Assembly: GCA_016192545.1 (NCBI GenBank)
Contig: JACPTX010000018.1
Coordinates: 1-53,891 of the forward strand
DNA from: Candidatus Omnitrophota bacterium
Lineage (GTDB): Bacteria > Omnitrophota > Gorgyraeia > Aquiviventales > Aquiviventaceae
Length of the DNA stretch: 53,891 nucleotides
Direction: 5' to 3'
Within the stretch, counting starts at the first letter, position 1; each line of letters starts with the position of its first letter. Both the position numbers and the translations under genes were made by a program. Positions 1 through 53,891 of the stretch are shown one piece after another. The notes beneath the pieces were generated by a model, which made no database searches, had not been told where the DNA came from, and saw only the letters and a program-made list of their open reading frames with translations.

Positions 1-154
1 CCCCGCGGGCGTCGAGATGGTCATGCCCGGCGACAACATCGCGGTGACGGTGGAGCTCATCCAGCCCGTCGCGATGGAGACGGAACAGCGCTTCGCGATT
101 CGCGAGGGGGGCAAGACCGTCGGGGCCGGCGTCATCACCGAGATCGTCAAATGA
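1..154 (+). CDS. tuf: Elongation factor Tu, C-terminal fragment (5' end outside window)
   Basis: Frame 2 reads ...[48 protein letters not shown], stop TGA 152-154. This is the canonical EF-Tu C-terminus, and the S10 operon lies downstream. Confidence 0.9.
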
Positions 155-206
155 GGGGTCAGACCCCTCAAGGACGATGGTCTCAACTGACGGGGTCTGA
201 CCCCTC
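153..206. repeat. Composite palindromic element: GGGGTCAGACCCC, 24-nt spacer, GGGGTCTGACCCC
   Basis: 13-mers at 155-167 and 192-204. The 50-nt unit 155-204 is the reverse complement of 30830-30879 with one mismatch. It starts right after the tuf stop. Confidence 0.85.
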
Positions 207-213
207 TTAAGGC

Positions 214-522
214 ATGGTCCAGATTCCGAAGATTCGCATCAAGCTGAAGGCGTACGACCACCGGCTGCTCGACCAGTCGACGGCGGAGATCGTGGAGACC
301 GCCCGCCGCACCGGCGCGAAAATCGCCGGCCCGATCCCGCTGCCGACCAAGCGGGAGCTCTACACGGTCCTGCGCTCGCCGGTCATCGACAAGAAATCGC
401 GGGAGCAGTTCCAGATCACGACGCACAAGCGGCTGATCGATATCGTGGAGCCGACCTCGAAGACCGTGGATGCGCTTCGGAAGCTGAACCTGCCTTCCGG
501 GGTGTATGTCGAGTTGAAATGA
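214..522 (+). CDS. rpsJ: 30S ribosomal protein S10
   Basis: 102 aa: [16 protein letters not shown]...[15 protein letters not shown]. Position is after tuf. Confidence 0.97.
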
Positions 523-1298
523 GCATTGGCTTGCTTGCCAAAAAGATTGGGATGACCGAGTTGTTTAATGAGCACGGCCGCGCCGTGGCGGTGACCGTGC
601 TGCAGGCCGGCCCCTGCACCGTGACCCAGGTCAAGGACCCGAAGCGGGACGGCTATCGCGCGGTGCAGGTGGGGTTTGAGCCCATTGAGGCCGGGCGGCT
701 TTCCAAACCGCTGCAGGGCCTGTTCAAGAAGGCCGGCACCGGGGCGTTCCGCTATCTGCGCGAGTTCCGCCTGCCTGCGCCGCGCAAGGAAGGCAACGGG
801 GAGGCGCGGCAGGCAGGCATCGGTGAAGGTGAGTCGTACGCCGTTGGCCAGCAAATTACGGTGGGGGTCTTCAAGGAAGGGGAGCTGGTCGACATCACCG
901 GCACCTCGATCGGCAAGGGGTTCCAGGGCGGGGTCAAGCGCTGGCACTGGAAGGGCGGGCCCGCGACCCATGGGTCGACGTCGCACCGCGCGCCCGGCTC
1001 CATCGGCTCCACCACCAGCCCCGGCCGCGTCATCAAGGGGCACCACCTGCCCGGCCACATGGGCCATGACCGGGTGACGGTGCAGAACGTGCGCATCATG
1101 AAGATTGATCCGCAGGCCCACGCGATCTTTTTGCAAGGCGCGGTGCCGGGGCCGGAACGGCAGCTCGTGACCGTGAAGCAATCGATCAAGAAGCCCGGCG
1201 TGATCACCGCGGCCAAGCGGATGCAGGAAGTCGTCGTCGAAGAGGAAGAGCGGAGCAAGGGCGCCGCCAAAGCCAAGGCCGCGGCGAAGAAAAAGTGA
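519..1298 (+). CDS. rplC: 50S ribosomal protein L3 (with Lys/Ala-rich C-terminal tail)
   Basis: [16 protein letters not shown]...[23 protein letters not shown] overlap with rpsJ. Confidence 0.96.
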
Positions 1299-1327
1299 GT
1301 GAGGGAGTGAGTGAGTCAGTGAGTAAG

Positions 1328-1948
1328 ATGGAACTCGCTGTAGTGGATTTGACGGGCAAGGCCGTGGAGCGGCTGTCCCTGGACGAGAAGCTCTGGGGCG
1401 GCCGCGTGAACCTCCGCCTGCTGGCGCAGGCCATCCCGGCCTACCGGGCGAGCCAACGCGCCGGCACCGCCTCGACCAAGACGCGGGGCGACGTGTCCGG
1501 AGGCGGCAAGAAACCCTGGAAGCAGAAGCACACCGGACGGGCGCGGGCCGGGTCCACCCGGTCTCCCTTGTGGCGGCATGGCGGGGTGGTGTTCGGGCCG
1601 CATCCGCGGGATTTCAGCCAGCATCTGCCGAAGGCGATCCGCCGCCGCGCGCTCCTGGAAAGCCTGAAGGGGAAGCTGCGGGATGAGGAGCTGGTCGTGC
1701 TGACGGAGCTGGCCGCGAAGGAGCCGAAGACCAAACCGTTCGCCGGGCTCGCGAAGACGTTCGCCGTGTCCAGGCGTTCGGTGATCGTGCTGCCGGCGTT
1801 TGATGGACCGACGGTGAAATCCCTGCGCAACCTGGCGCACTTCGCCCTGCGGCGGGCGGGGGACCTCAACGCGTTGGATGTCGTCAATGCCCAGAAGGTC
1901 CTGCTGACCAAAGACGCGTTTCAGAAAGTCGCCGAGCGGGTGGGATGA
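1328..1948 (+). CDS. rplD: 50S ribosomal protein L4
   Basis: [11 protein letters not shown]...[19 protein letters not shown]. The ORF track opens at GTG 1295, but those 11 extra codons lie in a GAGTGA repeat arm, so ATG 1328 fits L4 N-termini better. Confidence 0.93.
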
Positions 1949-2012
1949 TCCCGCACCTTTCTGGATTCACGCTTTTGAACTTCAGGATCATGAATAGTCT
2001 GAAAGGTGCGGG

Positions 2013-2285
2013 ATGAGCAGCCAGATCATTCGAGGGGTCCGCCAGACCGAGAAGGGCGCGCGCATCGCCCGGCACCGGCAGTACATCCTGCAGGTGGTCC
2101 CGGAGGCCAACAAGGCCCAGATCAAGCAAGAGGCCGAAGCGCTGTTTCAGGTGTCCGTCGTGAAGGTCACGACGCAGAACTACGACGGCAAGTGGCGCCG
2201 GCTGACCGGCCGCTGGGGCCGCCGCCCGGCTTGGAAGAAGGCGTTCGTCACCGTGGCCGAAGGCCAGAAGATTGAGTTGAAGTAA
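2013..2285 (+). CDS. rplW: 50S ribosomal protein L23
   Basis: 90 aa, at the L4-L23-L2 position of the operon. Confidence 0.9.
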
Positions 2286-2287
2286 CG

Positions 2288-3118
2288 ATGGGCATCAAAC
2301 AATACAAACCGACCACTCCCACCCGGCGCTGGCAGACCGTGTCGGATTTCAGCGAGCTGACGACCGACAAGCCCGAGAAGTCGCTGCTGGCGCCGATCAA
2401 GAAGACCGGCGGGCGCGACTCCTACGGGCACGTCACGAGCCGGTTCCGGGGCGGCGGGCACAAGCGCCGCTACCGGCTGATTGACTTCTACCGGCGGGAC
2501 AAGGCGGGTGTGGCGGCGGTCGTGAAGACGGTGGAGTACGACCCGAACCGCTCCAGCCGCATCTCGCTCGTGGAGTACGCCGACGGGGAGAAGCGCTACA
2601 TCCTCTGGCCGGACGGGCTGAAGGTCGGCGAGGAGATTCTGGCGGGTCCCGAGGCCGAGGTGAGGGTGGGCAACGCCCTGCCGCTGCGCAGCATTCCGCC
2701 CGGCGTGACGATTCACAATCTGGAGTTGGTCAAAGGCCGCGGCGGCCAGATGGTGCGTTCCGCCGGCGGGGCCGCCGTCATCCAGGCCAAGGAAGGCGAG
2801 CGGGCGCACGTCAAACTGCCCTCGGGGGAGGTGCGGCTGGTCTCGCTGGACTGCTGGGCGACGATCGGCCAGGTGGGCAACCTCGACCACGACGCGATTT
2901 CCATCGGCAAGGCGGGCCGCTCACGCTGGCTGGGGCGGCGGGGACACGTCCGGGGCGTCGCGATGAACCCGGTTGACCATCCGCACGGCGGCGGCGAGGG
3001 CAAATCCGGGCAGGGCAACCCCCATCCGGTCTCGCCATGGGGCTGGCACACGAAAGGCCGCAAGACGCGCAAGCCGGGCAAGTATTCAGAGCGACTCATT
3101 GTGAAACACCGAACGTGA
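2288..3118 (+). CDS. rplB: 50S ribosomal protein L2
   Basis: 276 aa: [22 protein letters not shown]...[13 protein letters not shown]. Confidence 0.98.
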
Positions 3119-3135
3119 AGACGTGAGGCAGTAAG

Positions 3136-3477
3136 ATGGGACGATCAGTCAAGAAAGGGCCGTTCGTCGACGATCATCTGATGGAGAAAGTCCAGAAGGC
3201 GCGCCAGACGAACGACCGCAAACCGATCAAGACGTGGTCGCGCCGCTCGACCGTCACGCCGGATTTCGTCGGCCTGGCCTTCATGATTCACAACGGCAGG
3301 ACGTTCCAGACCGTCTACGCGACCGAGAACATGGTCGGCCACAAGCTGGGGGAATTCGCGCCGACCAGGGTCTTCCGCAAGCACGGCGGCGTGAAGAAGG
3401 CCGCGGCGCCCGGCGCCCCGACAGCCGTCGGGGCGGCGGCTCCTGCCGCGGCCCCTGCCGCGTCGGCTGGGAAGTGA
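3136..3477 (+). CDS. rpsS: 30S ribosomal protein S19 with Ala/Pro-rich C-terminal extension
   Basis: [19 protein letters not shown]...[11 protein letters not shown]. The tail contains the PTAVG palindrome. Confidence 0.96.
3416..3433. repeat. 18-bp palindrome CCCCGACAGCCGTCGGGG, read in frame as P-T-A-V-G, in the rpsS tail
   Basis: Direct reading. The same element occurs at 6406, 8686, 22498 and 40764, with an expanded variant at 30541. Confidence 0.9.
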
Positions 3478-3479
3478 CG

Positions 3480-3935
3480 ATGCTGGCCAGGGCGGTGGAA
3501 AAATACATCCGGATGTCGCCGCGCAAGGTGCGCTACGTGATGGAGCCGATCCGGAGCCGCACCGTCGGGGAGGCGTTGAACATGCTGGCCGCCATCAACC
3601 GGCGCGCGGCCAGGCCGGTGGCGAACGCGATCGCCTCGGCGTTCGCGAACGCCAAGCAACAGGATCCGACGCTGACGGAAGACCAGGTGATCATCAGCCG
3701 CCTGATCGCGGACGGAGGCCCGGTCTGGAAACGGTTCCGGGCCGCGGCGTTCGGCCGGGCTGCGCGTCTGCGCAAGCCCACGACGCACATCACGGTGGTG
3801 CTGGACCGGAACGCGGCCGGCCCCGCCCGCTTTGCTTCGCAAAGCGAAGCAGGCGGGGCAGTCAGCCGTCGGCCCGCCAAGCGCGCCGCAGTCGGCGCGA
3901 AGGCCTCACAAGGAAGAAAGCGCGATGGGACATAA
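3480..3935 (+). CDS. rplV: 50S ribosomal protein L22 with C-terminal extension
   Basis: MLARAVEKYIRMSPRKVRYVMEPIRSRTVGEALNML... ATG 3480 is in frame with track ORF 3234..3935. Confidence 0.93.
   Translation: MLARAVEKYIRMSPRKVRYVMEPIRSRTVGEALNMLAAINRRAARPVANAIASAFANAKQQDPTLTEDQVIISRLIADGGPVWKRFRAAAFGRAARLRKPTTHITVVLDRNAAGPARFASQSEAGGAVSRRPAKRAAVGAKASQGRKRDGT
3826..3857. repeat. In-frame hairpin element (TGCTTCGC-AAA-GCGAAGCA core with CCCGC/GCGGG outer stem) in the rplV tail
   Basis: 8-bp perfect stem 3833-3840/3844-3851. It encodes FASQSEAGG and has the same design as the intergenic hairpin at 27504-27537. Confidence 0.7.
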
Positions 3936-4659
3936 AGTCAATCCGGTGTGTCTGCGGATCGGGGTGAACAAGGTCTGGGCCTCGCGGTGGTTCGCGCCGT
4001 CGAAGCGGCAGTTTGCGGCCTATCTCCACGAGGACCGCCAGGTCCGGGAGCTGCTGAAGCGCGAGCTCGACGCGGCCGCCGTGGGCCGGGTGGACATCGA
4101 GCGCTCCCCGGAATACATCCGGATCATCATCCACACCGCCCGCCCGGGCGTCCTGATCGGCCGGCGCGGCGAGAACATCCAGCGGCTCCAGGAGCAGGTG
4201 CAGCGCATCGTCGGCACCCAGAAGCAATTGAAGATGGACTATATCGAGATCACGAACCCGTACATCGAAGCCTCCCTCATCGGGCAATCCATCGCCTTCC
4301 AGCTGGAGAAGCGCATCGCGTTCCGGCGGGCGATGAAGCGCGCGATCCAGCAGGCGATGGAAGGCGGGGCGAAGGGCGTGAAGATCCTCTGCGCCGGACG
4401 GCTCGGCGGCGGTGAGATGAAGCGCCGCGAGAAGTACCGGGACGGCAAGGTGCCGCTCGGCACCCTCCGGTCGGACATCGACTTCGGCGAGGCGACCGCG
4501 CACACGACGACCGGGTGCATCGGCGTCAAGGTGTGGATCTATAAGGGCGACGTGATCAGGCTGAAGCCCGAAGAGAAGTCGAGATCAGTGGAAGGCGGCC
4601 GGCCGATGGCGAGGTCGGAAGGATCGCAGTTGGCGGCCGTCGAACAGCCGTCGCGCTAA
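3925..4659 (+). CDS. rpsC: 30S ribosomal protein S3
   Basis: MGHKVNPVCLRIGVNKVWASRWFA... AGGAAG lies 9 nt upstream of ATG 3925. Overlaps the rplV end by 11 nt. Confidence 0.95.
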   Translation: MGHKVNPVCLRIGVNKVWASRWFAPSKRQFAAYLHEDRQVRELLKRELDAAAVGRVDIERSPEYIRIIIHTARPGVLIGRRGENIQRLQEQVQRIVGTQKQLKMDYIEITNPYIEASLIGQSIAFQLEKRIAFRRAMKRAIQQAMEGGAKGVKILCAGRLGGGEMKRREKYRDGKVPLGTLRSDIDFGEATAHTTTGCIGVKVWIYKGDVIRLKPEEKSRSVEGGRPMARSEGSQLAAVEQPSR

Positions 4660-4665
4660 CCGGAC

Positions 4666-5094
4666 ATGCCACTCTTGCTGCCGAAACGCGTCAAATACCG
4701 CAAGGCGCATCGCGGCAAGCGCGCCGGGGTCGCCAAAGGCGGCACACGGCTCGCCTTCGGCGAATTCGGATTGAAGGCGCTGGGGAACGGCTGGATCACC
4801 GCCGCGCAGATTGAGTCCTCCCGCGTCGCGATCACGCGCGGACTGGGCACCGGCAAGCTGTGGATCCGGATCTTTCCGGATAAGCCGGTCACGAGCCACG
4901 GGCAGGAAAAGACGATGGGGGCGGGCAAGGGCATGGTCGACCATTGGGTCGCGGTGGTCAAACGGGGCCGCGTCATGTTCGAAGTGGACGGCGTGCCGGA
5001 GATCATGGCGAAAGACGCCCTGCGGCTGGCCGCCCACAAGCTGCCGCTGCGCAGCCGGTTCGTCAGCCGGAAAGAGCAAACGGTGGTGGCCTGA
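4666..5094 (+). CDS. rplP: 50S ribosomal protein L16
   Basis: [21 protein letters not shown]... Confidence 0.96.
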
Positions 5095-5300
5095 TGGCCG
5101 GCGTGTCGGAGTTGCGGGGTCTGCCGGAAGCGGAATTGCGCCAGCGTCTCGCCCAGACGCGCCAGGAACTGGTGACGCTGCGCCTCAAGGCGAAGCAGGG
5201 GGCGCTGGAGCAGCCGCATCGCATCCGGCAGATGCGCCGCGACATCGCCCGGATGCTCACCACCTTGCACGAACAGGTCAAGGGTCCACGCGCCTCATGA
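5094..5300 (+). CDS. rpmC: 50S ribosomal protein L29
   Basis: 68 aa: [35 protein letters not shown] overlaps the rplP TGA. Confidence 0.9.
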
Positions 5301-5644
5301 GCCCCTCGAGGACGTTGCGGAAAACGCGGATCGGGATCGTGGTGAGCAACCGGATGCAGAAAACCATCGTCGTGCAGGTCCGCCGATTGGTCCGCCACCC
5401 GCAGTTTTCCCGCGTGGTCCGGCGGATGGTGAAGTTCAAGGTGCACGACGAGACCAACCGGGCGAAGATCGGCGACTGGGTGAAGATCATGGAGACCCGG
5501 CCGCTGTCCAAGGACAAGCGCTGGCGGTTGGTCGAGATTGTGCGCCAAGGCTCCTCGGCTCCCGAGGTGCCGGTGGATGAGGCGGAGCGGCCGAAGGAAT
5601 CCCGCCCGCCCGCCCCGGCGGCAGCCCCGGAGGCGTCCGCATGA
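5297..5644 (+). CDS. rpsQ: 30S ribosomal protein S17 with Pro/Ala-rich tail
   Basis: [30 protein letters not shown]...[12 protein letters not shown]. Confidence 0.93.
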
Positions 5645-6009
5645 TCGCCATGCGCACGCAGCTGGCCGTGGCGGATAACACGGGCGTCAAAAAGGTGTCG
5701 TGCATCGGCGTCGTGGGCCGCTCCGGCAAGCCCAAGGCCCATCTGGGCGACGTCATCACGTGCAACGTCCGCGAGGCGGACCCGGATGCCATGGTGAAGA
5801 AGGGGGAGCTCGTCCGCGGCGTGATCGTCCGGACGGTCGCCCCGGTCAGGCGCCCGGACGGGACGTGGCTGCGGTTTGACACCAACGCGGTCGTCCTCAT
5901 CGATCCGCAGGGCAATCCGCGCGGCACCCGCGTCTTCGGGCCGGTCGCGCGCGAGCTGCGGGAGCGCCGGTTTATGAAGATCATTTCCCTCGCGCCGGAG
6001 GTCGTATGA
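5641..6009 (+). CDS. rplN: 50S ribosomal protein L14
   Basis: 122 aa: [22 protein letters not shown]... Confidence 0.96.
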
Positions 6010-6014
6010 CAGGT

Positions 6015-6055
6015 CCGGTGTCAGGCACCTCGCTTCGCTCGGAGCCAGACACCGG
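6015..6055. repeat. Intergenic inverted repeat CCGGTGTC...GACACCGG between rplN and rplX
   Basis: 8-bp arms at 6015-6022 and 6048-6055 flank a partly self-complementary core, AGGCACCTCGCTTCGCTCGGAGCCA. Confidence 0.6.
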
Positions 6056-6066
6056 CAGAGGCTACG

Positions 6067-6381
6067 ATGGCTAGACTGAAGAAAGGCGACCACGTCGCGG
6101 TGTTGAACGGCAAGGACCGCGGCAAGCGCGGCAAGATCCTGCAGGTGTTCCCGGCCCGCGGCTCCGCGCTGGTCGAGCGGATCAACCTCGCCAAGCATTT
6201 CGAGCGCCGCACCCAGCAGAACCAGGCCGGCGGGATCATCGAGCGCGAGACGCCCATCGTGCTGGACAAGCTGGCGCTGGTCTGCCCGCGCTGCGACAAG
6301 CCGACCCGCGTGGGCTGGAAGGTCAGCCCTGAGGGGACCAAACAGCGCGTGTGCAAGCGCTGTCACGAGGCGGTGCAGTGA
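6067..6381 (+). CDS. rplX: 50S ribosomal protein L24
   Basis: MARLKKGDHVAVLNGKDRGKRGKILQV (KOW motif). Confidence 0.94.
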   Translation: MARLKKGDHVAVLNGKDRGKRGKILQVFPARGSALVERINLAKHFERRTQQNQAGGIIERETPIVLDKLALVCPRCDKPTRVGWKVSPEGTKQRVCKRCHEAVQ

Positions 6382-7007
6382 TGGCCGCGGCGACGGCCCC
6401 CCAGACCCCGACAGCCGTCGGGGGGGTCGGGGCTGCGGCGGGACCCAGGCCGAGGCTGTCGGAGCGCTATCAGCGGGAGTTGGTTCCGGCCCTGATGGCG
6501 CAGTTCAAGCACACCAACCGGCTGGCGGTCCCCCGCCTGACCAAGATCGTGCTCAATATCGGCTGCGGCGAGGCCGCGCACGACGCCAAGATCCTCGAGG
6601 AGGTCCAGCGGAATCTGGCGACGATCAGCGGGCAGCGGCCGATCGTCACGCGGGCCAAGAAGGCCGTCTCGAACTTCAAGATCCAGGAAGGCGATCCGGT
6701 CGGCTGCAAGGTGACCCTGCGGCGCCGGCGGATGTACGAATTCCTGGACCGCCTCGTGAGCATTGCGCTGCCGCGCATCCGCGACTTCCGGGGGCTGTCG
6801 GCCAAGTCGTTTGATGCGAGCGGCAACTACAGCTTCGGCATCCGGGAGCTCTCGATGTTCCCCGAGCTGCATCCGGATGACCTGCACTACCCGATGGGGA
6901 TGGACGTGGTGATTGCGACGACGGCTCCGAGTCCCCAGGAAGCCCGGGCGCTCCTGGAAGGGTTCAAGATGCCCTTTGAGAAGGCGGCGAAAACCGAACA
7001 GTCGTGA
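6381..7007 (+). CDS. rplE: 50S ribosomal protein L5 with N-terminal extension
   Basis: ...[37 protein letters not shown]... ATG 6381 overlaps the rplX TGA. The extension contains the PTAVG palindrome. Confidence 0.92.
6406..6423. repeat. 18-bp PTAVG palindrome in the rplE N-terminal extension
   Basis: CCCCGACAGCCGTCGGGG, read as PTAVG. Confidence 0.9.
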
Positions 7008-7192
7008 TGGCGAAAACCTCCTGGATTGAGAAGGCCAAGCGTCCTCCGAAATTTTCCACCCGCGTCGTGCGCCGGTGCAACCGGTGCGGGCGGCGGCGGG
7101 GCTACTACCGGCGGTTCGGCCTCTGCCGGATGTGCTTCCGGGAGATGGCCTGGCGCGGCGAGGTCCCCGGCGTGACGAAGGCGAGCTGGTGA
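7007..7192 (+). CDS. rpsN: 30S ribosomal protein S14, short zinc-binding (type Z) form
   Basis: 61 aa: [39 protein letters not shown] (CxxC...CxxC). Confidence 0.93.
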
Positions 7193-7205
7193 GCGGAGTC
7201 GACCC

Positions 7206-7604
7206 ATGATCACGGATCCCATCGCGGATCTGGTCACGAAAATCCTGAACGCCTCGCGGGCGCGGCACGCGATCGTCGAAGTGCGGGCCTCGCGCATGAG
7301 CCAGCAGATCCTCTTTGTGCTCAAGCAGGAAGGCTTCATCCGGAACTACAAATCGGTCGGGCAGGCGCCCCGCCAGCAGTTCCGCGTGTACCTCAAGTAC
7401 GTCGCGCCTGGACGCACGCCGGCCATCTCACAGATGATCCGGATCTCCAAGCCCGGGCAGCGCCGCTATCGCGGGGTACAGGAGCTGCCGCGGGTGCTGA
7501 ACGGCATCGGGCGGGCGGTCCTCACGACGTCGAAAGGGATCATCACGGATCAGGAGGCGCGCCGCCAGAAGGTCGGCGGCGAGGTGCTGTGTTATGTGTG
7601 GTGA
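7206..7604 (+). CDS. rpsH: 30S ribosomal protein S8
   Basis: MITDPIADLVTKILNASRARH... Confidence 0.96.
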   Translation: MITDPIADLVTKILNASRARHAIVEVRASRMSQQILFVLKQEGFIRNYKSVGQAPRQQFRVYLKYVAPGRTPAISQMIRISKPGQRRYRGVQELPRVLNGIGRAVLTTSKGIITDQEARRQKVGGEVLCYVW

Positions 7605-7607
7605 GTG

Positions 7608-8207
7608 ATGTCACGCATTGGTCGGATTCCGGTCGCCATCCCTGACAAGGTGAACGTGGTCCAGGAAGGGGGGACCCTGTCCGTCCAGGGACCGTCGGGG
7701 ACGCTGTCGCTCGCGATCCCGTCGGACCTCTCGGTCTCGATCCAGGCCCCCGCCGAGGGCGGCCCAGGCGGCAGGCACGTGGTCGTCCAACGGGCCAGCG
7801 ACCTGAAGCCGGTCAAGGCGCTCCACGGGTTGTACCGCGCGATGATCGCCAACATGGTGCGCGGGGTGACGGAAGGCTTCATCAAGGAGCTCGAGATTCT
7901 CGGCGTCGGCTACCGGGCGCAGGTGCAGGGCCAGTCGCTGGCGTTGCACGTCGGCTTCTCGCACCCGGTCATGGTGCCGATCCCGCAGGGCATCACCGTG
8001 CAAACGCCCAAGCCCACGAGCGTCGTCGTGAAGGGCATGGACAAGCAGCTCGTCGGGCAGGTGGCGGCCAACATCCGGCGCGTGGCGCCCCCTGAGCCGT
8101 ACAAGGGCAAGGGCATCAAGTACGCGGGCGAGGTGATCCGCCGCAAGGCGGGCAAGGCCGCGACGGGAGCCAAGGGTGGTGGTGCCGGCGGCGGAGGGGC
8201 GGGATGA
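7608..8207 (+). CDS. rplF: 50S ribosomal protein L6 with Gly-rich tail
   Basis: [17 protein letters not shown]...[14 protein letters not shown]. Confidence 0.95.
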
Positions 8208-8265
8208 CCCATTCGACGCGCGTTCGCTTGCTCAGGGTCATGGTGAGCAGGGTCGAACCATGAGC
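8205..8265 (+). repeat. Stop-to-start intergenic cassette (TGACCCATTCG...CTTGCTCAGGGTCATGGTGAGC...GTCGAACCATGAGC), copy 1
   Basis: Its first 3 nt are the rplF stop and its ATG (8260) is the rplR start. A second copy lies at 21581-21653. Confidence 0.85.
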
Positions 8266-8628
8266 CAGACCAGTCAGAGAACGCTCGGCCGGTTGAACCG
8301 CCACCGGCGCATCCGCAAGCGGCTCATGGGCCTGCCGGACCGGCCCCGCCTGTCGGTGTTCCGCAGCCACAAGCATCTGTACGCCCAGCTCATCAACGAC
8401 TACGAGAACCGGACGCTGTTCAGCTGCTCCACCCAGGTCGAGGCCCTGCGCGCGCAGTCCACGCGGGGCGGGACGATCGCGGCGGCGGATCAGTTGGGCC
8501 GCGTGGTCGCGCAGGAAGCGATCAAGCGCGGGATCCAGCAGGTGGTCTTCGACCGCGGCGGCTACCAGTATCATGGGCGCGTCAAGGCGCTGGCTGAAGC
8601 GGCCCGGCAGGGCGGGTTGCAATTTTGA
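8260..8628 (+). CDS. rplR: 50S ribosomal protein L18
   Basis: [42 protein letters not shown]. Confidence 0.94.
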
Positions 8629-9281
8629 TGGGAGCTGAGATGACACCCCCCCAGGCACCAACGCCAACACCCACACCAGCGCCGGCCCCGACAGCCGTCG
8701 GGGCGCCGCCGTCATTCAGAGGCCGCCGGCCTCAACGGCGCGGCGGAGGGCCGCGGCGAGGAGGATTTCAGCAAGGCGGCGCGGGGGGGCAGCAGAGCCC
8801 CTATATGGAAAAGCTGATCAGCATCAACCGCGTCGCCAAAGTCCATAAGGGCGGCAAGCGCCTGGCGTTCAACGCGCTGGCGGTCGTCGGGGACGGACAG
8901 GGCCGCGTGGGGGTGGCGCTGGGCAAGGCGAATGAGGCCTCGGACGCCATCCGCAAAGGCTTCGCCAGAGCGCAGCAGCAGATGGTGACGATCGTGCTGA
9001 AGGGCCGCACCATTCCGCATGAGGCCGTCGGCAAGTACGATGCCTGCAGGGTGCTCCTCAAGCCGGCCAGTCCGGGAACCGGCATCATCGCCGGGGGGCC
9101 GGTGCGGGCGATCTGCGAAGCCTGCGGGATCCGCGACATTCTGACGAAGAGCCTGGGATCCAGCAACGCCATCAACCTGGCGAAAGCGACGGTGCTGGGC
9201 CTGACGTCGCTGCAGTCAGCCGAGACGATCCAGCAGCGCTGGAAATCCCCCAGTGAAGCGCTGGATGAGGATGAGCAATAA
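8628..9281 (+). CDS. rpsE: 30S ribosomal protein S5 with long Pro/Gly/Arg-rich N-terminal extension
   Basis: ...[37 protein letters not shown]... Exact start is uncertain (ATG 8628 or 8640). Confidence 0.92.
8686..8703. repeat. 18-bp PTAVG palindrome in the rpsE N-terminal extension
   Basis: CCCCGACAGCCGTCGGGG, read as PTAVG. Confidence 0.9.
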
Positions 9282-9284
9282 CCC

Positions 9285-9820
9285 ATGAACATCGCCTCGA
9301 TTCCTGCTGTGCCTGGCGCCCGCAAGCGGCGCAAGCGGGTGGGGCGCGGGATCGGCTCCGGCCATGGCAAGACCTCGACCCGCGGGCAGAAGGGCCAGCG
9401 CGCCCGGACCGGCTCGCGCAAGCGGCCGGGGTTCGAGGGCGGCCAGACCCCGCTGATCCGCAAGCTGCCCAAGCGCGGCTTCAGGCGCAAGGCCACGGGC
9501 CGTGCGCGCATCCGCGAAATCGTGAACCTCGAGCAGCTGAACCGCTTCAGCGACGGCCAGCGTGTGACGCCGGAGGCGCTGAGGGAGTCCGGCCTGATCA
9601 AGGACACGGCGCACGAGGTGAAGCTGTTGGGCGACGGCGCGCTCTCCAAGCGGCTGACGATCGCCGTGCATCTCGCCAGCGAGTCGGCCAAGGCCAAGGT
9701 GACGCAGGCCGGCGGAACCGTCGAGCTCCTTGACAAGACAAGGACATCCCAGGAAGGTTCAAGGTTCAAGGGTCAAGGTTCAGGGCCAGAACCTCGAGCC
9801 TCGAACCTCGAGCCTCGAAC

Positions 9821-9824
<4 letters not shown>
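9285..9824 (+). CDS. rplO: 50S ribosomal protein L15 with element-derived C-terminal tail
   Basis: [28 protein letters not shown]... The last ~22 codons are encoded by the palindromic element at 9756-9820. Confidence 0.94.
9756..9820 (+). repeat. GGTTCAAGG(n)/CCTCGAACC(n) palindromic element, in frame at the rplO 3' end
   Basis: GGTTCAAGGTTCAAGGGTCAAGGTTCAGGG|CCAGAACCTCGAGCCTCGAACCTCGAGCCTCGAAC, read as GSRFKGQGSGPEPRASNLEPRT. Same family and same frame as 51365 and 52565. Confidence 0.88.
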
Positions 9825-11182
<1,358 letters not shown>

Positions 11183-11197
11183 GAGCCGGTCTGCGCG

Positions 11198-11884
11198 GTG
11201 AGCCTGCGCCTGGTATTACTGGGCCCGCCGGGATCCGGCAAAGGCACCTTGGCGCAGATGCTGCGTGAGCGGCTGGCCCTGGCGCATCTGTCGACGGGCG
11301 AGCTGTTCCGCCGGGAAATCCGCCGCCGCTCGCCGCTGGGCCGGCAGGTGAGCCGCTACGTGACGCAGGGGTTCCTGGTGCCGGACGCGCTGGTCGTGCG
11401 GGTGATGACGAGCCAGCTGACGCCGGCCAGGCTGCGGCGGGGCGTCGTGCTGGACGGGTTCCCCCGGACCGTGGGCCAGGCGAAGGGGTTGGAGGCGTTC
11501 CTTGAGAAACGGCGTCGGCCGTTGGAGGCGGCGATCTTCCTGGCCTGCCCGCCGGGCGTCTTGGTCCGGCGGCTGGGCGGCCGCCAGGTGTGCAGCCGCT
11601 GCGGCGCGATTTACCACGTGCGGAACATGCCGCCCAGGCGCCGGGGGATCTGCGACCGCTGCGGCGGGGCGCTGAGCGTCCGCGCGGACGACCGCGCCTC
11701 GACGATCCGCAAGCGGCTGGCCGTGGACCGCGCCCAGGCGCGCCCCCTGGTGGCGTACTATCGCCGGCGCGGCCTGCTGCATCGGCTGAACGGCGACGGC
11801 ACCAGCGGTGAGGCGTGTGTGCGGGCCCTGCGGCTCTTCAGGCGCCGAGGCTGGATCAGGCATGATCGAGCTCAAGACGCCTGA
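11198..11884 (+). CDS. adk: Adenylate kinase (zinc-lid type)
   Basis: LGPPGSGKGT P-loop. Lid is CSRCGAIYH...CDRCGG. GTG start. Confidence 0.92.
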   Translation: MSLRLVLLGPPGSGKGTLAQMLRERLALAHLSTGELFRREIRRRSPLGRQVSRYVTQGFLVPDALVVRVMTSQLTPARLRRGVVLDGFPRTVGQAKGLEAFLEKRRRPLEAAIFLACPPGVLVRRLGGRQVCSRCGAIYHVRNMPPRRRGICDRCGGALSVRADDRASTIRKRLAVDRAQARPLVAYYRRRGLLHRLNGDGTSGEACVRALRLFRRRGWIRHDRAQDA

Positions 11885-12611
11885 GGAGGTCGCCCGCATG
11901 CGCAAGGCGGGGGCCGTCGTCGCGAGGCTGCTGGATTTTTTGATTCCCCGCGTGGAACCGGGGCTGACGACCAAAGAGCTGGACCGGGCCGCGCAGGCGT
12001 TCCTCAAGAGCCAGGGCGCCGAGCCGGCGTTCCTCGGCTACCGGGGATTCCCGGCGTGCATCTGCGTGTCGGTCAACGAGGAAGTCGTGCATGGCATCCC
12101 CGGCGAGCGCACGATTCAGGCCGGCGACATCGTCAGCCTGGACGTGGGGGCGAAGCTGGGGGGCTACTACGGCGATGCGGCCGCCACCGTGCCGGTGGGC
12201 CGCGTCAGGCCGGAGGCCCTGCGGCTCATCGAGGTGACGAAGCGCTCGCTGGAGCGGGCGATCGAGCTGGCCACGCCGGCGCATCGGCTCTCGGACATCT
12301 CCTCCGCGGTCCAGGAGACGGTCGAGCGCGAGGGCTTCGCGGTCGTGCGGGATTTCGTCGGGCATGGCATCGGGCGGGCGATGCATGAGGATCCGCCGAT
12401 TCCGAATTACGGCCCGCCCAACCGGGGGCCGCGGCTGACACCCGGCATGGTGCTGGCGATTGAGCCGATGGTGACGATGGGGGGCTGGGAGGTCGAGGTG
12501 CTCGACGACGGATGGACCGCGGTGACCGCGGATCGCGCGTGGGCCGCCCATTTCGAGCACACGGTGGCCGTCACCGAGCAGGGCCCTGAAGTCCTCACCC
12601 GGCTCTCCTAG
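11862..12611 (+). CDS. map: Methionine aminopeptidase type I
   Basis: [17 protein letters not shown]...VHGIPG...[24 protein letters not shown] 11862 is in frame with track ORF 11808. Confidence 0.94.
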
Positions 12612-12625
12612 ACTGGCGACGAGGC

Positions 12626-12841
12626 ATGGCGAAAGAAGACGCGGTTGACGTGGAAGGGACGGTCCTGGAGGCGCTCCCGAACGCGATGTTTCGCGTGGAG
12701 ATTCAAGCCGGGCACGTGGTCCTGGCGCATCTGGCCGGCAAGCTGCGGATGCACTACATCCGCATCCTGCCGGGTGACAAGGTGAAACTGGAGCTGTCGC
12801 CCTACGATCTGACGCGGGGGCGGATTACATTCCGACTGTGA
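12626..12841 (+). CDS. infA: Translation initiation factor IF-1
   Basis: 71 aa: [25 protein letters not shown]... Confidence 0.96.
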
Positions 12842-12954
12842 TGAAAGTACGCGCCTCGGTCAAACGGGTCTGCCAGAAGTGCAAGATCATCCGCCGCAAA
12901 GGGATTGTCCGGGTCATCTGCGACAAGCCCAAGCACAAGCAACGACAAGGATAA
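12841..12954 (+). CDS. rpmJ: 50S ribosomal protein L36
   Basis: Hand-translated, too short for the ORF track: [40 protein letters not shown] overlaps the infA TGA. Confidence 0.92.
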
Positions 12955-12956
12955 CC

Positions 12957-13367
12957 ATGCCACGGATCGCCGGAGTTGACGTGCCCAAAGAGAAACGCCT
13001 CGATGTCGCGCTGACCTCTTTGTACGGGATCGGCTCGCAGCTGTCGCGGAAGGTCCTGACGCAGGCGCAGATCGAGCCGGGCAAGCGCGCCAAGGAGCTG
13101 ACGGACGACGACGCGGCCAAGCTCACGCGCCTCATCCAGGCGTCCTATAAAGTGGAGGGCGATCTGCGCCGCGAGCAGTCGGCCCACATCAAGCGGCTCA
13201 TCGACATCGGCTCGTATCGGGGCCTGCGGCACAAGAAGGGCTTGCCCGTCCGCGGGCAGCGGACCCGGACCAATGCCCGCACCCGAAAGGGTCCGCGGCC
13301 CCGCGTCGGCGTGCGCAAGAAGACGCGGCCGGGTGGGCCGGCGCCTGCGGCGGGCGCGAAAGCGTAG
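12957..13367 (+). CDS. rpsM: 30S ribosomal protein S13
   Basis: [26 protein letters not shown]... Confidence 0.95.
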
Positions 13368-13375
13368 AGGAGAGC

Positions 13376-13777
13376 ATGGCCACCGAGACACCGGCACCAG
13401 TTCGAAAGCCGAAGGCCAAGAAGAAGCTGACGGCGATGCAGGGCGTCGCACACATCCTGGCGTCGTTCAACAACACGATCATCACCATCACCGACCGGCA
13501 GGGCAACGCGATCTGCTGGGGGACGTCCGGGGCCAGCGGCTTCCACGGCTCCCGCAAGTCGACGCCCTACGCCGCGCAGATCGCAGCGATGAACGCCGCC
13601 AAGAAAGCCCTGGAGATCGGGCTCAAGGAAGTGGAAGTGTGGGTCAAGGGGCCGGGTCAGGGCCGCGAGTCCGCGATCCGGTCGTTGCAGCAGGCGGGGT
13701 TGACGATCACGGCGATCAAGGACGTGACGCCGATTCCGCATAACGGCTGCCGGCCCCCCAAACGGAGACGCGTGTAA
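13376..13777 (+). CDS. rpsK: 30S ribosomal protein S11
   Basis: [26 protein letters not shown]... Confidence 0.96.
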
Positions 13778-13781
13778 CGAC

Positions 13782-14411
13782 ATGGCTCGCTACATCGGTC
13801 CATCCTGTCGGTTGTGTCGCCGGGAAGGGATGAAGCTCTTCCTCAAAGGGCTGAAGTGCTACACGCCCAAGTGCCCGGTGGACAAGCGCGGCGTGCCCCC
13901 CGGCCAGCACGGCCAGACGCGCATCAAGCTGTCGGACTATGGCATCCAGCTGCGTGAAAAGCAGAAGGCCAAGCGGATCTACGGCGTCCTGGAGCGGCAG
14001 TTCAAGCGGTACTTCCAGAAAGCGCAGAAGACCAAAGGCGTCACGGGCCAGATGCTCCTGCAGCAGCTGGAGCGCCGCCTGGACAACGTCGTCTTCCGGA
14101 TGGGGCTGGCCACGTCGCGGGCCGAGGGCCGGCATCTCGTGCGGCACCGGGCGGTGACGGTCAACAGCCGGATCGTCGACATCCCGTCGTATCCGGTCAA
14201 GGTCGGGGACGTCGTGCACATCGCCCCGGGGGCCGACGGCTGGGCCGCGCGGCTGAAGCAGAATCTGGACGTGACGAAGGACCGCATGATCCCCGCGTGG
14301 CTGCAGGTGGATGCCAAGCAGCTCAAAGGGTTGGTCGTCCGGCTGCCCGAAAAGGACGACCTGGGGCTGCCGATTCAAGAACAGCTGATCGTCGAGCTCT
14401 ACTCGAAGTAG
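13782..14411 (+). CDS. rpsD: 30S ribosomal protein S4
   Basis: MARYIGPSCRLCRREGMKLFLKG.. Confidence 0.96.
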   Translation: MARYIGPSCRLCRREGMKLFLKGLKCYTPKCPVDKRGVPPGQHGQTRIKLSDYGIQLREKQKAKRIYGVLERQFKRYFQKAQKTKGVTGQMLLQQLERRLDNVVFRMGLATSRAEGRHLVRHRAVTVNSRIVDIPSYPVKVGDVVHIAPGADGWAARLKQNLDVTKDRMIPAWLQVDAKQLKGLVVRLPEKDDLGLPIQEQLIVELYSK

Positions 14412-14416
14412 TTCTT

Positions 14417-14433
14417 GAGGGGTCTGACCCCTC
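14417..14433. repeat. Single GAGGGGTCTGACCCCTC element (half copy) between rpsD and rpoA
   Basis: GTTCTTGAGGGGTCTGACCCC matches the right half of the unit at 30859-30879. Confidence 0.8.
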
Positions 14434-14447
14434 TATAAGGAGGCCGG

Positions 14448-15440
14448 ATGGGAACCTTGTGGCGCGATTTTGCCATGCCCAAGAAGTTGGTGTGCGAGGA
14501 GTCCTCACGCACCGACACGTACGGCAAGTTCATGGCCGAGCCCTTCGAGCGGGGATTCGGGACGACGATCGCCAACAGCCTGCGGCGCATCCTGATCTCG
14601 TCGATCGAGGGCGCGGCGGTCACCTCGATCAAGGTGGACGGCGTCCTGCACGAATTCTCGAGCATCCCCGGCGTGCTGGAAGACGTCACCCAGATCGTGC
14701 TGAACGTCAAACAGCTGGTGCTGCGCGCCCACACCCGCCAGCCCAAGACCCTGGTGCTGGCGTCGAAGAAGAAGGGCGCGGTGACGGCGGGGGATATCGA
14801 GACCGATGACACGGTCGAGATCATCAACCCGGACTTGCATCTCTGCACGCTCACGAAGGCCCAGGATTTCCGGATGGAGCTGGAGGTGGCGCGCGGCCGC
14901 GGCTACGTGCCGGCGGAGAAGCACCGGAAGGAGGGCCAGCCGATCGGGACGATCCCGATCGACGGGCTCTTTGGCCCGGTCAAGCGCGTCAACTTCGCCG
15001 TCGAGGACACCCGCGTCGGGCAGGTGACCGATTACGACCGGCTCATCCTGGAGATCTGGACGAACGGCGCGATGACGCCGAAGGACGCGCTCCTGTACGC
15101 CTCCAATATTCTCCAGCGGCATCTCGACCTCTTCGTGAACTTCGGGGTGCTGCCGGAGGAGCCTGAGGAGCAGGAGCCGGTGCCGGTCAGCGAAGAGCTG
15201 GCGGAGAAGCTCCGCACCCCGATCGGGGAGCTGGAGCTGTCGGTCCGCGCGGCCAACTGCCTGCGCGAGGCGAAGATTCACACCATCAGCGAGCTGGTCC
15301 AGAAAAGTTCCCAGGAATTGCTGAAGTACCGGAACTTCGGCAAGAAGTCGCTGGCCGAAATCGAAGAGCTCCTCAAGGGCATGGGCCTGTCGCTGGGGAT
15401 GCCGGTGCCTGAACAGGTGCCCTCGTCGGAACCCGCCTAA
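14448..15440 (+). CDS. rpoA: DNA-directed RNA polymerase subunit alpha
   Basis: 330 aa: GFGTTIANSLRRILISSIEGAAVTSIKVDGVLHEF...ELSVRAANCL. AAGGAGG RBS. Confidence 0.97.
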   Translation: MGTLWRDFAMPKKLVCEESSRTDTYGKFMAEPFERGFGTTIANSLRRILISSIEGAAVTSIKVDGVLHEFSSIPGVLEDVTQIVLNVKQLVLRAHTRQPKTLVLASKKKGAVTAGDIETDDTVEIINPDLHLCTLTKAQDFRMELEVARGRGYVPAEKHRKEGQPIGTIPIDGLFGPVKRVNFAVEDTRVGQVTDYDRLILEIWTNGAMTPKDALLYASNILQRHLDLFVNFGVLPEEPEEQEPVPVSEELAEKLRTPIGELELSVRAANCLREAKIHTISELVQKSSQELLKYRNFGKKSLAEIEELLKGMGLSLGMPVPEQVPSSEPA

Positions 15441-15454
15441 CGGGACCCTGAGAC

Positions 15455-15991
15455 ATGCGTCACGCCTGCGCAGGCAATCGTCTCTCCCGCACGTCGGAGC
15501 ATCGGCGGGCCACGCTCTCGAACATGGCCCGCAACGTGCTCCAGCACGGCCAGATCCGCACGACCGTGGCGAAAGCCAAGGAAGCGCAGCGCCTCATCGA
15601 CCGCCTTGTCGGGCTGGGGAAGGAGGGCAGCGTCCACTCCAGGCGGCAGGCCTACCGGGTCCTGAAGGACCGCGGCCTGGTCAAACAGCTGTTCGCGGAC
15701 GTCTCACCGCGGTTTCTGGACTGCCAGGGCGGCTATACCAGGGTCTTGAAGCTGGGGCATCGCCTCGGCGACGGCGCGGCGACCGCCGTGCTGGAATTGA
15801 CGCGGTTGCCGGCCGGGCCGCCCAAGGCGCCGCCCAAACCGAAAGCCAAGGCCGAAGCTGCGCCGGCCCAGAAATCAGCCGCGCCGCAGGCGCCCAAGCC
15901 CAAGGCGGAGGAAGCCCCCGCAAAGCCCAAGCGGTTCTTTGAAGGCATCCGGGAGCTGTTTGGAAAGAAGAAAGCCGGAGCCGATTCGTGA
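15455..15991 (+). CDS. rplQ: 50S ribosomal protein L17 with long Ala/Pro/Lys-rich C-terminal extension
   Basis: MRHACAGNRLSRTSEHRRATLSNMARNVLQHGQIRTTVAKAKE... Confidence 0.94.
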   Translation: MRHACAGNRLSRTSEHRRATLSNMARNVLQHGQIRTTVAKAKEAQRLIDRLVGLGKEGSVHSRRQAYRVLKDRGLVKQLFADVSPRFLDCQGGYTRVLKLGHRLGDGAATAVLELTRLPAGPPKAPPKPKAKAEAAPAQKSAAPQAPKPKAEEAPAKPKRFFEGIRELFGKKKAGADS

Positions 15992-16027
15992 TCCCAAGCC
16001 AAATCGCTCCGTGACGCCGGCAAACCG

Positions 16028-17101
16028 GTGGTGGATTTCACCGCCGGGGAACCGGACTTCCCCACGCCTGCCGCGGTCAAAGCCGCCGCCATCAAGGCGA
16101 TCGAGCAGAACCGCACCAAGTACACGCCGGTGGCCGGCATTCCCGACCTGCGCGCCGCGATCGCCGGGGATCTGGCCCGGCGCCTTGGCGTGACGTACGC
16201 GCCGGCCGAGATTCTCGTCTCCTGCGGGGCGAAGCATTCGCTCTACAACGCGCTGCAGGCCATCTGCGGGCCGGGCGACGAGGTGCTCATCTTCAGTCCG
16301 TATTGGGTCAGTTACCCGCCGCTGGCGCAGCTGGCCGATGCGAAGCCGGTGATGGTGGAGACGCGCGAGCAGGACGGCTTTCAGCCGGACCCCGGCGCGG
16401 TCGAATCGGCGCTGACCGAGCGGACCAGGGCGGTCATCCTCAACAGCCCGTCCAACCCGGCCGGCGCCGTGATCGAGCGGCAACGCCTTTCCGCGCTCGC
16501 CGAGGTGCTGAGGCGCCGGGAGGACCTGTTCATCGTCAGCGACGAGATTTACGACCGGATCGTGTTCGCGCCGGCCCAGGCTGCCTCCATCGTGCAGGTG
16601 GAGCCGACGCTGATCGGACGGACGATTCTCGTCAACGGGGTGTCCAAGAGCTACAGCATGACCGGCTGGAGGATCGGCTACGCCGCGGGACCGAAGCACG
16701 TCATTGACGCCATGATCACCCTCCAGAGCCACTCGACCTCGAACCCGACGTCCATCAGCCAGTATGCGGCGCTGGAGGCGATCACCGGCGATCAGGGCGA
16801 GGTCCAGCGCATGGCCAGGGAATTCGAGCGGCGGCGCGACGCGCTAGTGGGCGGGCTGAACACGATCCCCGGCTTGTCATGCTTCACTCCCCAGGGCGCC
16901 TTCTACGCGTGGTGCAACATCAGCGCCCTGAAGCAGCCGGCCGACACCATCGCCAGGCGCTGGCTGGAGGACGCGTTCATCGCGACGGTGCCGGGAGAGG
17001 GGTTCGGGTCCTCCCGGCACATCCGGTTCAGCTTCGCGACCTCGCTGGACGTCATCGAGGAAGGCCTGAAGCGTCTCCGGCAGTGGTGCGAGCGGCGCTG
17101 A
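16028..17101 (+). CDS. Aspartate/class-I PLP aminotransferase, apparently N-terminally truncated
   Basis: VVDFTAGEPDFPTP...NSPSNPAGAV...SKSYSMTGWRIGY. Only the GTG 16028 start is available, and family similarity continues upstream to the in-frame rplQ stop. Confidence 0.8.
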   Translation: MVDFTAGEPDFPTPAAVKAAAIKAIEQNRTKYTPVAGIPDLRAAIAGDLARRLGVTYAPAEILVSCGAKHSLYNALQAICGPGDEVLIFSPYWVSYPPLAQLADAKPVMVETREQDGFQPDPGAVESALTERTRAVILNSPSNPAGAVIERQRLSALAEVLRRREDLFIVSDEIYDRIVFAPAQAASIVQVEPTLIGRTILVNGVSKSYSMTGWRIGYAAGPKHVIDAMITLQSHSTSNPTSISQYAALEAITGDQGEVQRMAREFERRRDALVGGLNTIPGLSCFTPQGAFYAWCNISALKQPADTIARRWLEDAFIATVPGEGFGSSRHIRFSFATSLDVIEEGLKRLRQWCERR

Positions 17102-18225
17102 TGGCCTACGACGTGGTCTTCATTCCAGGCGACGGGATCGGGCCGGAGGTGGCGGACGCCGCCCGCCGCTGTCTGGAGGCCACCGGGGTGACGTTCTCGT
17201 GGCGGGAGCACATCGCGGGCGAGGCGGCCATCGCCAAGTTCGGCACCCCCCTGCCGGACGAGACGCTGAAGGCCATCCGCGAGACGGGGGTGGCGATCAA
17301 GGGGCCGATCACGACGCCGATCGGGAAGGGGTTCCGCTCGGTGAACGTGGCGCTGCGCAAGCAGCTGGACCTGTTCGCCTGCGTGCGCCCCTGCCGTTCG
17401 TATGAAGGCGTGCGCGCGCCGGTCAAGGACGTCAATCTCCTCATCGTGCGTGAGAACACCGAAGATCTCTACGCCGGCATCGAGTTCGCCTCCGGCTCCA
17501 AAGAGGCGTCCCAGCTGATCAGGCAGATCAAACAATGGACGGACCAACCTCTGCGGGAGGAGTCGGGGATTTCCATCAAGCCGATTTCGGCTGCGGCGAC
17601 GGAGCGCATCGTGCGGTTCGCGTTCGAGTATGCCATCCGGCACGGGCGCAAGAAAGTCACGGCGATCCACAAGGCGAACATCATGAAGCACACGGATGGG
17701 CTCTTCATGGAGACCTCCCGCCGCGTCGCGAAGGGCTACGAGGGCAGGGTCGCCTTCGAGGACCGGCTGGTGGACGCGACCTGCATGCAGCTCGTCCTGC
17801 GGCCGCAGGAGTTCGACGTCCTGGTGCTGCCCAATCTCTACGGCGATATCCTGTCGGACCTGTGCGCCGGCCTGGTGGGAGGCCTGGGGGTGGCCCCGGG
17901 GGCGAACATCGGCGAGCGCACCGCGGTCTTCGAGGCGGTGCATGGCAGCGCGCCGAAGTATCAAGGCAAAAATAAGGTGAACCCGGCCGCCATGATTCTC
18001 TCGGGCATGATGATGCTGGAGCATCTGGGCGAGCGGGACGCGGCGCGGCGGCTGGAGCAGGCGGTCCGGGCGGTGCTGCAAGAGGGCCGGCACGTCACCT
18101 ATGATCTGAAGCCGACCCGGGATGACCCGACCGCCGTCGGTACGCGGGAAATGGCCGATGCTATTATCGCCACCATGAAACGGGGTCAAACCCCTTCTGA
18201 CAAAAAGGGGTCAGACCCCTTCTGA
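17101..18225 (+). CDS. icd: Isocitrate dehydrogenase (isocitrate/isopropylmalate dehydrogenase family)
   Basis: [11 protein letters not shown]...[21 protein letters not shown]...[10 protein letters not shown]. The last ~14 codons and the stop lie inside GGGGTCWGACCCC elements. Confidence 0.78.
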
Positions 18226-18257
18226 AACTCTTCTCTCAACAACCGGGGTCAGACCCC
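18182..18257. repeat. Three GGGGTC(A/T)GACCCC-family 13-mers at the icd/lipA boundary
   Basis: 18182-18194 (variant GGGGTCAAACCCC), 18207-18219, 18245-18257. Confidence 0.85.
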
Positions 18258-18286
18258 TTTTTGTGACCCCTTTTTGCGACAGAAGC

Positions 18287-19153
18287 ATGAGACGCTACCC
18301 GACGTGGTTGAAGAAGGAGTTTTCGCCGGACGGCACCGCCAGGGTGGTCCGCGGACTGCTGGACGAGTTGGGACTGGCGGCGGTGTGCGAGAGCGCCCTA
18401 TGCCCGAACCTCCGGGAATGCTACAGCCAGCGGCAGCTGACGTTCATGATCCTGGGGGAGCGGTGCACGCGCACCTGCCGCTTCTGCGCGGTGGATCACG
18501 GCCGGCCCGGTCCGGTGCCGGAGGACGAGCCCCGGCGCGTGGCCGAGGCCGTGCGGCGGCTGGAGCTGAAGCACGTCGTGATCACCTCGGTCGCGCGGGA
18601 CGATCTCAGGGACGAGGGGGCCGGGCAGTTCGTGCGCGTGATCGAGGCGGTCCGTGGCGGCAATCCCGGCGTCACGGTGGAGGTGCTGGTGCCGGATTTC
18701 CACGGGCGGCCTGAGCTGATCGCGCAGGTGATGGCGGCTCACCCCGAGGTGTTCGCGCACAACCTCGAAACGGTCGAGCGCCTCACCCCGCGGGTGCGGA
18801 TCCAGGCGCAGTACCGTCGGTCGCTGGACGTCCTGCGCCTCGCGGGCTCGATGGCCGGGCCAAGGACGCTCATCAAATCCAGCGTGATGCTGGGTCTTGG
18901 GGAGACGGGGGAAGAAGTGCAGCAGGCGTTTCGGGACCTGCTCGACGCGGGCTGCACCCACGTGACGCTGGGCCAGTATCTGCAGCCCTCACCCGCGCAG
19001 CTGCCGGTCGTGGACTACCTGAGCCCGGAGCGGTTTGCCGAGTATGAACGGCTGGCCTACGCGGCGGGGTTTCGCTGGGTCATGGCCGGGCCGTTCGTCC
19101 GCAGTTCATATCACGCGATTGAGGCCCTCTCAGAGGTGAGCCATGAAGCGTAG
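18287..19153 (+). CDS. lipA: Lipoyl synthase
   Basis: CESALCPNLRECY...CTRTCRFCAV radical-SAM and auxiliary-cluster Cys motifs. ATG 18287 is preferred over GTG 18263, which lies in the repeat. Confidence 0.93.
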   Translation: MRRYPTWLKKEFSPDGTARVVRGLLDELGLAAVCESALCPNLRECYSQRQLTFMILGERCTRTCRFCAVDHGRPGPVPEDEPRRVAEAVRRLELKHVVITSVARDDLRDEGAGQFVRVIEAVRGGNPGVTVEVLVPDFHGRPELIAQVMAAHPEVFAHNLETVERLTPRVRIQAQYRRSLDVLRLAGSMAGPRTLIKSSVMLGLGETGEEVQQAFRDLLDAGCTHVTLGQYLQPSPAQLPVVDYLSPERFAEYERLAYAAGFRWVMAGPFVRSSYHAIEALSEVSHEA

Positions 19154-20435
19154 CCAGACCGGTGTGACGCGCCATCCGGTGCTCAAGCAGGTGAAAGCCC
19201 ACCTCCAGAAGCGGCAGGCGATGGAGATGGCACGCAACGAGCGCCGGCTGTTCCAGGAGGCCAACCGCCTCAAGCGGCTGCCGCTGTATCTCTTCACCAT
19301 TCTCGATGACCTGAAGGCGCAGGCCCTCCAGCGGGGCATTGACGTCATTGACCTGGGGATGGGCAATCCGGACCTGCCGCCTCCCGCGCATGTCATCGAG
19401 GAATTGGGCCGGCAGGTCAAGGACCCGGCCAACCACCGCTACTCGCGCCCCGGCGGCGACGTCGAGCGCCGGCTCAAAGAAGCCATCGCGGCGTGGTATG
19501 CGCGGAAGTTCAAGGTGTCCTTGGATCCCGCGACCGAGGTCCTGCCGCTCATCGGCTCGAAAGAAGGCATCGCGCACCTGTCGCTGGCGTTCCTCAACCA
19601 CGACGACATCGCCCTGGTGCCCAACCCGGCCTATCCGGTGCACTTCAACAGCGTGGTGATGGCGGGCGGGATCCTCTACAGCATCCCGACCTCCGCCGAG
19701 CACCACTACCTGCCGAACCTGCGGTCGGTCAACCGGGAAGTGCTGAAGATGTCCAAGATGCTCTTCCTCAGCTACCCGCACAACCCGACGACCGCGACGG
19801 CCGACCTGAAGTTCTTTCAGGACGCCATCGGCTGGGCCGCGCACCACAAGATCATGGTCGTGCACGACTTCGCCTACTCCGACTTCATCTTCGAGGGGCC
19901 GCCCGCGCCCAGCATCCTGCAGGTCAAGGAGGCGCGGCCGCTCGCGGTCGAGTTCCACACGCTCTCGAAATCGTACAGCCTGGCGGGCTGGCGGCTCGGG
20001 TTTGCCGTCGGCAACCGCGACATCCTGGCCTCGCTGGCCAAGACCAAAAGCTACGTGGACTTCGGCATCTTCCGCGCCATCCAGGCGGCGGCCGTGAGGG
20101 CGCTGCTGGGCCCGCAAGACTACGTGGCGGACATCGTCCACACCTACCGCAAGCGGCGCGACGTGTTCGTCGGAGGGCTGCAGCGCGCCGGCTGGCATCT
20201 CCCCATGCCGAAGAGCACCTTTTACGTCTGGGCCGGGATTCCCTTGAAGTTCAGCGCGCTCACCTCGCTGGAATTTGCGACCCTGCTCATGCAGGAGGCG
20301 GGGGTGGTGGCGGCTCCGGGCAGCGGATTTGGCGAGTACGGAGAGGGCTACGTCCGGTTTGCGCTGGTCGAACCGGAAGCCCGCCTGAAGGACGCCGTCA
20401 CGCGCATCGAGAAGGTCCTCGCCATGGAAAGCTGA
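19143..20435 (+). CDS. Class-I PLP-dependent aminotransferase (AlaA/AspC-like)
   Basis: LPLYLFTILDDLK...DLGMGNPDLPPP...SKSYSLAGWRLGF. The start may be ATG 19221 instead. Confidence 0.8.
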   Translation: MKRSQTGVTRHPVLKQVKAHLQKRQAMEMARNERRLFQEANRLKRLPLYLFTILDDLKAQALQRGIDVIDLGMGNPDLPPPAHVIEELGRQVKDPANHRYSRPGGDVERRLKEAIAAWYARKFKVSLDPATEVLPLIGSKEGIAHLSLAFLNHDDIALVPNPAYPVHFNSVVMAGGILYSIPTSAEHHYLPNLRSVNREVLKMSKMLFLSYPHNPTTATADLKFFQDAIGWAAHHKIMVVHDFAYSDFIFEGPPAPSILQVKEARPLAVEFHTLSKSYSLAGWRLGFAVGNRDILASLAKTKSYVDFGIFRAIQAAAVRALLGPQDYVADIVHTYRKRRDVFVGGLQRAGWHLPMPKSTFYVWAGIPLKFSALTSLEFATLLMQEAGVVAAPGSGFGEYGEGYVRFALVEPEARLKDAVTRIEKVLAMES

Positions 20436-20449
20436 GCCAGGGCACCGCG

Positions 20450-21583
20450 ATGGCAGGCCGCCGGCTGTTGCTCATGCATGTCACGACGAGCTCCGGCCAC
20501 CACCATGCCAGCCGGGCGATCGCCCAGGCCCTCCAGCGGCTCGACCCTGCCTGCCAGATCATCAACGTGGACGCGTTCGACTACACGAGCCGCTTCGTCC
20601 GCTGGGCGATCCAGCGTTCCTACCACTCGCTGATCCGCCATTACCCCAACGTCTGGGAATACCTCTACGATAACCCGGAGATCCACCGGCACACGCAGCG
20701 CATCCGCAATCTCCTCCATCGCTACCACACCCGCAAGCTCCGCCGGCTCCTCGAGACGGTCCAGCCCCACGCCATCGCCTGCACGCAGGCCTTTCCCTGC
20801 GGGATGGTGGCGGACTTCAAGCTTCACCGCGGGCTCCACATCCCGCTCGTCGGGATCCTCACCGACTACGCCCCCCACCTGTACTGGCTCCACGATACGA
20901 TTGACGCCTATGTGGTGCCGGCCCATGAGCTCAAGGAGCGGTTCCTGTCCTACGGGGTGCCGGAGGACCGGCTCCGCGTGTACGGGATTCCGGTGGAGCC
21001 GCGCTTCCTGGATCCGGTCGACCGCCGGGCGGTCTACGCGGAGTTCGGGCTGGAGCCGGACCAGCCCGTCGTGCTCATCATGGGCGGGGGCAGCGGCTTC
21101 GGGCCGATGCGCGAAACGATGCAACACCTGGATGCGCTAGAGGCGCCCTGTCAGCTCGTCGTGTTGGCGGGGACCAACCGCGCGCTCCTGGACTGGTTCT
21201 CCCGCCAGCGCTTCCGGCATCCCGTCCACGCCTTCGGCTATGTGGAGGCCGTGCCGCAGCTGATGGAGATCGCCAGCCTCATCATCACCAAGCCCGGCGG
21301 CCTGACGACCGCCGAGGCGCTGGCCAAGCACCTGCCGATGGTGATCCTCAGTCCCATCCCCGGCCAGGAGATGTGCAACGCGCGCTACCTACTGGACCAG
21401 GGCGCGGCGATCCAGTTGGATGGGCCCCAGTCCGTCGGCCGCCACGTGGGTCGGCTGCTGCGGGATCCTCAGGCGCTGCAGGCCGTCCGGGAGCGCGCCG
21501 CGGCCATCGCCCACCCGGACTCGGCGGCGCAGACCGCGCAGCTGTTGTTGGAGCTGGCGGCCCGGCATCGGAACGGTCCATGA
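20450..21583 (+). CDS. Diacylglycerol glycosyltransferase-like protein (MGDG-synthase / GT28 family)
   Basis: LLLMHVTTSSGHHHASRAIAQAL...ITKPGGLTTAEALAKHLPMV. ATG 20450 lies within track ORF 19493..21583. Confidence 0.7.
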   Translation: MAGRRLLLMHVTTSSGHHHASRAIAQALQRLDPACQIINVDAFDYTSRFVRWAIQRSYHSLIRHYPNVWEYLYDNPEIHRHTQRIRNLLHRYHTRKLRRLLETVQPHAIACTQAFPCGMVADFKLHRGLHIPLVGILTDYAPHLYWLHDTIDAYVVPAHELKERFLSYGVPEDRLRVYGIPVEPRFLDPVDRRAVYAEFGLEPDQPVVLIMGGGSGFGPMRETMQHLDALEAPCQLVVLAGTNRALLDWFSRQRFRHPVHAFGYVEAVPQLMEIASLIITKPGGLTTAEALAKHLPMVILSPIPGQEMCNARYLLDQGAAIQLDGPQSVGRHVGRLLRDPQALQAVRERAAAIAHPDSAAQTAQLLLELAARHRNGP

Positions 21584-21653
21584 CCCATTCGCCGCGGCCT
21601 TCGGCCTTGCTCAGGGTCATGGTGAGCGAGCGAGAGCGAGTCGAACCATGAGC
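21581..21653 (+). repeat. Stop-to-start intergenic cassette, copy 2
   Basis: TGACCCATTCG..CTTGCTCAGGGTCATGGTGAGC..GTCGAACCATGAGC. Its TGA is the stop of the upstream glycosyltransferase and its ATG (21648) is the acyltransferase start. Confidence 0.85.
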
Positions 21654-22538
21654 AGCCCGGCATGGGCGTATGCCGCCATCCAGGGGCTGACGGCCGTCCT
21701 GCCCCGGTCCTCCTGCGAATGGATCGCCGAGCGGCTGGCGGATGCGCAGTGCCGGCGGGCCGCGCATGACCGCGAGGCCGTCCGCGCCAACCTCTCGCTT
21801 CTCCTCAACCGGCGTCTGCCGGCGGATGCGCCGGAGATTCGCGAGGTGTTCCGCCAGTTCGCGCAGTATCTGCTCGAATTTCTGAGCGCGCACCGCGCGC
21901 GCAGCTCGAGCAGGGTCGAGGAGACCGCGGCCGTGACGGCCGGGCTGCGGCCCGGGCAGGGCGCCGTCATTCTGAGCGCGCACCTGGGCAACTGGGAGCT
22001 TGGGGCGGTCGCGCTGCATCGGGCGGGATGCCGGATGAGCGTGGTGGCGCTGCCGCACGGGAACCCGCGCGTCAATGAGATCTTTGAGGGCCAGCGCCGC
22101 CGCTGCGGGGTCGAGGTGATTCCGCTGGCCGCGCGGGGCTCGACGGCGCGGTGTCTGCAGCGGCTGCGCGAGGGCTGGCTGCTCGGCATCCTGGGCGACC
22201 GGGAATTCGGCCGCAACGGCATCCCCGTGACGTTCCTGGACCGGGTGTGCCTCCTGCCGAAGGGGCCGGCGCTGTTGAGCCTCCGCAGCGGGGCGCCGGC
22301 CGTGCCGGTGTTCGTGATGCGCGAAGGCCCGTGGCGCTTGCGGTTCCATGTCGAGCCGCCCATCCCGCCCTCGTTGGCCCGCGGCAAAGCGGATCCGGTG
22401 CAGTGCCTGACGCAGCTCTATGCCCAGAGCATCGAGCGCATGGTCCGCCGGTTCCCGACCCAGTGGGTGATGTTCCAGCCGTTCTCCTCGATCACGGCCC
22501 CGACGGCCGTCGGGGCGGCCGTGTCGGAAGCTCGCTAA
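21648..22538 (+). CDS. Lysophospholipid / lipid A biosynthesis (LpxL-HtrB family) acyltransferase
   Basis: GAVILSAHLGNWELGA...GDREFGRNGIPVTFL, the family-typical H(x)4-like region. Confidence 0.65.
   Translation: MSSPAWAYAAIQGLTAVLPRSSCEWIAERLADAQCRRAAHDREAVRANLSLLLNRRLPADAPEIREVFRQFAQYLLEFLSAHRARSSSRVEETAAVTAGLRPGQGAVILSAHLGNWELGAVALHRAGCRMSVVALPHGNPRVNEIFEGQRRRCGVEVIPLAARGSTARCLQRLREGWLLGILGDREFGRNGIPVTFLDRVCLLPKGPALLSLRSGAPAVPVFVMREGPWRLRFHVEPPIPPSLARGKADPVQCLTQLYAQSIERMVRRFPTQWVMFQPFSSITAPTAVGAAVSEAR
22498..22515. repeat. 18-bp perfect palindrome CCCCGACGGCCGTCGGGG (PTAVG) near the acyltransferase C-terminus
   Basis: Direct reading: APTAVGAAV. Confidence 0.9.
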
Positions 22539-23200
22539 TGCGCGCCTGCGTCGTGATCCCGGCCTATAACGCGGCGGACACGCTGGAGCCGCTGGTGCGG
22601 CAGATCAAGGCGATGGGATTGGATGTGGTCGTGGTGAACGACGGCTCCACCGATCGCACGGCCCAGGCGATGACCGAGGCCGGGACCATGCTGATCAGCC
22701 ATCTGGCGAACGAGGGCAAGGGCGCCGCGCTGCGCTCGGGGTTCGCCTTTGCCGTGGCGGCCGGGTATGACGCCGTCGTCACGATGGACAGCGACGGCCA
22801 GCATGGCCCTGCAGACCTCCCGCCGTTGCTGGACGCCGCCGCGCAGTCCGGCGCCGGGATCGTCGTCGGCGACCGGATGTCGAGCGGCGCGCCGATGCCG
22901 CTCGCGCGGCGATGGACCAACCGCGTGATGTCATGCCTCGTTTCTGCGCTGACCCGGCAGCGCATCCCGGATTCCCAGTGCGGCCTCCGCGTGATCCGGC
23001 GGGACGTGCTGGCGGCCGTCCGGCTGCGCACGCGCCGGTTCGAGATCGAAAGCGAAGTGCTGCTGGCCGCGGCGCGCGCCGGCTGGGCCATCGACTCCGT
23101 GCCGATCCGCGCGATCTACGACCGTCATCGCAGCCACATCCGGCCTCTTCAGGACGGCGTGCGATTCCTGCGTCTCATCGTCCGCTACCTGCTGCCATGA
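22538..23200 (+). CDS. Family 2 glycosyltransferase (polyprenol-phosphate sugar transferase-like)
   Basis: VVIPAYNAADTLEPLV...VVVVNDGSTDRT...MDSDGQH. Confidence 0.8.
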   Translation: MRACVVIPAYNAADTLEPLVRQIKAMGLDVVVVNDGSTDRTAQAMTEAGTMLISHLANEGKGAALRSGFAFAVAAGYDAVVTMDSDGQHGPADLPPLLDAAAQSGAGIVVGDRMSSGAPMPLARRWTNRVMSCLVSALTRQRIPDSQCGLRVIRRDVLAAVRLRTRRFEIESEVLLAAARAGWAIDSVPIRAIYDRHRSHIRPLQDGVRFLRLIVRYLLP

Positions 23201-23847
23201 GTATCGAGGCGCAGCGCCGTCAGATGGTGAAAGAGCAGCTGCAGCTGCGCGGCATCACGGACCCGCGCGTCCTCCAGGCCTTCCTCACCGTTCCCCGGCA
23301 CCTGTTTGTCCCCCGGGAGCATGCCGGGGCGGCCTACGAGGATCATCCGATCCCGATCGGGGGCGGCCAGACGATCAGCCAGCCGTACATGGTGGCGCTC
23401 ATGACGCAGCTGCTGCGGCTCCAGGGCCACGAACGGGTCCTGGAGGTGGGCACCGGCTCAGGGTATCAGCTGGCGATTCTGGCGGAGCTGGCGCTGGAGG
23501 TCTACTCGATTGACCGCCTGCCGGAGCTCGCGCAGGACGCGTTCGGGCGCCTGGAGCATCTGGGCTATCTCAACGTCTACGGGCGGGTCGGCAACGGGGC
23601 GCTGGGCTGGCCGGAGCACGCCCCGTACAACGGGATCGTCGTCGCCGCCGCCGCCCCGGAGGTGCCGCCGCCGCTCCTCGACCAGCTGGCGGATGCCGGG
23701 CGGCTGGTGATTCCGCTGGGCTCTCAGCAGGCGCAGATGCTGACCCTCCTGGAGCGGCGCGGCGCGCGGGTGGACCGGACCGAGATCACGAGCTGCGTCT
23801 TCGTCCCGTTGCTGGGAGAATATGGCTGGCCGTTGCAGGAATTCTGA
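23197..23847 (+). CDS. pcm: Protein-L-isoaspartate O-methyltransferase
   Basis: VPRHLFVP...PIPIGGGQTISQPYMVALMTQLL...VLEVGTGSGYQ. Confidence 0.93.
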   Translation: MSIEAQRRQMVKEQLQLRGITDPRVLQAFLTVPRHLFVPREHAGAAYEDHPIPIGGGQTISQPYMVALMTQLLRLQGHERVLEVGTGSGYQLAILAELALEVYSIDRLPELAQDAFGRLEHLGYLNVYGRVGNGALGWPEHAPYNGIVVAAAAPEVPPPLLDQLADAGRLVIPLGSQQAQMLTLLERRGARVDRTEITSCVFVPLLGEYGWPLQEF

Positions 23848-23855
23848 GTGAGCAC

Positions 23856-24536
23856 ATGGACCGCACCCTCGCCGTCGCCTTCTGCGTGTCGCTGGCCTGC
23901 CACCTCGTGCTCTTGGGGTTTCAGGTGGTGGATCTGCGCTGGCTGACCCCGACGAAGGAGAATGCGCTGATGGATGTCATCTACGAATACCAGATCGCCG
24001 AGGAGGAGCTGCGCCGGCTGCAGCGGCAGCTCGCCGATCTCGGCGAGGGGCCGAAGCTCACGGATGCCTCCGGCGCGCCGAGCACCGCGCCGGGGCTGTC
24101 CAATGCCTTGTCGCAGATCAGGATTCCCGAGCGGCCGATTGCGGCCCTCAGCGCGCTGCCGCCGGAGACCAGCGCCACGCGGTCCGCGGTCGTGGACCTG
24201 ACGAATCTCGTGGAGGCGGCCCGGGGCGATCCGGTCCTCCTGAGCTACTTCAGCGCCATCCGCGAGCAGATTCAGCGCACCGCGAATCAGCAGACCTGGC
24301 TGACGAGCGAGGTCGACGCGCAGGGGCTGGTCTACGTGGCGTTCGTGCTGGCCGCCTCAGGCCGGGTCCACTCGGTGACGGTGCTGGGTGACCGCTCCGC
24401 CCCCTCGCGGCTCCTCCATGACATCGCGCTGAGAATCATCAAAACCGCCAACCCCTTCGCCCCGTTTCCGCCCTCCCTGGGCGGCGAATCCTCCAAGACC
24501 GTCGTGGTCCCCCTGGAATTCCTCCGCGGCAGGTAG
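23856..24536 (+). CDS. TonB C-terminal-domain membrane protein
   Basis: N-terminal TM helix. The C-terminus, GLVYVAFVLAASGRVHSVTVL...PFAPFP, is TonB_C-like. Confidence 0.55.
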   Translation: MDRTLAVAFCVSLACHLVLLGFQVVDLRWLTPTKENALMDVIYEYQIAEEELRRLQRQLADLGEGPKLTDASGAPSTAPGLSNALSQIRIPERPIAALSALPPETSATRSAVVDLTNLVEAARGDPVLLSYFSAIREQIQRTANQQTWLTSEVDAQGLVYVAFVLAASGRVHSVTVLGDRSAPSRLLHDIALRIIKTANPFAPFPPSLGGESSKTVVVPLEFLRGR

Positions 24537-24538
24537 GG

Positions 24539-24567
24539 TTGACACCCTCGCCGGACTCCCGTATAAT
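24539..24567 (+). promoter_or_regulatory. Consensus sigma-70 promoter for rpsU
   Basis: TTGACA (24539-24544), 17-nt spacer, TATAAT (24562-24567). GGAG RBS at 24587-24590. Confidence 0.75.
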
Positions 24568-24599
24568 CAAATCCTTCTTACTCATTCGGAGACAAGCTG

Positions 24600-24782
24600 A
24601 TGTCACGCGTCGAGATCCGGGATGACGAGCCTCTCGAGAAGGCGCTGCGGCGCTTCAAGCGCCTGATCGAGCGCGAGGGCATCCTCAAAGCCGTCAAGGC
24701 CAAAAAGCACTACGAGAAACCGAGCGAGCGCAAGCGCCGTCAGATGCGCCAGGCCATCAGCCGCCGCGCCCGCTCCGCGTAA
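24600..24782 (+). CDS. rpsU: 30S ribosomal protein S21
   Basis: 60 aa: ALRRFKRLIEREGILKAVKAKKHYEKPSERKRR. Confidence 0.93.
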   Translation: MSRVEIRDDEPLEKALRRFKRLIEREGILKAVKAKKHYEKPSERKRRQMRQAISRRARSA

Positions 24783-24869
24783 CGCGGCCGGTACTCCGCG
24801 TCGCGCACGGGGCAGACGGCCGTCTCCCGCGCACGCTTGAACCTCATACCAGTTTCCGCCTCATAGATC

Positions 24870-27503
24870 ATGATGGGCATACGAAGGGCGGGTCTGTCCG
24901 TACTCCTGAGTCTGATGCTGAGTCTCACTGCCGGGTCGACAAGCGGGTTCGCGAAGGAGCCCGGGTCCGCCCCCGCCGTCCCGGCGGGGCGCTCGCCGTT
25001 CGGCGCGGTCCGGCAGACCCTGCTCGACAACGGCCTGGCCGTCGTCTGGGAGCAAGACCCTCGCCAGGGCCTCGTCGCCATTGAGGTCCGGATCCTCGGC
25101 GGCCTGCGCGGGGAGGGCCGCTTCCTGGGCAGCGGCATCACCCACGCCATCGAGCACATGCTCTTCAAGGGCACGACCTCCCGCGCGCCCGGCACCATCG
25201 AGCAGGAAGTCCGTCGCTACGGCGGCACCATCAACGCCTTCACCTCGCACGATTACACCGGCGTCAACCTCTTCGTGGAGTCCCGCTTCCTCAAGGACGC
25301 GCTGGGGATGCTGGCCGACATCCTCCAGCATGCGACGTTTCCCGAGGAGGAGTTCGCCAAGGAACGGCCGGTCATCGTCTCCGAGATCCAGATGAATCTC
25401 GATGACCCGGAGCGCCGCGTGCATCAGCTGTTCTGGAACCGCCAGTTCCTCCTCCACCCCTACCGCCATCCCATCCTCGGCTACCAGCCGCTGCTGGAGC
25501 GGCTGACCGCCGAGGATCTGCGGAGCTTCTACGTCGCCCAGTACGTCCCGAACAACATCGTCCTGGCCTGCGTCGGCGACCTGGACGGCGCGGCGTTCCC
25601 CGCGCTCGTCCGCGAGGTCTTCGGGGCCTGGCCGCGCGGCGCGCCGTACACGGTGCCGGTGGCTGAGGAGCCGCCGGCCGTCAGCGTCAAGCAGGCGCAG
25701 GAAGAGCTGCCGGTGCAGGCGGCCTATACCATCATCGGCTTCCCCTCGGTTCGGCTGGCGCATCCGGATCTCTACGCCCTGGATGTGCTCGCCAGCGTGC
25801 TGGGGCACGGGCGCAGCTCGCGGCTGCACGAGGCGCTGGTGCGCGTCAAGCGGGTCGCCCACGGCGTCGGCGCAGGGAACTACACGCCGCTGGATCCCGG
25901 CGCGTTCACGGTCTCGATGCGCACGGATGGCGGGCGCGCCGCCGAAGCGGTGGAGGCGGCGCTGCAGGTGGTGGAGGAGGTCGCCCGCAAGGGCGTGTCG
26001 GAGGCCGAGCTGCAGAAGACGAAACGGCAGGTCACCGCGGAATTCATCTTCCGCCATCAGACCGTCGAGTCGAAAGCGGATGATTACGCCAGCTCCTATG
26101 CGCTCACCGGCGATCCGACCTATTCGAATCGTTATGTGCAGGGCATTTCGCAGGTGACGGCCGAGCAGGTCCAGCAGGCCGCCCGCCGGTATCTGGACCG
26201 CGCGAAGATGACCGTGGTCACGATCCAGCCCTCAGGCACCGCGCCGGCTCGTCCCTCCGAGGCCGTCTGGGCGCCGCCGACCGCCACGAAGACGGTGCTG
26301 CCCAACGGCCTGACCGTGCTGCTGAGCGAGCAGCGCCGATTGCCGATGGCGGCCATTGTCGCGGTCAGCCGCGGCGGGGTGCGCGTCGAAACGGACGGCA
26401 CGCAGGGGCTGTCCAATCTCGTGAGCCAGCTCTTGGTGAAGGGGACCAGCCGCAAGACCGCGACGCAGATCGCGACGCAGGTCGAGTCGCTGGGCGGCAT
26501 CCTGGAGCCGTTCAGCGGGCGCGACGGGCTGGGGCTGTCCCTGCAAGTGCTGGCGGAGGATCTGCCGGTCGGGCTGGACCTGGTGCATGAGCTGCTCACC
26601 GACGCGGCGTTTCCGAAGGACGAACTCGAGCTGCAGCGGCAGCTGATCCTCAAGGAGCTCGACGCGCGGGAGGATGATGTCTTTGACGTCGGCGGCCGTC
26701 TGCTGCGCCGGACCCTGTTCACCACGCATCCGTACCGGTTTGATCCCTTGGGGAGCAAGGAGGCGGTGACCCGCCTCACGCGCGAGGAGTGCCTGGCCTT
26801 CGCGCGCCGGTGGCTGGTCGCGAAGAATCTCGTCGTGGCCGTCTTCGGGGACCTCCAGCCCGACGCGGTGCAGCGCGCGATCCGGCAGCGCTTCGGCAGC
26901 ATGCCGCCCGGCGATGCGCCGTGGCCCCAGACGCTGTCCGACAGCCCGCTCGACGGCGCGCGGCAGGCCTCGCAGGTCCTGCCGAAAGAGCAGACCGTCA
27001 TCTTCATCGGATTCCGCGGCACCCAGGCGACCGCCGAGGACCGCGACGCGCTCGACGTGCTGACCTCGATTTTGTCCGGCATGAGCGGGCGGCTGTTCCA
27101 GGCGGTCCGCGAGCAGCAGGGGCTGTCCTACACGCTGGGCGCCTTCAACGTGCCGGGATGGGATCCCGGCTATGTGGCGGTGTATGCCGCGACCCGCCCC
27201 GGCGAGCGCGCCCAGGTGCTCGACACCATCCAGACGCAGCTGCGCGAGGTCGTGGAGCGCGGCGTCACCGGCGAGGAGTTGGACCAGGCTCAGCGCTATC
27301 TCATCGGCCATCACCGGATGGAGCTCCAGCATCTGGGGAGCCTGGCGCGCCGCGCCGCGCTCGATGAGCTCTACGGGCTGGGGGCGGATGCGTGGACGAC
27401 ATACGAAGCGCGCATCAACGCGGTCACGGCCGAGCAGGTCCAGGAGGCGGCCCGCCGCTATCTGCAATGGTCGCATCGGGCGGAGGTCGTCGTGGCCCCG
27501 TGA
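24870..27503 (+). CDS. Secreted tandem M16 (pitrilysin-family) zinc peptidase
   Basis: 877 aa with a signal-like N-terminus. HAIEHMLFKG (HxxEH), then a second M16-like half. Confidence 0.85.
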   Translation: MMGIRRAGLSVLLSLMLSLTAGSTSGFAKEPGSAPAVPAGRSPFGAVRQTLLDNGLAVVWEQDPRQGLVAIEVRILGGLRGEGRFLGSGITHAIEHMLFKGTTSRAPGTIEQEVRRYGGTINAFTSHDYTGVNLFVESRFLKDALGMLADILQHATFPEEEFAKERPVIVSEIQMNLDDPERRVHQLFWNRQFLLHPYRHPILGYQPLLERLTAEDLRSFYVAQYVPNNIVLACVGDLDGAAFPALVREVFGAWPRGAPYTVPVAEEPPAVSVKQAQEELPVQAAYTIIGFPSVRLAHPDLYALDVLASVLGHGRSSRLHEALVRVKRVAHGVGAGNYTPLDPGAFTVSMRTDGGRAAEAVEAALQVVEEVARKGVSEAELQKTKRQVTAEFIFRHQTVESKADDYASSYALTGDPTYSNRYVQGISQVTAEQVQQAARRYLDRAKMTVVTIQPSGTAPARPSEAVWAPPTATKTVLPNGLTVLLSEQRRLPMAAIVAVSRGGVRVETDGTQGLSNLVSQLLVKGTSRKTATQIATQVESLGGILEPFSGRDGLGLSLQVLAEDLPVGLDLVHELLTDAAFPKDELELQRQLILKELDAREDDVFDVGGRLLRRTLFTTHPYRFDPLGSKEAVTRLTREECLAFARRWLVAKNLVVAVFGDLQPDAVQRAIRQRFGSMPPGDAPWPQTLSDSPLDGARQASQVLPKEQTVIFIGFRGTQATAEDRDALDVLTSILSGMSGRLFQAVREQQGLSYTLGAFNVPGWDPGYVAVYAATRPGERAQVLDTIQTQLREVVERGVTGEELDQAQRYLIGHHRMELQHLGSLARRAALDELYGLGADAWTTYEARINAVTAEQVQEAARRYLQWSHRAEVVVAP

Positions 27504-27580
27504 CCCCCCTGCTTTCTTGCGAAAGCAAGAAGGGGGGTCCGGGACTGAGTCCTGAAAATCGCGTTCGCGCGATTTCTCAG
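27504..27580. repeat. Two adjacent palindromic hairpin elements after the peptidase stop
   Basis: CCCCCCT..TCTTGC-GAAA-GCAAGA..AGGGGGG (27504-27537) and CTGAAAATCGCG-TTCG-CGCGATTTCTCAG (27552-27580). No clear T-tract follows. Confidence 0.65.
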
Positions 27581-27615
27581 GGCTCCCGCGAACGGCCGCT
27601 AGGACAGCCGTTGAC

Positions 27616-28035
27616 ATGAGCGAGCCGACGCAGAAAAAAGTCGACGAGTCGTGGAAGGAGCAGGTCGAGCGGGAGAAACAGGAGCCCGCGGCCGCCCCGG
27701 CAGCCCCGTCCGGCCAGGCGCCCGTGGAAGCCGCCGCAGGGGAGGCCGCGGAGCCTGCGGCGGGTGGACCGGAGCAGGAGCGCGGGCTGCCGGAAGCCCG
27801 GTTCGACCTCTTCGTCTCCGGCCTGGCGATGGACGCGCTCATTGCGCTGGGCGACATCCCGCATCCGGTGACGAAGAAGCCGATGCCCAACCTGGAGCAC
27901 GCGCGCTACCTGATCGACCTGCTGGGCGTGCTGGGGGAGAAAACGCGCGGCAACCTCTCGGTGGACGAGGAACGGCTGTTGAAGGACGCGCTCTACCAGC
28001 TGCGCACCCGCTACCTCGCGAAATCCGGCGGCTGA
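27616..28035 (+). CDS. DUF1844-like protein
   Basis: 139 aa: FDLFVSGLAMDALIALGDIPHPVTKKPMPNLEHARYLIDLL. Confidence 0.55.
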   Translation: MSEPTQKKVDESWKEQVEREKQEPAAAPAAPSGQAPVEAAAGEAAEPAAGGPEQERGLPEARFDLFVSGLAMDALIALGDIPHPVTKKPMPNLEHARYLIDLLGVLGEKTRGNLSVDEERLLKDALYQLRTRYLAKSGG

Positions 28036-28036
28036 C

Positions 28037-29095
28037 ATGTGGGCGATGGCGTTCGTGCTCGTGGCGGTGGGGGTGCTCGCCTATCTCTTGGTGAGCCGAG
28101 CCGCCATGTTGAAGGCCGCCGCGGAGCAGCTGAACGCCGAGCTCAAGCAATTTAAGGAGGGCGGATTCGACCAGCTGATTGCGGAGAAGCTGGCGCTCCT
28201 GACCAACAAGGCGATGCAGGAGCTCGAGAGCCGGGAAAAGGCGATCCGGCAGGTTCAGCAGGACTTGCTCGAGGAAGGGAAAAAGGCGACGGCGGCCGCG
28301 GAAAAGTTCAAGCAGGACTTCGGCGCCGTCACGACCGAGATCCACAGTCTTCAGGAGCTGCAGGGCAAGGTCGGGGAGCTGAACGATTTGCTGAAGCCGC
28401 AACAGCTGCGCGGGGAGCTGGGCGAGGTGATCGTGCGCAACCTCCTGGCGGACAAACTGCCGAGGCAGTACGAGGAGGACTATGCGTTTTCGGACGGCAA
28501 GAGGGTCGAGTTCGTCGTCCGGATCAACGACCGACTCATCCCGGTGGACTCCAAGCTGCAACTGGAAGACTTTAAGCGTTTACGCGAAGCGGAGGAGCCC
28601 CAGCGTCAGGCCTATCGGGCGGAATTCAAGCGAAAGGTCAAGCAGAAGATTGATGAGGTGAAGGCGTACATCCGTCCGGAGGAGGGGACCATGAATTTCG
28701 CGCTGATGTTCATCCCCTCCGAGGCGGTGTTCTACGAGCTGATCGCCAACAAGGATTTCCTTGAGGGCGGCGGGCTGTACGAGTACGCGCAGGAGCAGCG
28801 CGTCTTCCTGACCTCGCCGCTGACATTCTGGGTGTACTTGACGACGATCGCCCAGGGGCTGAAGGGTTTGGAGATCGAGCGCCGGGCCGAGGACGTGCTC
28901 TCGGCGTTGCAGGCGCTCGCCGCGGAGATCCGCAACTTCTCGCAGGATGAATTCCGCAAAGTGGGCGTGCACCTGCGCAACGCGACCGCGCAGTACGATG
29001 AGGCTGAACGCACGCTTCGCACGGTTGAGCAGGGGCTCGGGACACTGGAGCGGGTGGAGTCGTCTCCGGCCCAACAGGAAGGAGCCACACGATGA
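28037..29095 (+). CDS. rmuC: DNA recombination protein RmuC
   Basis: N-terminal TM and coiled coil, then GELGEVIVRNLL...VEFVVRINDRLIPVDSK...FALMFIPSEAVF. Confidence 0.85.
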   Translation: MWAMAFVLVAVGVLAYLLVSRAAMLKAAAEQLNAELKQFKEGGFDQLIAEKLALLTNKAMQELESREKAIRQVQQDLLEEGKKATAAAEKFKQDFGAVTTEIHSLQELQGKVGELNDLLKPQQLRGELGEVIVRNLLADKLPRQYEEDYAFSDGKRVEFVVRINDRLIPVDSKLQLEDFKRLREAEEPQRQAYRAEFKRKVKQKIDEVKAYIRPEEGTMNFALMFIPSEAVFYELIANKDFLEGGGLYEYAQEQRVFLTSPLTFWVYLTTIAQGLKGLEIERRAEDVLSALQALAAEIRNFSQDEFRKVGVHLRNATAQYDEAERTLRTVEQGLGTLERVESSPAQQEGATR

Positions 29096-29262
29096 TCGAC
29101 CAGAAGCTCTTGGAGATCCTGGCATGTCCGGCGTGCAAGACCCCCGTGAGACTGGAGGGGGAGAAGCTCGTCTGCACCCAGTGCGGGCGCCGCTATCCCA
29201 TCCGCGACGGGATCCCCGTCATGCTGATCGAAGAAGCTGAGCTTCCGCCAGGCCCATCGTGA
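29092..29262 (+). CDS. Trm112-family small zinc-ribbon protein
   Basis: Hand-translated 56 aa: MIDQKLLEILACPACKTPVRLEGEKLVCTQCGRRYPIRDGIPVMLIEEA. ATGA overlap with rmuC. Confidence 0.8.
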   Translation: MIDQKLLEILACPACKTPVRLEGEKLVCTQCGRRYPIRDGIPVMLIEEAELPPGPS

Positions 29263-29267
29263 GGCGG

Positions 29268-29741
29268 ATGAGGAAGATCCTTGTCATCCACGGGCCGAAC
29301 CTGCAGCTGCTGGGCGAGCGCCAGCCGCAGGTCTACGGCCGCCAGGACCTGGCGGCGGTCAACCGCCTGCTGCGCGCCACCGCCCGCCGGCGCGGCGTAG
29401 GCGTGACCATCGTGCAGTCGAATCACGAGGGCGAGATCGTGGAGCTGATCGGCAGGGCCAAGCGCGCCTACCAGGCGCTGGTCATCAATCCTGCGGCCTA
29501 CACGCATACGAGCGTGGCGATCCGCGACGCGATTGAAGCCTCCGGCATCCCGGCGGTGGAGGTCCACCTGTCGAATATCTACGCCCGCGAGCCGTTCCGC
29601 CGGCATTCGCTCATCGCGCCGGTCTGCCGGGGGCAGGTCAGCGGCTTCGGGGTGACCAGCTACCGGCTGGGCCTCGAGGCGGCGGTCGAGCTCGCCCTGA
29701 GCGAGGCGAAGCCGAGTCGAAGGGCTCGCCGGGAGGGTTGA
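29268..29741 (+). CDS. aroQ: 3-dehydroquinate dehydratase, type II
   Basis: ILVIHGPNLQLLGERQPQVYG...NPAAYTHTSVAIRDA...VEVHLSNI. Confidence 0.94.
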   Translation: MRKILVIHGPNLQLLGERQPQVYGRQDLAAVNRLLRATARRRGVGVTIVQSNHEGEIVELIGRAKRAYQALVINPAAYTHTSVAIRDAIEASGIPAVEVHLSNIYAREPFRRHSLIAPVCRGQVSGFGVTSYRLGLEAAVELALSEAKPSRRARREG

Positions 29742-29767
29742 CCCTGATGAACCGCGTTGGGTACAAT
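29738..29767 (+). promoter_or_regulatory. Putative promoter giving a leaderless or near-leaderless efp mRNA
   Basis: TTGACC (29738-29743), 18 nt, TACAAT (29762-29767). The efp ATG at 29776 is only 9 nt after the -10 and has no SD. Confidence 0.5.
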
Positions 29768-29775
29768 GGTCACCC

Positions 29776-30333
29776 ATGATCAGCGCCACTGAGTTCAAGA
29801 ACGGCTTGACCCTCCTCCTGGACGGGGAGCTGTGCGTCATCGTGGAGCACCAGCACGTCAAGCCGGGCAAGGGCGGGGCGTTCATGCGGACGAAGTTCCG
29901 TCGCCTCAAGGACGGTTCGGTCATCGAGCGCACGTTCCGCGTCGGCGAGAAGTTCCAGGAGGCCTTCATCGAAAAGCACGCCCTCCAGTTTCTCTACAAG
30001 TCCGGCGACGCCTACCACTTCATGAACCTCAGCAGCTACGAGGATCTCCAGCTCCAGGAGTCCGCGGTCGGTCCAGGCGCCGGGTTCCTGAAAGAGAACA
30101 TGGAAGCCGAGGGCGAGTTTTTTGAGGGCAAGCTGATCGGGCTGGAGCTGCCGGTCTTCGTGGACCTGCGCATTGACGAGACCGGGCCCGGCATCAAAGG
30201 CGATACCGCCAAGGCGGGCACCAAGCCGGCCAAGCTGGAAACCGGCGTGACCATTCCGGTCCCGCTGTTCGTGGAATCCGGGGAGCTGGTCCGCGTGGAC
30301 ACGCGCAGCGGCAGCTACGTGTCGCGGGCATGA
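29776..30333 (+). CDS. efp: Elongation factor P
   Basis: MISATEFKNGLTLLLDGELCVIVEHQHVKPGKGGAFMRTKFR. Confidence 0.96.
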   Translation: MISATEFKNGLTLLLDGELCVIVEHQHVKPGKGGAFMRTKFRRLKDGSVIERTFRVGEKFQEAFIEKHALQFLYKSGDAYHFMNLSSYEDLQLQESAVGPGAGFLKENMEAEGEFFEGKLIGLELPVFVDLRIDETGPGIKGDTAKAGTKPAKLETGVTIPVPLFVESGELVRVDTRSGSYVSRA

Positions 30334-30827
30334 GCAGCATGGACAAACGACGATCCTCCGAACGGGACGCGTTCCGGCTCATCGAGGAGATGCTGCAGTT
30401 GATGGAGAGCCGCGGCCTCGTCGAGCTCGAATTGGAACACCAGGGGATGCGGCTGCGCCTGAAGAAAGCGGGGCAGTCCGGCCCGCAGCTGGTGGAGTAC
30501 GTCACCGGCATGCCCCAGCCCCCGACAGCCTCGACGGCTTCCCCGACGGCCCCGAAGGCCGTCGGGGCCGCGGAGGAATCCGGCCGGCGGGTCATCATCA
30601 AATCGCCGATGGTCGGCACCTTCTACCGCGCCCCGGCGCCTGACGCGCCGCCGTTCGTCGAGGTGGGGCAGGACGTGGACGCCGGCCAGGTGGTGTGCAT
30701 CATCGAAGCGATGAAGCTGATGAACGAGATCAAGTCGGAGGTCGCCGGCCAGGTCATGGAAGTGCTCATCGAGAACGGGGAAGCCGTGGAGTTCGGCCAG
30801 CCCCTCTTCGCCCTCGAGCCGCGCTAA
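30330..30827 (+). CDS. accB: Biotin carboxyl carrier protein of acetyl-CoA carboxylase
   Basis: IIEAMKLMNEI biotinyl-lysine motif. The Pro/Ala linker contains an expanded PTAVG-type palindrome. Confidence 0.94.
   Translation: MSSMDKRRSSERDAFRLIEEMLQLMESRGLVELELEHQGMRLRLKKAGQSGPQLVEYVTGMPQPPTASTASPTAPKAVGAAEESGRRVIIKSPMVGTFYRAPAPDAPPFVEVGQDVDAGQVVCIIEAMKLMNEIKSEVAGQVMEVLIENGEAVEFGQPLFALEPR
30541..30567. repeat. Expanded PTAVG-family palindrome CCCCGACGGCC-CCGAA-GGCCGTCGGGG in the accB linker
   Basis: 11-bp arms, read as PTAPKAVG. Confidence 0.8.
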
Positions 30828-30829
30828 TC

Positions 30830-30881
30830 GGGGTCAGACCCCGTCAGTTGAGACCATCGTTCTTGAGGGGTCTGACCCCTT
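30830..30881. repeat. Composite GGGGTCAGACCCC...GGGGTCTGACCCC element, inverted copy of 155-204
   Basis: 49 of 50 nt identical to the reverse complement of 155-204. Starts 3 nt after the accB stop. Confidence 0.88.
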
Positions 30882-30890
30882 TTCTGAGTC

Positions 30891-32239
<1,349 letters not shown>

Positions 32240-32243
<4 letters not shown>

Positions 32244-33221
32244 GCGCAGTCAAGAAAATCGGGATGTTGAGCCATCATGGACGGCTGCGAGGTGGTGGGG
32301 ATCAAGAACGGATGGCTGGGGTTCATCGAACGCCAAACCATCCCGCTCGACCTGCGGTCGGTGTCCGGGATTCTCCCCCGGGGCGGCACGATCCTCGGGA
32401 CGTCGCGGACCAACCCATACAAGAATCCGGAGGACCTCAAGAAGCTCCTGGCCGCGCATCAGGCGCTGGGGCTGGAGGCGCTGATTGCGGTCGGCGGCGA
32501 GGATACGCTTGGGGTGGCGGTGAAGCTGATCAAGGAGGGGTTGAAGATCGTCGGGGTGCCGAAGACGATCGACAATGACCTGTCCAACACCGACTACACC
32601 TTCGGGTTCGACACCGCGGTCAACATCGCGATGGAGGCCATCGACCGCATCCACACGACCGCGGAAAGCCACCACCGGATCATGGTCGTGGAGGTGATGG
32701 GCCGCCATGCCGGATGGATCGCCACCTGCGCGGGCATCGCCGGCGGCGCGGACGTGATCCTCATCCCGGAAGAGCCCATCGATATCGAGCAGGTGTCCGC
32801 CGTGATCAAAAAACGGACCGCGCGCGGCAAAGACTTCAGCATCATCGTCGTCGCCGAGGGGGCCCAGTTCAAGGACGGCACGATGGTCGCCAAGGAAGAG
32901 AAGAAGGACGCCTTCGGGCACGTGCGGCTGGGGGGGATCGGACAGGTGCTGGGGAATCTGATTGAAGAGCGCACCGGCTTTGAAACCCGCGTCACCGTGC
33001 TGGGGCACATCCAGCGCGGCGGCAGCCCCACCGCCTTCGACCGGGTCCTCGGGACGCGCTTCGGCGTGAAGGCCGCGGAGCTCGCCATCAAGGGGGAGTT
33101 CGGCAAGATGGTGAGCCTCCAGGGCAACAGGATCGTCGTCGTGCCGCTCGATGAGAAGGCGGTGACGATGAAGACGGTGGATCCGGAGTTCTATGGGATC
33201 GCGAAGCTCTTCTTCGGTTGA
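32240..33221 (+). pseudogene. pfkA: 6-phosphofructokinase (ATP/PPi PFK family) with N-terminal deletion and frameshift
   Basis: Frame A reads [11 protein letters not shown] (PFK N-terminus). Frame B from 32277 reads GCEVVGIKNGWLG...PKTIDNDL...MGRHAGW. The GGDxPG(L/M)NA segment (~20 aa) is absent, and the frame B stop at 32268-32270 separates the two parts. Confidence 0.75.
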
Positions 33222-33228
33222 GAGCCGG

Positions 33229-33789
33229 ATGATTGCGGCGTCTCTGCGCGCCAGCGCCGAGGTGCATGAGGCCCTGGCCAAGAGCCAGCGGGCCGCCATC
33301 GCCAAGGCGGCCGGGCTCATGGCGGCGGCGTTGAACGGCGGCCGCAAGATCATCTGGTTCGGCAACGGCGGCTCGGCCACCCAAAGCCAGCACATGGCGG
33401 CCGAGTTTGTCGGCCGCTTCTGCCGCGACCGCCGGTCGCTGCCGTCCATCTCCCTCACGGAGAATATGGCCAGCGTCACCGCGATCGCCAACGACTATGA
33501 CTACGCCAGCATCTTCGCCCGCCAACTGGAAGGGTTGGGCCGGCGGGGGGACGTGGCGATCGGGCTCTCGACCTCCGGCTCCTCGCCCAACGTGCTGGCG
33601 GGCCTGCGGCGGGCGCGTGAGCTGGGGTTGTCCGTGATCGGGCTCACCGGCGCGAAGGGCCAGGCGATGCGCGAGTTGTGTGACGTGTGCCTCATCGTCC
33701 CGACGATGGAAACCGCCCGGATCCAGGAAGCTCACTTGACCGTCGGCCACATCCTCTGCGCGCTGGTCGAGGAGGCGGTGGGTGTATAG
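33229..33789 (+). CDS. gmhA: Phosphoheptose isomerase (SIS domain)
   Basis: KIIWFGNGGSATQSQHMAAEFVGRF...AIANDY...GLSTSGSSPNV. Confidence 0.88.
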   Translation: MIAASLRASAEVHEALAKSQRAAIAKAAGLMAAALNGGRKIIWFGNGGSATQSQHMAAEFVGRFCRDRRSLPSISLTENMASVTAIANDYDYASIFARQLEGLGRRGDVAIGLSTSGSSPNVLAGLRRARELGLSVIGLTGAKGQAMRELCDVCLIVPTMETARIQEAHLTVGHILCALVEEAVGV

Positions 33790-34282
33790 CTCCAGCCGTC
33801 ACAAAATCCATTCGGCCGCGTCGTTGGCTCCCATCGTCCGCCGTCTGCAGCGGCGTGGCCGGCGGGTGGTGTTCGCCAACGGCTGCTTCGACCTCCTGCA
33901 TGTCGGCCACGTGACGCTGCTGGAGCGCGCCAGGCGGCTGGGTGATGCGCTCATCGTCGCCCTCAACAGCGACCGCTCGGTCCGCCGGCTGAAAGGCCCG
34001 GGCCGGCCGGTGGTGCGCCAGCAGGACCGCGCCCGGCTGCTCGCGGCGCTGGCGTGCGTGGACTACGTGACGATGTTTGATGAGCCGACCCCGCACCGCC
34101 TGCTCGCGCGCCTGCGGCCCGATGTGCTGGTGAAGGGAGCGGACTGGTCCCTGCGCGACGTGGTGGGCCGGGACCTCGTCAAGCGCGTCGTGCGCATCGC
34201 ACTGGTCAACGGCTATTCCACCACCGACCTGCTGGCCCGTCTCGCGTCACGCCGTCAGAAAAGAGGGGTCAGACCCCTCTGA
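33782..34282 (+). CDS. rfaE2: D-beta-D-heptose 1-phosphate adenylyltransferase (RfaE domain II type cytidylyltransferase)
   Basis: VVFANGCFDLLHVGHVTLLERA...ALNSDRSVRRLKG. The stop lies between two GGGGTCWGACCCC copies. Confidence 0.82.
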   Translation: MYSSSRHKIHSAASLAPIVRRLQRRGRRVVFANGCFDLLHVGHVTLLERARRLGDALIVALNSDRSVRRLKGPGRPVVRQQDRARLLAALACVDYVTMFDEPTPHRLLARLRPDVLVKGADWSLRDVVGRDLVKRVVRIALVNGYSTTDLLARLASRRQKRGVRPL

Positions 34283-34299
34283 TGATGGGGTCTGACCCC
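34265..34299. repeat. GGGGTCAGACCCC / GGGGTCTGACCCC pair spanning a gene junction
   Basis: Copies at 34265-34277 and 34287-34299. The upstream TGA (34280-34282) and the downstream ATG (34282 or 34285) lie between them. Confidence 0.85.
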
Positions 34300-34725
34300 G
34301 CTCGCCAGCGTCTCCTGCGGATTGTGGACGCCAACATCAACCGGGCGAGGGAGGGCTTGCGCGTCTGCGAGGACCTGGTCCGGTTCGGGCTGGAGGCGCC
34401 CGCGCAGTTCCGGCGCCTGCGGACGCTCCGCCACGACCTGAACGCCGCGCTCCGGTCCCTTCCGGTCAAGGCCGTCGAGGCCGTGGCCTCGAGGGACAGC
34501 GCGCGGGATCCCGGCCGACGGTCGCCGGGCTCTTCCTCCGTGAGATCGCTTGAGCATCTGCTGCTGATCAACCTGCAGCGCGTCAAGGAAGCGCTCCGGG
34601 TGCTTGAGGAGGCCAGCCGGCTGCTCGCCCCGCGTCAGACCGCGCGATTTCAGGCGCTTCGGTTTCGGACCTACGATGTCGAACGCGATCTCCTGCGCCG
34701 CGTGGCGGCTCTACGTCATCGTTGA
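34282..34725 (+). CDS. ThiE-associated N-terminal helical domain protein (normally fused to ThiE in some lineages)
   Basis: RIVDANINRAREGLRVCEDLVRF... resembles the N-terminal domain of long ThiE proteins. This is recalled from memory, not searched. Confidence 0.5.
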   Translation: MMGSDPARQRLLRIVDANINRAREGLRVCEDLVRFGLEAPAQFRRLRTLRHDLNAALRSLPVKAVEAVASRDSARDPGRRSPGSSSVRSLEHLLLINLQRVKEALRVLEEASRLLAPRQTARFQALRFRTYDVERDLLRRVAALRHR

Positions 34726-35341
34726 CCAGGCCGCCGCGGGCGGCCGTGACCCGGCCTGGATTGCCGCACAGGCGATCCGGGGCGGGGCGGACGTCGTGCA
34801 GCTGCGCGACAAGGCCGGCTCCACCCGGGACGTGGTCGCGCGCGCCCAGGCCGTGCTGCAGGTGGCCCGCGACGCGCGGGTGCCGCTCATCATCAACGAC
34901 CGCGTCGACGTGGCGGCGGCGGTCGGGGCGGACGGCGTGCACCTCGGGCAGGATGACCTGCCGGTGTCCGCGGCGCGGCGGATACTCGGGCCGGACCGAC
35001 TCATCGGCAAATCGACGCACAGCCTGGAACAGGCGCTGGACGCGGATCGCGAAGCCGTCGATTACCTGGCGGTCGGGCCCCTCTATCCCACGCCGACCAA
35101 ACCGGACTACCCGCCCGTGGGCGTGGCGCTGATCCATCAGGTGAAGGGGCGCGTGCGCAGGCCGCTCGTCGTCATCGGCGGGGTGGAGCAGGCCACGCTC
35201 GCCGACGTGCTGCGCGCAGGGGCCTCGTGCGTCGCGGTGGTCCGCGCGGTCTGCGCAGCGGATGACCCTGAGGCCGCCGCGCGCGAGCTCAAGCGCGCCC
35301 TCACACAATTTGTCCCCTCGCCTTCTTGCGCCGGTTTATAA
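34676..35341 (+). CDS. thiE: Thiamine-phosphate synthase
   Basis: LYVIVDQ...VQLRDK...IINDRVDVAAAVGADGVHLGQDD...GPLYPTPTK...IGGV. ATG 34676 overlaps the previous ORF by 50 nt in another frame. Confidence 0.88.
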   Translation: MSNAISCAAWRLYVIVDQAAAGGRDPAWIAAQAIRGGADVVQLRDKAGSTRDVVARAQAVLQVARDARVPLIINDRVDVAAAVGADGVHLGQDDLPVSAARRILGPDRLIGKSTHSLEQALDADREAVDYLAVGPLYPTPTKPDYPPVGVALIHQVKGRVRRPLVVIGGVEQATLADVLRAGASCVAVVRAVCAADDPEAAARELKRALTQFVPSPSCAGL

Positions 35342-35376
35342 TAGGGCGGCGAGACGGTCAACACTGATGAGTCGTT

Positions 35377-35447
35377 GCGGGTGTAGCACAGTGGTAGTGC
35401 GCCAGCTTCCCAAGCTGGTAACACGGGTTCGATTCCCGTCACCCGCT
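35377..35447 (+). tRNA. tRNA-Gly (anticodon CCC)
   Basis: Cloverleaf folded by hand: GCGGGTG/CACCCGC acceptor, GCAC/GTGC D stem, CCAGC-TTCCCAA-GCTGG anticodon arm, ACGGG-TTCGATT-CCCGT T arm. No encoded CCA. Confidence 0.9.
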
Positions 35448-35465
35448 TGTGTCCTTTTCACTCTG

Positions 35466-36053
35466 ATGATGCTGGGGGCCGTGGCAGGCTGCGCGTCTAC
35501 CCCGCCGGTCACGAGCAGCCTCTTCAGCCGGAGCGTCCCGACGATTCCGCAGGCCCAGGGGTCCTATTATGAGGTCCGGCCAGGCGACACGCTCTGGGGG
35601 ATCGCCCATGACTTCGGGTGGGACGCCACACACCTGGCCCGCCTCAACCGCATCACCGATGCGGCGCAGGTCACAGTCGGCCAGCGCCTGTTCATCCCTC
35701 CGCCTCCGACCTCGAAGGGATTCATCTGGCCGGTCCGCGGGACCGTCACACCCGTGTCCGGCTCATCGGTCCGCGGGGTGGAAATCCAGGCTCCGGAAGG
35801 CAGCTTCGTCCGTGCGGCCCGCACCGGCCTGGTGGCCGTTGCGGCCCGCCAACTGCAAGGGTGGGGGCACACCGTGATTCTGGATCACGGGGACGGCTAC
35901 GTCAGCGTCTATGCCGGGATGGAGCACATGCTCGTCAACCCCGGCATGTCGATTCAACAGGGCAACCCGGTGGGGCGGGTGGGCCGCGCGCCCCTGTACT
36001 TTGAAATCCGCCGCGGGACCGCGCCGCAGAACCCGTTCCCGCTCTTGCCATGA
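35466..36053 (+). CDS. LysM-domain M23 peptidase (NlpD-like lipoprotein)
   Basis: AVAGC lipobox. LysM is YYEVRPGDTLWGIAHDFG, M23 is GHTVILDHGDGYVSVYAGM. The upstream part of track ORF 35262 is occupied by tRNA-Gly. Confidence 0.82.
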   Translation: MMLGAVAGCASTPPVTSSLFSRSVPTIPQAQGSYYEVRPGDTLWGIAHDFGWDATHLARLNRITDAAQVTVGQRLFIPPPPTSKGFIWPVRGTVTPVSGSSVRGVEIQAPEGSFVRAARTGLVAVAARQLQGWGHTVILDHGDGYVSVYAGMEHMLVNPGMSIQQGNPVGRVGRAPLYFEIRRGTAPQNPFPLLP

Positions 36054-37651
36054 AACCCCTCCCGGATCTCCATCCCTCCGTGAGCAGCTATCTGCGCCAG
36101 CGTCTCCTGGCGTTTCAGGACGGCTTCCGGCATAACCTCGCGCTCCTCGGGCCGGGGGGCAGCGGCAAGAGCACGCTCATGCAGCAGCTCCTCGGCGACC
36201 CGTCGCTGCGCCTGACCGTCATCGCCTGTCCCTTGCAGCTGGATTCGGTGCCGGGATTCGCGCGGCGTTTCGCGGCCTCGATCCTGCGGGGAGCCCTGCG
36301 GGTGTCGAGGGATCTGCCGCTGGAATCCCTCGTGCAGCGGGCCTCCTCGGTCGCGCCCAAGACCGCCGCGGCGGTCCAGCAGCTGGAGCGGTATGCCGGC
36401 GGACATCTGCAGGCGGAGGCGTTCGCGCACACCCTGGACGTCGTGTCGGTCCTGCACGACGAGCTCAAGCAGCCCTGCGTGCTGGTGCTGGACGAGTTTC
36501 TCCACTTGGAGGACCTGGGGCTCTCCCATGCGTTCCACGAGCTGGGCAAGCGGGTCATGACGTGGCCGTCCGTGCAATTCTGGGTGACCAGCTCCTCGAC
36601 CTGCCGGGCGCGCCAGATTCTCCGCGAGCGCCTGCAGCTGCTCTTCGGGCAATTTGAGCTGCTGTCGCTGGGCCCGGTGGAGATCGCCGCCGCGACGGCG
36701 TGGATGCACCGGGAATGCCCCGGGCTGAAGCAGGCGCCTCTCGCCACGCAGTTTCTGCTGCATTGGATCGGGACCTCGCCGTGGTATCTCAGCGTGGTGT
36801 TGAAACGGATGAGCGAGCTGGCGCGGCTGAAGCGCGGCCCCCGCTTGACTGAAGCGGTGCTCTTCGACGCCGCCTGGGACGTCCTCGGCAGCCCGGATGG
36901 CGTGCTGTATCAGTGGTGCGCGGCGCAGGTGGACCGGTTGGTGCATCGGCGGGACGGGCCGCTGGCCCGCGAAGTCCTGATTGCCGTGGCGCGCGGCGCG
37001 CGCACCGCGCAGGCGGTCGCGCAGCAGTGCGGCACGCGCCGGAGCCTCTCCGAGGTGCTCCAGATGCTCGCCGACCACGACCTCATCCAGCGCCAGGGCG
37101 CCTGCTGGGTGATGCCGGATCAGCTCTTGGCCTGCTGGCTGGCGTCGGTCCTCGGCTCGGCCGACGCTCGGGGGATGCGCGACCGGCAGACCGCCTATGT
37201 GGCGTTTCAACAGGCCCTGCAAGCCGTGTGGATCCAGTGGCTCGAGGCGACGCATCAGCCGCTGTCGGAACGGGTGAGCCGCCTCCTCTTGCAGTTCCGC
37301 AACGAGACGGTGTCGCTCGACCACAAGACGGGACGGCTGCCGTCGTTTGAGACGCTGGCGGCCCAGCGGCCCGGGCGGCGCGGGGAAACCTACCTCGTGG
37401 CGGACGGCGACGAGCGCCGGTGGTGCTGCCTGGTGCACGAGGGCGCGCTCAACGAATCGGACATCGCCGCCTTCGAGGTCTTCTGCCGCGGCCAATCCCC
37501 CCGGCCCTCGCGGAAGATCGTCGTGTCCGACGCGGCCTTGGAGCTCAACGCCAAACTCCTGGCCAAGGAAGCCAATATGTGGGTCTGGGAGCCGGAGGAC
37601 GCGAACCTCCTGTTCCTCCTGTACGGCCAACCGCCGCTGAGCCGATCATGA
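36050..37651 (+). CDS. P-loop ATPase (archaeal-ATPase/DUF234-like architecture)
   Basis: GPGGSGKST Walker A and VLVLDEF Walker B. 533 aa. The C-terminal domain is unassigned. Confidence 0.6.
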   Translation: MKPLPDLHPSVSSYLRQRLLAFQDGFRHNLALLGPGGSGKSTLMQQLLGDPSLRLTVIACPLQLDSVPGFARRFAASILRGALRVSRDLPLESLVQRASSVAPKTAAAVQQLERYAGGHLQAEAFAHTLDVVSVLHDELKQPCVLVLDEFLHLEDLGLSHAFHELGKRVMTWPSVQFWVTSSSTCRARQILRERLQLLFGQFELLSLGPVEIAAATAWMHRECPGLKQAPLATQFLLHWIGTSPWYLSVVLKRMSELARLKRGPRLTEAVLFDAAWDVLGSPDGVLYQWCAAQVDRLVHRRDGPLAREVLIAVARGARTAQAVAQQCGTRRSLSEVLQMLADHDLIQRQGACWVMPDQLLACWLASVLGSADARGMRDRQTAYVAFQQALQAVWIQWLEATHQPLSERVSRLLLQFRNETVSLDHKTGRLPSFETLAAQRPGRRGETYLVADGDERRWCCLVHEGALNESDIAAFEVFCRGQSPRPSRKIVVSDAALELNAKLLAKEANMWVWEPEDANLLFLLYGQPPLSRS

Positions 37652-38148
37652 CGACCGGGATGGAGCGGCTCTGGGCCCCGTGGCGCAGCGAGTACTTCGC
37701 CCGTCTGAATCGTCCCGGCTGCATCTTCTGCCGCGCGCGGACGGGGCGCAGGGACCGGGCCGCGCACGTCCTCTACCGCGGCCGGCGGGTTTTCTGTCTG
37801 TTGAACCGCTATCCCTACAATACGGGGCATCTGATGGTCGCGGTCAACCGGCACGTCGGGGATCTCGCCCGGCTGACCGCGGCCGAGCATGCCGAGCTCA
37901 TGCAGACCGCCGCCCGGATGGTCAGCGTCCTGCGCAGGGCCTTCAAGCCCCAGGGATTCAACGTCGGCGTGAACCTCGGCGCCCCGGCCGGCGCCGGGAT
38001 TCCCGGTCATCTCCACATGCACGTCGTGCCGCGCTGGACCGGGGACACGAACTTCATGCCGGTCCTCGCGCACACCAAAGTCATGTCCCTCTCCCTGGAT
38101 GCCGTCTACGACCGGCTGACGTCGTCGCTGCGAGGGAGGCGCCGATGA
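37648..38148 (+). CDS. HIT-family nucleotide hydrolase/transferase
   Basis: CIFC...LLNRYPYNTGHLMV...GAGIPGHLHMHVVPRW histidine triad. ATGA overlap with the ATPase. Confidence 0.85.
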   Translation: MTTGMERLWAPWRSEYFARLNRPGCIFCRARTGRRDRAAHVLYRGRRVFCLLNRYPYNTGHLMVAVNRHVGDLARLTAAEHAELMQTAARMVSVLRRAFKPQGFNVGVNLGAPAGAGIPGHLHMHVVPRWTGDTNFMPVLAHTKVMSLSLDAVYDRLTSSLRGRRR

Positions 38149-39332
38149 GCGTGGCCCACGAGCCCCCCGTGCTCCTCGCCAGCCGCGAAGAGCTGGAAGC
38201 CCGCGAAGAACAGTGGCTGGCGCCCTCTGCCATGAAAAGCCGCCAGTCGCGCGGCCGCGCCCATGCGGAGCCGGAGCACCCCTTCCGGACCGCGTACCAG
38301 CGCGACCGCGACCGGATCATCCACTCGACGGCGTTTCGCCGTCTCGAATACAAGACCCAGGTGTTCGTCAACCACGAGGGGGACTACTACCGCACGCGGC
38401 TGACGCACACGCTGGAGGTCGCCCAGATCGCCGTGGCGATCGCCCGCGCCCTGCGCCTCAACGAGGATCTAGTGGAGGCCGTCGCGCTCGCCCACGACCT
38501 GGGGCATCCGCCGTTCGGGCACGCCGGGGAAGACGCCCTGCGGGAGCTCATGGAAGGCCGCGGCGGCTTCGAGCATAATCTCCAGGGCCTGCGGATCGTC
38601 GACCTGCTGGAGGAGCGGTATCCGGCGTTTCCGGGCCTCAACCTCACCTGGGAAGTCCGGGAGAGCATCAACAAGCACCGCACGCCCTACGACGAGCCGG
38701 GCCTGCAGATCGCGCTGGATCCCGCCGTCTCGCCGCTCCTGGAAAGCCAGGTGGCGGATGTGGCGGACGAGATCGCCTACGATAATCACGACCTGGATGA
38801 CGGCCTCACCTCCGGGCTCCTCAAGGAAGACGACCTGCGGGACCTCGCGCTCTGGGAAGAGGCGCGGCAGGCCGTGGAGGCGAGCGCCCCGCGCGCGACC
38901 CCGGAGATCCGCAAATACCAAATCATCCGGACGCTCATCAACCGGCAGGTGACCGAGTTGGTCCAGGAATCGGCCCAGCGTCTCAAGCAGCACCATATCG
39001 CCTCCCTCGAGGACGTGCGCGCCTGTGCGGAGCGGCTGATCGCCTTCAGCCCCGCCCTGCAGGAGCTGCGCAACCCGTTGAAGGCGTTTCTGTGGACCCG
39101 GCTGTACCACCATTACCGCGTGGCCCGGATGGCCGACAAGGCCAAGCGGTTCATCACGGAGCTGTTCGGGCTGTACGTCAACAAGCCGCAGCAGCTGCCG
39201 AACACGACCCGGCTGCGCATCGAGCGCGGCGAGGATCCGCACCGGGTCGTGTGCGACTACATCGCGGGGATGACCGATCGCTATTGCCTGGAAGAATACC
39301 GGAAGCTCTTCGATCCGTTTGAGCGGGTGTAG
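38145..39332 (+). CDS. dgt: dGTP triphosphohydrolase-like HD-domain protein
   Basis: FRTAYQRDRDRIIHSTAFRRLEYKTQVF...THTLEV...AHDLGHPPFGH. ATGA overlap with the HIT gene. Confidence 0.88.
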   Translation: MSVAHEPPVLLASREELEAREEQWLAPSAMKSRQSRGRAHAEPEHPFRTAYQRDRDRIIHSTAFRRLEYKTQVFVNHEGDYYRTRLTHTLEVAQIAVAIARALRLNEDLVEAVALAHDLGHPPFGHAGEDALRELMEGRGGFEHNLQGLRIVDLLEERYPAFPGLNLTWEVRESINKHRTPYDEPGLQIALDPAVSPLLESQVADVADEIAYDNHDLDDGLTSGLLKEDDLRDLALWEEARQAVEASAPRATPEIRKYQIIRTLINRQVTELVQESAQRLKQHHIASLEDVRACAERLIAFSPALQELRNPLKAFLWTRLYHHYRVARMADKAKRFITELFGLYVNKPQQLPNTTRLRIERGEDPHRVVCDYIAGMTDRYCLEEYRKLFDPFERV

Positions 39333-39344
39333 CCCGCCTTCGGC

Positions 39345-39470
39345 GGGAGTGATGAGTGACGAGTGATGGGAAAGACTCAAAGCACAAGGGGGTCAGCATG
39401 AGCGGAGCTTGTTGGAGACGTGTTGGGACGCTGCTGTTACTCGTCACTCTTCACTCTTCACTCTTCACTG
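39345..39470. repeat. GAGTGA(n) / TCACTC(n) inverted repeat bracketing the lipoprotein translation start
   Basis: The left arm GGGAGTGATGAGTGACGAGTGATGG (39345-39369) is imperfectly complementary to the right arm TTACTCGTCACTCTTCACTCTTCACTCTTCACTG (39437-39470), with a 12-nt perfect core GAGTGACGAGTA/TACTCGTCACTC-type match. The right arm encodes part of the signal peptide. Confidence 0.75.
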
Positions 39471-40186
39471 TTCTCGGGTGCGGACGGAAAAGCTCGCTGC
39501 TGCTCCAGCGGCAGGCGCGGGGGCCGATGGTGGAAGAGCGCGAGGTCGCCCAGCAAATCCAGTGGACCCTGGAGCCGCTGACCCAGACCAAGACGCAGGA
39601 CGGCGTCGAGATCGTGGTGACGCACGCCACCTGGCAGTACCTGCATGAGTTCTTCCGGAACAAGGAGATCTTCGGCTCGTACGCCGGGCTCAATCCGTTC
39701 TTCCCGGAGCAGATGGTCTTTTACGTCAAGATCGCCAACCACAGCGGCCAGAAACTCCGGATTGACCCGGCGGAGTTCGTGATGATTGATGACCGGGAGA
39801 ACCAGTATCAGTCCCAGAGCCCGGACTACTCGACGGCTCTGGCCGAGGCCAAAGCGCCGGTGGGGACGATGACCCGCGGGGTCCTTGAAGACGCCCGCCC
39901 CGGCTACTTCGGGGTGGGACTCCCCGTCGGCAAGATCATCGGCAAACCCCAGCAGCGGTATGCGCTGCTGAGCATGTCCACCCTGCAGCTGGGCTACCTC
40001 TACCACGGGGTGGTCTACGACGGCCTGGTCGCGTTCTGGAGCCCGCACGCCGGGGCCAAGCAGGTGACGCTGCTGCTGAGCAATATCAAGACCGATTTTG
40101 ACGCGAACGACGAGCCGGGCAAGAAGCTCGAGTTTGCGTTTGACTTTGCCGCGACGCGCGTCGTCACGGATCTCAAGAAGCGTTAA
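39398..40186 (+). CDS. Putative lipoprotein, function unknown
   Basis: AAGGGGG RBS. MSGACWRRVGTLLLLVTLHSSLFTVLGC, a signal peptide plus lipobox. Confidence 0.6.
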   Translation: MSGACWRRVGTLLLLVTLHSSLFTVLGCGRKSSLLLQRQARGPMVEEREVAQQIQWTLEPLTQTKTQDGVEIVVTHATWQYLHEFFRNKEIFGSYAGLNPFFPEQMVFYVKIANHSGQKLRIDPAEFVMIDDRENQYQSQSPDYSTALAEAKAPVGTMTRGVLEDARPGYFGVGLPVGKIIGKPQQRYALLSMSTLQLGYLYHGVVYDGLVAFWSPHAGAKQVTLLLSNIKTDFDANDEPGKKLEFAFDFAATRVVTDLKKR

Positions 40187-40192
40187 CCCGTT

Positions 40193-43153
40193 GTGCCTGC
40201 CCTTGATCTGGCTCAAACTCCGGAGCGCCTGGAGGAGCGGCTTCTCGCCGACCTGACCGAGCCCCAGCGCGAGGCGGTGACCCACACCGAGGGCCCCCTC
40301 CTCATCATCGCCGGCGCCGGGACCGGCAAGACCACGGTCATCACCCGCCGCATTGCGTGGCTCATCGCCACCAAACGCGCCCGCCCGGAGGACATCCTCG
40401 CCCTGACCTTCACGGACAAGGCCGCCGCCGAGATGGAAGAGCGGGTGGACGTCCTGGTGCCGTACGGCTACCTGGACATCCGGCTCTCGACCTTCCACGC
40501 CTTCGGCGACCGCGTCCTGCGCGAGCACGCGCTCGAGGCCGGGCTCGCCTCCGAGGTCCGCGTCCTGTCGAAAGCGGAGCAGGTGGTGTTCCTGCAGCAG
40601 CACCTGTTCGAGCTGCCGCTCACACGGCTCCGCCCCCTCCAGGACCCCGCCCGCTACCTCGAAGCCCTGGCGACGGTGATGTCCCGGGCCAAGGATGAGG
40701 CGGTGACGCCCGACGAGTTCCTCGCGCTGGCGGCGGCCCGGGAAGCCCAGGCCGCGGCGGCCCCCCCGACGGCCGTCGGGGTGCACAGCGACGCCGCCCT
40801 GGCCCGGGAACTGGCCGAGTGTTACGCCGCGTACCACCGGCTGCTGCGCGAGGCCAAGGCGGTGGATTTCGGCGGGCAGATTCTCCTGACCATCTGGCTG
40901 CTGGAACAGCATCCCGAGCTGCTCGCCGACTTCCGGCGGCGGTTCCGCTACATCCTCGTGGACGAGTTCCAGGACACCAACTTCGCCCAGTTCCGCCTCC
41001 TGCAGCTGCTCGCGACGCCGGAATCGAACATCACCGTCGTCGCGGACGACGACCAGAGCATCTATAAGTGGCGCGGGGCCGCCGTCAGCAACGTCCTCAA
41101 GTTCCTCGAGCACTACCGGCAGGTGCGGCGCGTCGTCCTCACCGAGAATTTCCGCTCCAGCCAGCCGATCCTCGACGCCGCCTACCGGCTCATCCGGTTC
41201 AACGACCCGGACCGCCTGGAGGTGAAGGAGGCCATCAACAAGCGCCTCACGGCGATGTGTCCGCGCGAGGCGAAGGCGCCGCAGTTCGCCGTCTTCGACA
41301 CGGTCTCCAGCGAGGCCGACCGGGTCGCCCGCCGGATTCAGACGGAGGTCGAGGCGGGCCGCCGGGCGCCGGGGGATTTCGCCATCCTGGTGCGGACCAA
41401 CCGCGACGCGGAGCTGTTCCTGCGCGCGCTCAACGTCTGCGGCCTGCCATGGCGGTTCAGCGGCACGACCGGCCTGTTCGCCCGCGAGGAGGTCAAGATG
41501 CTCGTTTCCTGCCTGCGGACGCTGGCCGACCCGGAGGACAGCCTCAGCTGGTATCACGTCATCAGCTCCCCGCTCTACGCCTGCCCGATGCCCGACCTGA
41601 TCGCCTGCCTGGCGCAGGCCACCCGCGCGAACACGAGCCTGCGGCTGGTGTTGGAGCAGGCCCCGACCGAGGTCGGGGCGCCGGCGGTGTCTGACCAGGC
41701 CCGCGAGGTCATCCGGCGGTTCCTCGACGACGTGGCGCGCCTGCAGGACGCCTCGCGGACGCTGTCGCCTGGACAGCTGCTGTACCGCTGGCTCACGGAC
41801 ACCGGCTGGCTCAAGCGGCATGCGGCCGTGGAGGATGCGGAGGAGGTCGAGCAGTTGCAGTCGGTGGCAAGGTTTTTCGACCACCTGTTCCGGTTCGAGG
41901 GCCTGGGGGGCAACCGCCTGCCGGAACTGATGCGGTCGCTGGACCTGCTGCAGGCCCTGGGCGAATCCGCGGCGCAAGAACCGGACGCGGCCTCCATGGA
42001 CCACGTCAACGTCCTGACCATTCACAAGGCCAAGGGCCTGGAATTTCCGGTCGTGTTCCTGGTCGGGCTGGTGCAGGGGAGGTTCCCGACGACGCTGCGG
42101 CGCGACGCGATTGAGCTGCCCGAGCCGCTCATCAAGGACATCCTGCCGTCGGGCGACTACCACCTGCAGGAGGAGCGGCGGCTCTTCTACGTCGGCATGA
42201 CGCGGGCCAGGGAAGAGCTCCACCTCACCGCCGCCTACGACTACGGCGGCAAAACCCTGCGCAAGGTCAGCCAGTTCGTCCTGGAAGCGCTCGGCCTGGA
42301 GAGCCCGGCCCCGCCGGCCAAGGCGGCCTCGGCCCGGGAACGCCTGAGCCGGGCCAAGCCGCCGAGCGAAGCGAGTCCTGAGCGGAAGCGAAGGACGCCC
42401 GCGGTCCTTCGCCTGCCGGAGCCGCTGCGCCTGGACGCGCACGGCCTCGACGACTATCTGACCTGTCCGCTGAAGTTCCGCTACAGCCATGTGTTGCGGC
42501 TGCCGATCATGCGCCACCATCTTGTCATCTACGGCGCGGCCCTCCACAAGGCCGTGGAGCAGTTTTTCCGCCGCCGGCTGCAGGGCCAGGCGATGAGCGA
42601 GGAAGAGCTGCTGCAGGTCTTCGAGCACGCGTGGCGCTCGGAGGGTTTCCTGACGCGCGAGCACGAAGCGCAGCGGCTGGCGCAGGGGCGGGCAGTCCTC
42701 GCGCGTTTTTACGCCGAGCAGCAACAGCGCCCCGAGCAGCCCACGCTCATCGAGGAGAAGTTCAGCATCCCGTTGGACGACCTCGTGCTGGTCGGCCGGT
42801 GGGACCGGGTGGACCGGCGCGGCGAGGAGGCGGTCATCATCGATTACAAGTCCTCCGACGTGACCGAGCAGGCCGAGGCCGACCAGCGGGTCCGGAAGTC
42901 GCTGCAGATGCAGGTCTACGCGCTGGCCTGGACGCTGATTCACGGCCGGCTCCCGTCGCGCCTGGAGCTGCGGTTTTTGGAGACCGGCCTCGTCGGGCAG
43001 ACGGCGTTCACCGACGAGGATTTGGAAAAGACCAAGGCGCGGATCAGGGAAGCGGCCCGCGGGATCCGCGCGCTCGAATTTCATCCCCAGCCCAGCGAGT
43101 TCGCCTGCCACTGGTGCGCCTACCAGTCCATCTGCCAGTACGCCGTGACGTAA
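40193..43153 (+). CDS. UvrD/PcrA-type superfamily 1 helicase fused to a PD-(D/E)XK Fe-S (Cas4/AddB-like) nuclease domain
   Basis: AGAGTGKT Walker A, ILVDEFQDTN, TIHKAKGLEFP, YVGMTRA. C-terminal Cys pattern is C(x)n..CHWCAYQSIC. Confidence 0.85.
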   Translation: MPALDLAQTPERLEERLLADLTEPQREAVTHTEGPLLIIAGAGTGKTTVITRRIAWLIATKRARPEDILALTFTDKAAAEMEERVDVLVPYGYLDIRLSTFHAFGDRVLREHALEAGLASEVRVLSKAEQVVFLQQHLFELPLTRLRPLQDPARYLEALATVMSRAKDEAVTPDEFLALAAAREAQAAAAPPTAVGVHSDAALARELAECYAAYHRLLREAKAVDFGGQILLTIWLLEQHPELLADFRRRFRYILVDEFQDTNFAQFRLLQLLATPESNITVVADDDQSIYKWRGAAVSNVLKFLEHYRQVRRVVLTENFRSSQPILDAAYRLIRFNDPDRLEVKEAINKRLTAMCPREAKAPQFAVFDTVSSEADRVARRIQTEVEAGRRAPGDFAILVRTNRDAELFLRALNVCGLPWRFSGTTGLFAREEVKMLVSCLRTLADPEDSLSWYHVISSPLYACPMPDLIACLAQATRANTSLRLVLEQAPTEVGAPAVSDQAREVIRRFLDDVARLQDASRTLSPGQLLYRWLTDTGWLKRHAAVEDAEEVEQLQSVARFFDHLFRFEGLGGNRLPELMRSLDLLQALGESAAQEPDAASMDHVNVLTIHKAKGLEFPVVFLVGLVQGRFPTTLRRDAIELPEPLIKDILPSGDYHLQEERRLFYVGMTRAREELHLTAAYDYGGKTLRKVSQFVLEALGLESPAPPAKAASARERLSRAKPPSEASPERKRRTPAVLRLPEPLRLDAHGLDDYLTCPLKFRYSHVLRLPIMRHHLVIYGAALHKAVEQFFRRRLQGQAMSEEELLQVFEHAWRSEGFLTREHEAQRLAQGRAVLARFYAEQQQRPEQPTLIEEKFSIPLDDLVLVGRWDRVDRRGEEAVIIDYKSSDVTEQAEADQRVRKSLQMQVYALAWTLIHGRLPSRLELRFLETGLVGQTAFTDEDLEKTKARIREAARGIRALEFHPQPSEFACHWCAYQSICQYAVT
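40764..40781. repeat. 18-bp perfect PTAVG palindrome inside the helicase
   Basis: CCCCGACGGCCGTCGGGG, read as PPTAVGV. Confidence 0.9.
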
Positions 43154-43236
43154 CTCCTCTTCCCACCGTCGGTTCGTACATCCCCGTTCGACGAAGAAAA
43201 ACTTGCCGGAGTCTTGACGTTTCTGGAGTGATAGGG

Positions 43237-43290
43237 TTAATTTTAAATTGGAAGTAAAAAGATATATTAAGTAATTAATAATTAATAGGG
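43237..43290. promoter_or_regulatory. Sharply AT-rich spacer (TAAT-rich), probable promoter/operator region for the orphan ORF pair
   Basis: TTAATTTTAAATTGGAAGTAAAAAGATATATTAAGTAATTAATAATTAATA sits in an otherwise GC-rich window. AAGGAG RBS at 43297-43302. Confidence 0.5.
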
Positions 43291-43305
43291 TGCAACAAGG
43301 AGAGC

Positions 43306-43581
43306 ATGTGGAGTTCTCAGATGTTTCAGCGACCGCATCACAGGCCGGTGTCGATCAGCGCCGCGGAACTCTCGGACGCGCGGTTCCGCCGGTTTCTGCG
43401 CGAGCTCAACGCCTACGAGCAGAAGCTCACGTTCGAGGACACGCTCAACGCGTTTCTCGATCTCTACTCCACGTGGATGAAGACGCGCGAACCCTGGTTG
43501 AAGATGCGCGTCGTGATGCTGGCGTTCGAGCTGCACCGCCTGGACCCGCAGTTTGAGTGCAACCTCTCCTTCGTGGACTGA
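43306..43581 (+). CDS. Hypothetical protein (91 aa), no recognised family
   Basis: Strong SD, GC-rich third codon positions like neighbouring genes, and co-oriented with the next ORF. Confidence 0.55.
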   Translation: MWSSQMFQRPHHRPVSISAAELSDARFRRFLRELNAYEQKLTFEDTLNAFLDLYSTWMKTREPWLKMRVVMLAFELHRLDPQFECNLSFVD

Positions 43582-43594
43582 CGGACGGCCCCTG

Positions 43595-43963
43595 ATGCGG
43601 CACATCGTCGTGCGCAACCTCACCTCGGAGGACTGGCTCAAGCGCGACTGCCTGGTCACCGAGCTCATGCGGCAGGGCGAATGCGTCACCCGCGTCATCC
43701 GGCGCTGCACCTACCACATCGACTCGCAGGTGACCGTTCCCTCGCTCGACGATTCAATCCGCTGGGCGCTCCACCTCGATCCCATGCAGCCCCGCCAGGT
43801 GTTCGTGACCAAGGAGTTCGACCCCGAGACCGGCCACGAGCGGGTGGTCTACAAGGTGCTCGGCCATTTCTACGTGGTGCTGGACCGGCAAGTGATCTGC
43901 GTCGGCTACCGGCACATCCTGTCGATGATGGTGGAGCCCGTCGCGGCTTCCTGCGAAGAGTAA
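43595..43963 (+). CDS. Hypothetical protein (122 aa), no recognised family
   Basis: ATG lies 13 nt after the previous stop. Host-like codon bias. The track alternative start at 43553 is TTG. Confidence 0.55.
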   Translation: MRHIVVRNLTSEDWLKRDCLVTELMRQGECVTRVIRRCTYHIDSQVTVPSLDDSIRWALHLDPMQPRQVFVTKEFDPETGHERVVYKVLGHFYVVLDRQVICVGYRHILSMMVEPVAASCEE

Positions 43964-43969
43964 GCCTAC

Positions 43970-44023
43970 AAAAAGTGACAGTCACTTTTCCCTCAAAAAG
44001 TGACTGTCACTTTTTGCTTTTTC
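43970..44023 (+). terminator. 20-bp perfect hairpin followed by a T-rich tract (probable intrinsic terminator)
   Basis: AAAAAGTGACAGTCACTTTT (43970-43989) pairs with AAAAGTGACTGTCACTTTTT (43996-44015) across a 6-nt loop. It is followed by GCTTTTTC. Confidence 0.7.
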
Positions 44024-44051
44024 GGCGGGGGCGTGCTACAGTGTGCCCGCT

Positions 44052-45047
44052 ATGAGTCGCCCAACCACGACCATCGCCGTGCTCGGGGACGGGGGCTGGG
44101 GCACGACCCTGGCCATCCACCTCCACCGCCTCGGCCATCACGCGCGGCTGTGGGGGGCGTTTCCCGACTACGTCAAGCAGCTGAATCGCCGCCGGGAAAA
44201 CGTCAAGTTCCTGCCTGGCATCCCGATTCCGCGCGCCCTGTCCATCACGGCTGACCTGCGCGCCGCCTTAGAGGGGGCCGACGTGGTCGCCGTCGCGGTG
44301 CCGTCCCAGCACCTCCGCTCGGTCATCCACCGGCTGAAGGGCATCCCCCTCGGCCGTGCCGCGTTCCTCAGCGTCGTCAAGGGCATCGAGCTGCGGACCC
44401 TCAGGCGGATGTCGGAGATCCTCCGGCAGGAGCTGGGCCCTCTCCCGCTGGCGGTCCTGTCCGGCCCGAATATCGCCCTGGAGATTGCCCATGGACAGCC
44501 GGCCAGCTCGGTGATCGCCTCGACGCACGCCGGCCTGACTGAACGCCTGCAGCACGTGTTCATGAGCGAGCGGTTCCGCCTCTATACCTCCCCGGACGTC
44601 GTCGGCGTCGAGCTGGGCGGGGCGCTGAAGAATCCGATTGCGATTGCGGCCGGCATCGGGGATGGCCTGGGGTTCGGCGCCAATGCCAAGGCCGCCCTCA
44701 TCACGCGCGGCATCGTCGAGATGGCGCGGCTGGGCACGGCCATGGGCGCGCACAACGCCACGTTCTGGGGCTTGAGCGGTCTGGGAGACCTGGTCACCAC
44801 CTGTCTGGGCGGACGCAACCGGTGGCTGGGCGAGCAGATCGGGCGCGGCAGGACCCTCTCCGCGGTCCTCGGCAGCACCCCGATGGTCATCGAGGGCGTG
44901 GACACGACGAAGGCCGCCGTCGCGCTGGGCCGGCGGCACCGGGTGGAGCTGCCCATCATCGAGCAGGTGCACGCCGTCCTCTTCCGCCGCAAGGACCCCC
45001 GCAAGGCGTTGCGCAGCCTCATGCTCCGCGCCCGCAAACCCGAGTAG
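44052..45047 (+). CDS. gpsA: NAD(P)H-dependent glycerol-3-phosphate dehydrogenase
   Basis: IAVLGDGGWGTTLA...GPNIALEIA...LKNPIAIAAGI...GDLVTTC. Confidence 0.93.
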   Translation: MSRPTTTIAVLGDGGWGTTLAIHLHRLGHHARLWGAFPDYVKQLNRRRENVKFLPGIPIPRALSITADLRAALEGADVVAVAVPSQHLRSVIHRLKGIPLGRAAFLSVVKGIELRTLRRMSEILRQELGPLPLAVLSGPNIALEIAHGQPASSVIASTHAGLTERLQHVFMSERFRLYTSPDVVGVELGGALKNPIAIAAGIGDGLGFGANAKAALITRGIVEMARLGTAMGAHNATFWGLSGLGDLVTTCLGGRNRWLGEQIGRGRTLSAVLGSTPMVIEGVDTTKAAVALGRRHRVELPIIEQVHAVLFRRKDPRKALRSLMLRARKPE

Positions 45048-45050
45048 TTG

Positions 45051-45059
45051 TGTTACAAT
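45051..45059 (+). promoter_or_regulatory. Extended -10 promoter element TGTTACAAT upstream of the tRNA-Pro locus
   Basis: TGn-TACAAT at 45051-45059. No good -35. The predicted start is a few nt before 45070. Confidence 0.45.
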
Positions 45060-45069
45060 CTTCTCCATC

Positions 45070-45244
45070 TCCGGGGCGTGGCTCAGCTTGCGACTGAGCC
45101 CGTTGTTGGGCGAAGGAGCCCCTGCAGCTACGTTTGGCAGAGCCAAACGTGCAGGGGGTAGCGCGCCTGTGGAGGAGCGTAGCGACGACATCCCGCCGAT
45201 GTTGTCATCGGCGGGAAATGGGGTTTCCCGCGGCCACTGAATTC
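45070..45244 (+). ncRNA. tRNA-Pro-derived, hairpin-rich RNA-like region (pseudo-tRNA fragments or uncharacterised structured RNA)
   Basis: A 21-nt exact copy of the tRNA-Pro 5' end at 45070-45090. Perfect hairpins at 45080-45100, 45119-45157 and 45192-45215. D-arm-like GGTAGCGCGCCTG at 45157-45169. Anticodon-arm mimic GGGAA-ATGGGGT-TTCCC at 45213-45229. Confidence 0.4.
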
Positions 45245-45321
45245 CGGGGCGTGGCTCAGCTTGGTAGAGCGCCTGAATGGGGTTCAGGAGGTCCCGAGTT
45301 CAAATCTCGGCGCCCCGACCA
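45245..45321 (+). tRNA. tRNA-Pro (anticodon GGG), CCA encoded
   Basis: CGGGGCG/CGCCCCG acceptor, GCTC/GAGC D stem, CCTGA-ATGGGGT-TCAGG anticodon arm, CCGAG-TTCAAAT-CTCGG T arm, then A-CCA. Confidence 0.92.
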
Positions 45322-45342
45322 GTCAGGTGGCCGCGGGACAGG

Positions 45343-45379
45343 CAGGAGGTCCCGAGTTCAAATCTCGGCGCCCCGACCA
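45343..45379 (+). repeat. Exact 37-nt duplicate of the tRNA-Pro 3' part (anticodon-stem 3' strand through CCA)
   Basis: 45343-45379 is identical to 45285-45321. The two copies are separated by 21 nt. Confidence 0.9.
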
Positions 45380-45402
45380 TTGAATCAACGAAGAGTGGTG
45401 AC

Positions 45403-46710
45403 ATGGCGCAGCGCATCAACATCGGGCTCATCGGACTCGGCACCGTCGGGACGGGGGTCGCCCGCGCGCTCCTGGAGAAGGCGCATGCCCTGGAGCAGCG
45501 CATCGGCGCCCGCGTGGTGCTCAAGCGCGTCTGCGACCGCAACCCCCGGCCGCCGCGGCATCTCCGGCTGCCGGCCGGGCTCTTCACGACGGACATCCGC
45601 AAGATCCTCCGCGACCCCGAGATCCAGGTGGTCGTCGAGCTCGTCGGCGGGGTCCAGCCGGCCAAGGGTTTTGTCATCGAGGCCATGCGGCGCGGCAAGC
45701 ACGTCGTGACCGCGAACAAGGCCCTCCTCGCCGAGGAAGGCAAGGAGCTGTTCACCGCCGCGGACCGCTACGGCGTGGACCTCTATTTCGAGGCGTCGGT
45801 GGGCGGCGGGATCCCCATCATCAAGGCGCTCCGCGAGGGCTTGATCGCCAACGAGCTCAACACCATCATCGGCATCGTCAACGGCACTTCGAACTACATC
45901 CTCACGCAGATGCGCGACGAGCGGCTCAGCTTCCATGAGGCGCTCCTGGAGGCCAAGCACCACGGCTACGCCGAGCGCAACCCGTCGCTGGACATCGAGG
46001 GGCACGACGCCGCGCACAAGCTGGCGATCCTGACGCTCCTGGGCTTCGGCGCCCGCGTCCACGTCGAGGACATCCACACCGAAGGCATCAGCCGCATCTC
46101 GCAGGCCGACATCCAGTACGCCGGCGAGATGGGCTACTGCATCAAGCCGCTCGCGGTCGCCAAGCAGGTGGGCCATGAGCTGGAGGTCCGGGTGCACCCG
46201 GCCCTGCTCTCCACGTCGCACCTGCTGGCCAACGTCAACGGCGTGTATAACGCGGTCTACGTCCACGGCGACCTCGTCGGGGCCCAGCTCTTCTACGGCC
46301 GCGGGGCGGGGCAGAACCCCGCCGCCAGCTCCGTGCTGTCCGACATCGCCGACGTCGCGCGCAACGTCGCCCTCGGCATCGCCAAGCGCGTGCCGGCCTA
46401 CTGTCCCGCGCCGCGCCGCCTGCGCCTGCGCCGGATGGACCGGGTCGAGACCCGCTACTACATGCGCTTCACGGTCATCGACAAGCCCGGGGTGCTGGCG
46501 AAGATCGCCGGGGTCCTCGGCCGCTTCCGCATCTCCATCGCCAGCGTCCACCAGAAGGAGCGCAAGACCGCCCGGATCGTGCCCGTCGTCATGATGACCC
46601 ACGAGGCCCGCGAGGCGGACGTCCGCCGGGCGCTGTCGGTCATCGACGGGATGGGCGTCGTCAAGTCCAAGACCGTCGCCATCCGCACCGAAGCCCCGCG
46701 CGGGAAATAA
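45403..46710 (+). CDS. hom: Homoserine dehydrogenase (with C-terminal ACT domain)
   Basis: INIGLIGLGTVGTGV...EASVGGGIPII...NGTSNYIL. ATG 45403 lies within track ORF 45277. Confidence 0.93.
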   Translation: MAQRINIGLIGLGTVGTGVARALLEKAHALEQRIGARVVLKRVCDRNPRPPRHLRLPAGLFTTDIRKILRDPEIQVVVELVGGVQPAKGFVIEAMRRGKHVVTANKALLAEEGKELFTAADRYGVDLYFEASVGGGIPIIKALREGLIANELNTIIGIVNGTSNYILTQMRDERLSFHEALLEAKHHGYAERNPSLDIEGHDAAHKLAILTLLGFGARVHVEDIHTEGISRISQADIQYAGEMGYCIKPLAVAKQVGHELEVRVHPALLSTSHLLANVNGVYNAVYVHGDLVGAQLFYGRGAGQNPAASSVLSDIADVARNVALGIAKRVPAYCPAPRRLRLRRMDRVETRYYMRFTVIDKPGVLAKIAGVLGRFRISIASVHQKERKTARIVPVVMMTHEAREADVRRALSVIDGMGVVKSKTVAIRTEAPRGK

Positions 46711-47810
46711 TGCTGTCCTGGCGCGGGGTCATTGACGCCTACCGCAGCTTCCTGCCGGTGTCCGCCGCCACGCCCGTCGTGACGCTCCTGGAAGGCAACA
46801 CCCCGCTGCTCTACAGCAAATATCTCAGCCAGGGGCTGGGCGAGCCGTTCCAGGTCTACCTCAAGTACGAGGGGATGAACCCGACCGGCTCGTTCAAGGA
46901 CCGGGGGATGACAGTGGCGATCTCGAAGGCGCTCGAGGCGGAGTCCAGGGCGGTGCTGTGCGCCTCGACCGGCAACACCTCGGCCTCGGCCAGCGCCTAC
47001 GCGGCGAAGGCCGGCCTGCGCTCCCTCGTCCTCATCCCGAAAGGGGCGGTGGCGATGGGCAAGCTCTCGCAGGCGCTCATCCACGGCGCCCGTGTGGCCG
47101 CGGTGGACGCGAATTTCGACGTGTGCCTCGAGCTGGTGAAGGCCCTCGCCCAGCGGTTCCCGGTGACGGTGGTCAACTCCATCAATCCGTTCCGCATCGA
47201 GGGGCAGAAGACCTGCTCCTTCGAAATCTGCGACGTGCTCGGCCGCGCCCCGGATTTCCAGCTCATGCCGGTCGGCAACGCCGGCAACATCACCGCACAG
47301 TGGAAGGGCTACCGCGAATACCTGCGCTACGGGCGGATCAGCGCCCTGCCGGTCATGCTCGGGTTCCAGGCCAAAGGTGCGGCACCCCTCGTGCTCGGAC
47401 GCGTGGTCGCCAAGCCCAAGACGGTGGCGACCGCCATCCGCATCGGCAACCCGGCGAGCTGGCAGGGGGCCGTCGGCGCGCGCGACGAATCCCGCGGGCG
47501 CATCGAGGCGGTGCGGGACAGCCAGATCCTCGAGGCCTACCGGCTCCTCGCCCAGCACGAAGGGGTGTTCGTCGAGCCGGCCTCGGCTGCTTCGGTCGCC
47601 GGCCTTCTCATGCTCGCCAAACGGCGGTACTTCAAGCAGGCCCTGCGCAAGGCGCGAGGACGCGGCAAGAAGCGCGAGCCGATCCTCGTCGTCTGCATCC
47701 TCACCGGCCACGGCCTCAAGGACCCGGAGCGGGCGATCCAGAGCGTCAGGCCCATCCGCCCCGCGCCCGCGGACCTCGGCGCCATCACCAAAGCGGTCGG
47801 CCTCGCCTAA
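46710..47810 (+). CDS. thrC: Threonine synthase
   Basis: LLEGNTPLL...NPTGSFKDRGMT...STGNTSASA. Confidence 0.93.
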   Translation: MLSWRGVIDAYRSFLPVSAATPVVTLLEGNTPLLYSKYLSQGLGEPFQVYLKYEGMNPTGSFKDRGMTVAISKALEAESRAVLCASTGNTSASASAYAAKAGLRSLVLIPKGAVAMGKLSQALIHGARVAAVDANFDVCLELVKALAQRFPVTVVNSINPFRIEGQKTCSFEICDVLGRAPDFQLMPVGNAGNITAQWKGYREYLRYGRISALPVMLGFQAKGAAPLVLGRVVAKPKTVATAIRIGNPASWQGAVGARDESRGRIEAVRDSQILEAYRLLAQHEGVFVEPASAASVAGLLMLAKRRYFKQALRKARGRGKKREPILVVCILTGHGLKDPERAIQSVRPIRPAPADLGAITKAVGLA

Positions 47811-47818
47811 GAGGAAAA

Positions 47819-47852
47819 GGGGTCTGACCCCTTTTTAAAGGGGTCTGACCCC
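47819..47852. repeat. Two GGGGTCTGACCCC elements with A/T flanks (AAAAGGGGTCTGACCCCTTTTT), probable terminator after thrC
   Basis: Copies at 47819-47831 and 47840-47852. The first is flanked by an A-run and a T-run. Confidence 0.75.
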
Positions 47853-47873
47853 TTCTGTGCTCCCGCCCGCCAG

Positions 47874-47902
47874 TAGCAAGCTGACGCATTCCACGTTATA
47901 AT
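47874..47902 (+). promoter_or_regulatory. Putative promoter for aspartokinase
   Basis: TAGCAA, 17 nt, TATAAT (47897-47902). ATG at 47923 without a clear SD. Confidence 0.4.
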
Positions 47903-47922
47903 AAGAAGTTCCGCATTCAGCC

Positions 47923-49146
47923 ATGAGCCGCTCACTCATCGTCCAAAAATTCGGGGGCAGCTCCGTCGCCAACCCGGAGCGCATCAAGCGGGTCGCCCAG
48001 CGGGTCGTCGAGACCCGGCGGCAGGGCCGCGACGTCGTCGTGGTCGTGTCCGCCCTCGGCGACACGACGGACGAGCTCCTGGAGCTGGCCCGGCAGATCA
48101 GCCAGGACCCTCCGGAGCGGGAGCTCGACATGCTCATGGCGACCGGCGAGCAGGTGTCCGTGGCGCTCCTGGCCATGGCCATCGAGGAGCTGGGGGAGGA
48201 CGCCATTTCCTTCACCGGCGCGCAGGTCGGCATCCGGACGGACAGCTCCCACACCAAGGCGAAGCTGATTGACATCAATGCCAGGCGCATCCAGCAGGAG
48301 CTCGCGAAGGGGCGCGTCGTCATCGTCGCAGGCTTCCAGGGCATCTCGGTGAACCAGGACATCACGACGCTGGGGCGGGGCGGCTCGGACCTCACGGCGG
48401 TCGCGCTGGCGGAGGCGTTGGACGCCGACGCCTGCGAGATCTACACCGACGTGGAGGGCGTCTTTACCGCGGACCCCCGCATCGTGCCCAACGCCCACAA
48501 GCTCAAAAGCATCAGCTACGACGAGATGCTCGAGATGGCCTCGCTCGGGGCGCAGGTCATGCAGGCCCGCTCCATCTTCGTCGCGAAGCGGTTCGACGTG
48601 CCGATCCACGTGCGGTCCAGCTTCTCATCACGGGAGGGAACCATGATCACGAAAGCCGCCAAGGCCATGGAGGACATCGTCGTCAGCGGGGTCACCCTGC
48701 AGCGGGACGAGGCCAAGGTGACCATCCGCGACGTGCCGGACAAGCCCGGCATGGCGGCGCAGATTTTCAAGGAGCTGGCCGCGCAGGACATCAACGTGGA
48801 CATGATCGTGCAGAACGTCAGCCGCGAGGGCGCGACGGACGTCTCCTTCACCGTCGTGAAGCACGACCTGCCCGCGACCCTGCGGGTCGCCCGGCACGCC
48901 GCCGCCCGCGTCGGCGCCGGGGACGTCGCGACGGACGAGGGGGTGGCGAAGCTCTCCATCGTCGGCATCGGCATGCGCAGCCACTCCGGCGTCGCCGCCA
49001 AGATGTTCGAGGCGATGGCCCGCGAGCGCATCAACATCGAGATGATCTCCACCTCCGAGATCAAGATTTCCTGTGTCATCCGCAAGGCCCACGCCGAACG
49101 GGCCGTGCGCGCGATCCACCAGGCGTTCGGCCTCAGCAGACGCTGA
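47923..49146 (+). CDS. lysC: Aspartate kinase (with tandem ACT domains)
   Basis: [21 protein letters not shown]...[15 protein letters not shown]...GGSD. Confidence 0.95.
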
Positions 49147-49170
49147 CCCCAGCGTCCACTCAGCACGCCC

Positions 49171-53455
<4,285 letters not shown>

Positions 53456-53470
53456 GGGCGGGCGCCGCCT

Positions 53471-53633
53471 CAGCAGGCGATGTTCACAATCAGTTCGCAG
53501 CACCGCTCCCCCGGCCCCAGCGTGGCCGGGGTCGCTCGGGCTCTCGTGGCCGCGCTCGTCCCGCCTGTCGGCGGGACACCATGCCCGCGCGGCCCTCGAG
53601 GCACGCTGCTCACTGATTGTTCACCGCCTGTTG
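53471..53633. mobile_element. MITE-like unit with ~23-nt imperfect terminal inverted repeats and internal hairpins
   Basis: CAGCAGGCGATGTTCACAATCAGT (53471-53494) against CACTGATTGTTCACCGCCTGTTG (53611-53633). Internal hairpins are CCCCGGCC..GGCCGGGG and GTCCCGCC-TGTC-GGCGGGAC. No ORF. Confidence 0.5.
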
Positions 53634-53643
53634 CCTGAATCTC

Positions 53644-53891
53644 ATGGACGCTGACGCTCGACGCCTCATCAAGCAAGCTCTTCGCGAGGATCGCGCCTCG
53701 CGAGACATCACCAGCCGAGCGATCATTCCGCCAGGCCGCCGCATCCGCGTCCGCATCATCGCCAAATCCCGCGGGATCGCGGCCGGCGTCAGGACCGCAG
53801 CCCTCACGTTTACCACGCTCGACCCCTCGCTGCGCTGCCGCATCCGCGCGCACTCCGGTGCGGCGCTTGCTCCCGGCAGGACCATCCTGAC
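53644..53891 (+). CDS. nadC: Nicotinate-nucleotide pyrophosphorylase (quinolinate phosphoribosyltransferase), N-terminal fragment running off the window
   Basis: Hand-translated MDADARRLIKQALREDRASRDITSRAIIPPGRRIRVRIIAKSRGIAAGV..., typical of NadC N-termini. Confidence 0.75.
   Translation, partial: MDADARRLIKQALREDRASRDITSRAIIPPGRRIRVRIIAKSRGIAAGVRTAALTFTTLDPSLRCRIRAHSGAALAPGRTIL

Follow-up and report, generated by a model that had tools for sequence, protein, structure and literature searches.

A short palindromic repeat is present in seven copies in the window from an uncultivated Omnitrophota bacterium analysed here (that is, the whole 54-kb stretch of DNA) and is a real, statistically unambiguous feature of it. 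The copies are related by identity at the DNA level and share common descent, and comparison with relatives shows the family to be recent and lineage-specific. The repeat is not a clean in-frame insertion, and the sites at which it resides are locally unstable. It is best read as a lineage-specific, untagged, very short, REP-like family of intragenic stem-loops, i.e. an element of a broadly known kind, which probably has no role in the host proteins. As for its spread, our tentative preference (with a probability of roughly 0.45) is for templated copying of short patches into quasi-sites, provoked by hairpins or cruciforms, with purifying selection leaving the harmless placements.

Sequence, copies, and reading frame of the repeat

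The consensus of the repeat is (G)CCCCGAC-RGCC-GTCGGGG(C), with arms of 7–8 bp and a 4-nt centre. The pattern CCCCGAC-N4-GTCGGGG occurs seven times in the 54-kb window, whereas dinucleotide shuffles give an expectation of 0. Five copies match the 18-mer CCCCGACRGCCGTCGGGG exactly; these comprise three A-form copies (starting at 3416, 6406, and 8686), all in the + orientation, and two G-form copies (22498 and 40764), which are perfect palindromes. Allowing up to three mismatches added two further copies, namely CCCCGAAGGCCGTCGGGG at 30550 in accB, with one arm mismatch, and CCCCGACCGAGGTCGGGG at 41661 in a helicase gene, with a different loop. The features are located as follows.

3416..3433, + strand: A-form copy CCCCGACAGCCGTCGGGG in the C-terminal tail of S19 (gene 3136-3477), read as A-PTAVG-A, residues 95-99 of 113
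6397..6432, + strand: nested arrangement at the start of L5, consisting of CCCCAGAC, CCCCGACAGCCGTCGGGG (6406-6423, A-form), GG, and GTCGGGG
8686..8703, + strand: A-form copy in the N-terminal extension of S5, read as A-PTAVG-A, residues 21-25
22498..22515, no strand assigned: G-form perfect palindrome in the C-terminal tail of an LpxL/PIM-type acyltransferase
30520..30567, + strand: linker segment of BCCP (accB), a 21-nt tandem duplication ending in the copy CCCCGAAGGCCGTCGGGG (30550-30567, read as PKAVG)
40764..40781, no strand assigned: G-form perfect palindrome in a variable surface loop of a UvrD/PcrA-like helicase-nuclease, residues 192-196, read as P-PTAVG-V
41661..41678, + strand: variant CCCCGAC-CGAG-GTCGGGG with intact arms in a second, variable-length loop of the helicase, residues 491-495, read as A-PTEVG-A

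An earlier note on this DNA had listed the five exact copies, which were confirmed (none arises in dinucleotide shuffles), together with an expanded accB variant at 30541-30567, which has 11-bp arms as described and folds with a 10-bp stem. The helicase copy at 41661 had been missed, and a weaker match reported in icd (CCGACCGCCGTCGG at 18127) is not a member of the family: it has four mismatches to the 18-mer, and its V-G-T is part of the conserved IDH motif VGTRE, which is present in solved structures.

A search for the two arms, with up to one mismatch per arm and spacers of 0–12, returned the same seven copies at spacer 4 and 0–3 weak matches at each other spacer. The mismatch spectrum of the 18-mer is bimodal, with five copies at zero mismatches, one at one, none at two, and one at three; from four mismatches upwards, the counts in the window equal the Markov background, with no tail of weaker sites. 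The centres found are AGCC, GGCC, CGAG, and GTCC, and the arms are invariant at a fixed spacing of 4 bp. The G-form includes CGGCCG and GGCC, both of which are destroyed in the A-form. In 5 of the 7 copies, the palindrome is one pair longer (G...C), giving a 20-mer. This G...C pair, which lengthens the palindrome and makes Ala codons, is the sole flank preference of the copies; the flanks of the seven copies are not conserved, and no target duplications and no terminal GTAG or CGTC tag were detected on either side. The copies can form hairpins with GC-rich stems of 7–10 bp, and when folded together with their flanks (38–63 nt) they reach minimum free energies of −18 to −37 kcal/mol, the palindrome running on into the flanks at several sites. 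At 3416 in S19, it extends to 20+ bp (GCGCCCCGAC...GTCGGGGCG), and the acyltransferase copy with its flanks is the 20-bp palindrome GCCCCGACGGCCGTCGGGGC.

Coding sequence makes up 94% of the window, the + strand carries nearly all of the genes, and the G+C content is 67%, with a GC3 near 0.9. All seven copies reside inside ORFs and all are singletons, and none was found in the intergenic DNA of the window (2,993 bases). With seven copies counted in one 54-kb window, the repeat has a density of about 1 per 8 kb, and its three A-form copies are grouped in the S10/spc operon, all inside a 5.3-kb stretch. Perfect palindromes of at least 12 bp number 28 in the window, about as composition predicts by a rough calculation, and a generic process that makes palindromes therefore does not suffice to explain the family. 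A second palindrome, GGGGTCWGACCCC, is intergenic and forms a REPIN-like doublet family, and further short hairpin repeats were identified in the genome, including in-frame heptamer hairpins in valS and rplO. An Rfam scan of the window returned two tRNAs only. The extended left arm GCCCCGAC is identical to the 3' end of tRNA-Pro(GGG), an identity judged to be coincidental. Orphan half-sites GTCGGGG (23 vs. about 8 expected) were considered as decayed copies and rejected as ordinary Val-Gly codons.

In the + strand genes, the repeat is read in the frame CC CCG ACR GCC GTC GGG G, i.e. as P-T-A-V-G. The same frame is used in 7 of 7 copies, and the exact copies read PTAVG; the variants in accB and the helicase read PKAVG and PTEVG, respectively. 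The G-form encodes PTAVG on either strand, as had been pointed out previously, and so does the A-form. From codon usage alone, 89% of G-form and 57% of A-form occurrences are predicted to be in the PTAVG frame. Elsewhere, at least 112 sporadic occurrences of the 18-mer were found in many phyla, with one site per locus among the matches listed, and about 51% of the listed occurrences in GC-rich genomes share the PTAVG frame by a crude ORF assignment. From these rates, a single frame in 7 of 7 copies is only weakly surprising. The frame bias, for which an excess over expectation had been suggested as a check, is thus mostly that predicted from codon usage, and it was dropped as a sign of selection.

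Among the genes of the window, ACA accounts for 3.3% of Thr codons and GGG for 32% of Gly codons. Three copies are spelled CCG-ACA-GCC-GTC-GGG, and the probability of these codons given PTAVG is 0.0014; the count expected in the window from codon usage is about 3e-5, vs. five exact copies. The sharing of rare bases in an unconstrained centre, together with the bimodal mismatch spectrum, indicates that the copies descend from one another and speaks against convergence, whether on a peptide or on a binding site.

Independent assemblies and relatives

The S5, accB, and both helicase copies are reproduced base for base in Logan assemblies of at least 10 runs (SRR121134xx, SRR4343428); the helicase copy at 40764 is identical in four Logan contigs, and an accB Logan contig is identical as well. 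Exact look-ups of S19, L22, and L2 gave no record, and a look-up by cluster brought no additional variants. Because these stretches are the same as in the window, the repeat is not an assembly artefact. Artefact was one of three trivial origins considered together, the others being a chance product of GC-rich, low-complexity coding for Ala, Pro, Thr, and Gly and a selected PTAVG peptide. Such an origin would suit the location of all copies in low-complexity A/P/T/G-rich segments and the status of the PTAVG frame as the favourite of codon usage, and it is nonetheless extremely improbable, given the expectation of about 3e-5 for five exact copies, the use of the same codons across copies (including the rare ACA and the minor GGG), and the agreement of the independent assemblies. 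The orthologues also lack PTAVG, so that a conserved peptide, which the earlier note had named as a possible refutation, does not account for a repeat that exists at the DNA level.

For L5, S5, and the helicase, the best relatives with a name come from Candidatus Omnitrophica/Omnitrophota MAGs (55–75% identity). The repeat, searched with up to 2–3 mismatches, is absent from all relatives examined. These include two contigs (L145 and L146; 22.9 and 21.3 kb) that are syntenic with positions 29.8–53 kb of the window and encode a helicase with 85% identity, a contig with 87.7% nucleotide identity across L18-S5-L15 (L147), two with 93% nucleotide identity at L5 (L119 and L120), and four of 5.4–16.8 kb that include the S10/spc region in whole or in part (L123, L124, L125, and L148). 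The second palindrome family is likewise absent from the relatives examined. A metagenome scan with L5 yielded seven loci, none with the repeat. A scan of viral contigs for the 18-mer gave seven unrelated single matches and no phage link, and a full-text literature search for the repeat sequence returned nothing relevant.

These comparisons bear on the idea of a functional DNA motif under selection or molecular drive, either a putative site for a dimeric protein of the nucleoid, segregation, or occlusion type (parS, NBS, matS, or HIP1-like) or an uptake-signal-like sequence, which would build up at any place permitted by coding constraints. A protein-binding or recombination site tolerated in coding DNA had been offered as an alternative in the earlier note, and it stays a live rival, which we regard as unlikely. 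Invariant arms, a fixed spacing of 4 bp, and a free centre are classically the mark of a site bound by a dimer. In density, the repeat is similar to the origin-proximal parS cluster of Streptomyces. A density of about 1 per 8 kb can also be counted as within the 10–90 kb domain scale of HIP1 (PMC5861425), and origin in situ, at poorly conserved positions and in the preferred-codon frame, is as known for uptake sequences (PMC2817400). However, close relatives lack the repeat throughout syntenic DNA that totals more than 50 kb, whereas the conservation of parS, USS/DUS, and HIP1 extends over families or phyla. The rare ACA common to unconstrained centres points to copying between loci and not to independent convergence, there is no tail of weaker sites, and known uptake sequences are non-palindromic and about 8-fold denser. 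Canonical parS was rejected as a candidate: the repeat has no similarity to it, and the window contains no parS-like site at up to three mismatches.

Quite doubtful, in our estimate, is the proposal of a recently evolved, genome-wide, coding-compatible palindromic signal for a putative lineage-specific dimeric DNA-binding or processing protein, spread by targeted conversion and written into genes as A-PTAVG-A. If it were true, the signal might serve, for example, in chromosome organisation, DNA uptake, or self/non-self marking, and it would constitute a new HIP1/USS analogue outside cyanobacteria and proteobacteria.

Host genes and changes at the copy sites

Host families and their conserved cores were placed with NCBIfam. 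The S19 core comprises residues 1–89 of 113 and the copy begins at residue 95, in a tail whose counterparts in relatives are shorter and unrelated. In L5 (ATG at 6381), the core begins at residue 34 and the copy lies at residue 10. The S5 core begins at residue 60 and its copy lies at residue 21, the ATG at 8628 overlapping the L18 stop. The public gene call opens S5 at Met-61, and by that annotation the copy sits in a 177-nt spacer; the extension is kept in frame in L147, which lacks the copy and is 2 aa longer, and it is therefore translated despite the public start. The core of the LpxL/PIM-type acyltransferase ends at residue 355, and the copy is at 361 of 372, 21 nt upstream of the stop codon. 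The BCCP copy is in the linker, and the UvrD/PcrA-type helicase, which has a PD-(D/E)XK nuclease domain, contains copies at residues 192 and 491. The earlier statement that copies keep to termini, linkers, and extensions and avoid cores is borne out, in that all copies lie outside the NCBIfam cores, at columns that vary among orthologues. Local identity at the copies falls in the 6th–14th percentile, a partly circular measure because the copy itself lowers identity. Three of the 7 sites lie no more than 65 nt from a cistron boundary, a closeness that was not significant (p = 0.14) and was dropped.

The further claim that the repeat is inserted in frame does not hold for most sites. At the first helicase site, about 30 orthologues have a loop of near-constant length, A-P-x-D-E-R-L, whose counterpart in the window, A-P-P-T-A-V-G-V, is longer by one residue; the copy's left end (GCC CC) falls on the conserved Ala-Pro, and P-x-D-E-R-L is replaced. 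Because the length of this loop is nearly constant in these orthologues, the change is a replacement and not an insertion. The second helicase site is in a variable-length loop that is no longer than in most orthologues. In S5, the P-T codons of L147 (CCG ACT) align with CCG ACA of the copy, and P-T codons pre-exist at both the S5 and helicase sites. Homologues of the acyltransferase carry unrelated tails of 3–40 residues after the conserved PTQW(L/V)MFQP, with no net 18-bp gain in the window. In accB, ...CAG GCC AAG GCC GCT GAG of L145 aligns with ...CCG AAG GCC GTC GGG GCC GCG GAG of the window. The ancestral AAG GCC (K-A) is thus kept inside the copy, GTCGGG being the added part, and this ancestral Lys-Ala explains the one arm mismatch of the copy.

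Length gains were found at L5, S19, and BCCP only; L5 alone exhibits a length difference of 18 bp, and S19 and BCCP are merely longer than their relatives. These site-by-site comparisons indicate that, as the dominant pattern, a copy overwrites an unconstrained stretch that was already there and partly similar and is not inserted as an 18-bp unit, equal length being weaker evidence in variable segments than in helicase loop 1 because such segments often gain or lose bases.

The sites are also locally unstable: half-sites and a 21-nt segment have been duplicated, one copy is nested, and one site is a hot spot of allelic variation. In the L5 gene of the window, a degenerate left arm precedes the nested copy and a second right arm follows it. 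A second L5 allele, found in 6–7 Logan contigs (including L113–L118) of the same sample series, has a single copy, CCCCGACGTCCGTCGGGG, whose loop is GTCC and whose reading is PTSVG; this allele is the shorter by 18 bp. The two alleles differ in addition by one flanking SNP per side, and everything that distinguishes them falls in a stretch of about 65 bp, the rest of the 2.18 kb being identical. The 21-nt tandem duplication in accB placed left arms at 30520 and 30541, the latter beginning the variant with 11-bp arms (30541-30567).

A miniature mobile palindrome of the RPE or REP/RAYT type, pasted as a unit by a transposase and surviving only where its insertion is harmless and in frame, was the view taken in the earlier note. 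It would explain the difference of exactly 18 bp between the L5 alleles and the appearance of the window copy as seated in the loop of an older, degenerate copy, as well as the greater length of the S19 tail, the L5 extension, and the BCCP linker. The species specificity of the family and its coexistence with the REPIN-like doublets are also in keeping with a mobile unit, and intragenic REPs and RPEs are documented (PMC3733652). We nevertheless hold this origin to be rather improbable. There is no net insertion at either helicase loop, in the S5 extension, or in the acyltransferase tail, ancestral codons are retained inside the accB copy, and the hallmarks of insertion (target duplications, conserved flanks, and a GTAG or CGTC tag) are lacking. 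No copies occur in the intergenic DNA of the window, where insertions harm least. No transposase, RAYT included, was detected among the window proteins scanned (part of the ORFs) or among the Pfam matches recorded for the syntenic genes of L145, and the repeat, at 18–20 bp, is under the size of known REPs (20–40 bp) and RPEs.

Spread of the repeat and comparison with known systems

Under the preferred reading, a new copy would form when a short patch is copied from an existing one as template, in a step that may resemble gene-conversion-like repair or template switching and is probably triggered by the hairpin or cruciform formed by the palindrome. The targets would be arm-like, GC-rich stretches coding for Ala, Pro, Thr, and Gly, such as GCC CCG AC. 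Copying into arm-like targets would explain why a copy usually replaces sequence without adding 18 bp, and the same hairpin structures make the sites locally unstable. Purifying selection would then purge copies except those in the innocuous frame Ala-Pro-Thr-Ala-Val-Gly-Ala, with codons of the preferred type, in unconstrained segments; if so, the constant PTAVG reading is a by-product of selection on placement and not a function.

Several observations run against patch copying. Simple insertion would also account for the 18-bp polymorphism at L5 and the longer S19 and BCCP. A neutral selfish repeat would be expected to have copies in the 3 kb of intergenic DNA, where there are none, unless the AT-richer spacers lack quasi-sites. 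Conserved arms around a free centre would also suit a dimeric DNA-binding protein.

Very short hairpin repeats can colonise essential, highly expressed genes in a little-known phylum (here those for three ribosomal proteins, BCCP, and a repair helicase), mostly by overwriting dispensable protein segments and not by adding to them. They yield lineage-specific tails and extensions of ribosomal proteins, cause start codons to be miscalled (the public S5 is 60 residues too short), and flag hot spots of strain variation in metagenomes. If templated patching is right, REP-like repeats would be linked to the HIP1/USS type of motif that arises by substitution in situ, and the family would offer a natural system for hairpin-provoked ectopic conversion.

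Among known systems, parS, NBS, and matS sites are conserved in sequence and position, whereas the Omnitrophota motif is absent at the orthologous positions in relatives. USS/DUS within genes are enriched at poorly conserved residues and in preferred-codon frames and inflate the number of the peptides they encode (PMC2817400), and the Omnitrophota copies also occupy poorly conserved positions in the preferred-codon frame. However, USS/DUS are non-palindromic 9–12-mers, linked to competence, common to whole families, and present at about 1 per kb, whereas the Omnitrophota repeat is sparser and absent from relatives.

HIP1 (GCGATCGC) of cyanobacteria is similarly a short palindrome, over-represented inside and between genes, for which no peptide or RNA role has been found. 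It reportedly spreads by substitution and not by insertion, a finding attributed to Robinson and co-workers in 1997, and the in-situ origin and the frame and position preferences of the Omnitrophota copies are reminiscent of it. It differs from the Omnitrophota repeat in being 8 bp long (vs. 18–20 bp), in occurring about once per gene (vs. about 1 per 8 kb), and in being conserved across its phylum, whereas our repeat is absent even from close relatives. HIP1 has been discussed on a domain scale of 10–90 kb (PMC5861425) and tied to orphan methyltransferases (PMC4390886).

Rickettsia palindromic elements (RPEs), to which the repeat had first been likened, are also palindromic repeats found in frame in unrelated genes and tolerated at permissive parts of proteins. 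RPE-1 is roughly 100–150 bp long. The likeness is valid as an analogy (palindromic, in frame, and hairpin-forming) and fails in length, taxon, tag, and insertion signature: RPEs are restricted to Rickettsia, are extra segments relative to orthologues, and have units of tens to about 150 bp whose sequence is family-specific, whereas the Omnitrophota unit is 18–20 bp, untagged, and no extra segment at 4 of 7 sites. RPE-4 and RPE-6 have been recognised as CGTC-tagged REPs (PMC3733652).

In anatomy, the repeat corresponds to REP-like stem-loops. REPs are imperfect palindromes that usually measure 20–40 bp, number more than about 100 per genome, flank a RAYT (Y1 transposase) gene, and are mostly extragenic, commonly as inverted dimers (REPINs), whereas the Omnitrophota repeat is 18–20 bp long and forms intragenic singletons in 7 of 7 cases; it also lacks the unpaired GTAG or CGTC tag and the CCA tail, and most of its copies replace sequence and do not add to it. 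Even so, REPs are short GC-rich stem-loops as well, with stems of 5–13 bp and loops of 2–20 nt, and they are often species-specific, as is the Omnitrophota repeat, with several families per genome. A fraction of REPs resides inside ORFs at termini, linkers, and loops, including those of UvrD-type helicases. Di Nocera et al. (2013, PMC3733652) describe intragenic REPs of the GTAG- and CGTC-tagged super-families at such positions in many species, notably in UvrD-type and other repair genes; their counts are highest in Opitutus terrae (PVC group) and in Rickettsia conorii.

Variation and coding context of the PTAVG palindrome

Two alleles of the L5 N-terminus were found within one metagenome series (window 6384-6448 versus contigs L113-L118 from Logan, the assemblies of sequencing runs), the long one in the NCBI contig and the short one in seven Logan contigs. 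What separates the alleles is an indel of 18 bp, a changed loop and 2 SNPs, all of which fall inside 65 bp of an otherwise identical 2.18 kb. These alleles mark the L5 palindrome as a hot spot of variation.

In the public gene call, S5 starts at Met-61 and has 158 aa. The frame of the 177 nt located 5' of the called start (8628-8805) is kept in L147, a relative without the palindrome copy, and in the longer S5 proteins of other Omnitrophota, and the ATG at 8628, which overlaps the L18 stop, is probably the true S5 start.

Among the matches listed, the GC-rich 18-mer of this palindrome also turns up, mostly not within long ORFs, in several genomes of low G+C content (33-48%), MAGs of Patescibacteria/Saccharibacteria and Bacteroidota among them. 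The loci concerned, again among the matches listed, are L003, L009, L022, L044, L047, L052, L091, L098 and L109, two of which are supplied by a single Saccharibacteria contig.

Heptamer hairpins and a second palindrome family

In-frame hairpins of ~63 bp, made of heptamer repeats in the order (GTTCAAG)4, 5-6 nt and (CCTCGAA)4, encode ~21 aa (ending in SNLEPRT), two of them in ValRS and one in the L15 tail. Hairpins were also located in L145 (syntenic with part of the window) and in L124 and L148 (loci of relatives that span the S10/spc region wholly or in part).

Heptamer hairpins
9754-9820, window, end of rplO
51365-51426 and 52565-52625, window, inside valS
21505-21575, 20850 and 22208, L145
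13181, L124
8671, L148

In L145 the hairpin at the same ValRS loop is built from other heptamers, (AGTGGTC)n...(AGTCACC)n. On the sequences compared, the hairpins are lineage-specific in sequence and conserved in position and architecture, and they may be odder than the PTAVG palindrome itself.

A second palindrome family, GGGGTCWGACCCC, has 12 copies in the window versus 0.13 expected, and none was found in L145, L124 or L148.

Sites of the GGGGTCWGACCCC family in the window
155-204
14419-14431
18182-18257
30830-30879
34265-34299
47819-47852

The copies, for the most part paired, are placed in intergenic gaps and at gene ends, and some are followed by terminator-like T-runs; the icd reading frame passes through two of them at its C-terminus. 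At 150-206 and 30826-30882, two ~55-bp doublets are mutual reverse complements, the 23-nt spacer included, and look REPIN- or MITE-like.

Gene layout and the tRNA-Pro(GGG) region

Essentially all genes across the 54 kb (1-53891) lie on the + strand; the cumulative GC skew has its maximum near 36-38 kb, where gene orientation is unchanged. The window also has ORFs for a dGTP triphosphohydrolase (37680-39332, with an N-terminal extension of ~170 residues in the longest ORF), an M16-type peptidase (24870-27503) and an RmuC-family protein (28037-29095). The peptidase halves (YfmH/YfmF-like) form a fused pair in a single 877-aa ORF. Members of the RmuC family keep inversions at short inverted repeats in check in E. 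coli.

tRNA-Pro(GGG) region
45245-45321, tRNA-Pro(GGG) region
45343-45379, repeat

The 3' end of tRNA-Pro(GGG), GCCCCGAC(CA), is identical to the extended left arm of the PTAVG palindrome, an identity that was judged to be a coincidence. The 3' half of the gene, AGGAGGTCCCGAGTTCAAATCTCGGCGCCCCGACCA, occurs again ~25 nt downstream of it, a duplication of the sort that remains at integrase att sites.

Follow-up and report, generated by a model that had tools for sequence, protein, structure and literature searches.

A short hairpin element, probably mobile, lies at stop/start overlaps in an Omnitrophota genome and carries a loop complementary to its own ends

Among described systems, the MIRU of mycobacteria appear to be the closest analogue of the repeat analysed here. 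MIRU are short intercistronic repeats, oriented with the operon and apparently mobile, that insert at start codons (Supply et al. 1997, summarised in PMC12548453). According to that summary, a small ORF in the MIRU is coupled to the downstream gene by a -4 (ATGA-type) overlap, and insertion hardly disturbs expression (PMC12548453). In the insertion sequence IS608, guide sequences direct the choice of target by base pairing, and a changed guide resets the target (PMC3201880, PMC5934647). The Ssn proteins are GIY-YIG single-strand nucleases with flanking NTS/SRM hairpin repeats, a repeat-gene-repeat layout that their authors noted to be IS-like (Chenal et al. 2025, PMC11893778). A full-text search of the literature, using core sequences and start- or stop-targeting repeats as queries, found no description of the family reported here and returned MIRU as the sole analogue.

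We analysed a window of 53,891 nucleotides (the whole stretch of DNA under study) in which the initial annotation had described a repeated cassette joining rplF to rplR and an MGDG-synthase-like gene to an acyltransferase gene. Both copies are at these junctions, and each of the three blocks said to be shared (11, 22 and 14 nt) is exact in both; the 22-mer had two matches in the window and none in 100 shuffles. The features of the two junctions are as follows.

7605..8207, forward strand: rplF (ribosomal protein L6), an ORF with a Pfam Ribosomal_L6 match (E = 1e-34) and coding GC by codon position up to the TGA.
8205-8207, forward strand: L6 stop TGA, the left copy of the flanking TGA, read from the sequence.
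8204..8207, forward strand: left ATGA, the original stop/start overlap (target) as judged from relatives with a bare ATGA; its ATG now opens the mini-ORF.
8208..8263, forward strand: element copy 1, CCC-A-TTCGAC ... GTCGAA-CCA plus the right-hand TGA, by sequence and membership of the family of 27-32 copies.
8212..8217, forward strand: copy 1, outer stem 5' arm TTCGAC, paired with 8252-8257 in DNA and RNA folds and in the consensus structure.
8218..8230, forward strand: copy 1, variable spacer or hairpin 1 (GCGCGTTCGCTTG) from the DNA fold, differing in length and sequence among copies.
8231..8247, forward strand: copy 1, conserved hairpin CTCA-GGGTCATGG-TGAG, loop at 8235-8243 complementary to CCA-TGA-CCC, from core conservation and loop-to-termini covariation.
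8252..8257, forward strand: copy 1, outer stem 3' arm GTCGAA, from the DNA fold and the consensus structure.
8204..8263, forward strand: copy 1, relay mini-ORF of 60 nt in frame 0 by ORF reading, beginning with an ATG that overlaps the L6 stop and ending with a TGA that overlaps the L18 ATG.
8260..8628, forward strand: rplR (L18), Pfam Ribosomal_L18p (E = 2e-41, aligned from residue 6), GC3 of 0.95 in frame.
8260-8262, forward strand: L18 ATG, composed of the last element base A and the TG of the right TGA, read from the sequence.
20444..21583, forward strand: MGDG-synthase-like glycosyltransferase ORF, start approximate, stop TGA at 21581-21583; Pfam MGDG_synth and Glyco_tran_28_C.
21584..21651, forward strand: element copy 2, CCC-A-TTCGCC ... 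CCA-TGA, by sequence, family membership and an empty ATGA in relatives.
21594-21609, 21610-21626, 21628-21639 and 21640-21645, forward strand: parts of copy 2 by sequence, in order a spacer, the hairpin CTCA-GGGTCATGG-TGAG (loop 21614-21622), a spacer and GTCGAA.
21580..21651, forward strand: copy 2, relay mini-ORF (MTHSPRPSALLRVMVSERERVEP, then stop) of 72 nt in frame 0, by ORF reading.
21648..22538, forward strand: lipid A biosynthesis-type acyltransferase from the rebuilt ATG (21648-21650), Pfam Lip_A_acyltrans (E = 5e-36, aligned from residue 5), GC3 of 0.87.

Pfam confirmed the identities given to the four flanking genes (Ribosomal_L6, Ribosomal_L18p, MGDG_synth/GT28 and Lip_A_acyltrans). 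The downstream N-termini had been taken to be authentic, and this view holds: the profile alignments of L18 and the acyltransferase begin within the first residues (6 and 5, respectively), and the N-terminus of L18 aligns with those of relatives in which the ATG of L18 overlaps the stop of L6. The predicted structure of the cassette consists of the outer stem TTCGAC/GTCGAA and the conserved CTCA/TGAG hairpin. The description of the blocks as separated by variable GC hairpins needs amending at the second spacer (AGG versus GAGCGAGAGCGA), which forms no hairpin in either window copy.

The two copies belong to a genome-wide family. Searching the 1.35-Mb Omnitrophota draft genome (G000), we found 27 copies of the 18-nt core, and about 32 copies of 57-127 nt when loop variants were included. 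Every copy matched the orientation of the flanking genes (32 to 0), and none lay at random relative to ORF ends. Unlinked loci share 100% identical copies (three pairs), tandem arrangement is rare (one pair), and the flanks of different copies have nothing in common beyond NTGA. Comparison of the flanks revealed no extended target motif past (A/G)TGA, with just a weak G-rich, Shine-Dalgarno-like trend upstream. The scaffold of the superfamily is TTCGAC ... CTCA[loop]TGAG ... GTCGAA, that is, a conserved hairpin, exact in its core in 20 of the 27 copies, and a 6-bp outer stem, whose arms are a subterminal inverted repeat of only 6 nt (TTCGAC/GTCGAA); the sequence 5' of the stems reads CCC(N)TTCGAC. 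In the consensus structure the stems are invariant among copies and thus lend no covariation support. In the subfamily at NTGA sites, CCC is the left end and CCA the right end, and a TGA direct repeat stands on either side of every copy, an arrangement compatible with a target-site duplication or with insertion 3' of TGA of an element that ends in TGA.

Relatives have empty sites at both window junctions. The comparison proposed for the rplF-rplR junction gave a bare ATGA in L002, L017 and L018, and the MGDG-synthase/acyltransferase junction is likewise a bare ATGA in relatives L166 and L171, indicating that the element was inserted at both places. Other relatives have a copy of a different subfamily (G002) or unrelated elements (G018, G010, G015) between rplF and rplR, and copy numbers among relatives are patchy, from 0 to 27. 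A search of metagenome contigs for an empty rplF/rplR allele of the source species gave no match, and no presence/absence polymorphism within one population was found there. The family also occurs beyond Omnitrophota, in Planctomycetes, Elusimicrobia, Deltaproteobacteria, Binatia and AT-rich CPR genomes. Of the 80 matches in the genome collection, about 25 were bare 18-mers with no flanking blocks and were excluded as chance. In the other phyla, 38 of 46 copies are followed by an ORF of at least 60 aa (for example 1066, 217 and 124 aa in genomes of 39-42% GC). No carrier of the element turned up in phage collections, plasmid collections or viral contigs. The stop/start register is kept genome-wide and in other phyla, and the proposal of a mobile repeated unit is supported.

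The loop of the conserved hairpin covaries with the ends of the element. The 9-nt loop GGGTCATGG is the exact complement of the right end, TGA and left end read together (CCA-TGA-CCC). It changes together with the left end, the right end and the TGA, including in CGA, TGG and one-base-insertion variants: GGATCATGG occurs with TGATCC, GGATCGTGG with CGATCC and CCACGA, GGGCCATGG with TGGCCC and CCATGG, and GCATCATGG with TGATGC, and a compensated one-base insertion pairs GGGTTCATGG with ATGAACCC. Both sides had changed in four of seven left-loop pairs and three of six loop-right pairs, and the observed score was reached by 0 of 500 shuffles. Six further specificities on the scaffold in G000 follow the same rule, with exact agreement in 47 of 73 scaffold matches versus 6% with permuted loops. 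Across the superfamily the flanking repeat is 3-6 nt long and is always identical to the centre of the loop complement. Some sister subfamilies are intragenic and form in-frame inserts 51 or 81 nt long, in which they resemble the Rickettsia palindromic elements (RPE) and intragenic MITEs (PMC10969869); in contrast to these, the TGA subfamily bears a stop codon and hence is confined to gene boundaries.

These results suggest that the loop sets the insertion target. The ATGACCC/GGGTCAT inverted repeat, complementary as the initial annotation had claimed, is part of the loop-to-termini pairing, and because this pairing persists in the CGA and TGG variants, which have neither stop nor start, it points to a role in propagation rather than in translation. 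CCA-TGA-CCC is the sequence that would be expected at the joint of a circularised or tandem element (for example CCATGACCC), and the loop, most likely pairing in single-stranded DNA, would recognise the termini and select the target triplet as the IS608 guides do. A mutation in the loop of such a self-guided element would re-programme the target, with TGA, CGA, TGG, GGCG, CTCGG and TCGAGC as the natural variants. We conclude that the cassette is probably a non-autonomous mobile hairpin element of 45-120 nt, one of a large superfamily with a fixed scaffold, whose loop pairs with the termini and TGA and sets the target.

The element is like the IS200/IS605 family (IS608; PMC3201880, PMC5934647) and the REP/RAYT system (PMC3333891, PMC8266576) in being built on hairpins without long terminal inverted repeats. 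It further shares with them what looks like orientation-specific insertion beside a short specific sequence, a short internal guide that pairs with cleavage and target sites (suggested here by the loop covariation) and, as we propose, a single-stranded circle intermediate whose joint consists of the right end and the left end. It differs from IS608, which has two tetranucleotide guides at the feet of two hairpins, in that one hairpin loop, an atypical place for a guide, would serve both ends and the pairing is Watson-Crick throughout its 9 nt. It also differs from REP sequences, because the GTAG/CGTC head tetranucleotide is absent 5' of the stem.

The stop and start codons at the ends of the element both draw on the flanking TGA copies. 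The terminal ATG was in the downstream coding frame in 25 of the 27 core copies, as judged by codon periodicity over the first 60 codons after the ATG; upstream coding periodicity fits in 24 of the 27, and the initial TGA is usually the upstream gene's stop. The base before the left TGA varies in the order A > G > T > C (ATGA, GTGA, TTGA, CTGA) and the right end is always CCATGA, so the terminal A is the element's own. Stop, hairpin and start had been thought to travel as one package; the register stands, but the codons are not cargo, the TGA being the host stop kept as one of two flanking copies. The element is held by a host NTGA overlap or start codon, and its last A together with the right-hand TG re-forms the downstream ATG.

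A control shows how much of the register the duplication of TGA accounts for. For an unrelated element with perfect terminal inverted repeats (TIR) and TGA/TGA flanks, 20 of 21 copies share this stop/start register, and the register thus follows from duplicating TGA. In G000, about 24 copies are at overlaps and one or two at stop-only sites, of which roughly 199 and 188 RTGA sites, respectively, are available. We can account for this preference for start codons beyond site availability by selection alone and not by a mechanism, which weighs against the mobile-element reading. Because TGA-type copies include a stop, only insertions at gene boundaries would be expected to survive, and copies at start codons would be close to neutral, with a short relay ORF now driven by the original ATG and the displaced Shine-Dalgarno sequence.

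We found the relay mini-ORF in frame in both window copies, in 15 of 27 copies in G000 and in 19 of 46 elsewhere, and did not retain it as a defining feature, as it is in frame in just about half of the copies. In frame 0 the relay ORF would end on the rebuilt ATG, in frame 1 it would continue into the gene, and in frame 2 it would stop 13-30 nt short of that ATG at a conserved GG-TGA-GC. Translational coupling through the mini-ORF, one of two functions initially suggested, is plausible. The other, mRNA processing, found no support: an Rfam search with E up to 10 gave no match for the element, and neither its RNA nor its DNA fold energies stand out from those of shuffled sequences (z = -0.2 to -1.7). 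With the invariant consensus stems, the same results led us to reject a known RNA family.

By its description the MIRU is similar in having co-oriented genes on either side and an element at the downstream start codon. Its host is of another phylum; the family here spans many phyla and has intragenic sister subfamilies. Further differences from the MIRU as summarised are that the mini-ORF here is intact in about half of the copies, that VNTR-type tandem arrays are rare, and that the guide-like loop has no counterpart in that summary (PMC12548453).

An alternative is that the cassette is a translational or regulatory device selected by the host, in which the loop in the mRNA switches between pairing with the upstream stop region (AUGACCC) and pairing with the downstream start region (CCAUGA) and gates re-initiation, the mini-ORF couples the genes, and the whole is kept for tuning expression, however it spread. 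The strict orientation, the preserved start-codon register and the enrichment at start codons above site availability are consistent with this, as are more frame-0 mini-ORFs than expected (34 versus 24 among 73 copies), a purine-rich Shine-Dalgarno-like tract (GGAG, GAG or AGG) 7-8 nt 5' of the ATG, and the complementarity of TCATGG and CCATGA, by which the loop could sequester the AUG. However, the pairing and its covariation are also found in CGA, TGG and the six other specificities that lack stop and start, several of them inside coding regions; the mini-ORF is broken in about half of the copies; a bare ATGA suffices at the same junctions in relatives; the flanking genes are unrelated housekeeping genes; the unrelated TIR element has the same register; and neither an Rfam match nor unusual stability was found. 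We consider a regulatory device unlikely.

The cassette could instead be a MITE of the ordinary kind that a conventional transposase moves with a fixed 3-bp TGA duplication; the register would then be due to selection alone, and the palindromic build would give rise to the loop complementarity incidentally. Every copy does lie between TGA direct repeats, TTCGAC/GTCGAA are subterminal inverted repeats, and the TIR control family acts in just this way. But several independent variants change the loop together with both flanking triplets, the flanking repeat is not fixed (3-6 nt across the superfamily, following the loop), and symmetric cut-and-paste would allow either orientation, whereas the count is 32 to 0. 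The element also differs from classical TIR MITEs mobilised by DDE enzymes in having neither terminal inverted repeats nor a duplication of fixed length, and even the TIR family has an autonomous copy (in G003) that codes for a GIY-YIG nuclease rather than a DDE transposase. An ordinary MITE therefore seems quite improbable to us. Gene conversion or recombination of an old, non-mobile intergenic sequence among operon junctions, with which short, similar copies and one tandem pair would agree, is hardly credible given flanks alike in NTGA only, an 18-nt core shared across many phyla and found even at about 40% genomic GC, the patchy 0 to 27 copies among relatives and the empty sites in close relatives.

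If the cassette is a mobile hairpin element, its enzyme would act in trans; a small Ssn-like GIY-YIG single-strand nuclease is the leading candidate and a Y1 HUH transposase the alternative. G000 has one small GIY-YIG gene (C37:3016-3284, 88 aa, UPF0213-type; Pfam GIY-YIG; PDB 1zg2, E = 3.5e-12). On either side of it are half-scaffold repeats, near-identical over 27 nt to the right half of the family, and close homologues on metagenome contigs have the same upstream hairpin module. These repeats are half copies, seen at one locus and its close homologues, and do not obey the loop rule. The layout, a small single-domain GIY-YIG gene between copies of a dispersed hairpin repeat, is like that of Ssn (PMC11893778). 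The repeat itself is unrelated to the NTS consensus (CGTCATTCCC...GGGAATC), whose ATTCCC/GGGAAT palindrome is absent from the element; moreover, NTS elements are not reported in stop/start overlaps, and loop identity is not essential for Ssn cleavage (PMC11893778). The link of an Ssn-type GIY-YIG nuclease to this family is circumstantial.

The Y1 transposase fared poorly as a partner. PF01797 had no match in G000 (86% complete), which sets the element apart from IS200/IS605. Among 31 relatives, 24 have Y1 irrespective of the presence of the element. These Y1 genes do not track copy number and are not flanked by the element, and the loci L137-L144 are without element ends. Searches for an autonomous copy found no GIY-YIG motif up to 3 kb away from a core among the loci examined and no element of 247-307 nt in metagenome contigs. 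Across 401 Omnitrophota genomes, the pattern CCNTTCGAC-N{150,450}-GTCGAACCATGA matched nothing but a pair of neighbouring short copies and one chance site. We tentatively put forward, as a possibility and less than an expectation, that the superfamily is an undescribed self-guided single-strand DNA transposable element (a 45-75-nt hairpin with the guide in its loop) moved in trans by an Ssn-type GIY-YIG nuclease of about 90 residues and not by a known transposase class, and that the TGA lineage is an adaptation to stop/start overlaps, where an element containing a stop is harmless.

For annotation, the family explains recurrent short GC-rich insertions at gene starts in uncultured bacteria, and "hypothetical" peptides of the type PFD...LAQGHGE or ...VMVSE...VEP (read from the copies here). 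Several unrelated selfish elements have independently found a safe harbour in the common ATGA stop/start overlap, and relay mini-ORFs in all three frames offer a natural series for studies of termination and re-initiation. The three-way covariation is natural evidence for the capacity of a hairpin loop to specify where an element inserts. Should the partner prove to be a small GIY-YIG single-strand nuclease, the two would make up a very compact programmable system for recognising single-stranded DNA, with uses such as those proposed for Ssn nucleases and IS608.

Two copies of a small hairpin element with the scaffold TTCGAC ... CTCA-loop-TGAG ... GTCGAA lie in the window, each at a junction where the upstream stop comes first and the downstream ATG last. 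The initial annotation had placed them there, and the coordinates and Pfam matches on the four flanking genes bore it out. We read the following features from the sequence:

8204, + strand, A preceding the L6 (rplF) stop
8205-8207, + strand, TGA stop of L6
8208-8260, + strand, element copy 1, CCC-A-TTCGAC ... GTCGAA-CCA
8261-8263, + strand, TGA following copy 1
8260-8262, + strand, ATG of L18 (rplR)
21581-21583, + strand, stop upstream of copy 2
21584-21648, + strand, element copy 2, laid out as copy 1
21649-21651, + strand, TGA following copy 2
21648-21650, + strand, ATG following copy 2

A 22-mer block was exact in both copies and in none of 100 shuffles. The flanking genes encode L6, L18, an MGDG-synthase/GT28 protein and a lipid-A-type acyltransferase. 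The profile match of L18 and that of the acyltransferase each begin at the first residues, which agrees with the earlier view that these N-termini look authentic. The C-terminus of L6 (8150-8204) is a glycine-rich tail past residues 1-180, the part aligned to relatives by BLAST. By mechanical ORF coordinates, the ribosomal operon of the window has two NTGA overlaps apparently without an element, both potential targets: GTGA at 7004-7007 (one ORF ends at 7007, another starts at 7004) and TTGA at 8625-8628 (L18 stop and next ORF).

The stop/start register recurred across the genome. In the draft genome (G000; 1.35 Mb, 67% GC, 86% complete, with the window as contig C5), the 18-nt core CTCAGGGTCATGGTGAGC occurred 27 times with at most one mismatch, and the element about 32 times once loop-length variants were counted. 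The left end, (N)TGA-CCC(N)TTCGAC, was present in nearly all copies and the right end, GTCGAACCATGA, in 26 of the 27 core copies; every copy was co-directed with its flanking genes. Because long ORFs are frequent by chance at 67% GC, we judged frames by codon-position GC, measured over the 60 codons that follow the terminal ATG. In this genome-wide search for the conserved blocks, which the initial annotation had proposed, coding periodicity was in the frame of the terminal ATG downstream of 25 of 27 copies (GC3 0.80-0.95), the two exceptions being a copy on contig C64 and the leading unit of a tandem pair. Upstream, 24 of 27 fit; a few copies (C24:25101, and on C11 and C41) are at start-only sites, the upstream gene having ended before them. 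Among copies at unlinked loci, three pairs were 100% identical. Five copies were composite, 112-122 nt from TGA to TGA (C6:10120, C19:51563, C21:11452, C47:4758 and C62:5885), the variable spacer holding, nested in opposite orientation, a hairpin of related type (about 51 nt; TCCCTCGAC...GTCGAACCA, loop GGGATGG); C30:2685 contains a further nested member.

Comparison with relatives indicates that the element entered ATGA overlaps already present at both window junctions, and that this type of junction was colonised repeatedly. The rplF/rplR junction is a bare ATGA, the L6 stop overlapping the L18 start, in three relatives (loci L002, the closest by L18 at 69% identity, L017 and L018), whose L18 N-termini resemble that of G000; this comparison supports a mobile unit. 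The junction is TAATG in four relatives; it is occupied in G002 by a copy from another subfamily of the element, in G018 and G010 by an unrelated element (about 200 bp) and in G015 by a third kind. The third-kind insert (locus L014; about 130 bp, CACCTCACCTGTG ... CACAGGTGGTAGTG) directly follows the L6 TGA (locus 1368-1370) and precedes the L18 start at locus 1501. The MGDG-synthase/acyltransferase junction is a bare ATGA at two relatives' loci (L166, L171) and apparently at two more (L169, L174).

The stop and start do not appear to be cargo of the element. The initial annotation had proposed a mobile unit carrying stop, hairpin and start as one package; the mobile unit stands, and of the two codons only one A would come from the element, since TGA is on both sides. 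We parsed 89 clean copies from G000, relatives and other phyla, and the flanking triplet was TGA in 81 of them. The base 5' of the left triplet varied (A 65, G 11, T 9, C 4), and the right end of TGA-type copies was near-constant, CCATGA with rare CTATGA or GCATGA, which indicates that the A of the rebuilt ATG is the element's own. The base before TGA does not pair with the loop, and its order, A > G > T > C, parallels start-codon usage, consistent with occupied sites that were ATGA, GTGA and TTGA overlaps.

The register follows generally when an element with a terminal A duplicates TGA, as shown by an unrelated control family with perfect terminal inverted repeats (TCCCACCACCTG...CAGGTGGTGGGA, 78-152 bp). 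G010 and G018 have about 22 copies apiece (L185-L204), G000 a single one beyond the window (C62:26408-26514). Of 21 copies examined, 20 had 3-bp TGA duplications as flanks (TGA/TGA, or TCA/TCA on the other strand). Their left flank was ATGA (16 copies), GTGA (3) or TTGA (1), and the frames of the adjoining genes agreed with the stop/start register at NTGA overlaps. An autonomous copy in G003 (L255:1274-1615, about 340 bp; ATGA, TCCCCCCACCTG ... CAGGTGGGGGGA, TGA) encodes a 113-aa GIY-YIG ORF opened by the host ATG and closed by the rebuilt ATGA.

Selection seems to favour start codons. By rough counts, G000 has about 199 ATGA/GTGA overlaps and about 188 stop-only RTGA sites; the element occupies about 24 overlaps, 3-4 start-only and 1-2 stop-only sites. 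A TGA-type copy would place a stop inside a gene and would not survive there, and at a stop-only site the rebuilt ATG would open a spurious ORF into the next gene's ribosome-binding site. No extended target motif was found.

The loop matches the joint formed by the element's ends and its target. Read in series, the right end, flanking triplet and left end give CCA-TGA-CCC, to which the loop GGGTCATGG is exactly complementary; the tandem pair on C19 shows this joint. Variant loops had matching ends:

Loop variants and element ends
GGATCATGG: left TGATCC, right CCATGA; at least 11 copies
GGATCGTGG: left CGATCC, right CCACGA; 14 copies fetched (G009, G017, G015, G005, G018), both ends readable in 9 (5 distinct sequences)
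GGGTCGTGG: left CGACCC, right CCACGA; 1 copy
GGGCCATGG: left TGGCCC, right CCATGG; 1 copy
GCATCATGG: left TGATGC, right CCATGA; 1 copy
GTATCATGG: left TGATAC, right CCATGA; 1 copy
GGGTCATAG: left TGACCC, right CTATGA; 1 copy

A one-base loop insertion, GGGTTCATGG, was compensated by ATGAACCC at the left end. Among 20 distinct haplotypes, from copies selected for equal left and right triplets only and not for loop fit, both partners had changed in 4 of the 7 left-loop and 3 of the 6 loop-right pairs; none of 500 shuffles reached the observed covariation, and slid registers collapsed. The CGA-type subfamily (loop GGATCGTGG; L145-L158) is mostly part of longer arrays of composite repeats rather than placed at gene junctions.

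In G000 the scaffold also occurs with six other loops, each the complement of the right end, a 3-6-nt flanking direct repeat and the left end: GGG-CGA-TCC, GGA-TGG(C)-CC, GGAC-GGCG-GCC, GGA-CTCGG-CAC, GG(G)-TCGAGC-CC and GTG-CTGAGC-CC. The rule was obeyed exactly by 47 of 73 scaffold matches (both strands included, the element being near-palindromic), versus 6% with permuted loops. A fixed-stagger transposase could be proposed as the mover of the scaffold family; the varying length of the flanking repeat argues against it. Sister subfamilies without stops (loops for CGA, CTCGG and TCGAGC) occur within genes of G000, at C35:3465, C31:12029 and C54:34742, where the sequence on either side looks coding on the same strand. 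These inserts are in frame, with net lengths of 81, 51 and 51 nt, and because the lengths are multiples of three they are probably translated, like Rickettsia palindromic elements. Because the pairing is kept where no stop/start exists, these comparisons point to a role of the loop for the element and not for translation.

The element is widespread and patchy. Copy numbers in relatives were 27, 22, 7, 6, 5, 5, 3, 3, 2 and on down to 0. When one genome per species was scanned, complete copies turned up in Omnitrophota, Elusimicrobia, Planctomycetes, Deltaproteobacteria, Binatia and Nitrospirae, and also in AT-rich CPR (Saccharibacteria, Levy-, Nealson-, Giovannoni-, Nomura- and Terrybacteria), where the GC-rich core is unaltered. 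The shortest form is 49 nt including both TGAs, and the ORF from the terminal ATG was long even at 39-42% GC. About 25 bare 18-mer matches (e.g., in Streptomyces and Gluconobacter), without flanking blocks, were set aside as chance. Phage, plasmid and viral collections gave no match.

The link between the element family and a GIY-YIG enzyme is circumstantial. The only small GIY-YIG gene of G000 (C37:3016-3284; UPF0213-like, PDB 1zg2, E = 3.5e-12) is bracketed by half-scaffold repeats, of which 27 nt, GGTGAGCGAGCGAAGCGAGTCGAACCA, are almost identical to the right half of the element family; metagenome homologues (78-88% identity) have the same upstream module. By analogy, this layout may be compared with the repeat-gene-repeat layout of Ssn nucleases (PMC11893778). 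The cassette (C37:2870-3364, about 490 bp) has this gene (88 aa, UPF0213-type) between direct hairpin repeats. At L267 and L268 it follows the apparent 3' end of a tRNA gene, and in four homologues (L265-L268) a short GAGCCCCGTCGCCCC-like motif recurs downstream, as if the tRNA end were duplicated. No autonomous copy of the hairpin family was found among 401 Omnitrophota genomes, metagenome contigs in one size window and the fetched loci. No Y1 HUH gene was found in G000 (86% complete), and in relatives such genes are present regardless of the element and not flanked by it, which speaks against this enzyme as the partner.

The element does not qualify as REP/RAYT or as a classical TIR MITE, and it does not match the NTS/SRM consensus. 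A 2024 MITE review makes no mention of start- or stop-targeted insertion, literature searches with the element sequences found nothing, and we found no prior description of a loop matching its own joint and target. The element is a small hairpin mobile element, a known general kind. The closest system in behaviour is MIRU, which a 2025 review (PMC12548453, summarising Supply et al. 1997) describes as apparently mobile units that insert at start codons and contain an ORF coupled at -4; the closest precedent in mechanism is guide-directed single-strand transposition of IS608 (PMC3201880, PMC5934647).

The Shine-Dalgarno sequence that once served the downstream gene (GGAGG upstream of 8204) and the original ATG would now open a mini-ORF. 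In frame 0, that of both window copies (19 and 23 codons), the mini-ORF terminates at the TGA that shares bases with the rebuilt ATG; in frame 1 it continues into the downstream gene, and in frame 2 a conserved GG-TGA-GC stops it 13-30 nt short of that gene's ATG. Frames 0, 1 and 2 were found in 15, 5 and 7 copies in G000 and 19, 15 and 12 elsewhere, frame 0 being only modestly over-represented. The ATG is preceded at 7-8 nt by a stretch of purines (GGAG, GAG or AGG), and translational coupling of the downstream gene through the mini-ORF is plausible.

Follow-up and report, generated by a model that had tools for sequence, protein, structure and literature searches.

The GIY-YIG homing endonuclease SegB cuts within phage tRNA genes, and homologous recombination then leads to segmental amplification (PMC13096335); T4-like phages also encode free-standing GIY-YIG homing endonucleases within their tRNA gene cluster (PMC13096335; PMC2988022). 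In SegB-type systems, homologous recombination repairs the tRNA-gene breaks, and the tRNA region is in consequence inherited preferentially or amplified in segments. The locus described here, a tRNA-Pro(GGG) gene between gpsA and hom of Candidatus Omnitrophota, resembles these systems in that a gene for a GIY-YIG-clan nuclease adjoins tRNA genes. It differs, however, in that it concerns a single tRNA species at one fixed housekeeping locus of a bacterial chromosome, that the nuclease belongs to the T5orf172/MUG113 branch with an HNH_repeat DNA-binding module, and that the resident gene, presumably upon cleavage, is split and functionally replaced with nested halves left behind. In collaborative or intron-less homing, the gene for the homing endonuclease adjoins an element interrupting its target, as in cyanophage psbA and T4 mobE (PMC2790892). 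There, as would be the case here, interruption of the target protects the carrier allele, and the interrupting sequence travels with the nuclease. In the present locus, however, the interrupting sequence is a complete second gene copy with a closing helix and not a self-splicing intron, and splicing is neither needed nor indicated. Free-standing homing endonucleases have been studied almost wholly in phages, organelles, introns or inteins.

The anticodon loop is the classical crossover site of tRNA-targeting integrases, e.g., that of pSAM2 in tRNA-Pro. The Omnitrophota locus shares with integrase-borne islands and plasmids at tRNA genes the partial tRNA copies flanking the insert, breakpoints at the anticodon loop, the tandem accretion of cargo including toxin-antitoxin genes, and the survival of tRNA function after insertion. 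In contrast, its inserts lack an integrase and bring a whole replacement tRNA rather than just the displaced 3' part, and 5' and 3' parts are both duplicated in nested order with imprecise junctions. Disrupted tRNA genes of archaea (split in Nanoarchaeum, with multiple introns in Thermoproteales) have been linked to conflict with mobile elements, and in the split tRNAs of Nanoarchaeum GC-rich stretches of 12-14 nt, complementary to each other, are found after the 5' half and before the 3' half. Interruption at loop positions and GC-rich complementary stretches of 12-14 nt are found here as well; yet the host is a bacterium, neither a bulge-helix-bulge motif nor a splicing endonuclease is in evidence, an intact copy is present, and the interrupted copy is decaying rather than conserved.

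The intact tRNA-Pro lies within an interrupted second copy

The window, i.e., the whole stretch of 53,891 nt that was analysed, carries gpsA (glycerol-3-phosphate dehydrogenase; 44043-45047) and hom (homoserine dehydrogenase; 45403-46710) as the conserved left and right flanks of the locus, both on the forward strand like the parts of the locus between them. A preliminary description of this DNA had placed hom downstream of the tRNA, which is correct, and gpsA was identified upstream by translation. The intact tRNA-Pro between them (45245-45321) encodes its CCA end and is the functional gene; it was called by both ARAGORN, which gave the anticodon as GGG, and Rfam (RF00005; 62.9 bits against a gathering score of 29). 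The partial copies noted earlier were recovered without change: 45070-45090, consisting of two leader nucleotides and tRNA nt 1-19, matches 45243-45263 at 21/21, and 45343-45379, covering nt 41-77, matches 45285-45321 at 37/37, with zero further bases gained on extension. Exact repeats of 21 and 37 nt inside 355 nt are not due to chance.

The pieces flanking the live gene (45072-45090, 45157-45169, 45216-45225 and 45343-45379) are colinear and thus represent a single outer tRNA-Pro, now dead, which is interrupted by three inserts, the third being the live tRNA itself. Together, the outer segments span nt 1-77 with one mismatch. The first insert (insert i; 45091-45156) is GC-rich hairpin filler of the type cgacYgagcc...gcgaaggagYCCC in the outer D-loop, and the motif was found nowhere else in the 53.9-kb window. 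Insert i is involved in two hairpins. The one at 45080-45100, shared with the D-arm, is perfect, as reported before, with a stem of 7 bp; the one at 45119-45157 had also been termed perfect, but it is composed of an 8-bp and a 9-bp stem with a 3-nt bulge. The following piece, GGTAGCGCGCCTG (45157-45169; outer nt 19-31), had been read as a 12/13 match to the D-arm region. This match, to nt 19-31 of the window's tRNA, is real, but the piece matches exactly a different tRNA-Pro allele of relatives, the L011/L020 type (13/13 to the L020 tRNA), and is colinear with the 5' fragment. As its two arms derive from different alleles, the outer D-stem of the window is mismatched.

Insert ii (45170-45215) lies between outer nt 31 and 32 and comprises the linker ggagcgtagcgacgacat and a hairpin, stem A, with a perfect stem of 10-11 bp. 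This hairpin, previously given as 45192-45215, extends over 45191-45216 (arms 45191-45201 and 45206-45216), and its final base is the extra A that opens AAATGGGGTT (45216-45225), the anticodon loop remnant covering outer nt 32-40. The live tRNA is then enclosed by a stalk, whose 5' strand is the tRNA leader, TCCCGCGGCCACTGA (45226-45240), and whose 3' strand is the trailer, TCAGGTGGCCGCGGGA (45323-45338). Junction filler, CAGG (45339-45342), connects the stalk to the outer 3' half, which ends 23 nt before hom, the site of the tRNA 3' end in plain relatives. The second tRNA of the window, tRNA-Gly(CCC) at 35377-35447, is plain and has no nested layout.

The nested layout recurs in related Omnitrophota

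The order gpsA-tRNA-Pro(GGG)-hom is present in at least 20 related genomes, and tblastn located gpsA upstream of the tRNA in 19 related loci. About 15 gpsA-tRNA-hom loci of related Candidatus Omnitrophota show the nested layout, with a maximum of three levels, and about 12 other relatives have a plain tRNA; some assemblies form identical sets (L014/L090/L103, L092/L104 and L094/L100). In many relatives the tRNA is accompanied by partial tRNA copies, those of 5' parts lying upstream and those of 3' parts downstream. The junction GGGGTT|YCCCGC is constant in at least 12 loci, including lineages differing in their tRNAs and stalks, and the AAATGGGGTT region is kept as GGGAAATGGGGTTYCCCGC in at least 12 Omnitrophota loci. 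The module of insert i also fills breaks after nt 19 (L108, L110) and after nt 31 (other loci), and the filler between stalk and outer 3' half, CAGG in the window, is TAAACATCC or CCGGT elsewhere. Breakpoints vary among the loci (nt 15, 18/19, 29-31, 38-40 and about 52) and are concentrated at nt 31/32 and 38-41, around the anticodon arm, and at nt 18/19 in the D-loop. In L006 and L092, units of ~59 nt (leader plus nt 1-40, and nt 41-77 plus trailer) are repeated with near-identical leaders and trailers, and hybrid-looking sites, GGGAAATGGGGTTCAG, occur in L006, L015 and L110.

The outer copies differ in their state of preservation. The outer 3' half is absent from L013 and L010 and the outer 5' half from L001, and the outer copy has an anticodon-stem deletion and a mismatch in L092 and a D-arm deletion in L094. 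The outer 3' half of L001 matches the window allele at 37/37 and differs from the tRNA of L001 itself.

Among 26 metagenome matches, 10 belonged to an unrelated intergenic hairpin that shares a 19-mer and sits on low-GC, apparently non-Omnitrophota contigs (L084 and others); these were treated as chance. On one such contig (L093), ORF translations read by eye revealed neighbours seemingly unrelated to the locus and no recognisable recombinase. Viral contigs searched for the GGGAAATGGGGTTYCCCGC motif gave a single irrelevant match. A genome-wide MITE or REP family was rejected as the source of the hairpin filler, which occurred only at tRNA-Pro loci among the fetched DNA and in none of the viral contigs. 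Exact look-up yielded no match for the gpsA product and, for Hom, a 1.6-kb contig as the sole match.

Occupied alleles carry a nuclease cassette

In occupied alleles of related loci, the insert is a cassette of ~1-2 kb, the sole constant gene of which encodes a GIY-YIG nuclease. The protein of ~240 aa combines a homing-endonuclease-associated DNA-binding repeat with a GIY-YIG-clan T5orf172/MUG113 domain (Pfam matches HNH_repeat, 2.5e-9; MUG113, 1.2e-14; T5orf172, 5.8e-8), and its gene is the only one common to six occupied loci (L107, L094/L100, L010, L108, L110 and L118). Such a combination of nuclease domain and DNA-binding module was found in relatives only; the window contains no nuclease gene, and its nuclease-bearing relatives are at most 80% identical to it in Hom. 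The remaining insert content (tRNA, toxin-antitoxin genes, small ORFs) varies by locus. The cassettes of L107/L010, L094/L100 and L118 bring their own tRNA-Pro(GGG) of a different allele, frequently with a toxin-antitoxin pair beside it, and Pfam identified MNT and HepT among the neighbours of the nuclease gene. L107 keeps both halves of the split resident tRNA; its two junctions share a short core, GAATGG, and the cassette is flanked by 33-nt direct repeats. In L108 and L110 the nuclease gene is located directly upstream of the stalked live tRNA, at the position of insert ii of the window, to which the ORF of L108 corresponds exactly.

Three pairs of loci display presence/absence polymorphism at one homologous site. 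The window (empty) and L094 (occupied) are identical at 75/75 positions from stem A to tRNA nt 39, after which L094 enters the cassette. The plain L020 and the cassette-bearing L010 share the leader and 94% identity in Hom. L015 and L110 likewise have 94% identity in Hom, and in L110 MNT/HepT and the nuclease follow a duplicated stalk and 5' fragment.

No recombinase was seen in the inserts of L010, L107, L094/L100, L108, L110 and L118, as judged by inspection of the ORFs and, for the nuclease, MNT and HepT of L107, by Pfam; in L010 and L110, the entire insert bounded by gpsA and hom contains no integrase. Distant relatives of the nuclease from other phyla (~60% identity) are encoded by solitary genes next to toxin-antitoxin modules, and the 3-4 kb around them are free of tRNAs, which indicates that tRNA targeting is not family-wide.

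The leader/trailer stalk is kept by compensatory change

The leader/trailer clamp of the preliminary description proved to be real, either as a helix of 14 bp with one bulge or as 12 perfect bp (45226-45237 with 45327-45338), and this GC-rich stalk is kept by compensatory change. In an alignment of related loci, 96.7% of cells were paired compared to 76.6% in shuffles, the percentage being inflated by an alignment built by complementarity, and slid controls reached 44-55%. Changes on both sides were found in 10/12 pairs, and 0/500 shuffles attained the observed value. Live stalks comprise 176 Watson-Crick, 3 G-U and 1 A-C pairs, whereas dead outer stalks have more mismatches, among them A-C. 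The stalk is limited to loci that also carry dead tRNA halves; the ~12 plain relatives have none.

The stalk probably acts in RNA, where it could insulate folding of the live tRNA from competition by the co-transcribed dead halves and/or provide a processing site. RNase III-type processing stalks, such as the leader/trailer helices of rRNA operons, are similar in that a long GC-rich helix, maintained by compensatory change and not by sequence, flanks a stable RNA. Here, however, a single tRNA is flanked, and only at loci with dead tRNA halves. The locus also provides a natural example of such covariation between the leader and trailer of a bacterial tRNA, and the part played by the stalk in folding or processing is amenable to experiment.

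Covariation across homologous loci did not extend to the stem-loop GGGAA-ATGGGGT-TTCCC, in which an anticodon-arm mimic with a compensatory stem change had been seen. The stem-loop is present and even longer (GCGGGAA-ATGGGGT-TTCCCGC), but it is the junction of arms from two other helices, the 3' strand of the hairpin at 45191-45216 and the 5' strand of the stalk. Its pairing across loci was no better than expected from shuffled controls. Where a T in TTCCC has changed to C, the compensating change is found on the trailer side of the stalk and not in GGGAA, so that this variable position covaries with the trailer. The mimic was therefore rejected as a selected hairpin, and the case it had earlier seemed to make against pure decay fails.

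Origin of the nested tRNA fragments

We consider it probable that the region consists of DNA-level scars left in these groundwater bacteria by a tRNA-targeted mobile nuclease cassette, presumably by homing. The ancestral state would be a single tRNA-Pro(GGG) gene between gpsA and hom, probably co-transcribed with hom-thrC, which a small mobile nuclease cassette would have entered again and again. In several loci, the intact tRNA-Pro(GGG) brought by the cassette may have taken over the function of the broken resident, whose 5' and 3' halves would persist as flanks. Further breaks followed by misaligned or imprecise repair could have generated the extra nesting levels and the GC-rich hairpin filler, and nuclease and cargo may subsequently have been lost by deletion. 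The window, linked to the cassette through its relatives, would then be the end state, a nuclease-free scar with a dead outer tRNA and three inserts, the last of them the live tRNA. We infer that the nuclease makes the breaks, either in homing or in break-induced duplication. Co-conversion would fit the foreign tRNA alleles seen next to resident fragments, though these do not prove it. The cassette model leaves unexplained the TCCCGC/GCGGGA base common to stem A and the stalk, the locus-specific nature of the hairpin filler and the clustering of breaks at tRNA loop positions. In addition, the tRNA adjoining the nuclease in L108 and L110 has an ordinary anticodon arm, and carrier self-immunity is thus without explanation under homing.

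If this mechanism is true, a chromosomal bacterial homing endonuclease would be aimed at an essential single-copy tRNA gene, and the element would spare its host by supplying a spare tRNA and not by splicing. The nested "fossil record" of repeated invasions could give the order of events, and the nuclease subfamily could yield enzymes with long, tRNA-gene-specific recognition sites. The locus would also account for odd tRNA pseudo-fragments in metagenome-assembled genomes, which is a warning for annotators.

Rather unlikely, by comparison, is site-specific integration at the tRNA. The recombinase, of the tyrosine or serine type, would be encoded at another place in the genome or on a helper element, use the anticodon loop of tRNA-Pro(GGG) as att core and mobilise the cassettes in trans, leaving the fragments as attL/attR of deleted elements. 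Breaks do occur at the borders of the 7-nt anticodon loop, direct repeats of tRNA parts flank inserted DNA, GCGGGAA-ATGGGGT-TTCCCGC resembles an inverted-repeat core with the same 7-nt overlap, toxin-antitoxin cargo builds up in tandem, and the hybrid-looking sites of L006, L015 and L110 point in the same direction; the GAATGG core and the 33-nt repeats of L107 would likewise fit a recombinase encoded elsewhere. The integration and excision scars proposed in the preliminary description are borne out insofar as real cassettes split this tRNA in relatives, but no integrase was seen in any occupied allele, and the remains are nested 5' and 3' halves, both duplicated, unlike classical att repeats. 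Moreover, the cassettes bring a whole tRNA and not the displaced part, and the variable breakpoints and 3' junction filler (CAGG, TAAACATCC, CCGGT) fit imprecise repair better.

It is also unlikely that the fragments arose by spontaneous tandem duplication of the tRNA and its flanks, through slippage or unequal crossing-over, and then decayed, with the cassettes as passengers at a fragile site. The ~59-nt units of L006 and L092 and the window fragments that are 100% identical to the live tRNA speak for such an origin. The decayed tandem duplication suggested earlier is partly compatible with the data: some levels have identical leaders, which break-induced misaligned repair would produce. Foreign-allele fragments lie beside resident tRNAs (the outer 3' half of L001, 45157-45169 of the window and the fragments of L010), GGGGTT|YCCCGC recurs across lineages that differ in tRNA and stalk, each of the six occupied loci examined contains the nuclease gene, and the tRNA-Gly of the window is plain; all of this argues against duplication alone.

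Quite improbable is a reading in which the nested layout is the bacterial equivalent of tRNA genes that are split or contain introns. The stalked tRNA would be a mobile 'intron-like' insert at nt 40/41, and stalk and loop hairpins would be RNA-level adaptations (folding insulators, processing sites, or a means by which outer halves join as a second tRNA-like RNA) from an arms race with a chromosomal homing endonuclease. Rfam at gathering and permissive thresholds reported tRNA only and no group I intron, ribozyme, T-box or sRNA; the group I intron model had no match at E <= 10 in the window region or at E <= 1 in seven related loci, and no bulge-helix-bulge was evident by eye at 45225/45226 or 45342/45343.

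We give still less credence to a functional nested RNA, in which the stalk-joined outer halves would act either as a second molecule of tRNA-like or split-tRNA-like form or as a structured regulatory leader of hom-thrC, and the live tRNA would be freed from the 'anticodon arm' by RNase P and RNase Z. In its favour, the outer segments are colinear and cover the whole tRNA with one mismatch, the inserts lie at tRNA loop positions, complementary GC-rich stretches lie after the 5' half and before the 3' half, and the stalk covaries. In the minimum-free-energy fold (-172.9 kcal/mol, z = -6.5), the outer acceptor stem encloses the entire region through the CGGGGCG/CGCCCCG pairing anticipated earlier; however, repeats produce such strong folding trivially. 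ARAGORN and Rfam reported the inner gene only, no intron-containing tRNA or group I intron, and did not recognise the outer composite (45072-45379) as one tRNA with intervening sequences. Neither is this composite conserved as the complete unit that had been envisaged, since different relatives (L013, L001, L010, L092, L094) lack outer halves or carry them in truncated or mutated form, and about half of the relatives, ~12, have a plain tRNA and no stalk; A-C mismatches build up in outer stalks, and the outer D-stem of the window is mismatched.

An assembly artefact, in which reads of strains differing in their tRNA-Pro allele were collapsed or joined into a chimera, is hardly credible: although the window is metagenome-derived and an obvious palindromic artefact is seen at the end of the related contig L107, the repeats of only 21 and 37 nt are below usual assembly k-mers, the same architecture appears with lineage-specific sequences in many independent assemblies, and the independent Logan contig L117 breaks exactly within the 3' repeat, as expected of a real repeat.

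Upstream of the outer tRNA, TGTTACAAT (45050-45058) is, by its sequence, a plausible extended -10 element of a tRNA-hom-thrC transcript. A consensus scan found no full sigma-70 promoter at the locus, and relatives have TTGACA-N17-TGnTAnnnT at this position.

The tRNA-Pro(GGG) gene and its interrupted copy

The region is flanked by gpsA (44043-45047) and hom (45403-46710), and the sole tRNA called in it by ARAGORN and Rfam was tRNA-Pro(GGG) at 45245-45321, referred to as the live tRNA; only the tRNA family of Rfam matched the region, permissive thresholds included. The exact copies of its two ends reported in the preliminary description were confirmed, 45070-45090 repeating 45243-45263 and 45343-45379 repeating 45285-45321, and neither match could be extended by one base. 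The similarity of GGTAGCGCGCCTG (45157-45169) to the D-arm was real as well, but did not hold up as a random near-match, as it is exactly nt 19-31 of another tRNA-Pro allele present in relatives. This stretch is colinear with the 5' fragment, and the next piece, nt 32-40, is AAATGGGGTT at 45216-45225, so that the flanks together spell one complete outer tRNA-Pro (45072-45379) interrupted by three inserts. Insert i (45091-45156, 66 nt) lies within the D-loop, insert ii (45170-45215, 46 nt), consisting of a linker and the hairpin stem A, between nt 31 and 32, and insert iii between nt 40 and 41. The latter spans 117 nt and holds the 5' strand of the stalk, i.e., the leader/trailer helix, the live tRNA, the 3' strand of the stalk and CAGG. 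Between the end of the outer 3' half and hom there are 23 nt, which places this end where relatives with a plain tRNA have the tRNA 3' end.

The leader/trailer helix was verified; it comprises 12 bp without interruption, or 14 bp if a single bulge is allowed. Three hairpins had been described as perfect, which is true of those at 45080-45100 and 45191-45216 (stem A), whereas that at 45119-45157 has a 3-nt bulge. The proposed pairing of an outer acceptor stem closes the predicted fold of the region (-172.9 kcal/mol, z = -6.5 versus shuffled sequence), whose strength is largely a consequence of the repeats. Partial copies, a stalk and hairpin filler are all lacking around the window's other tRNA, Gly(CCC) at 35377-35447.

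A putative nuclease cassette at the tRNA-Pro locus

Alleles occupied by an insert were found by a metagenome scan with GGGAAATGGGGTTYCCCGC and among the genome loci. The window is identical to L094/L100 at 75/75 positions, beginning with stem A and extending to tRNA nt 39, beyond which L094/L100 run into foreign DNA. The inserts of L094/L100, L107, L010, L108, L110 and L118 encode a nuclease of 241-273 aa, as called, with a homing-endonuclease-associated repeat and a MUG113/T5orf172 domain (GIY-YIG clan). The nuclease gene of L107/L010, L094/L100 and L118 precedes an intact tRNA-Pro(GGG) that belongs to the cassette and represents a different allele; further along there is frequently MNT/HepT or some other small cargo. 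In L107 the resident tRNA persists as its two separated halves, the nuclease ORF of L108 lies exactly at the position of insert ii, and two further sister pairs with 94% Hom identity are empty and occupied, respectively, at one site (L020/L010 and L015/L110). The closest nuclease homologues examined (73-100% identical; P0001, P0005, P0006, P0008 and the L094/L100 and L010 copies) were all located at the tRNA-Pro locus; in other phyla, relatives of about 60% identity occur singly, adjoining toxin-antitoxin modules, with no tRNA nearby. The window retains only a nuclease-free scar.

The best-supported reading of these sequences is that the tRNA-Pro(GGG) gene was broken repeatedly by, or together with, the putative nuclease cassette. 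Break repair would copy the cassette into the tRNA gene and would at times misalign, e.g., if an end that finishes with AATGGGGTT pairs with a preceding AATGGGGTT located 5' of the leader, giving rise to duplicated units of leader plus nt 1-40 and of nt 41-77 plus trailer; nuclease and cargo would be lost through later deletions. A precedent is SegB, a phage GIY-YIG homing endonuclease that cleaves within tRNA genes and drives their recombination-dependent segmental amplification (PMC13096335). It is possible that a recombinase supplied in trans makes the insertions, as the breaks border the anticodon loop and, in L107, the junctions have a common GAATGG core and the cassette lies between 33-nt direct repeats; however, no recombinase gene was seen among the ORFs of the inserts, and the imprecise junctions fit poorly. 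Integrase genes were likewise absent from the inserts, including those of L010 and L110, which are delimited in full by gpsA and hom. Slippage alone leaves both the foreign alleles and the constant nuclease unaccounted for. Insertion into tRNA genes and GIY-YIG nucleases adjoining phage tRNA genes are known. What appears to be new, with no description found in literature searches, is a chromosomal, single-locus, tRNA-specific putative nuclease cassette in Omnitrophota, a carried tRNA that would replace function rather than rely on splicing or 3'-end restoration, the nested half-genes left by this replacement, and a covarying stalk around the tRNA.

The L107 repeats (L107:1285-1317 and L107:2946-2978; 32/33; TTCCTGCTAACGCCCTGCTAACAAAAAMGGCGC) enclose the nuclease-tRNA-MNT-HepT unit and may be a boundary at which the cassette itself recombines or is duplicated. 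The end of this contig (L107:3170-3335) repeats the ~160 nt before it in reverse-complement form, a palindromic assembly artefact and not biology. In the L094/L100 cassette, an ORF resembling NYN/LabA by eye (L100:1-330, minus strand) follows the tRNA in place of MNT/HepT, indicating that the cargo is modular. In different genomes, this single locus has gathered toxin-antitoxin cassettes (MNT/HepT, VapB/VapC-like pairs and others) in the spaces separating its tRNA-Pro fragments (L014:1960-2596; L077:900-1680 and 1950-2900; L021:2190-2830; L003:2450-2760; L110:2650-3280).

Recurrence of the nested layout

The closest relatives by Hom are Candidatus Omnitrophota groundwater genomes of at most 80% identity, among which the order gpsA-tRNA-Pro(GGG)-hom is kept. 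A plain tRNA lies 7-50 nt upstream of hom in about 12 loci. The nested design occurs in about 15 (including the window, L001, L005, L006, L012-L015, L077, L085, L087, L092, L102, L108 and L110), in the order outer nt 1-31, linker, stem A, AAATGGGGTT, stalk 5' strand, tRNA, stalk 3' strand, short filler and outer 3' part, with three levels at most (L085, L108). The 5' junction GGGGTT|YCCCGC is invariant, and the 3' junction varies (CAGG then nt 41, TAAACATCC then nt 46, or CCGGT then nt 45). Outer copies are frequently partial or mutated: L013 lacks the 3' half, L001 lacks the 5' half, and in L092 the anticodon stem is affected by a deletion and a mismatch. The outer 3' half of L001 matches the window allele at 37/37 positions and its live tRNA is very different, indicating that the latter is a newcomer. 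The outer copies are patchy and decaying and plain relatives are numerous, which contradicts a functional nested RNA. The same architecture in independent assemblies, and an independent contig that breaks within the 3' repeat, make an assembly artefact unlikely.

In the plain relatives L002, L004, L011, L016 and L018 only 7-26 nt separate the tRNA end from the start codon of hom, and inspection of the flanks by eye showed no T-run resembling a terminator, suggesting that the tRNA is probably co-transcribed with hom-thrC; tRNA 3' processing would then make the mRNA 5' end.

The stalk and the anticodon-arm-like motif

The 15 live-tRNA stalks comprised 14 different leader strands, each complementary to its own trailer. 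Stalk cells were paired in 96.7% of cases versus 76.6% in shuffled controls, the percentage being inflated as the alignment was built by complementarity; slid controls reached 44-55%. Changes on both sides were observed for 10 of 12 stalk pairs, a value reached by none of 500 shuffles. Non-Watson-Crick cells were 3 G-U and 1 A-C in live stalks against 1 G-U and 2 A-C in dead outer stalks, small numbers that hint at selection on the stalk at the RNA level. The stalk may allow the live tRNA to fold independently within a transcript in which dead halves of perfect complementarity are also present; alternatively, it may serve as a site of processing.

In contrast, the anticodon-arm-like stem-loop GGGAA-ATGGGGT-TTCCC (45213-45229), previously thought to carry a compensatory stem change, paired no better than chance across loci and is not supported as a selected hairpin. 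The stalk begins with its TTCCC and stem A ends with its GGGAA, and where L006, L077 and L092 have C for T, the compensating A to G change lies in the trailer and GGGAA is not involved. As stem A and stalk have the base TCCCGC/GCGGGA in common, GCGGGAA-ATGGGGT-TTCCCGC forms a 7-bp inverted repeat.

Locus-specific GC-rich hairpin filler (TG(C/T)GACCGAGCCGGGCACCCCGCC...GGCGGGGTCGGCGAAGGAGYCCC) was observed at 45091-45156 of the window and in L094, L108, L110, L003, L015, L092, L006 and L012, located in breaks after nt 19, 31 or 66 depending on the genome. Among the hits of the metagenome scan, an unrelated intergenic hairpin containing the identical 19-mer GGGAAATGGGGTTTCCCGC was found repeatedly in low-GC soil contigs (L084, L086, L088, L089, L093, L096, L098, L099, L101, L105), beside ORFs that by eye only resembled an ATPase and a NurA-type protein; the match is probably a coincidence.
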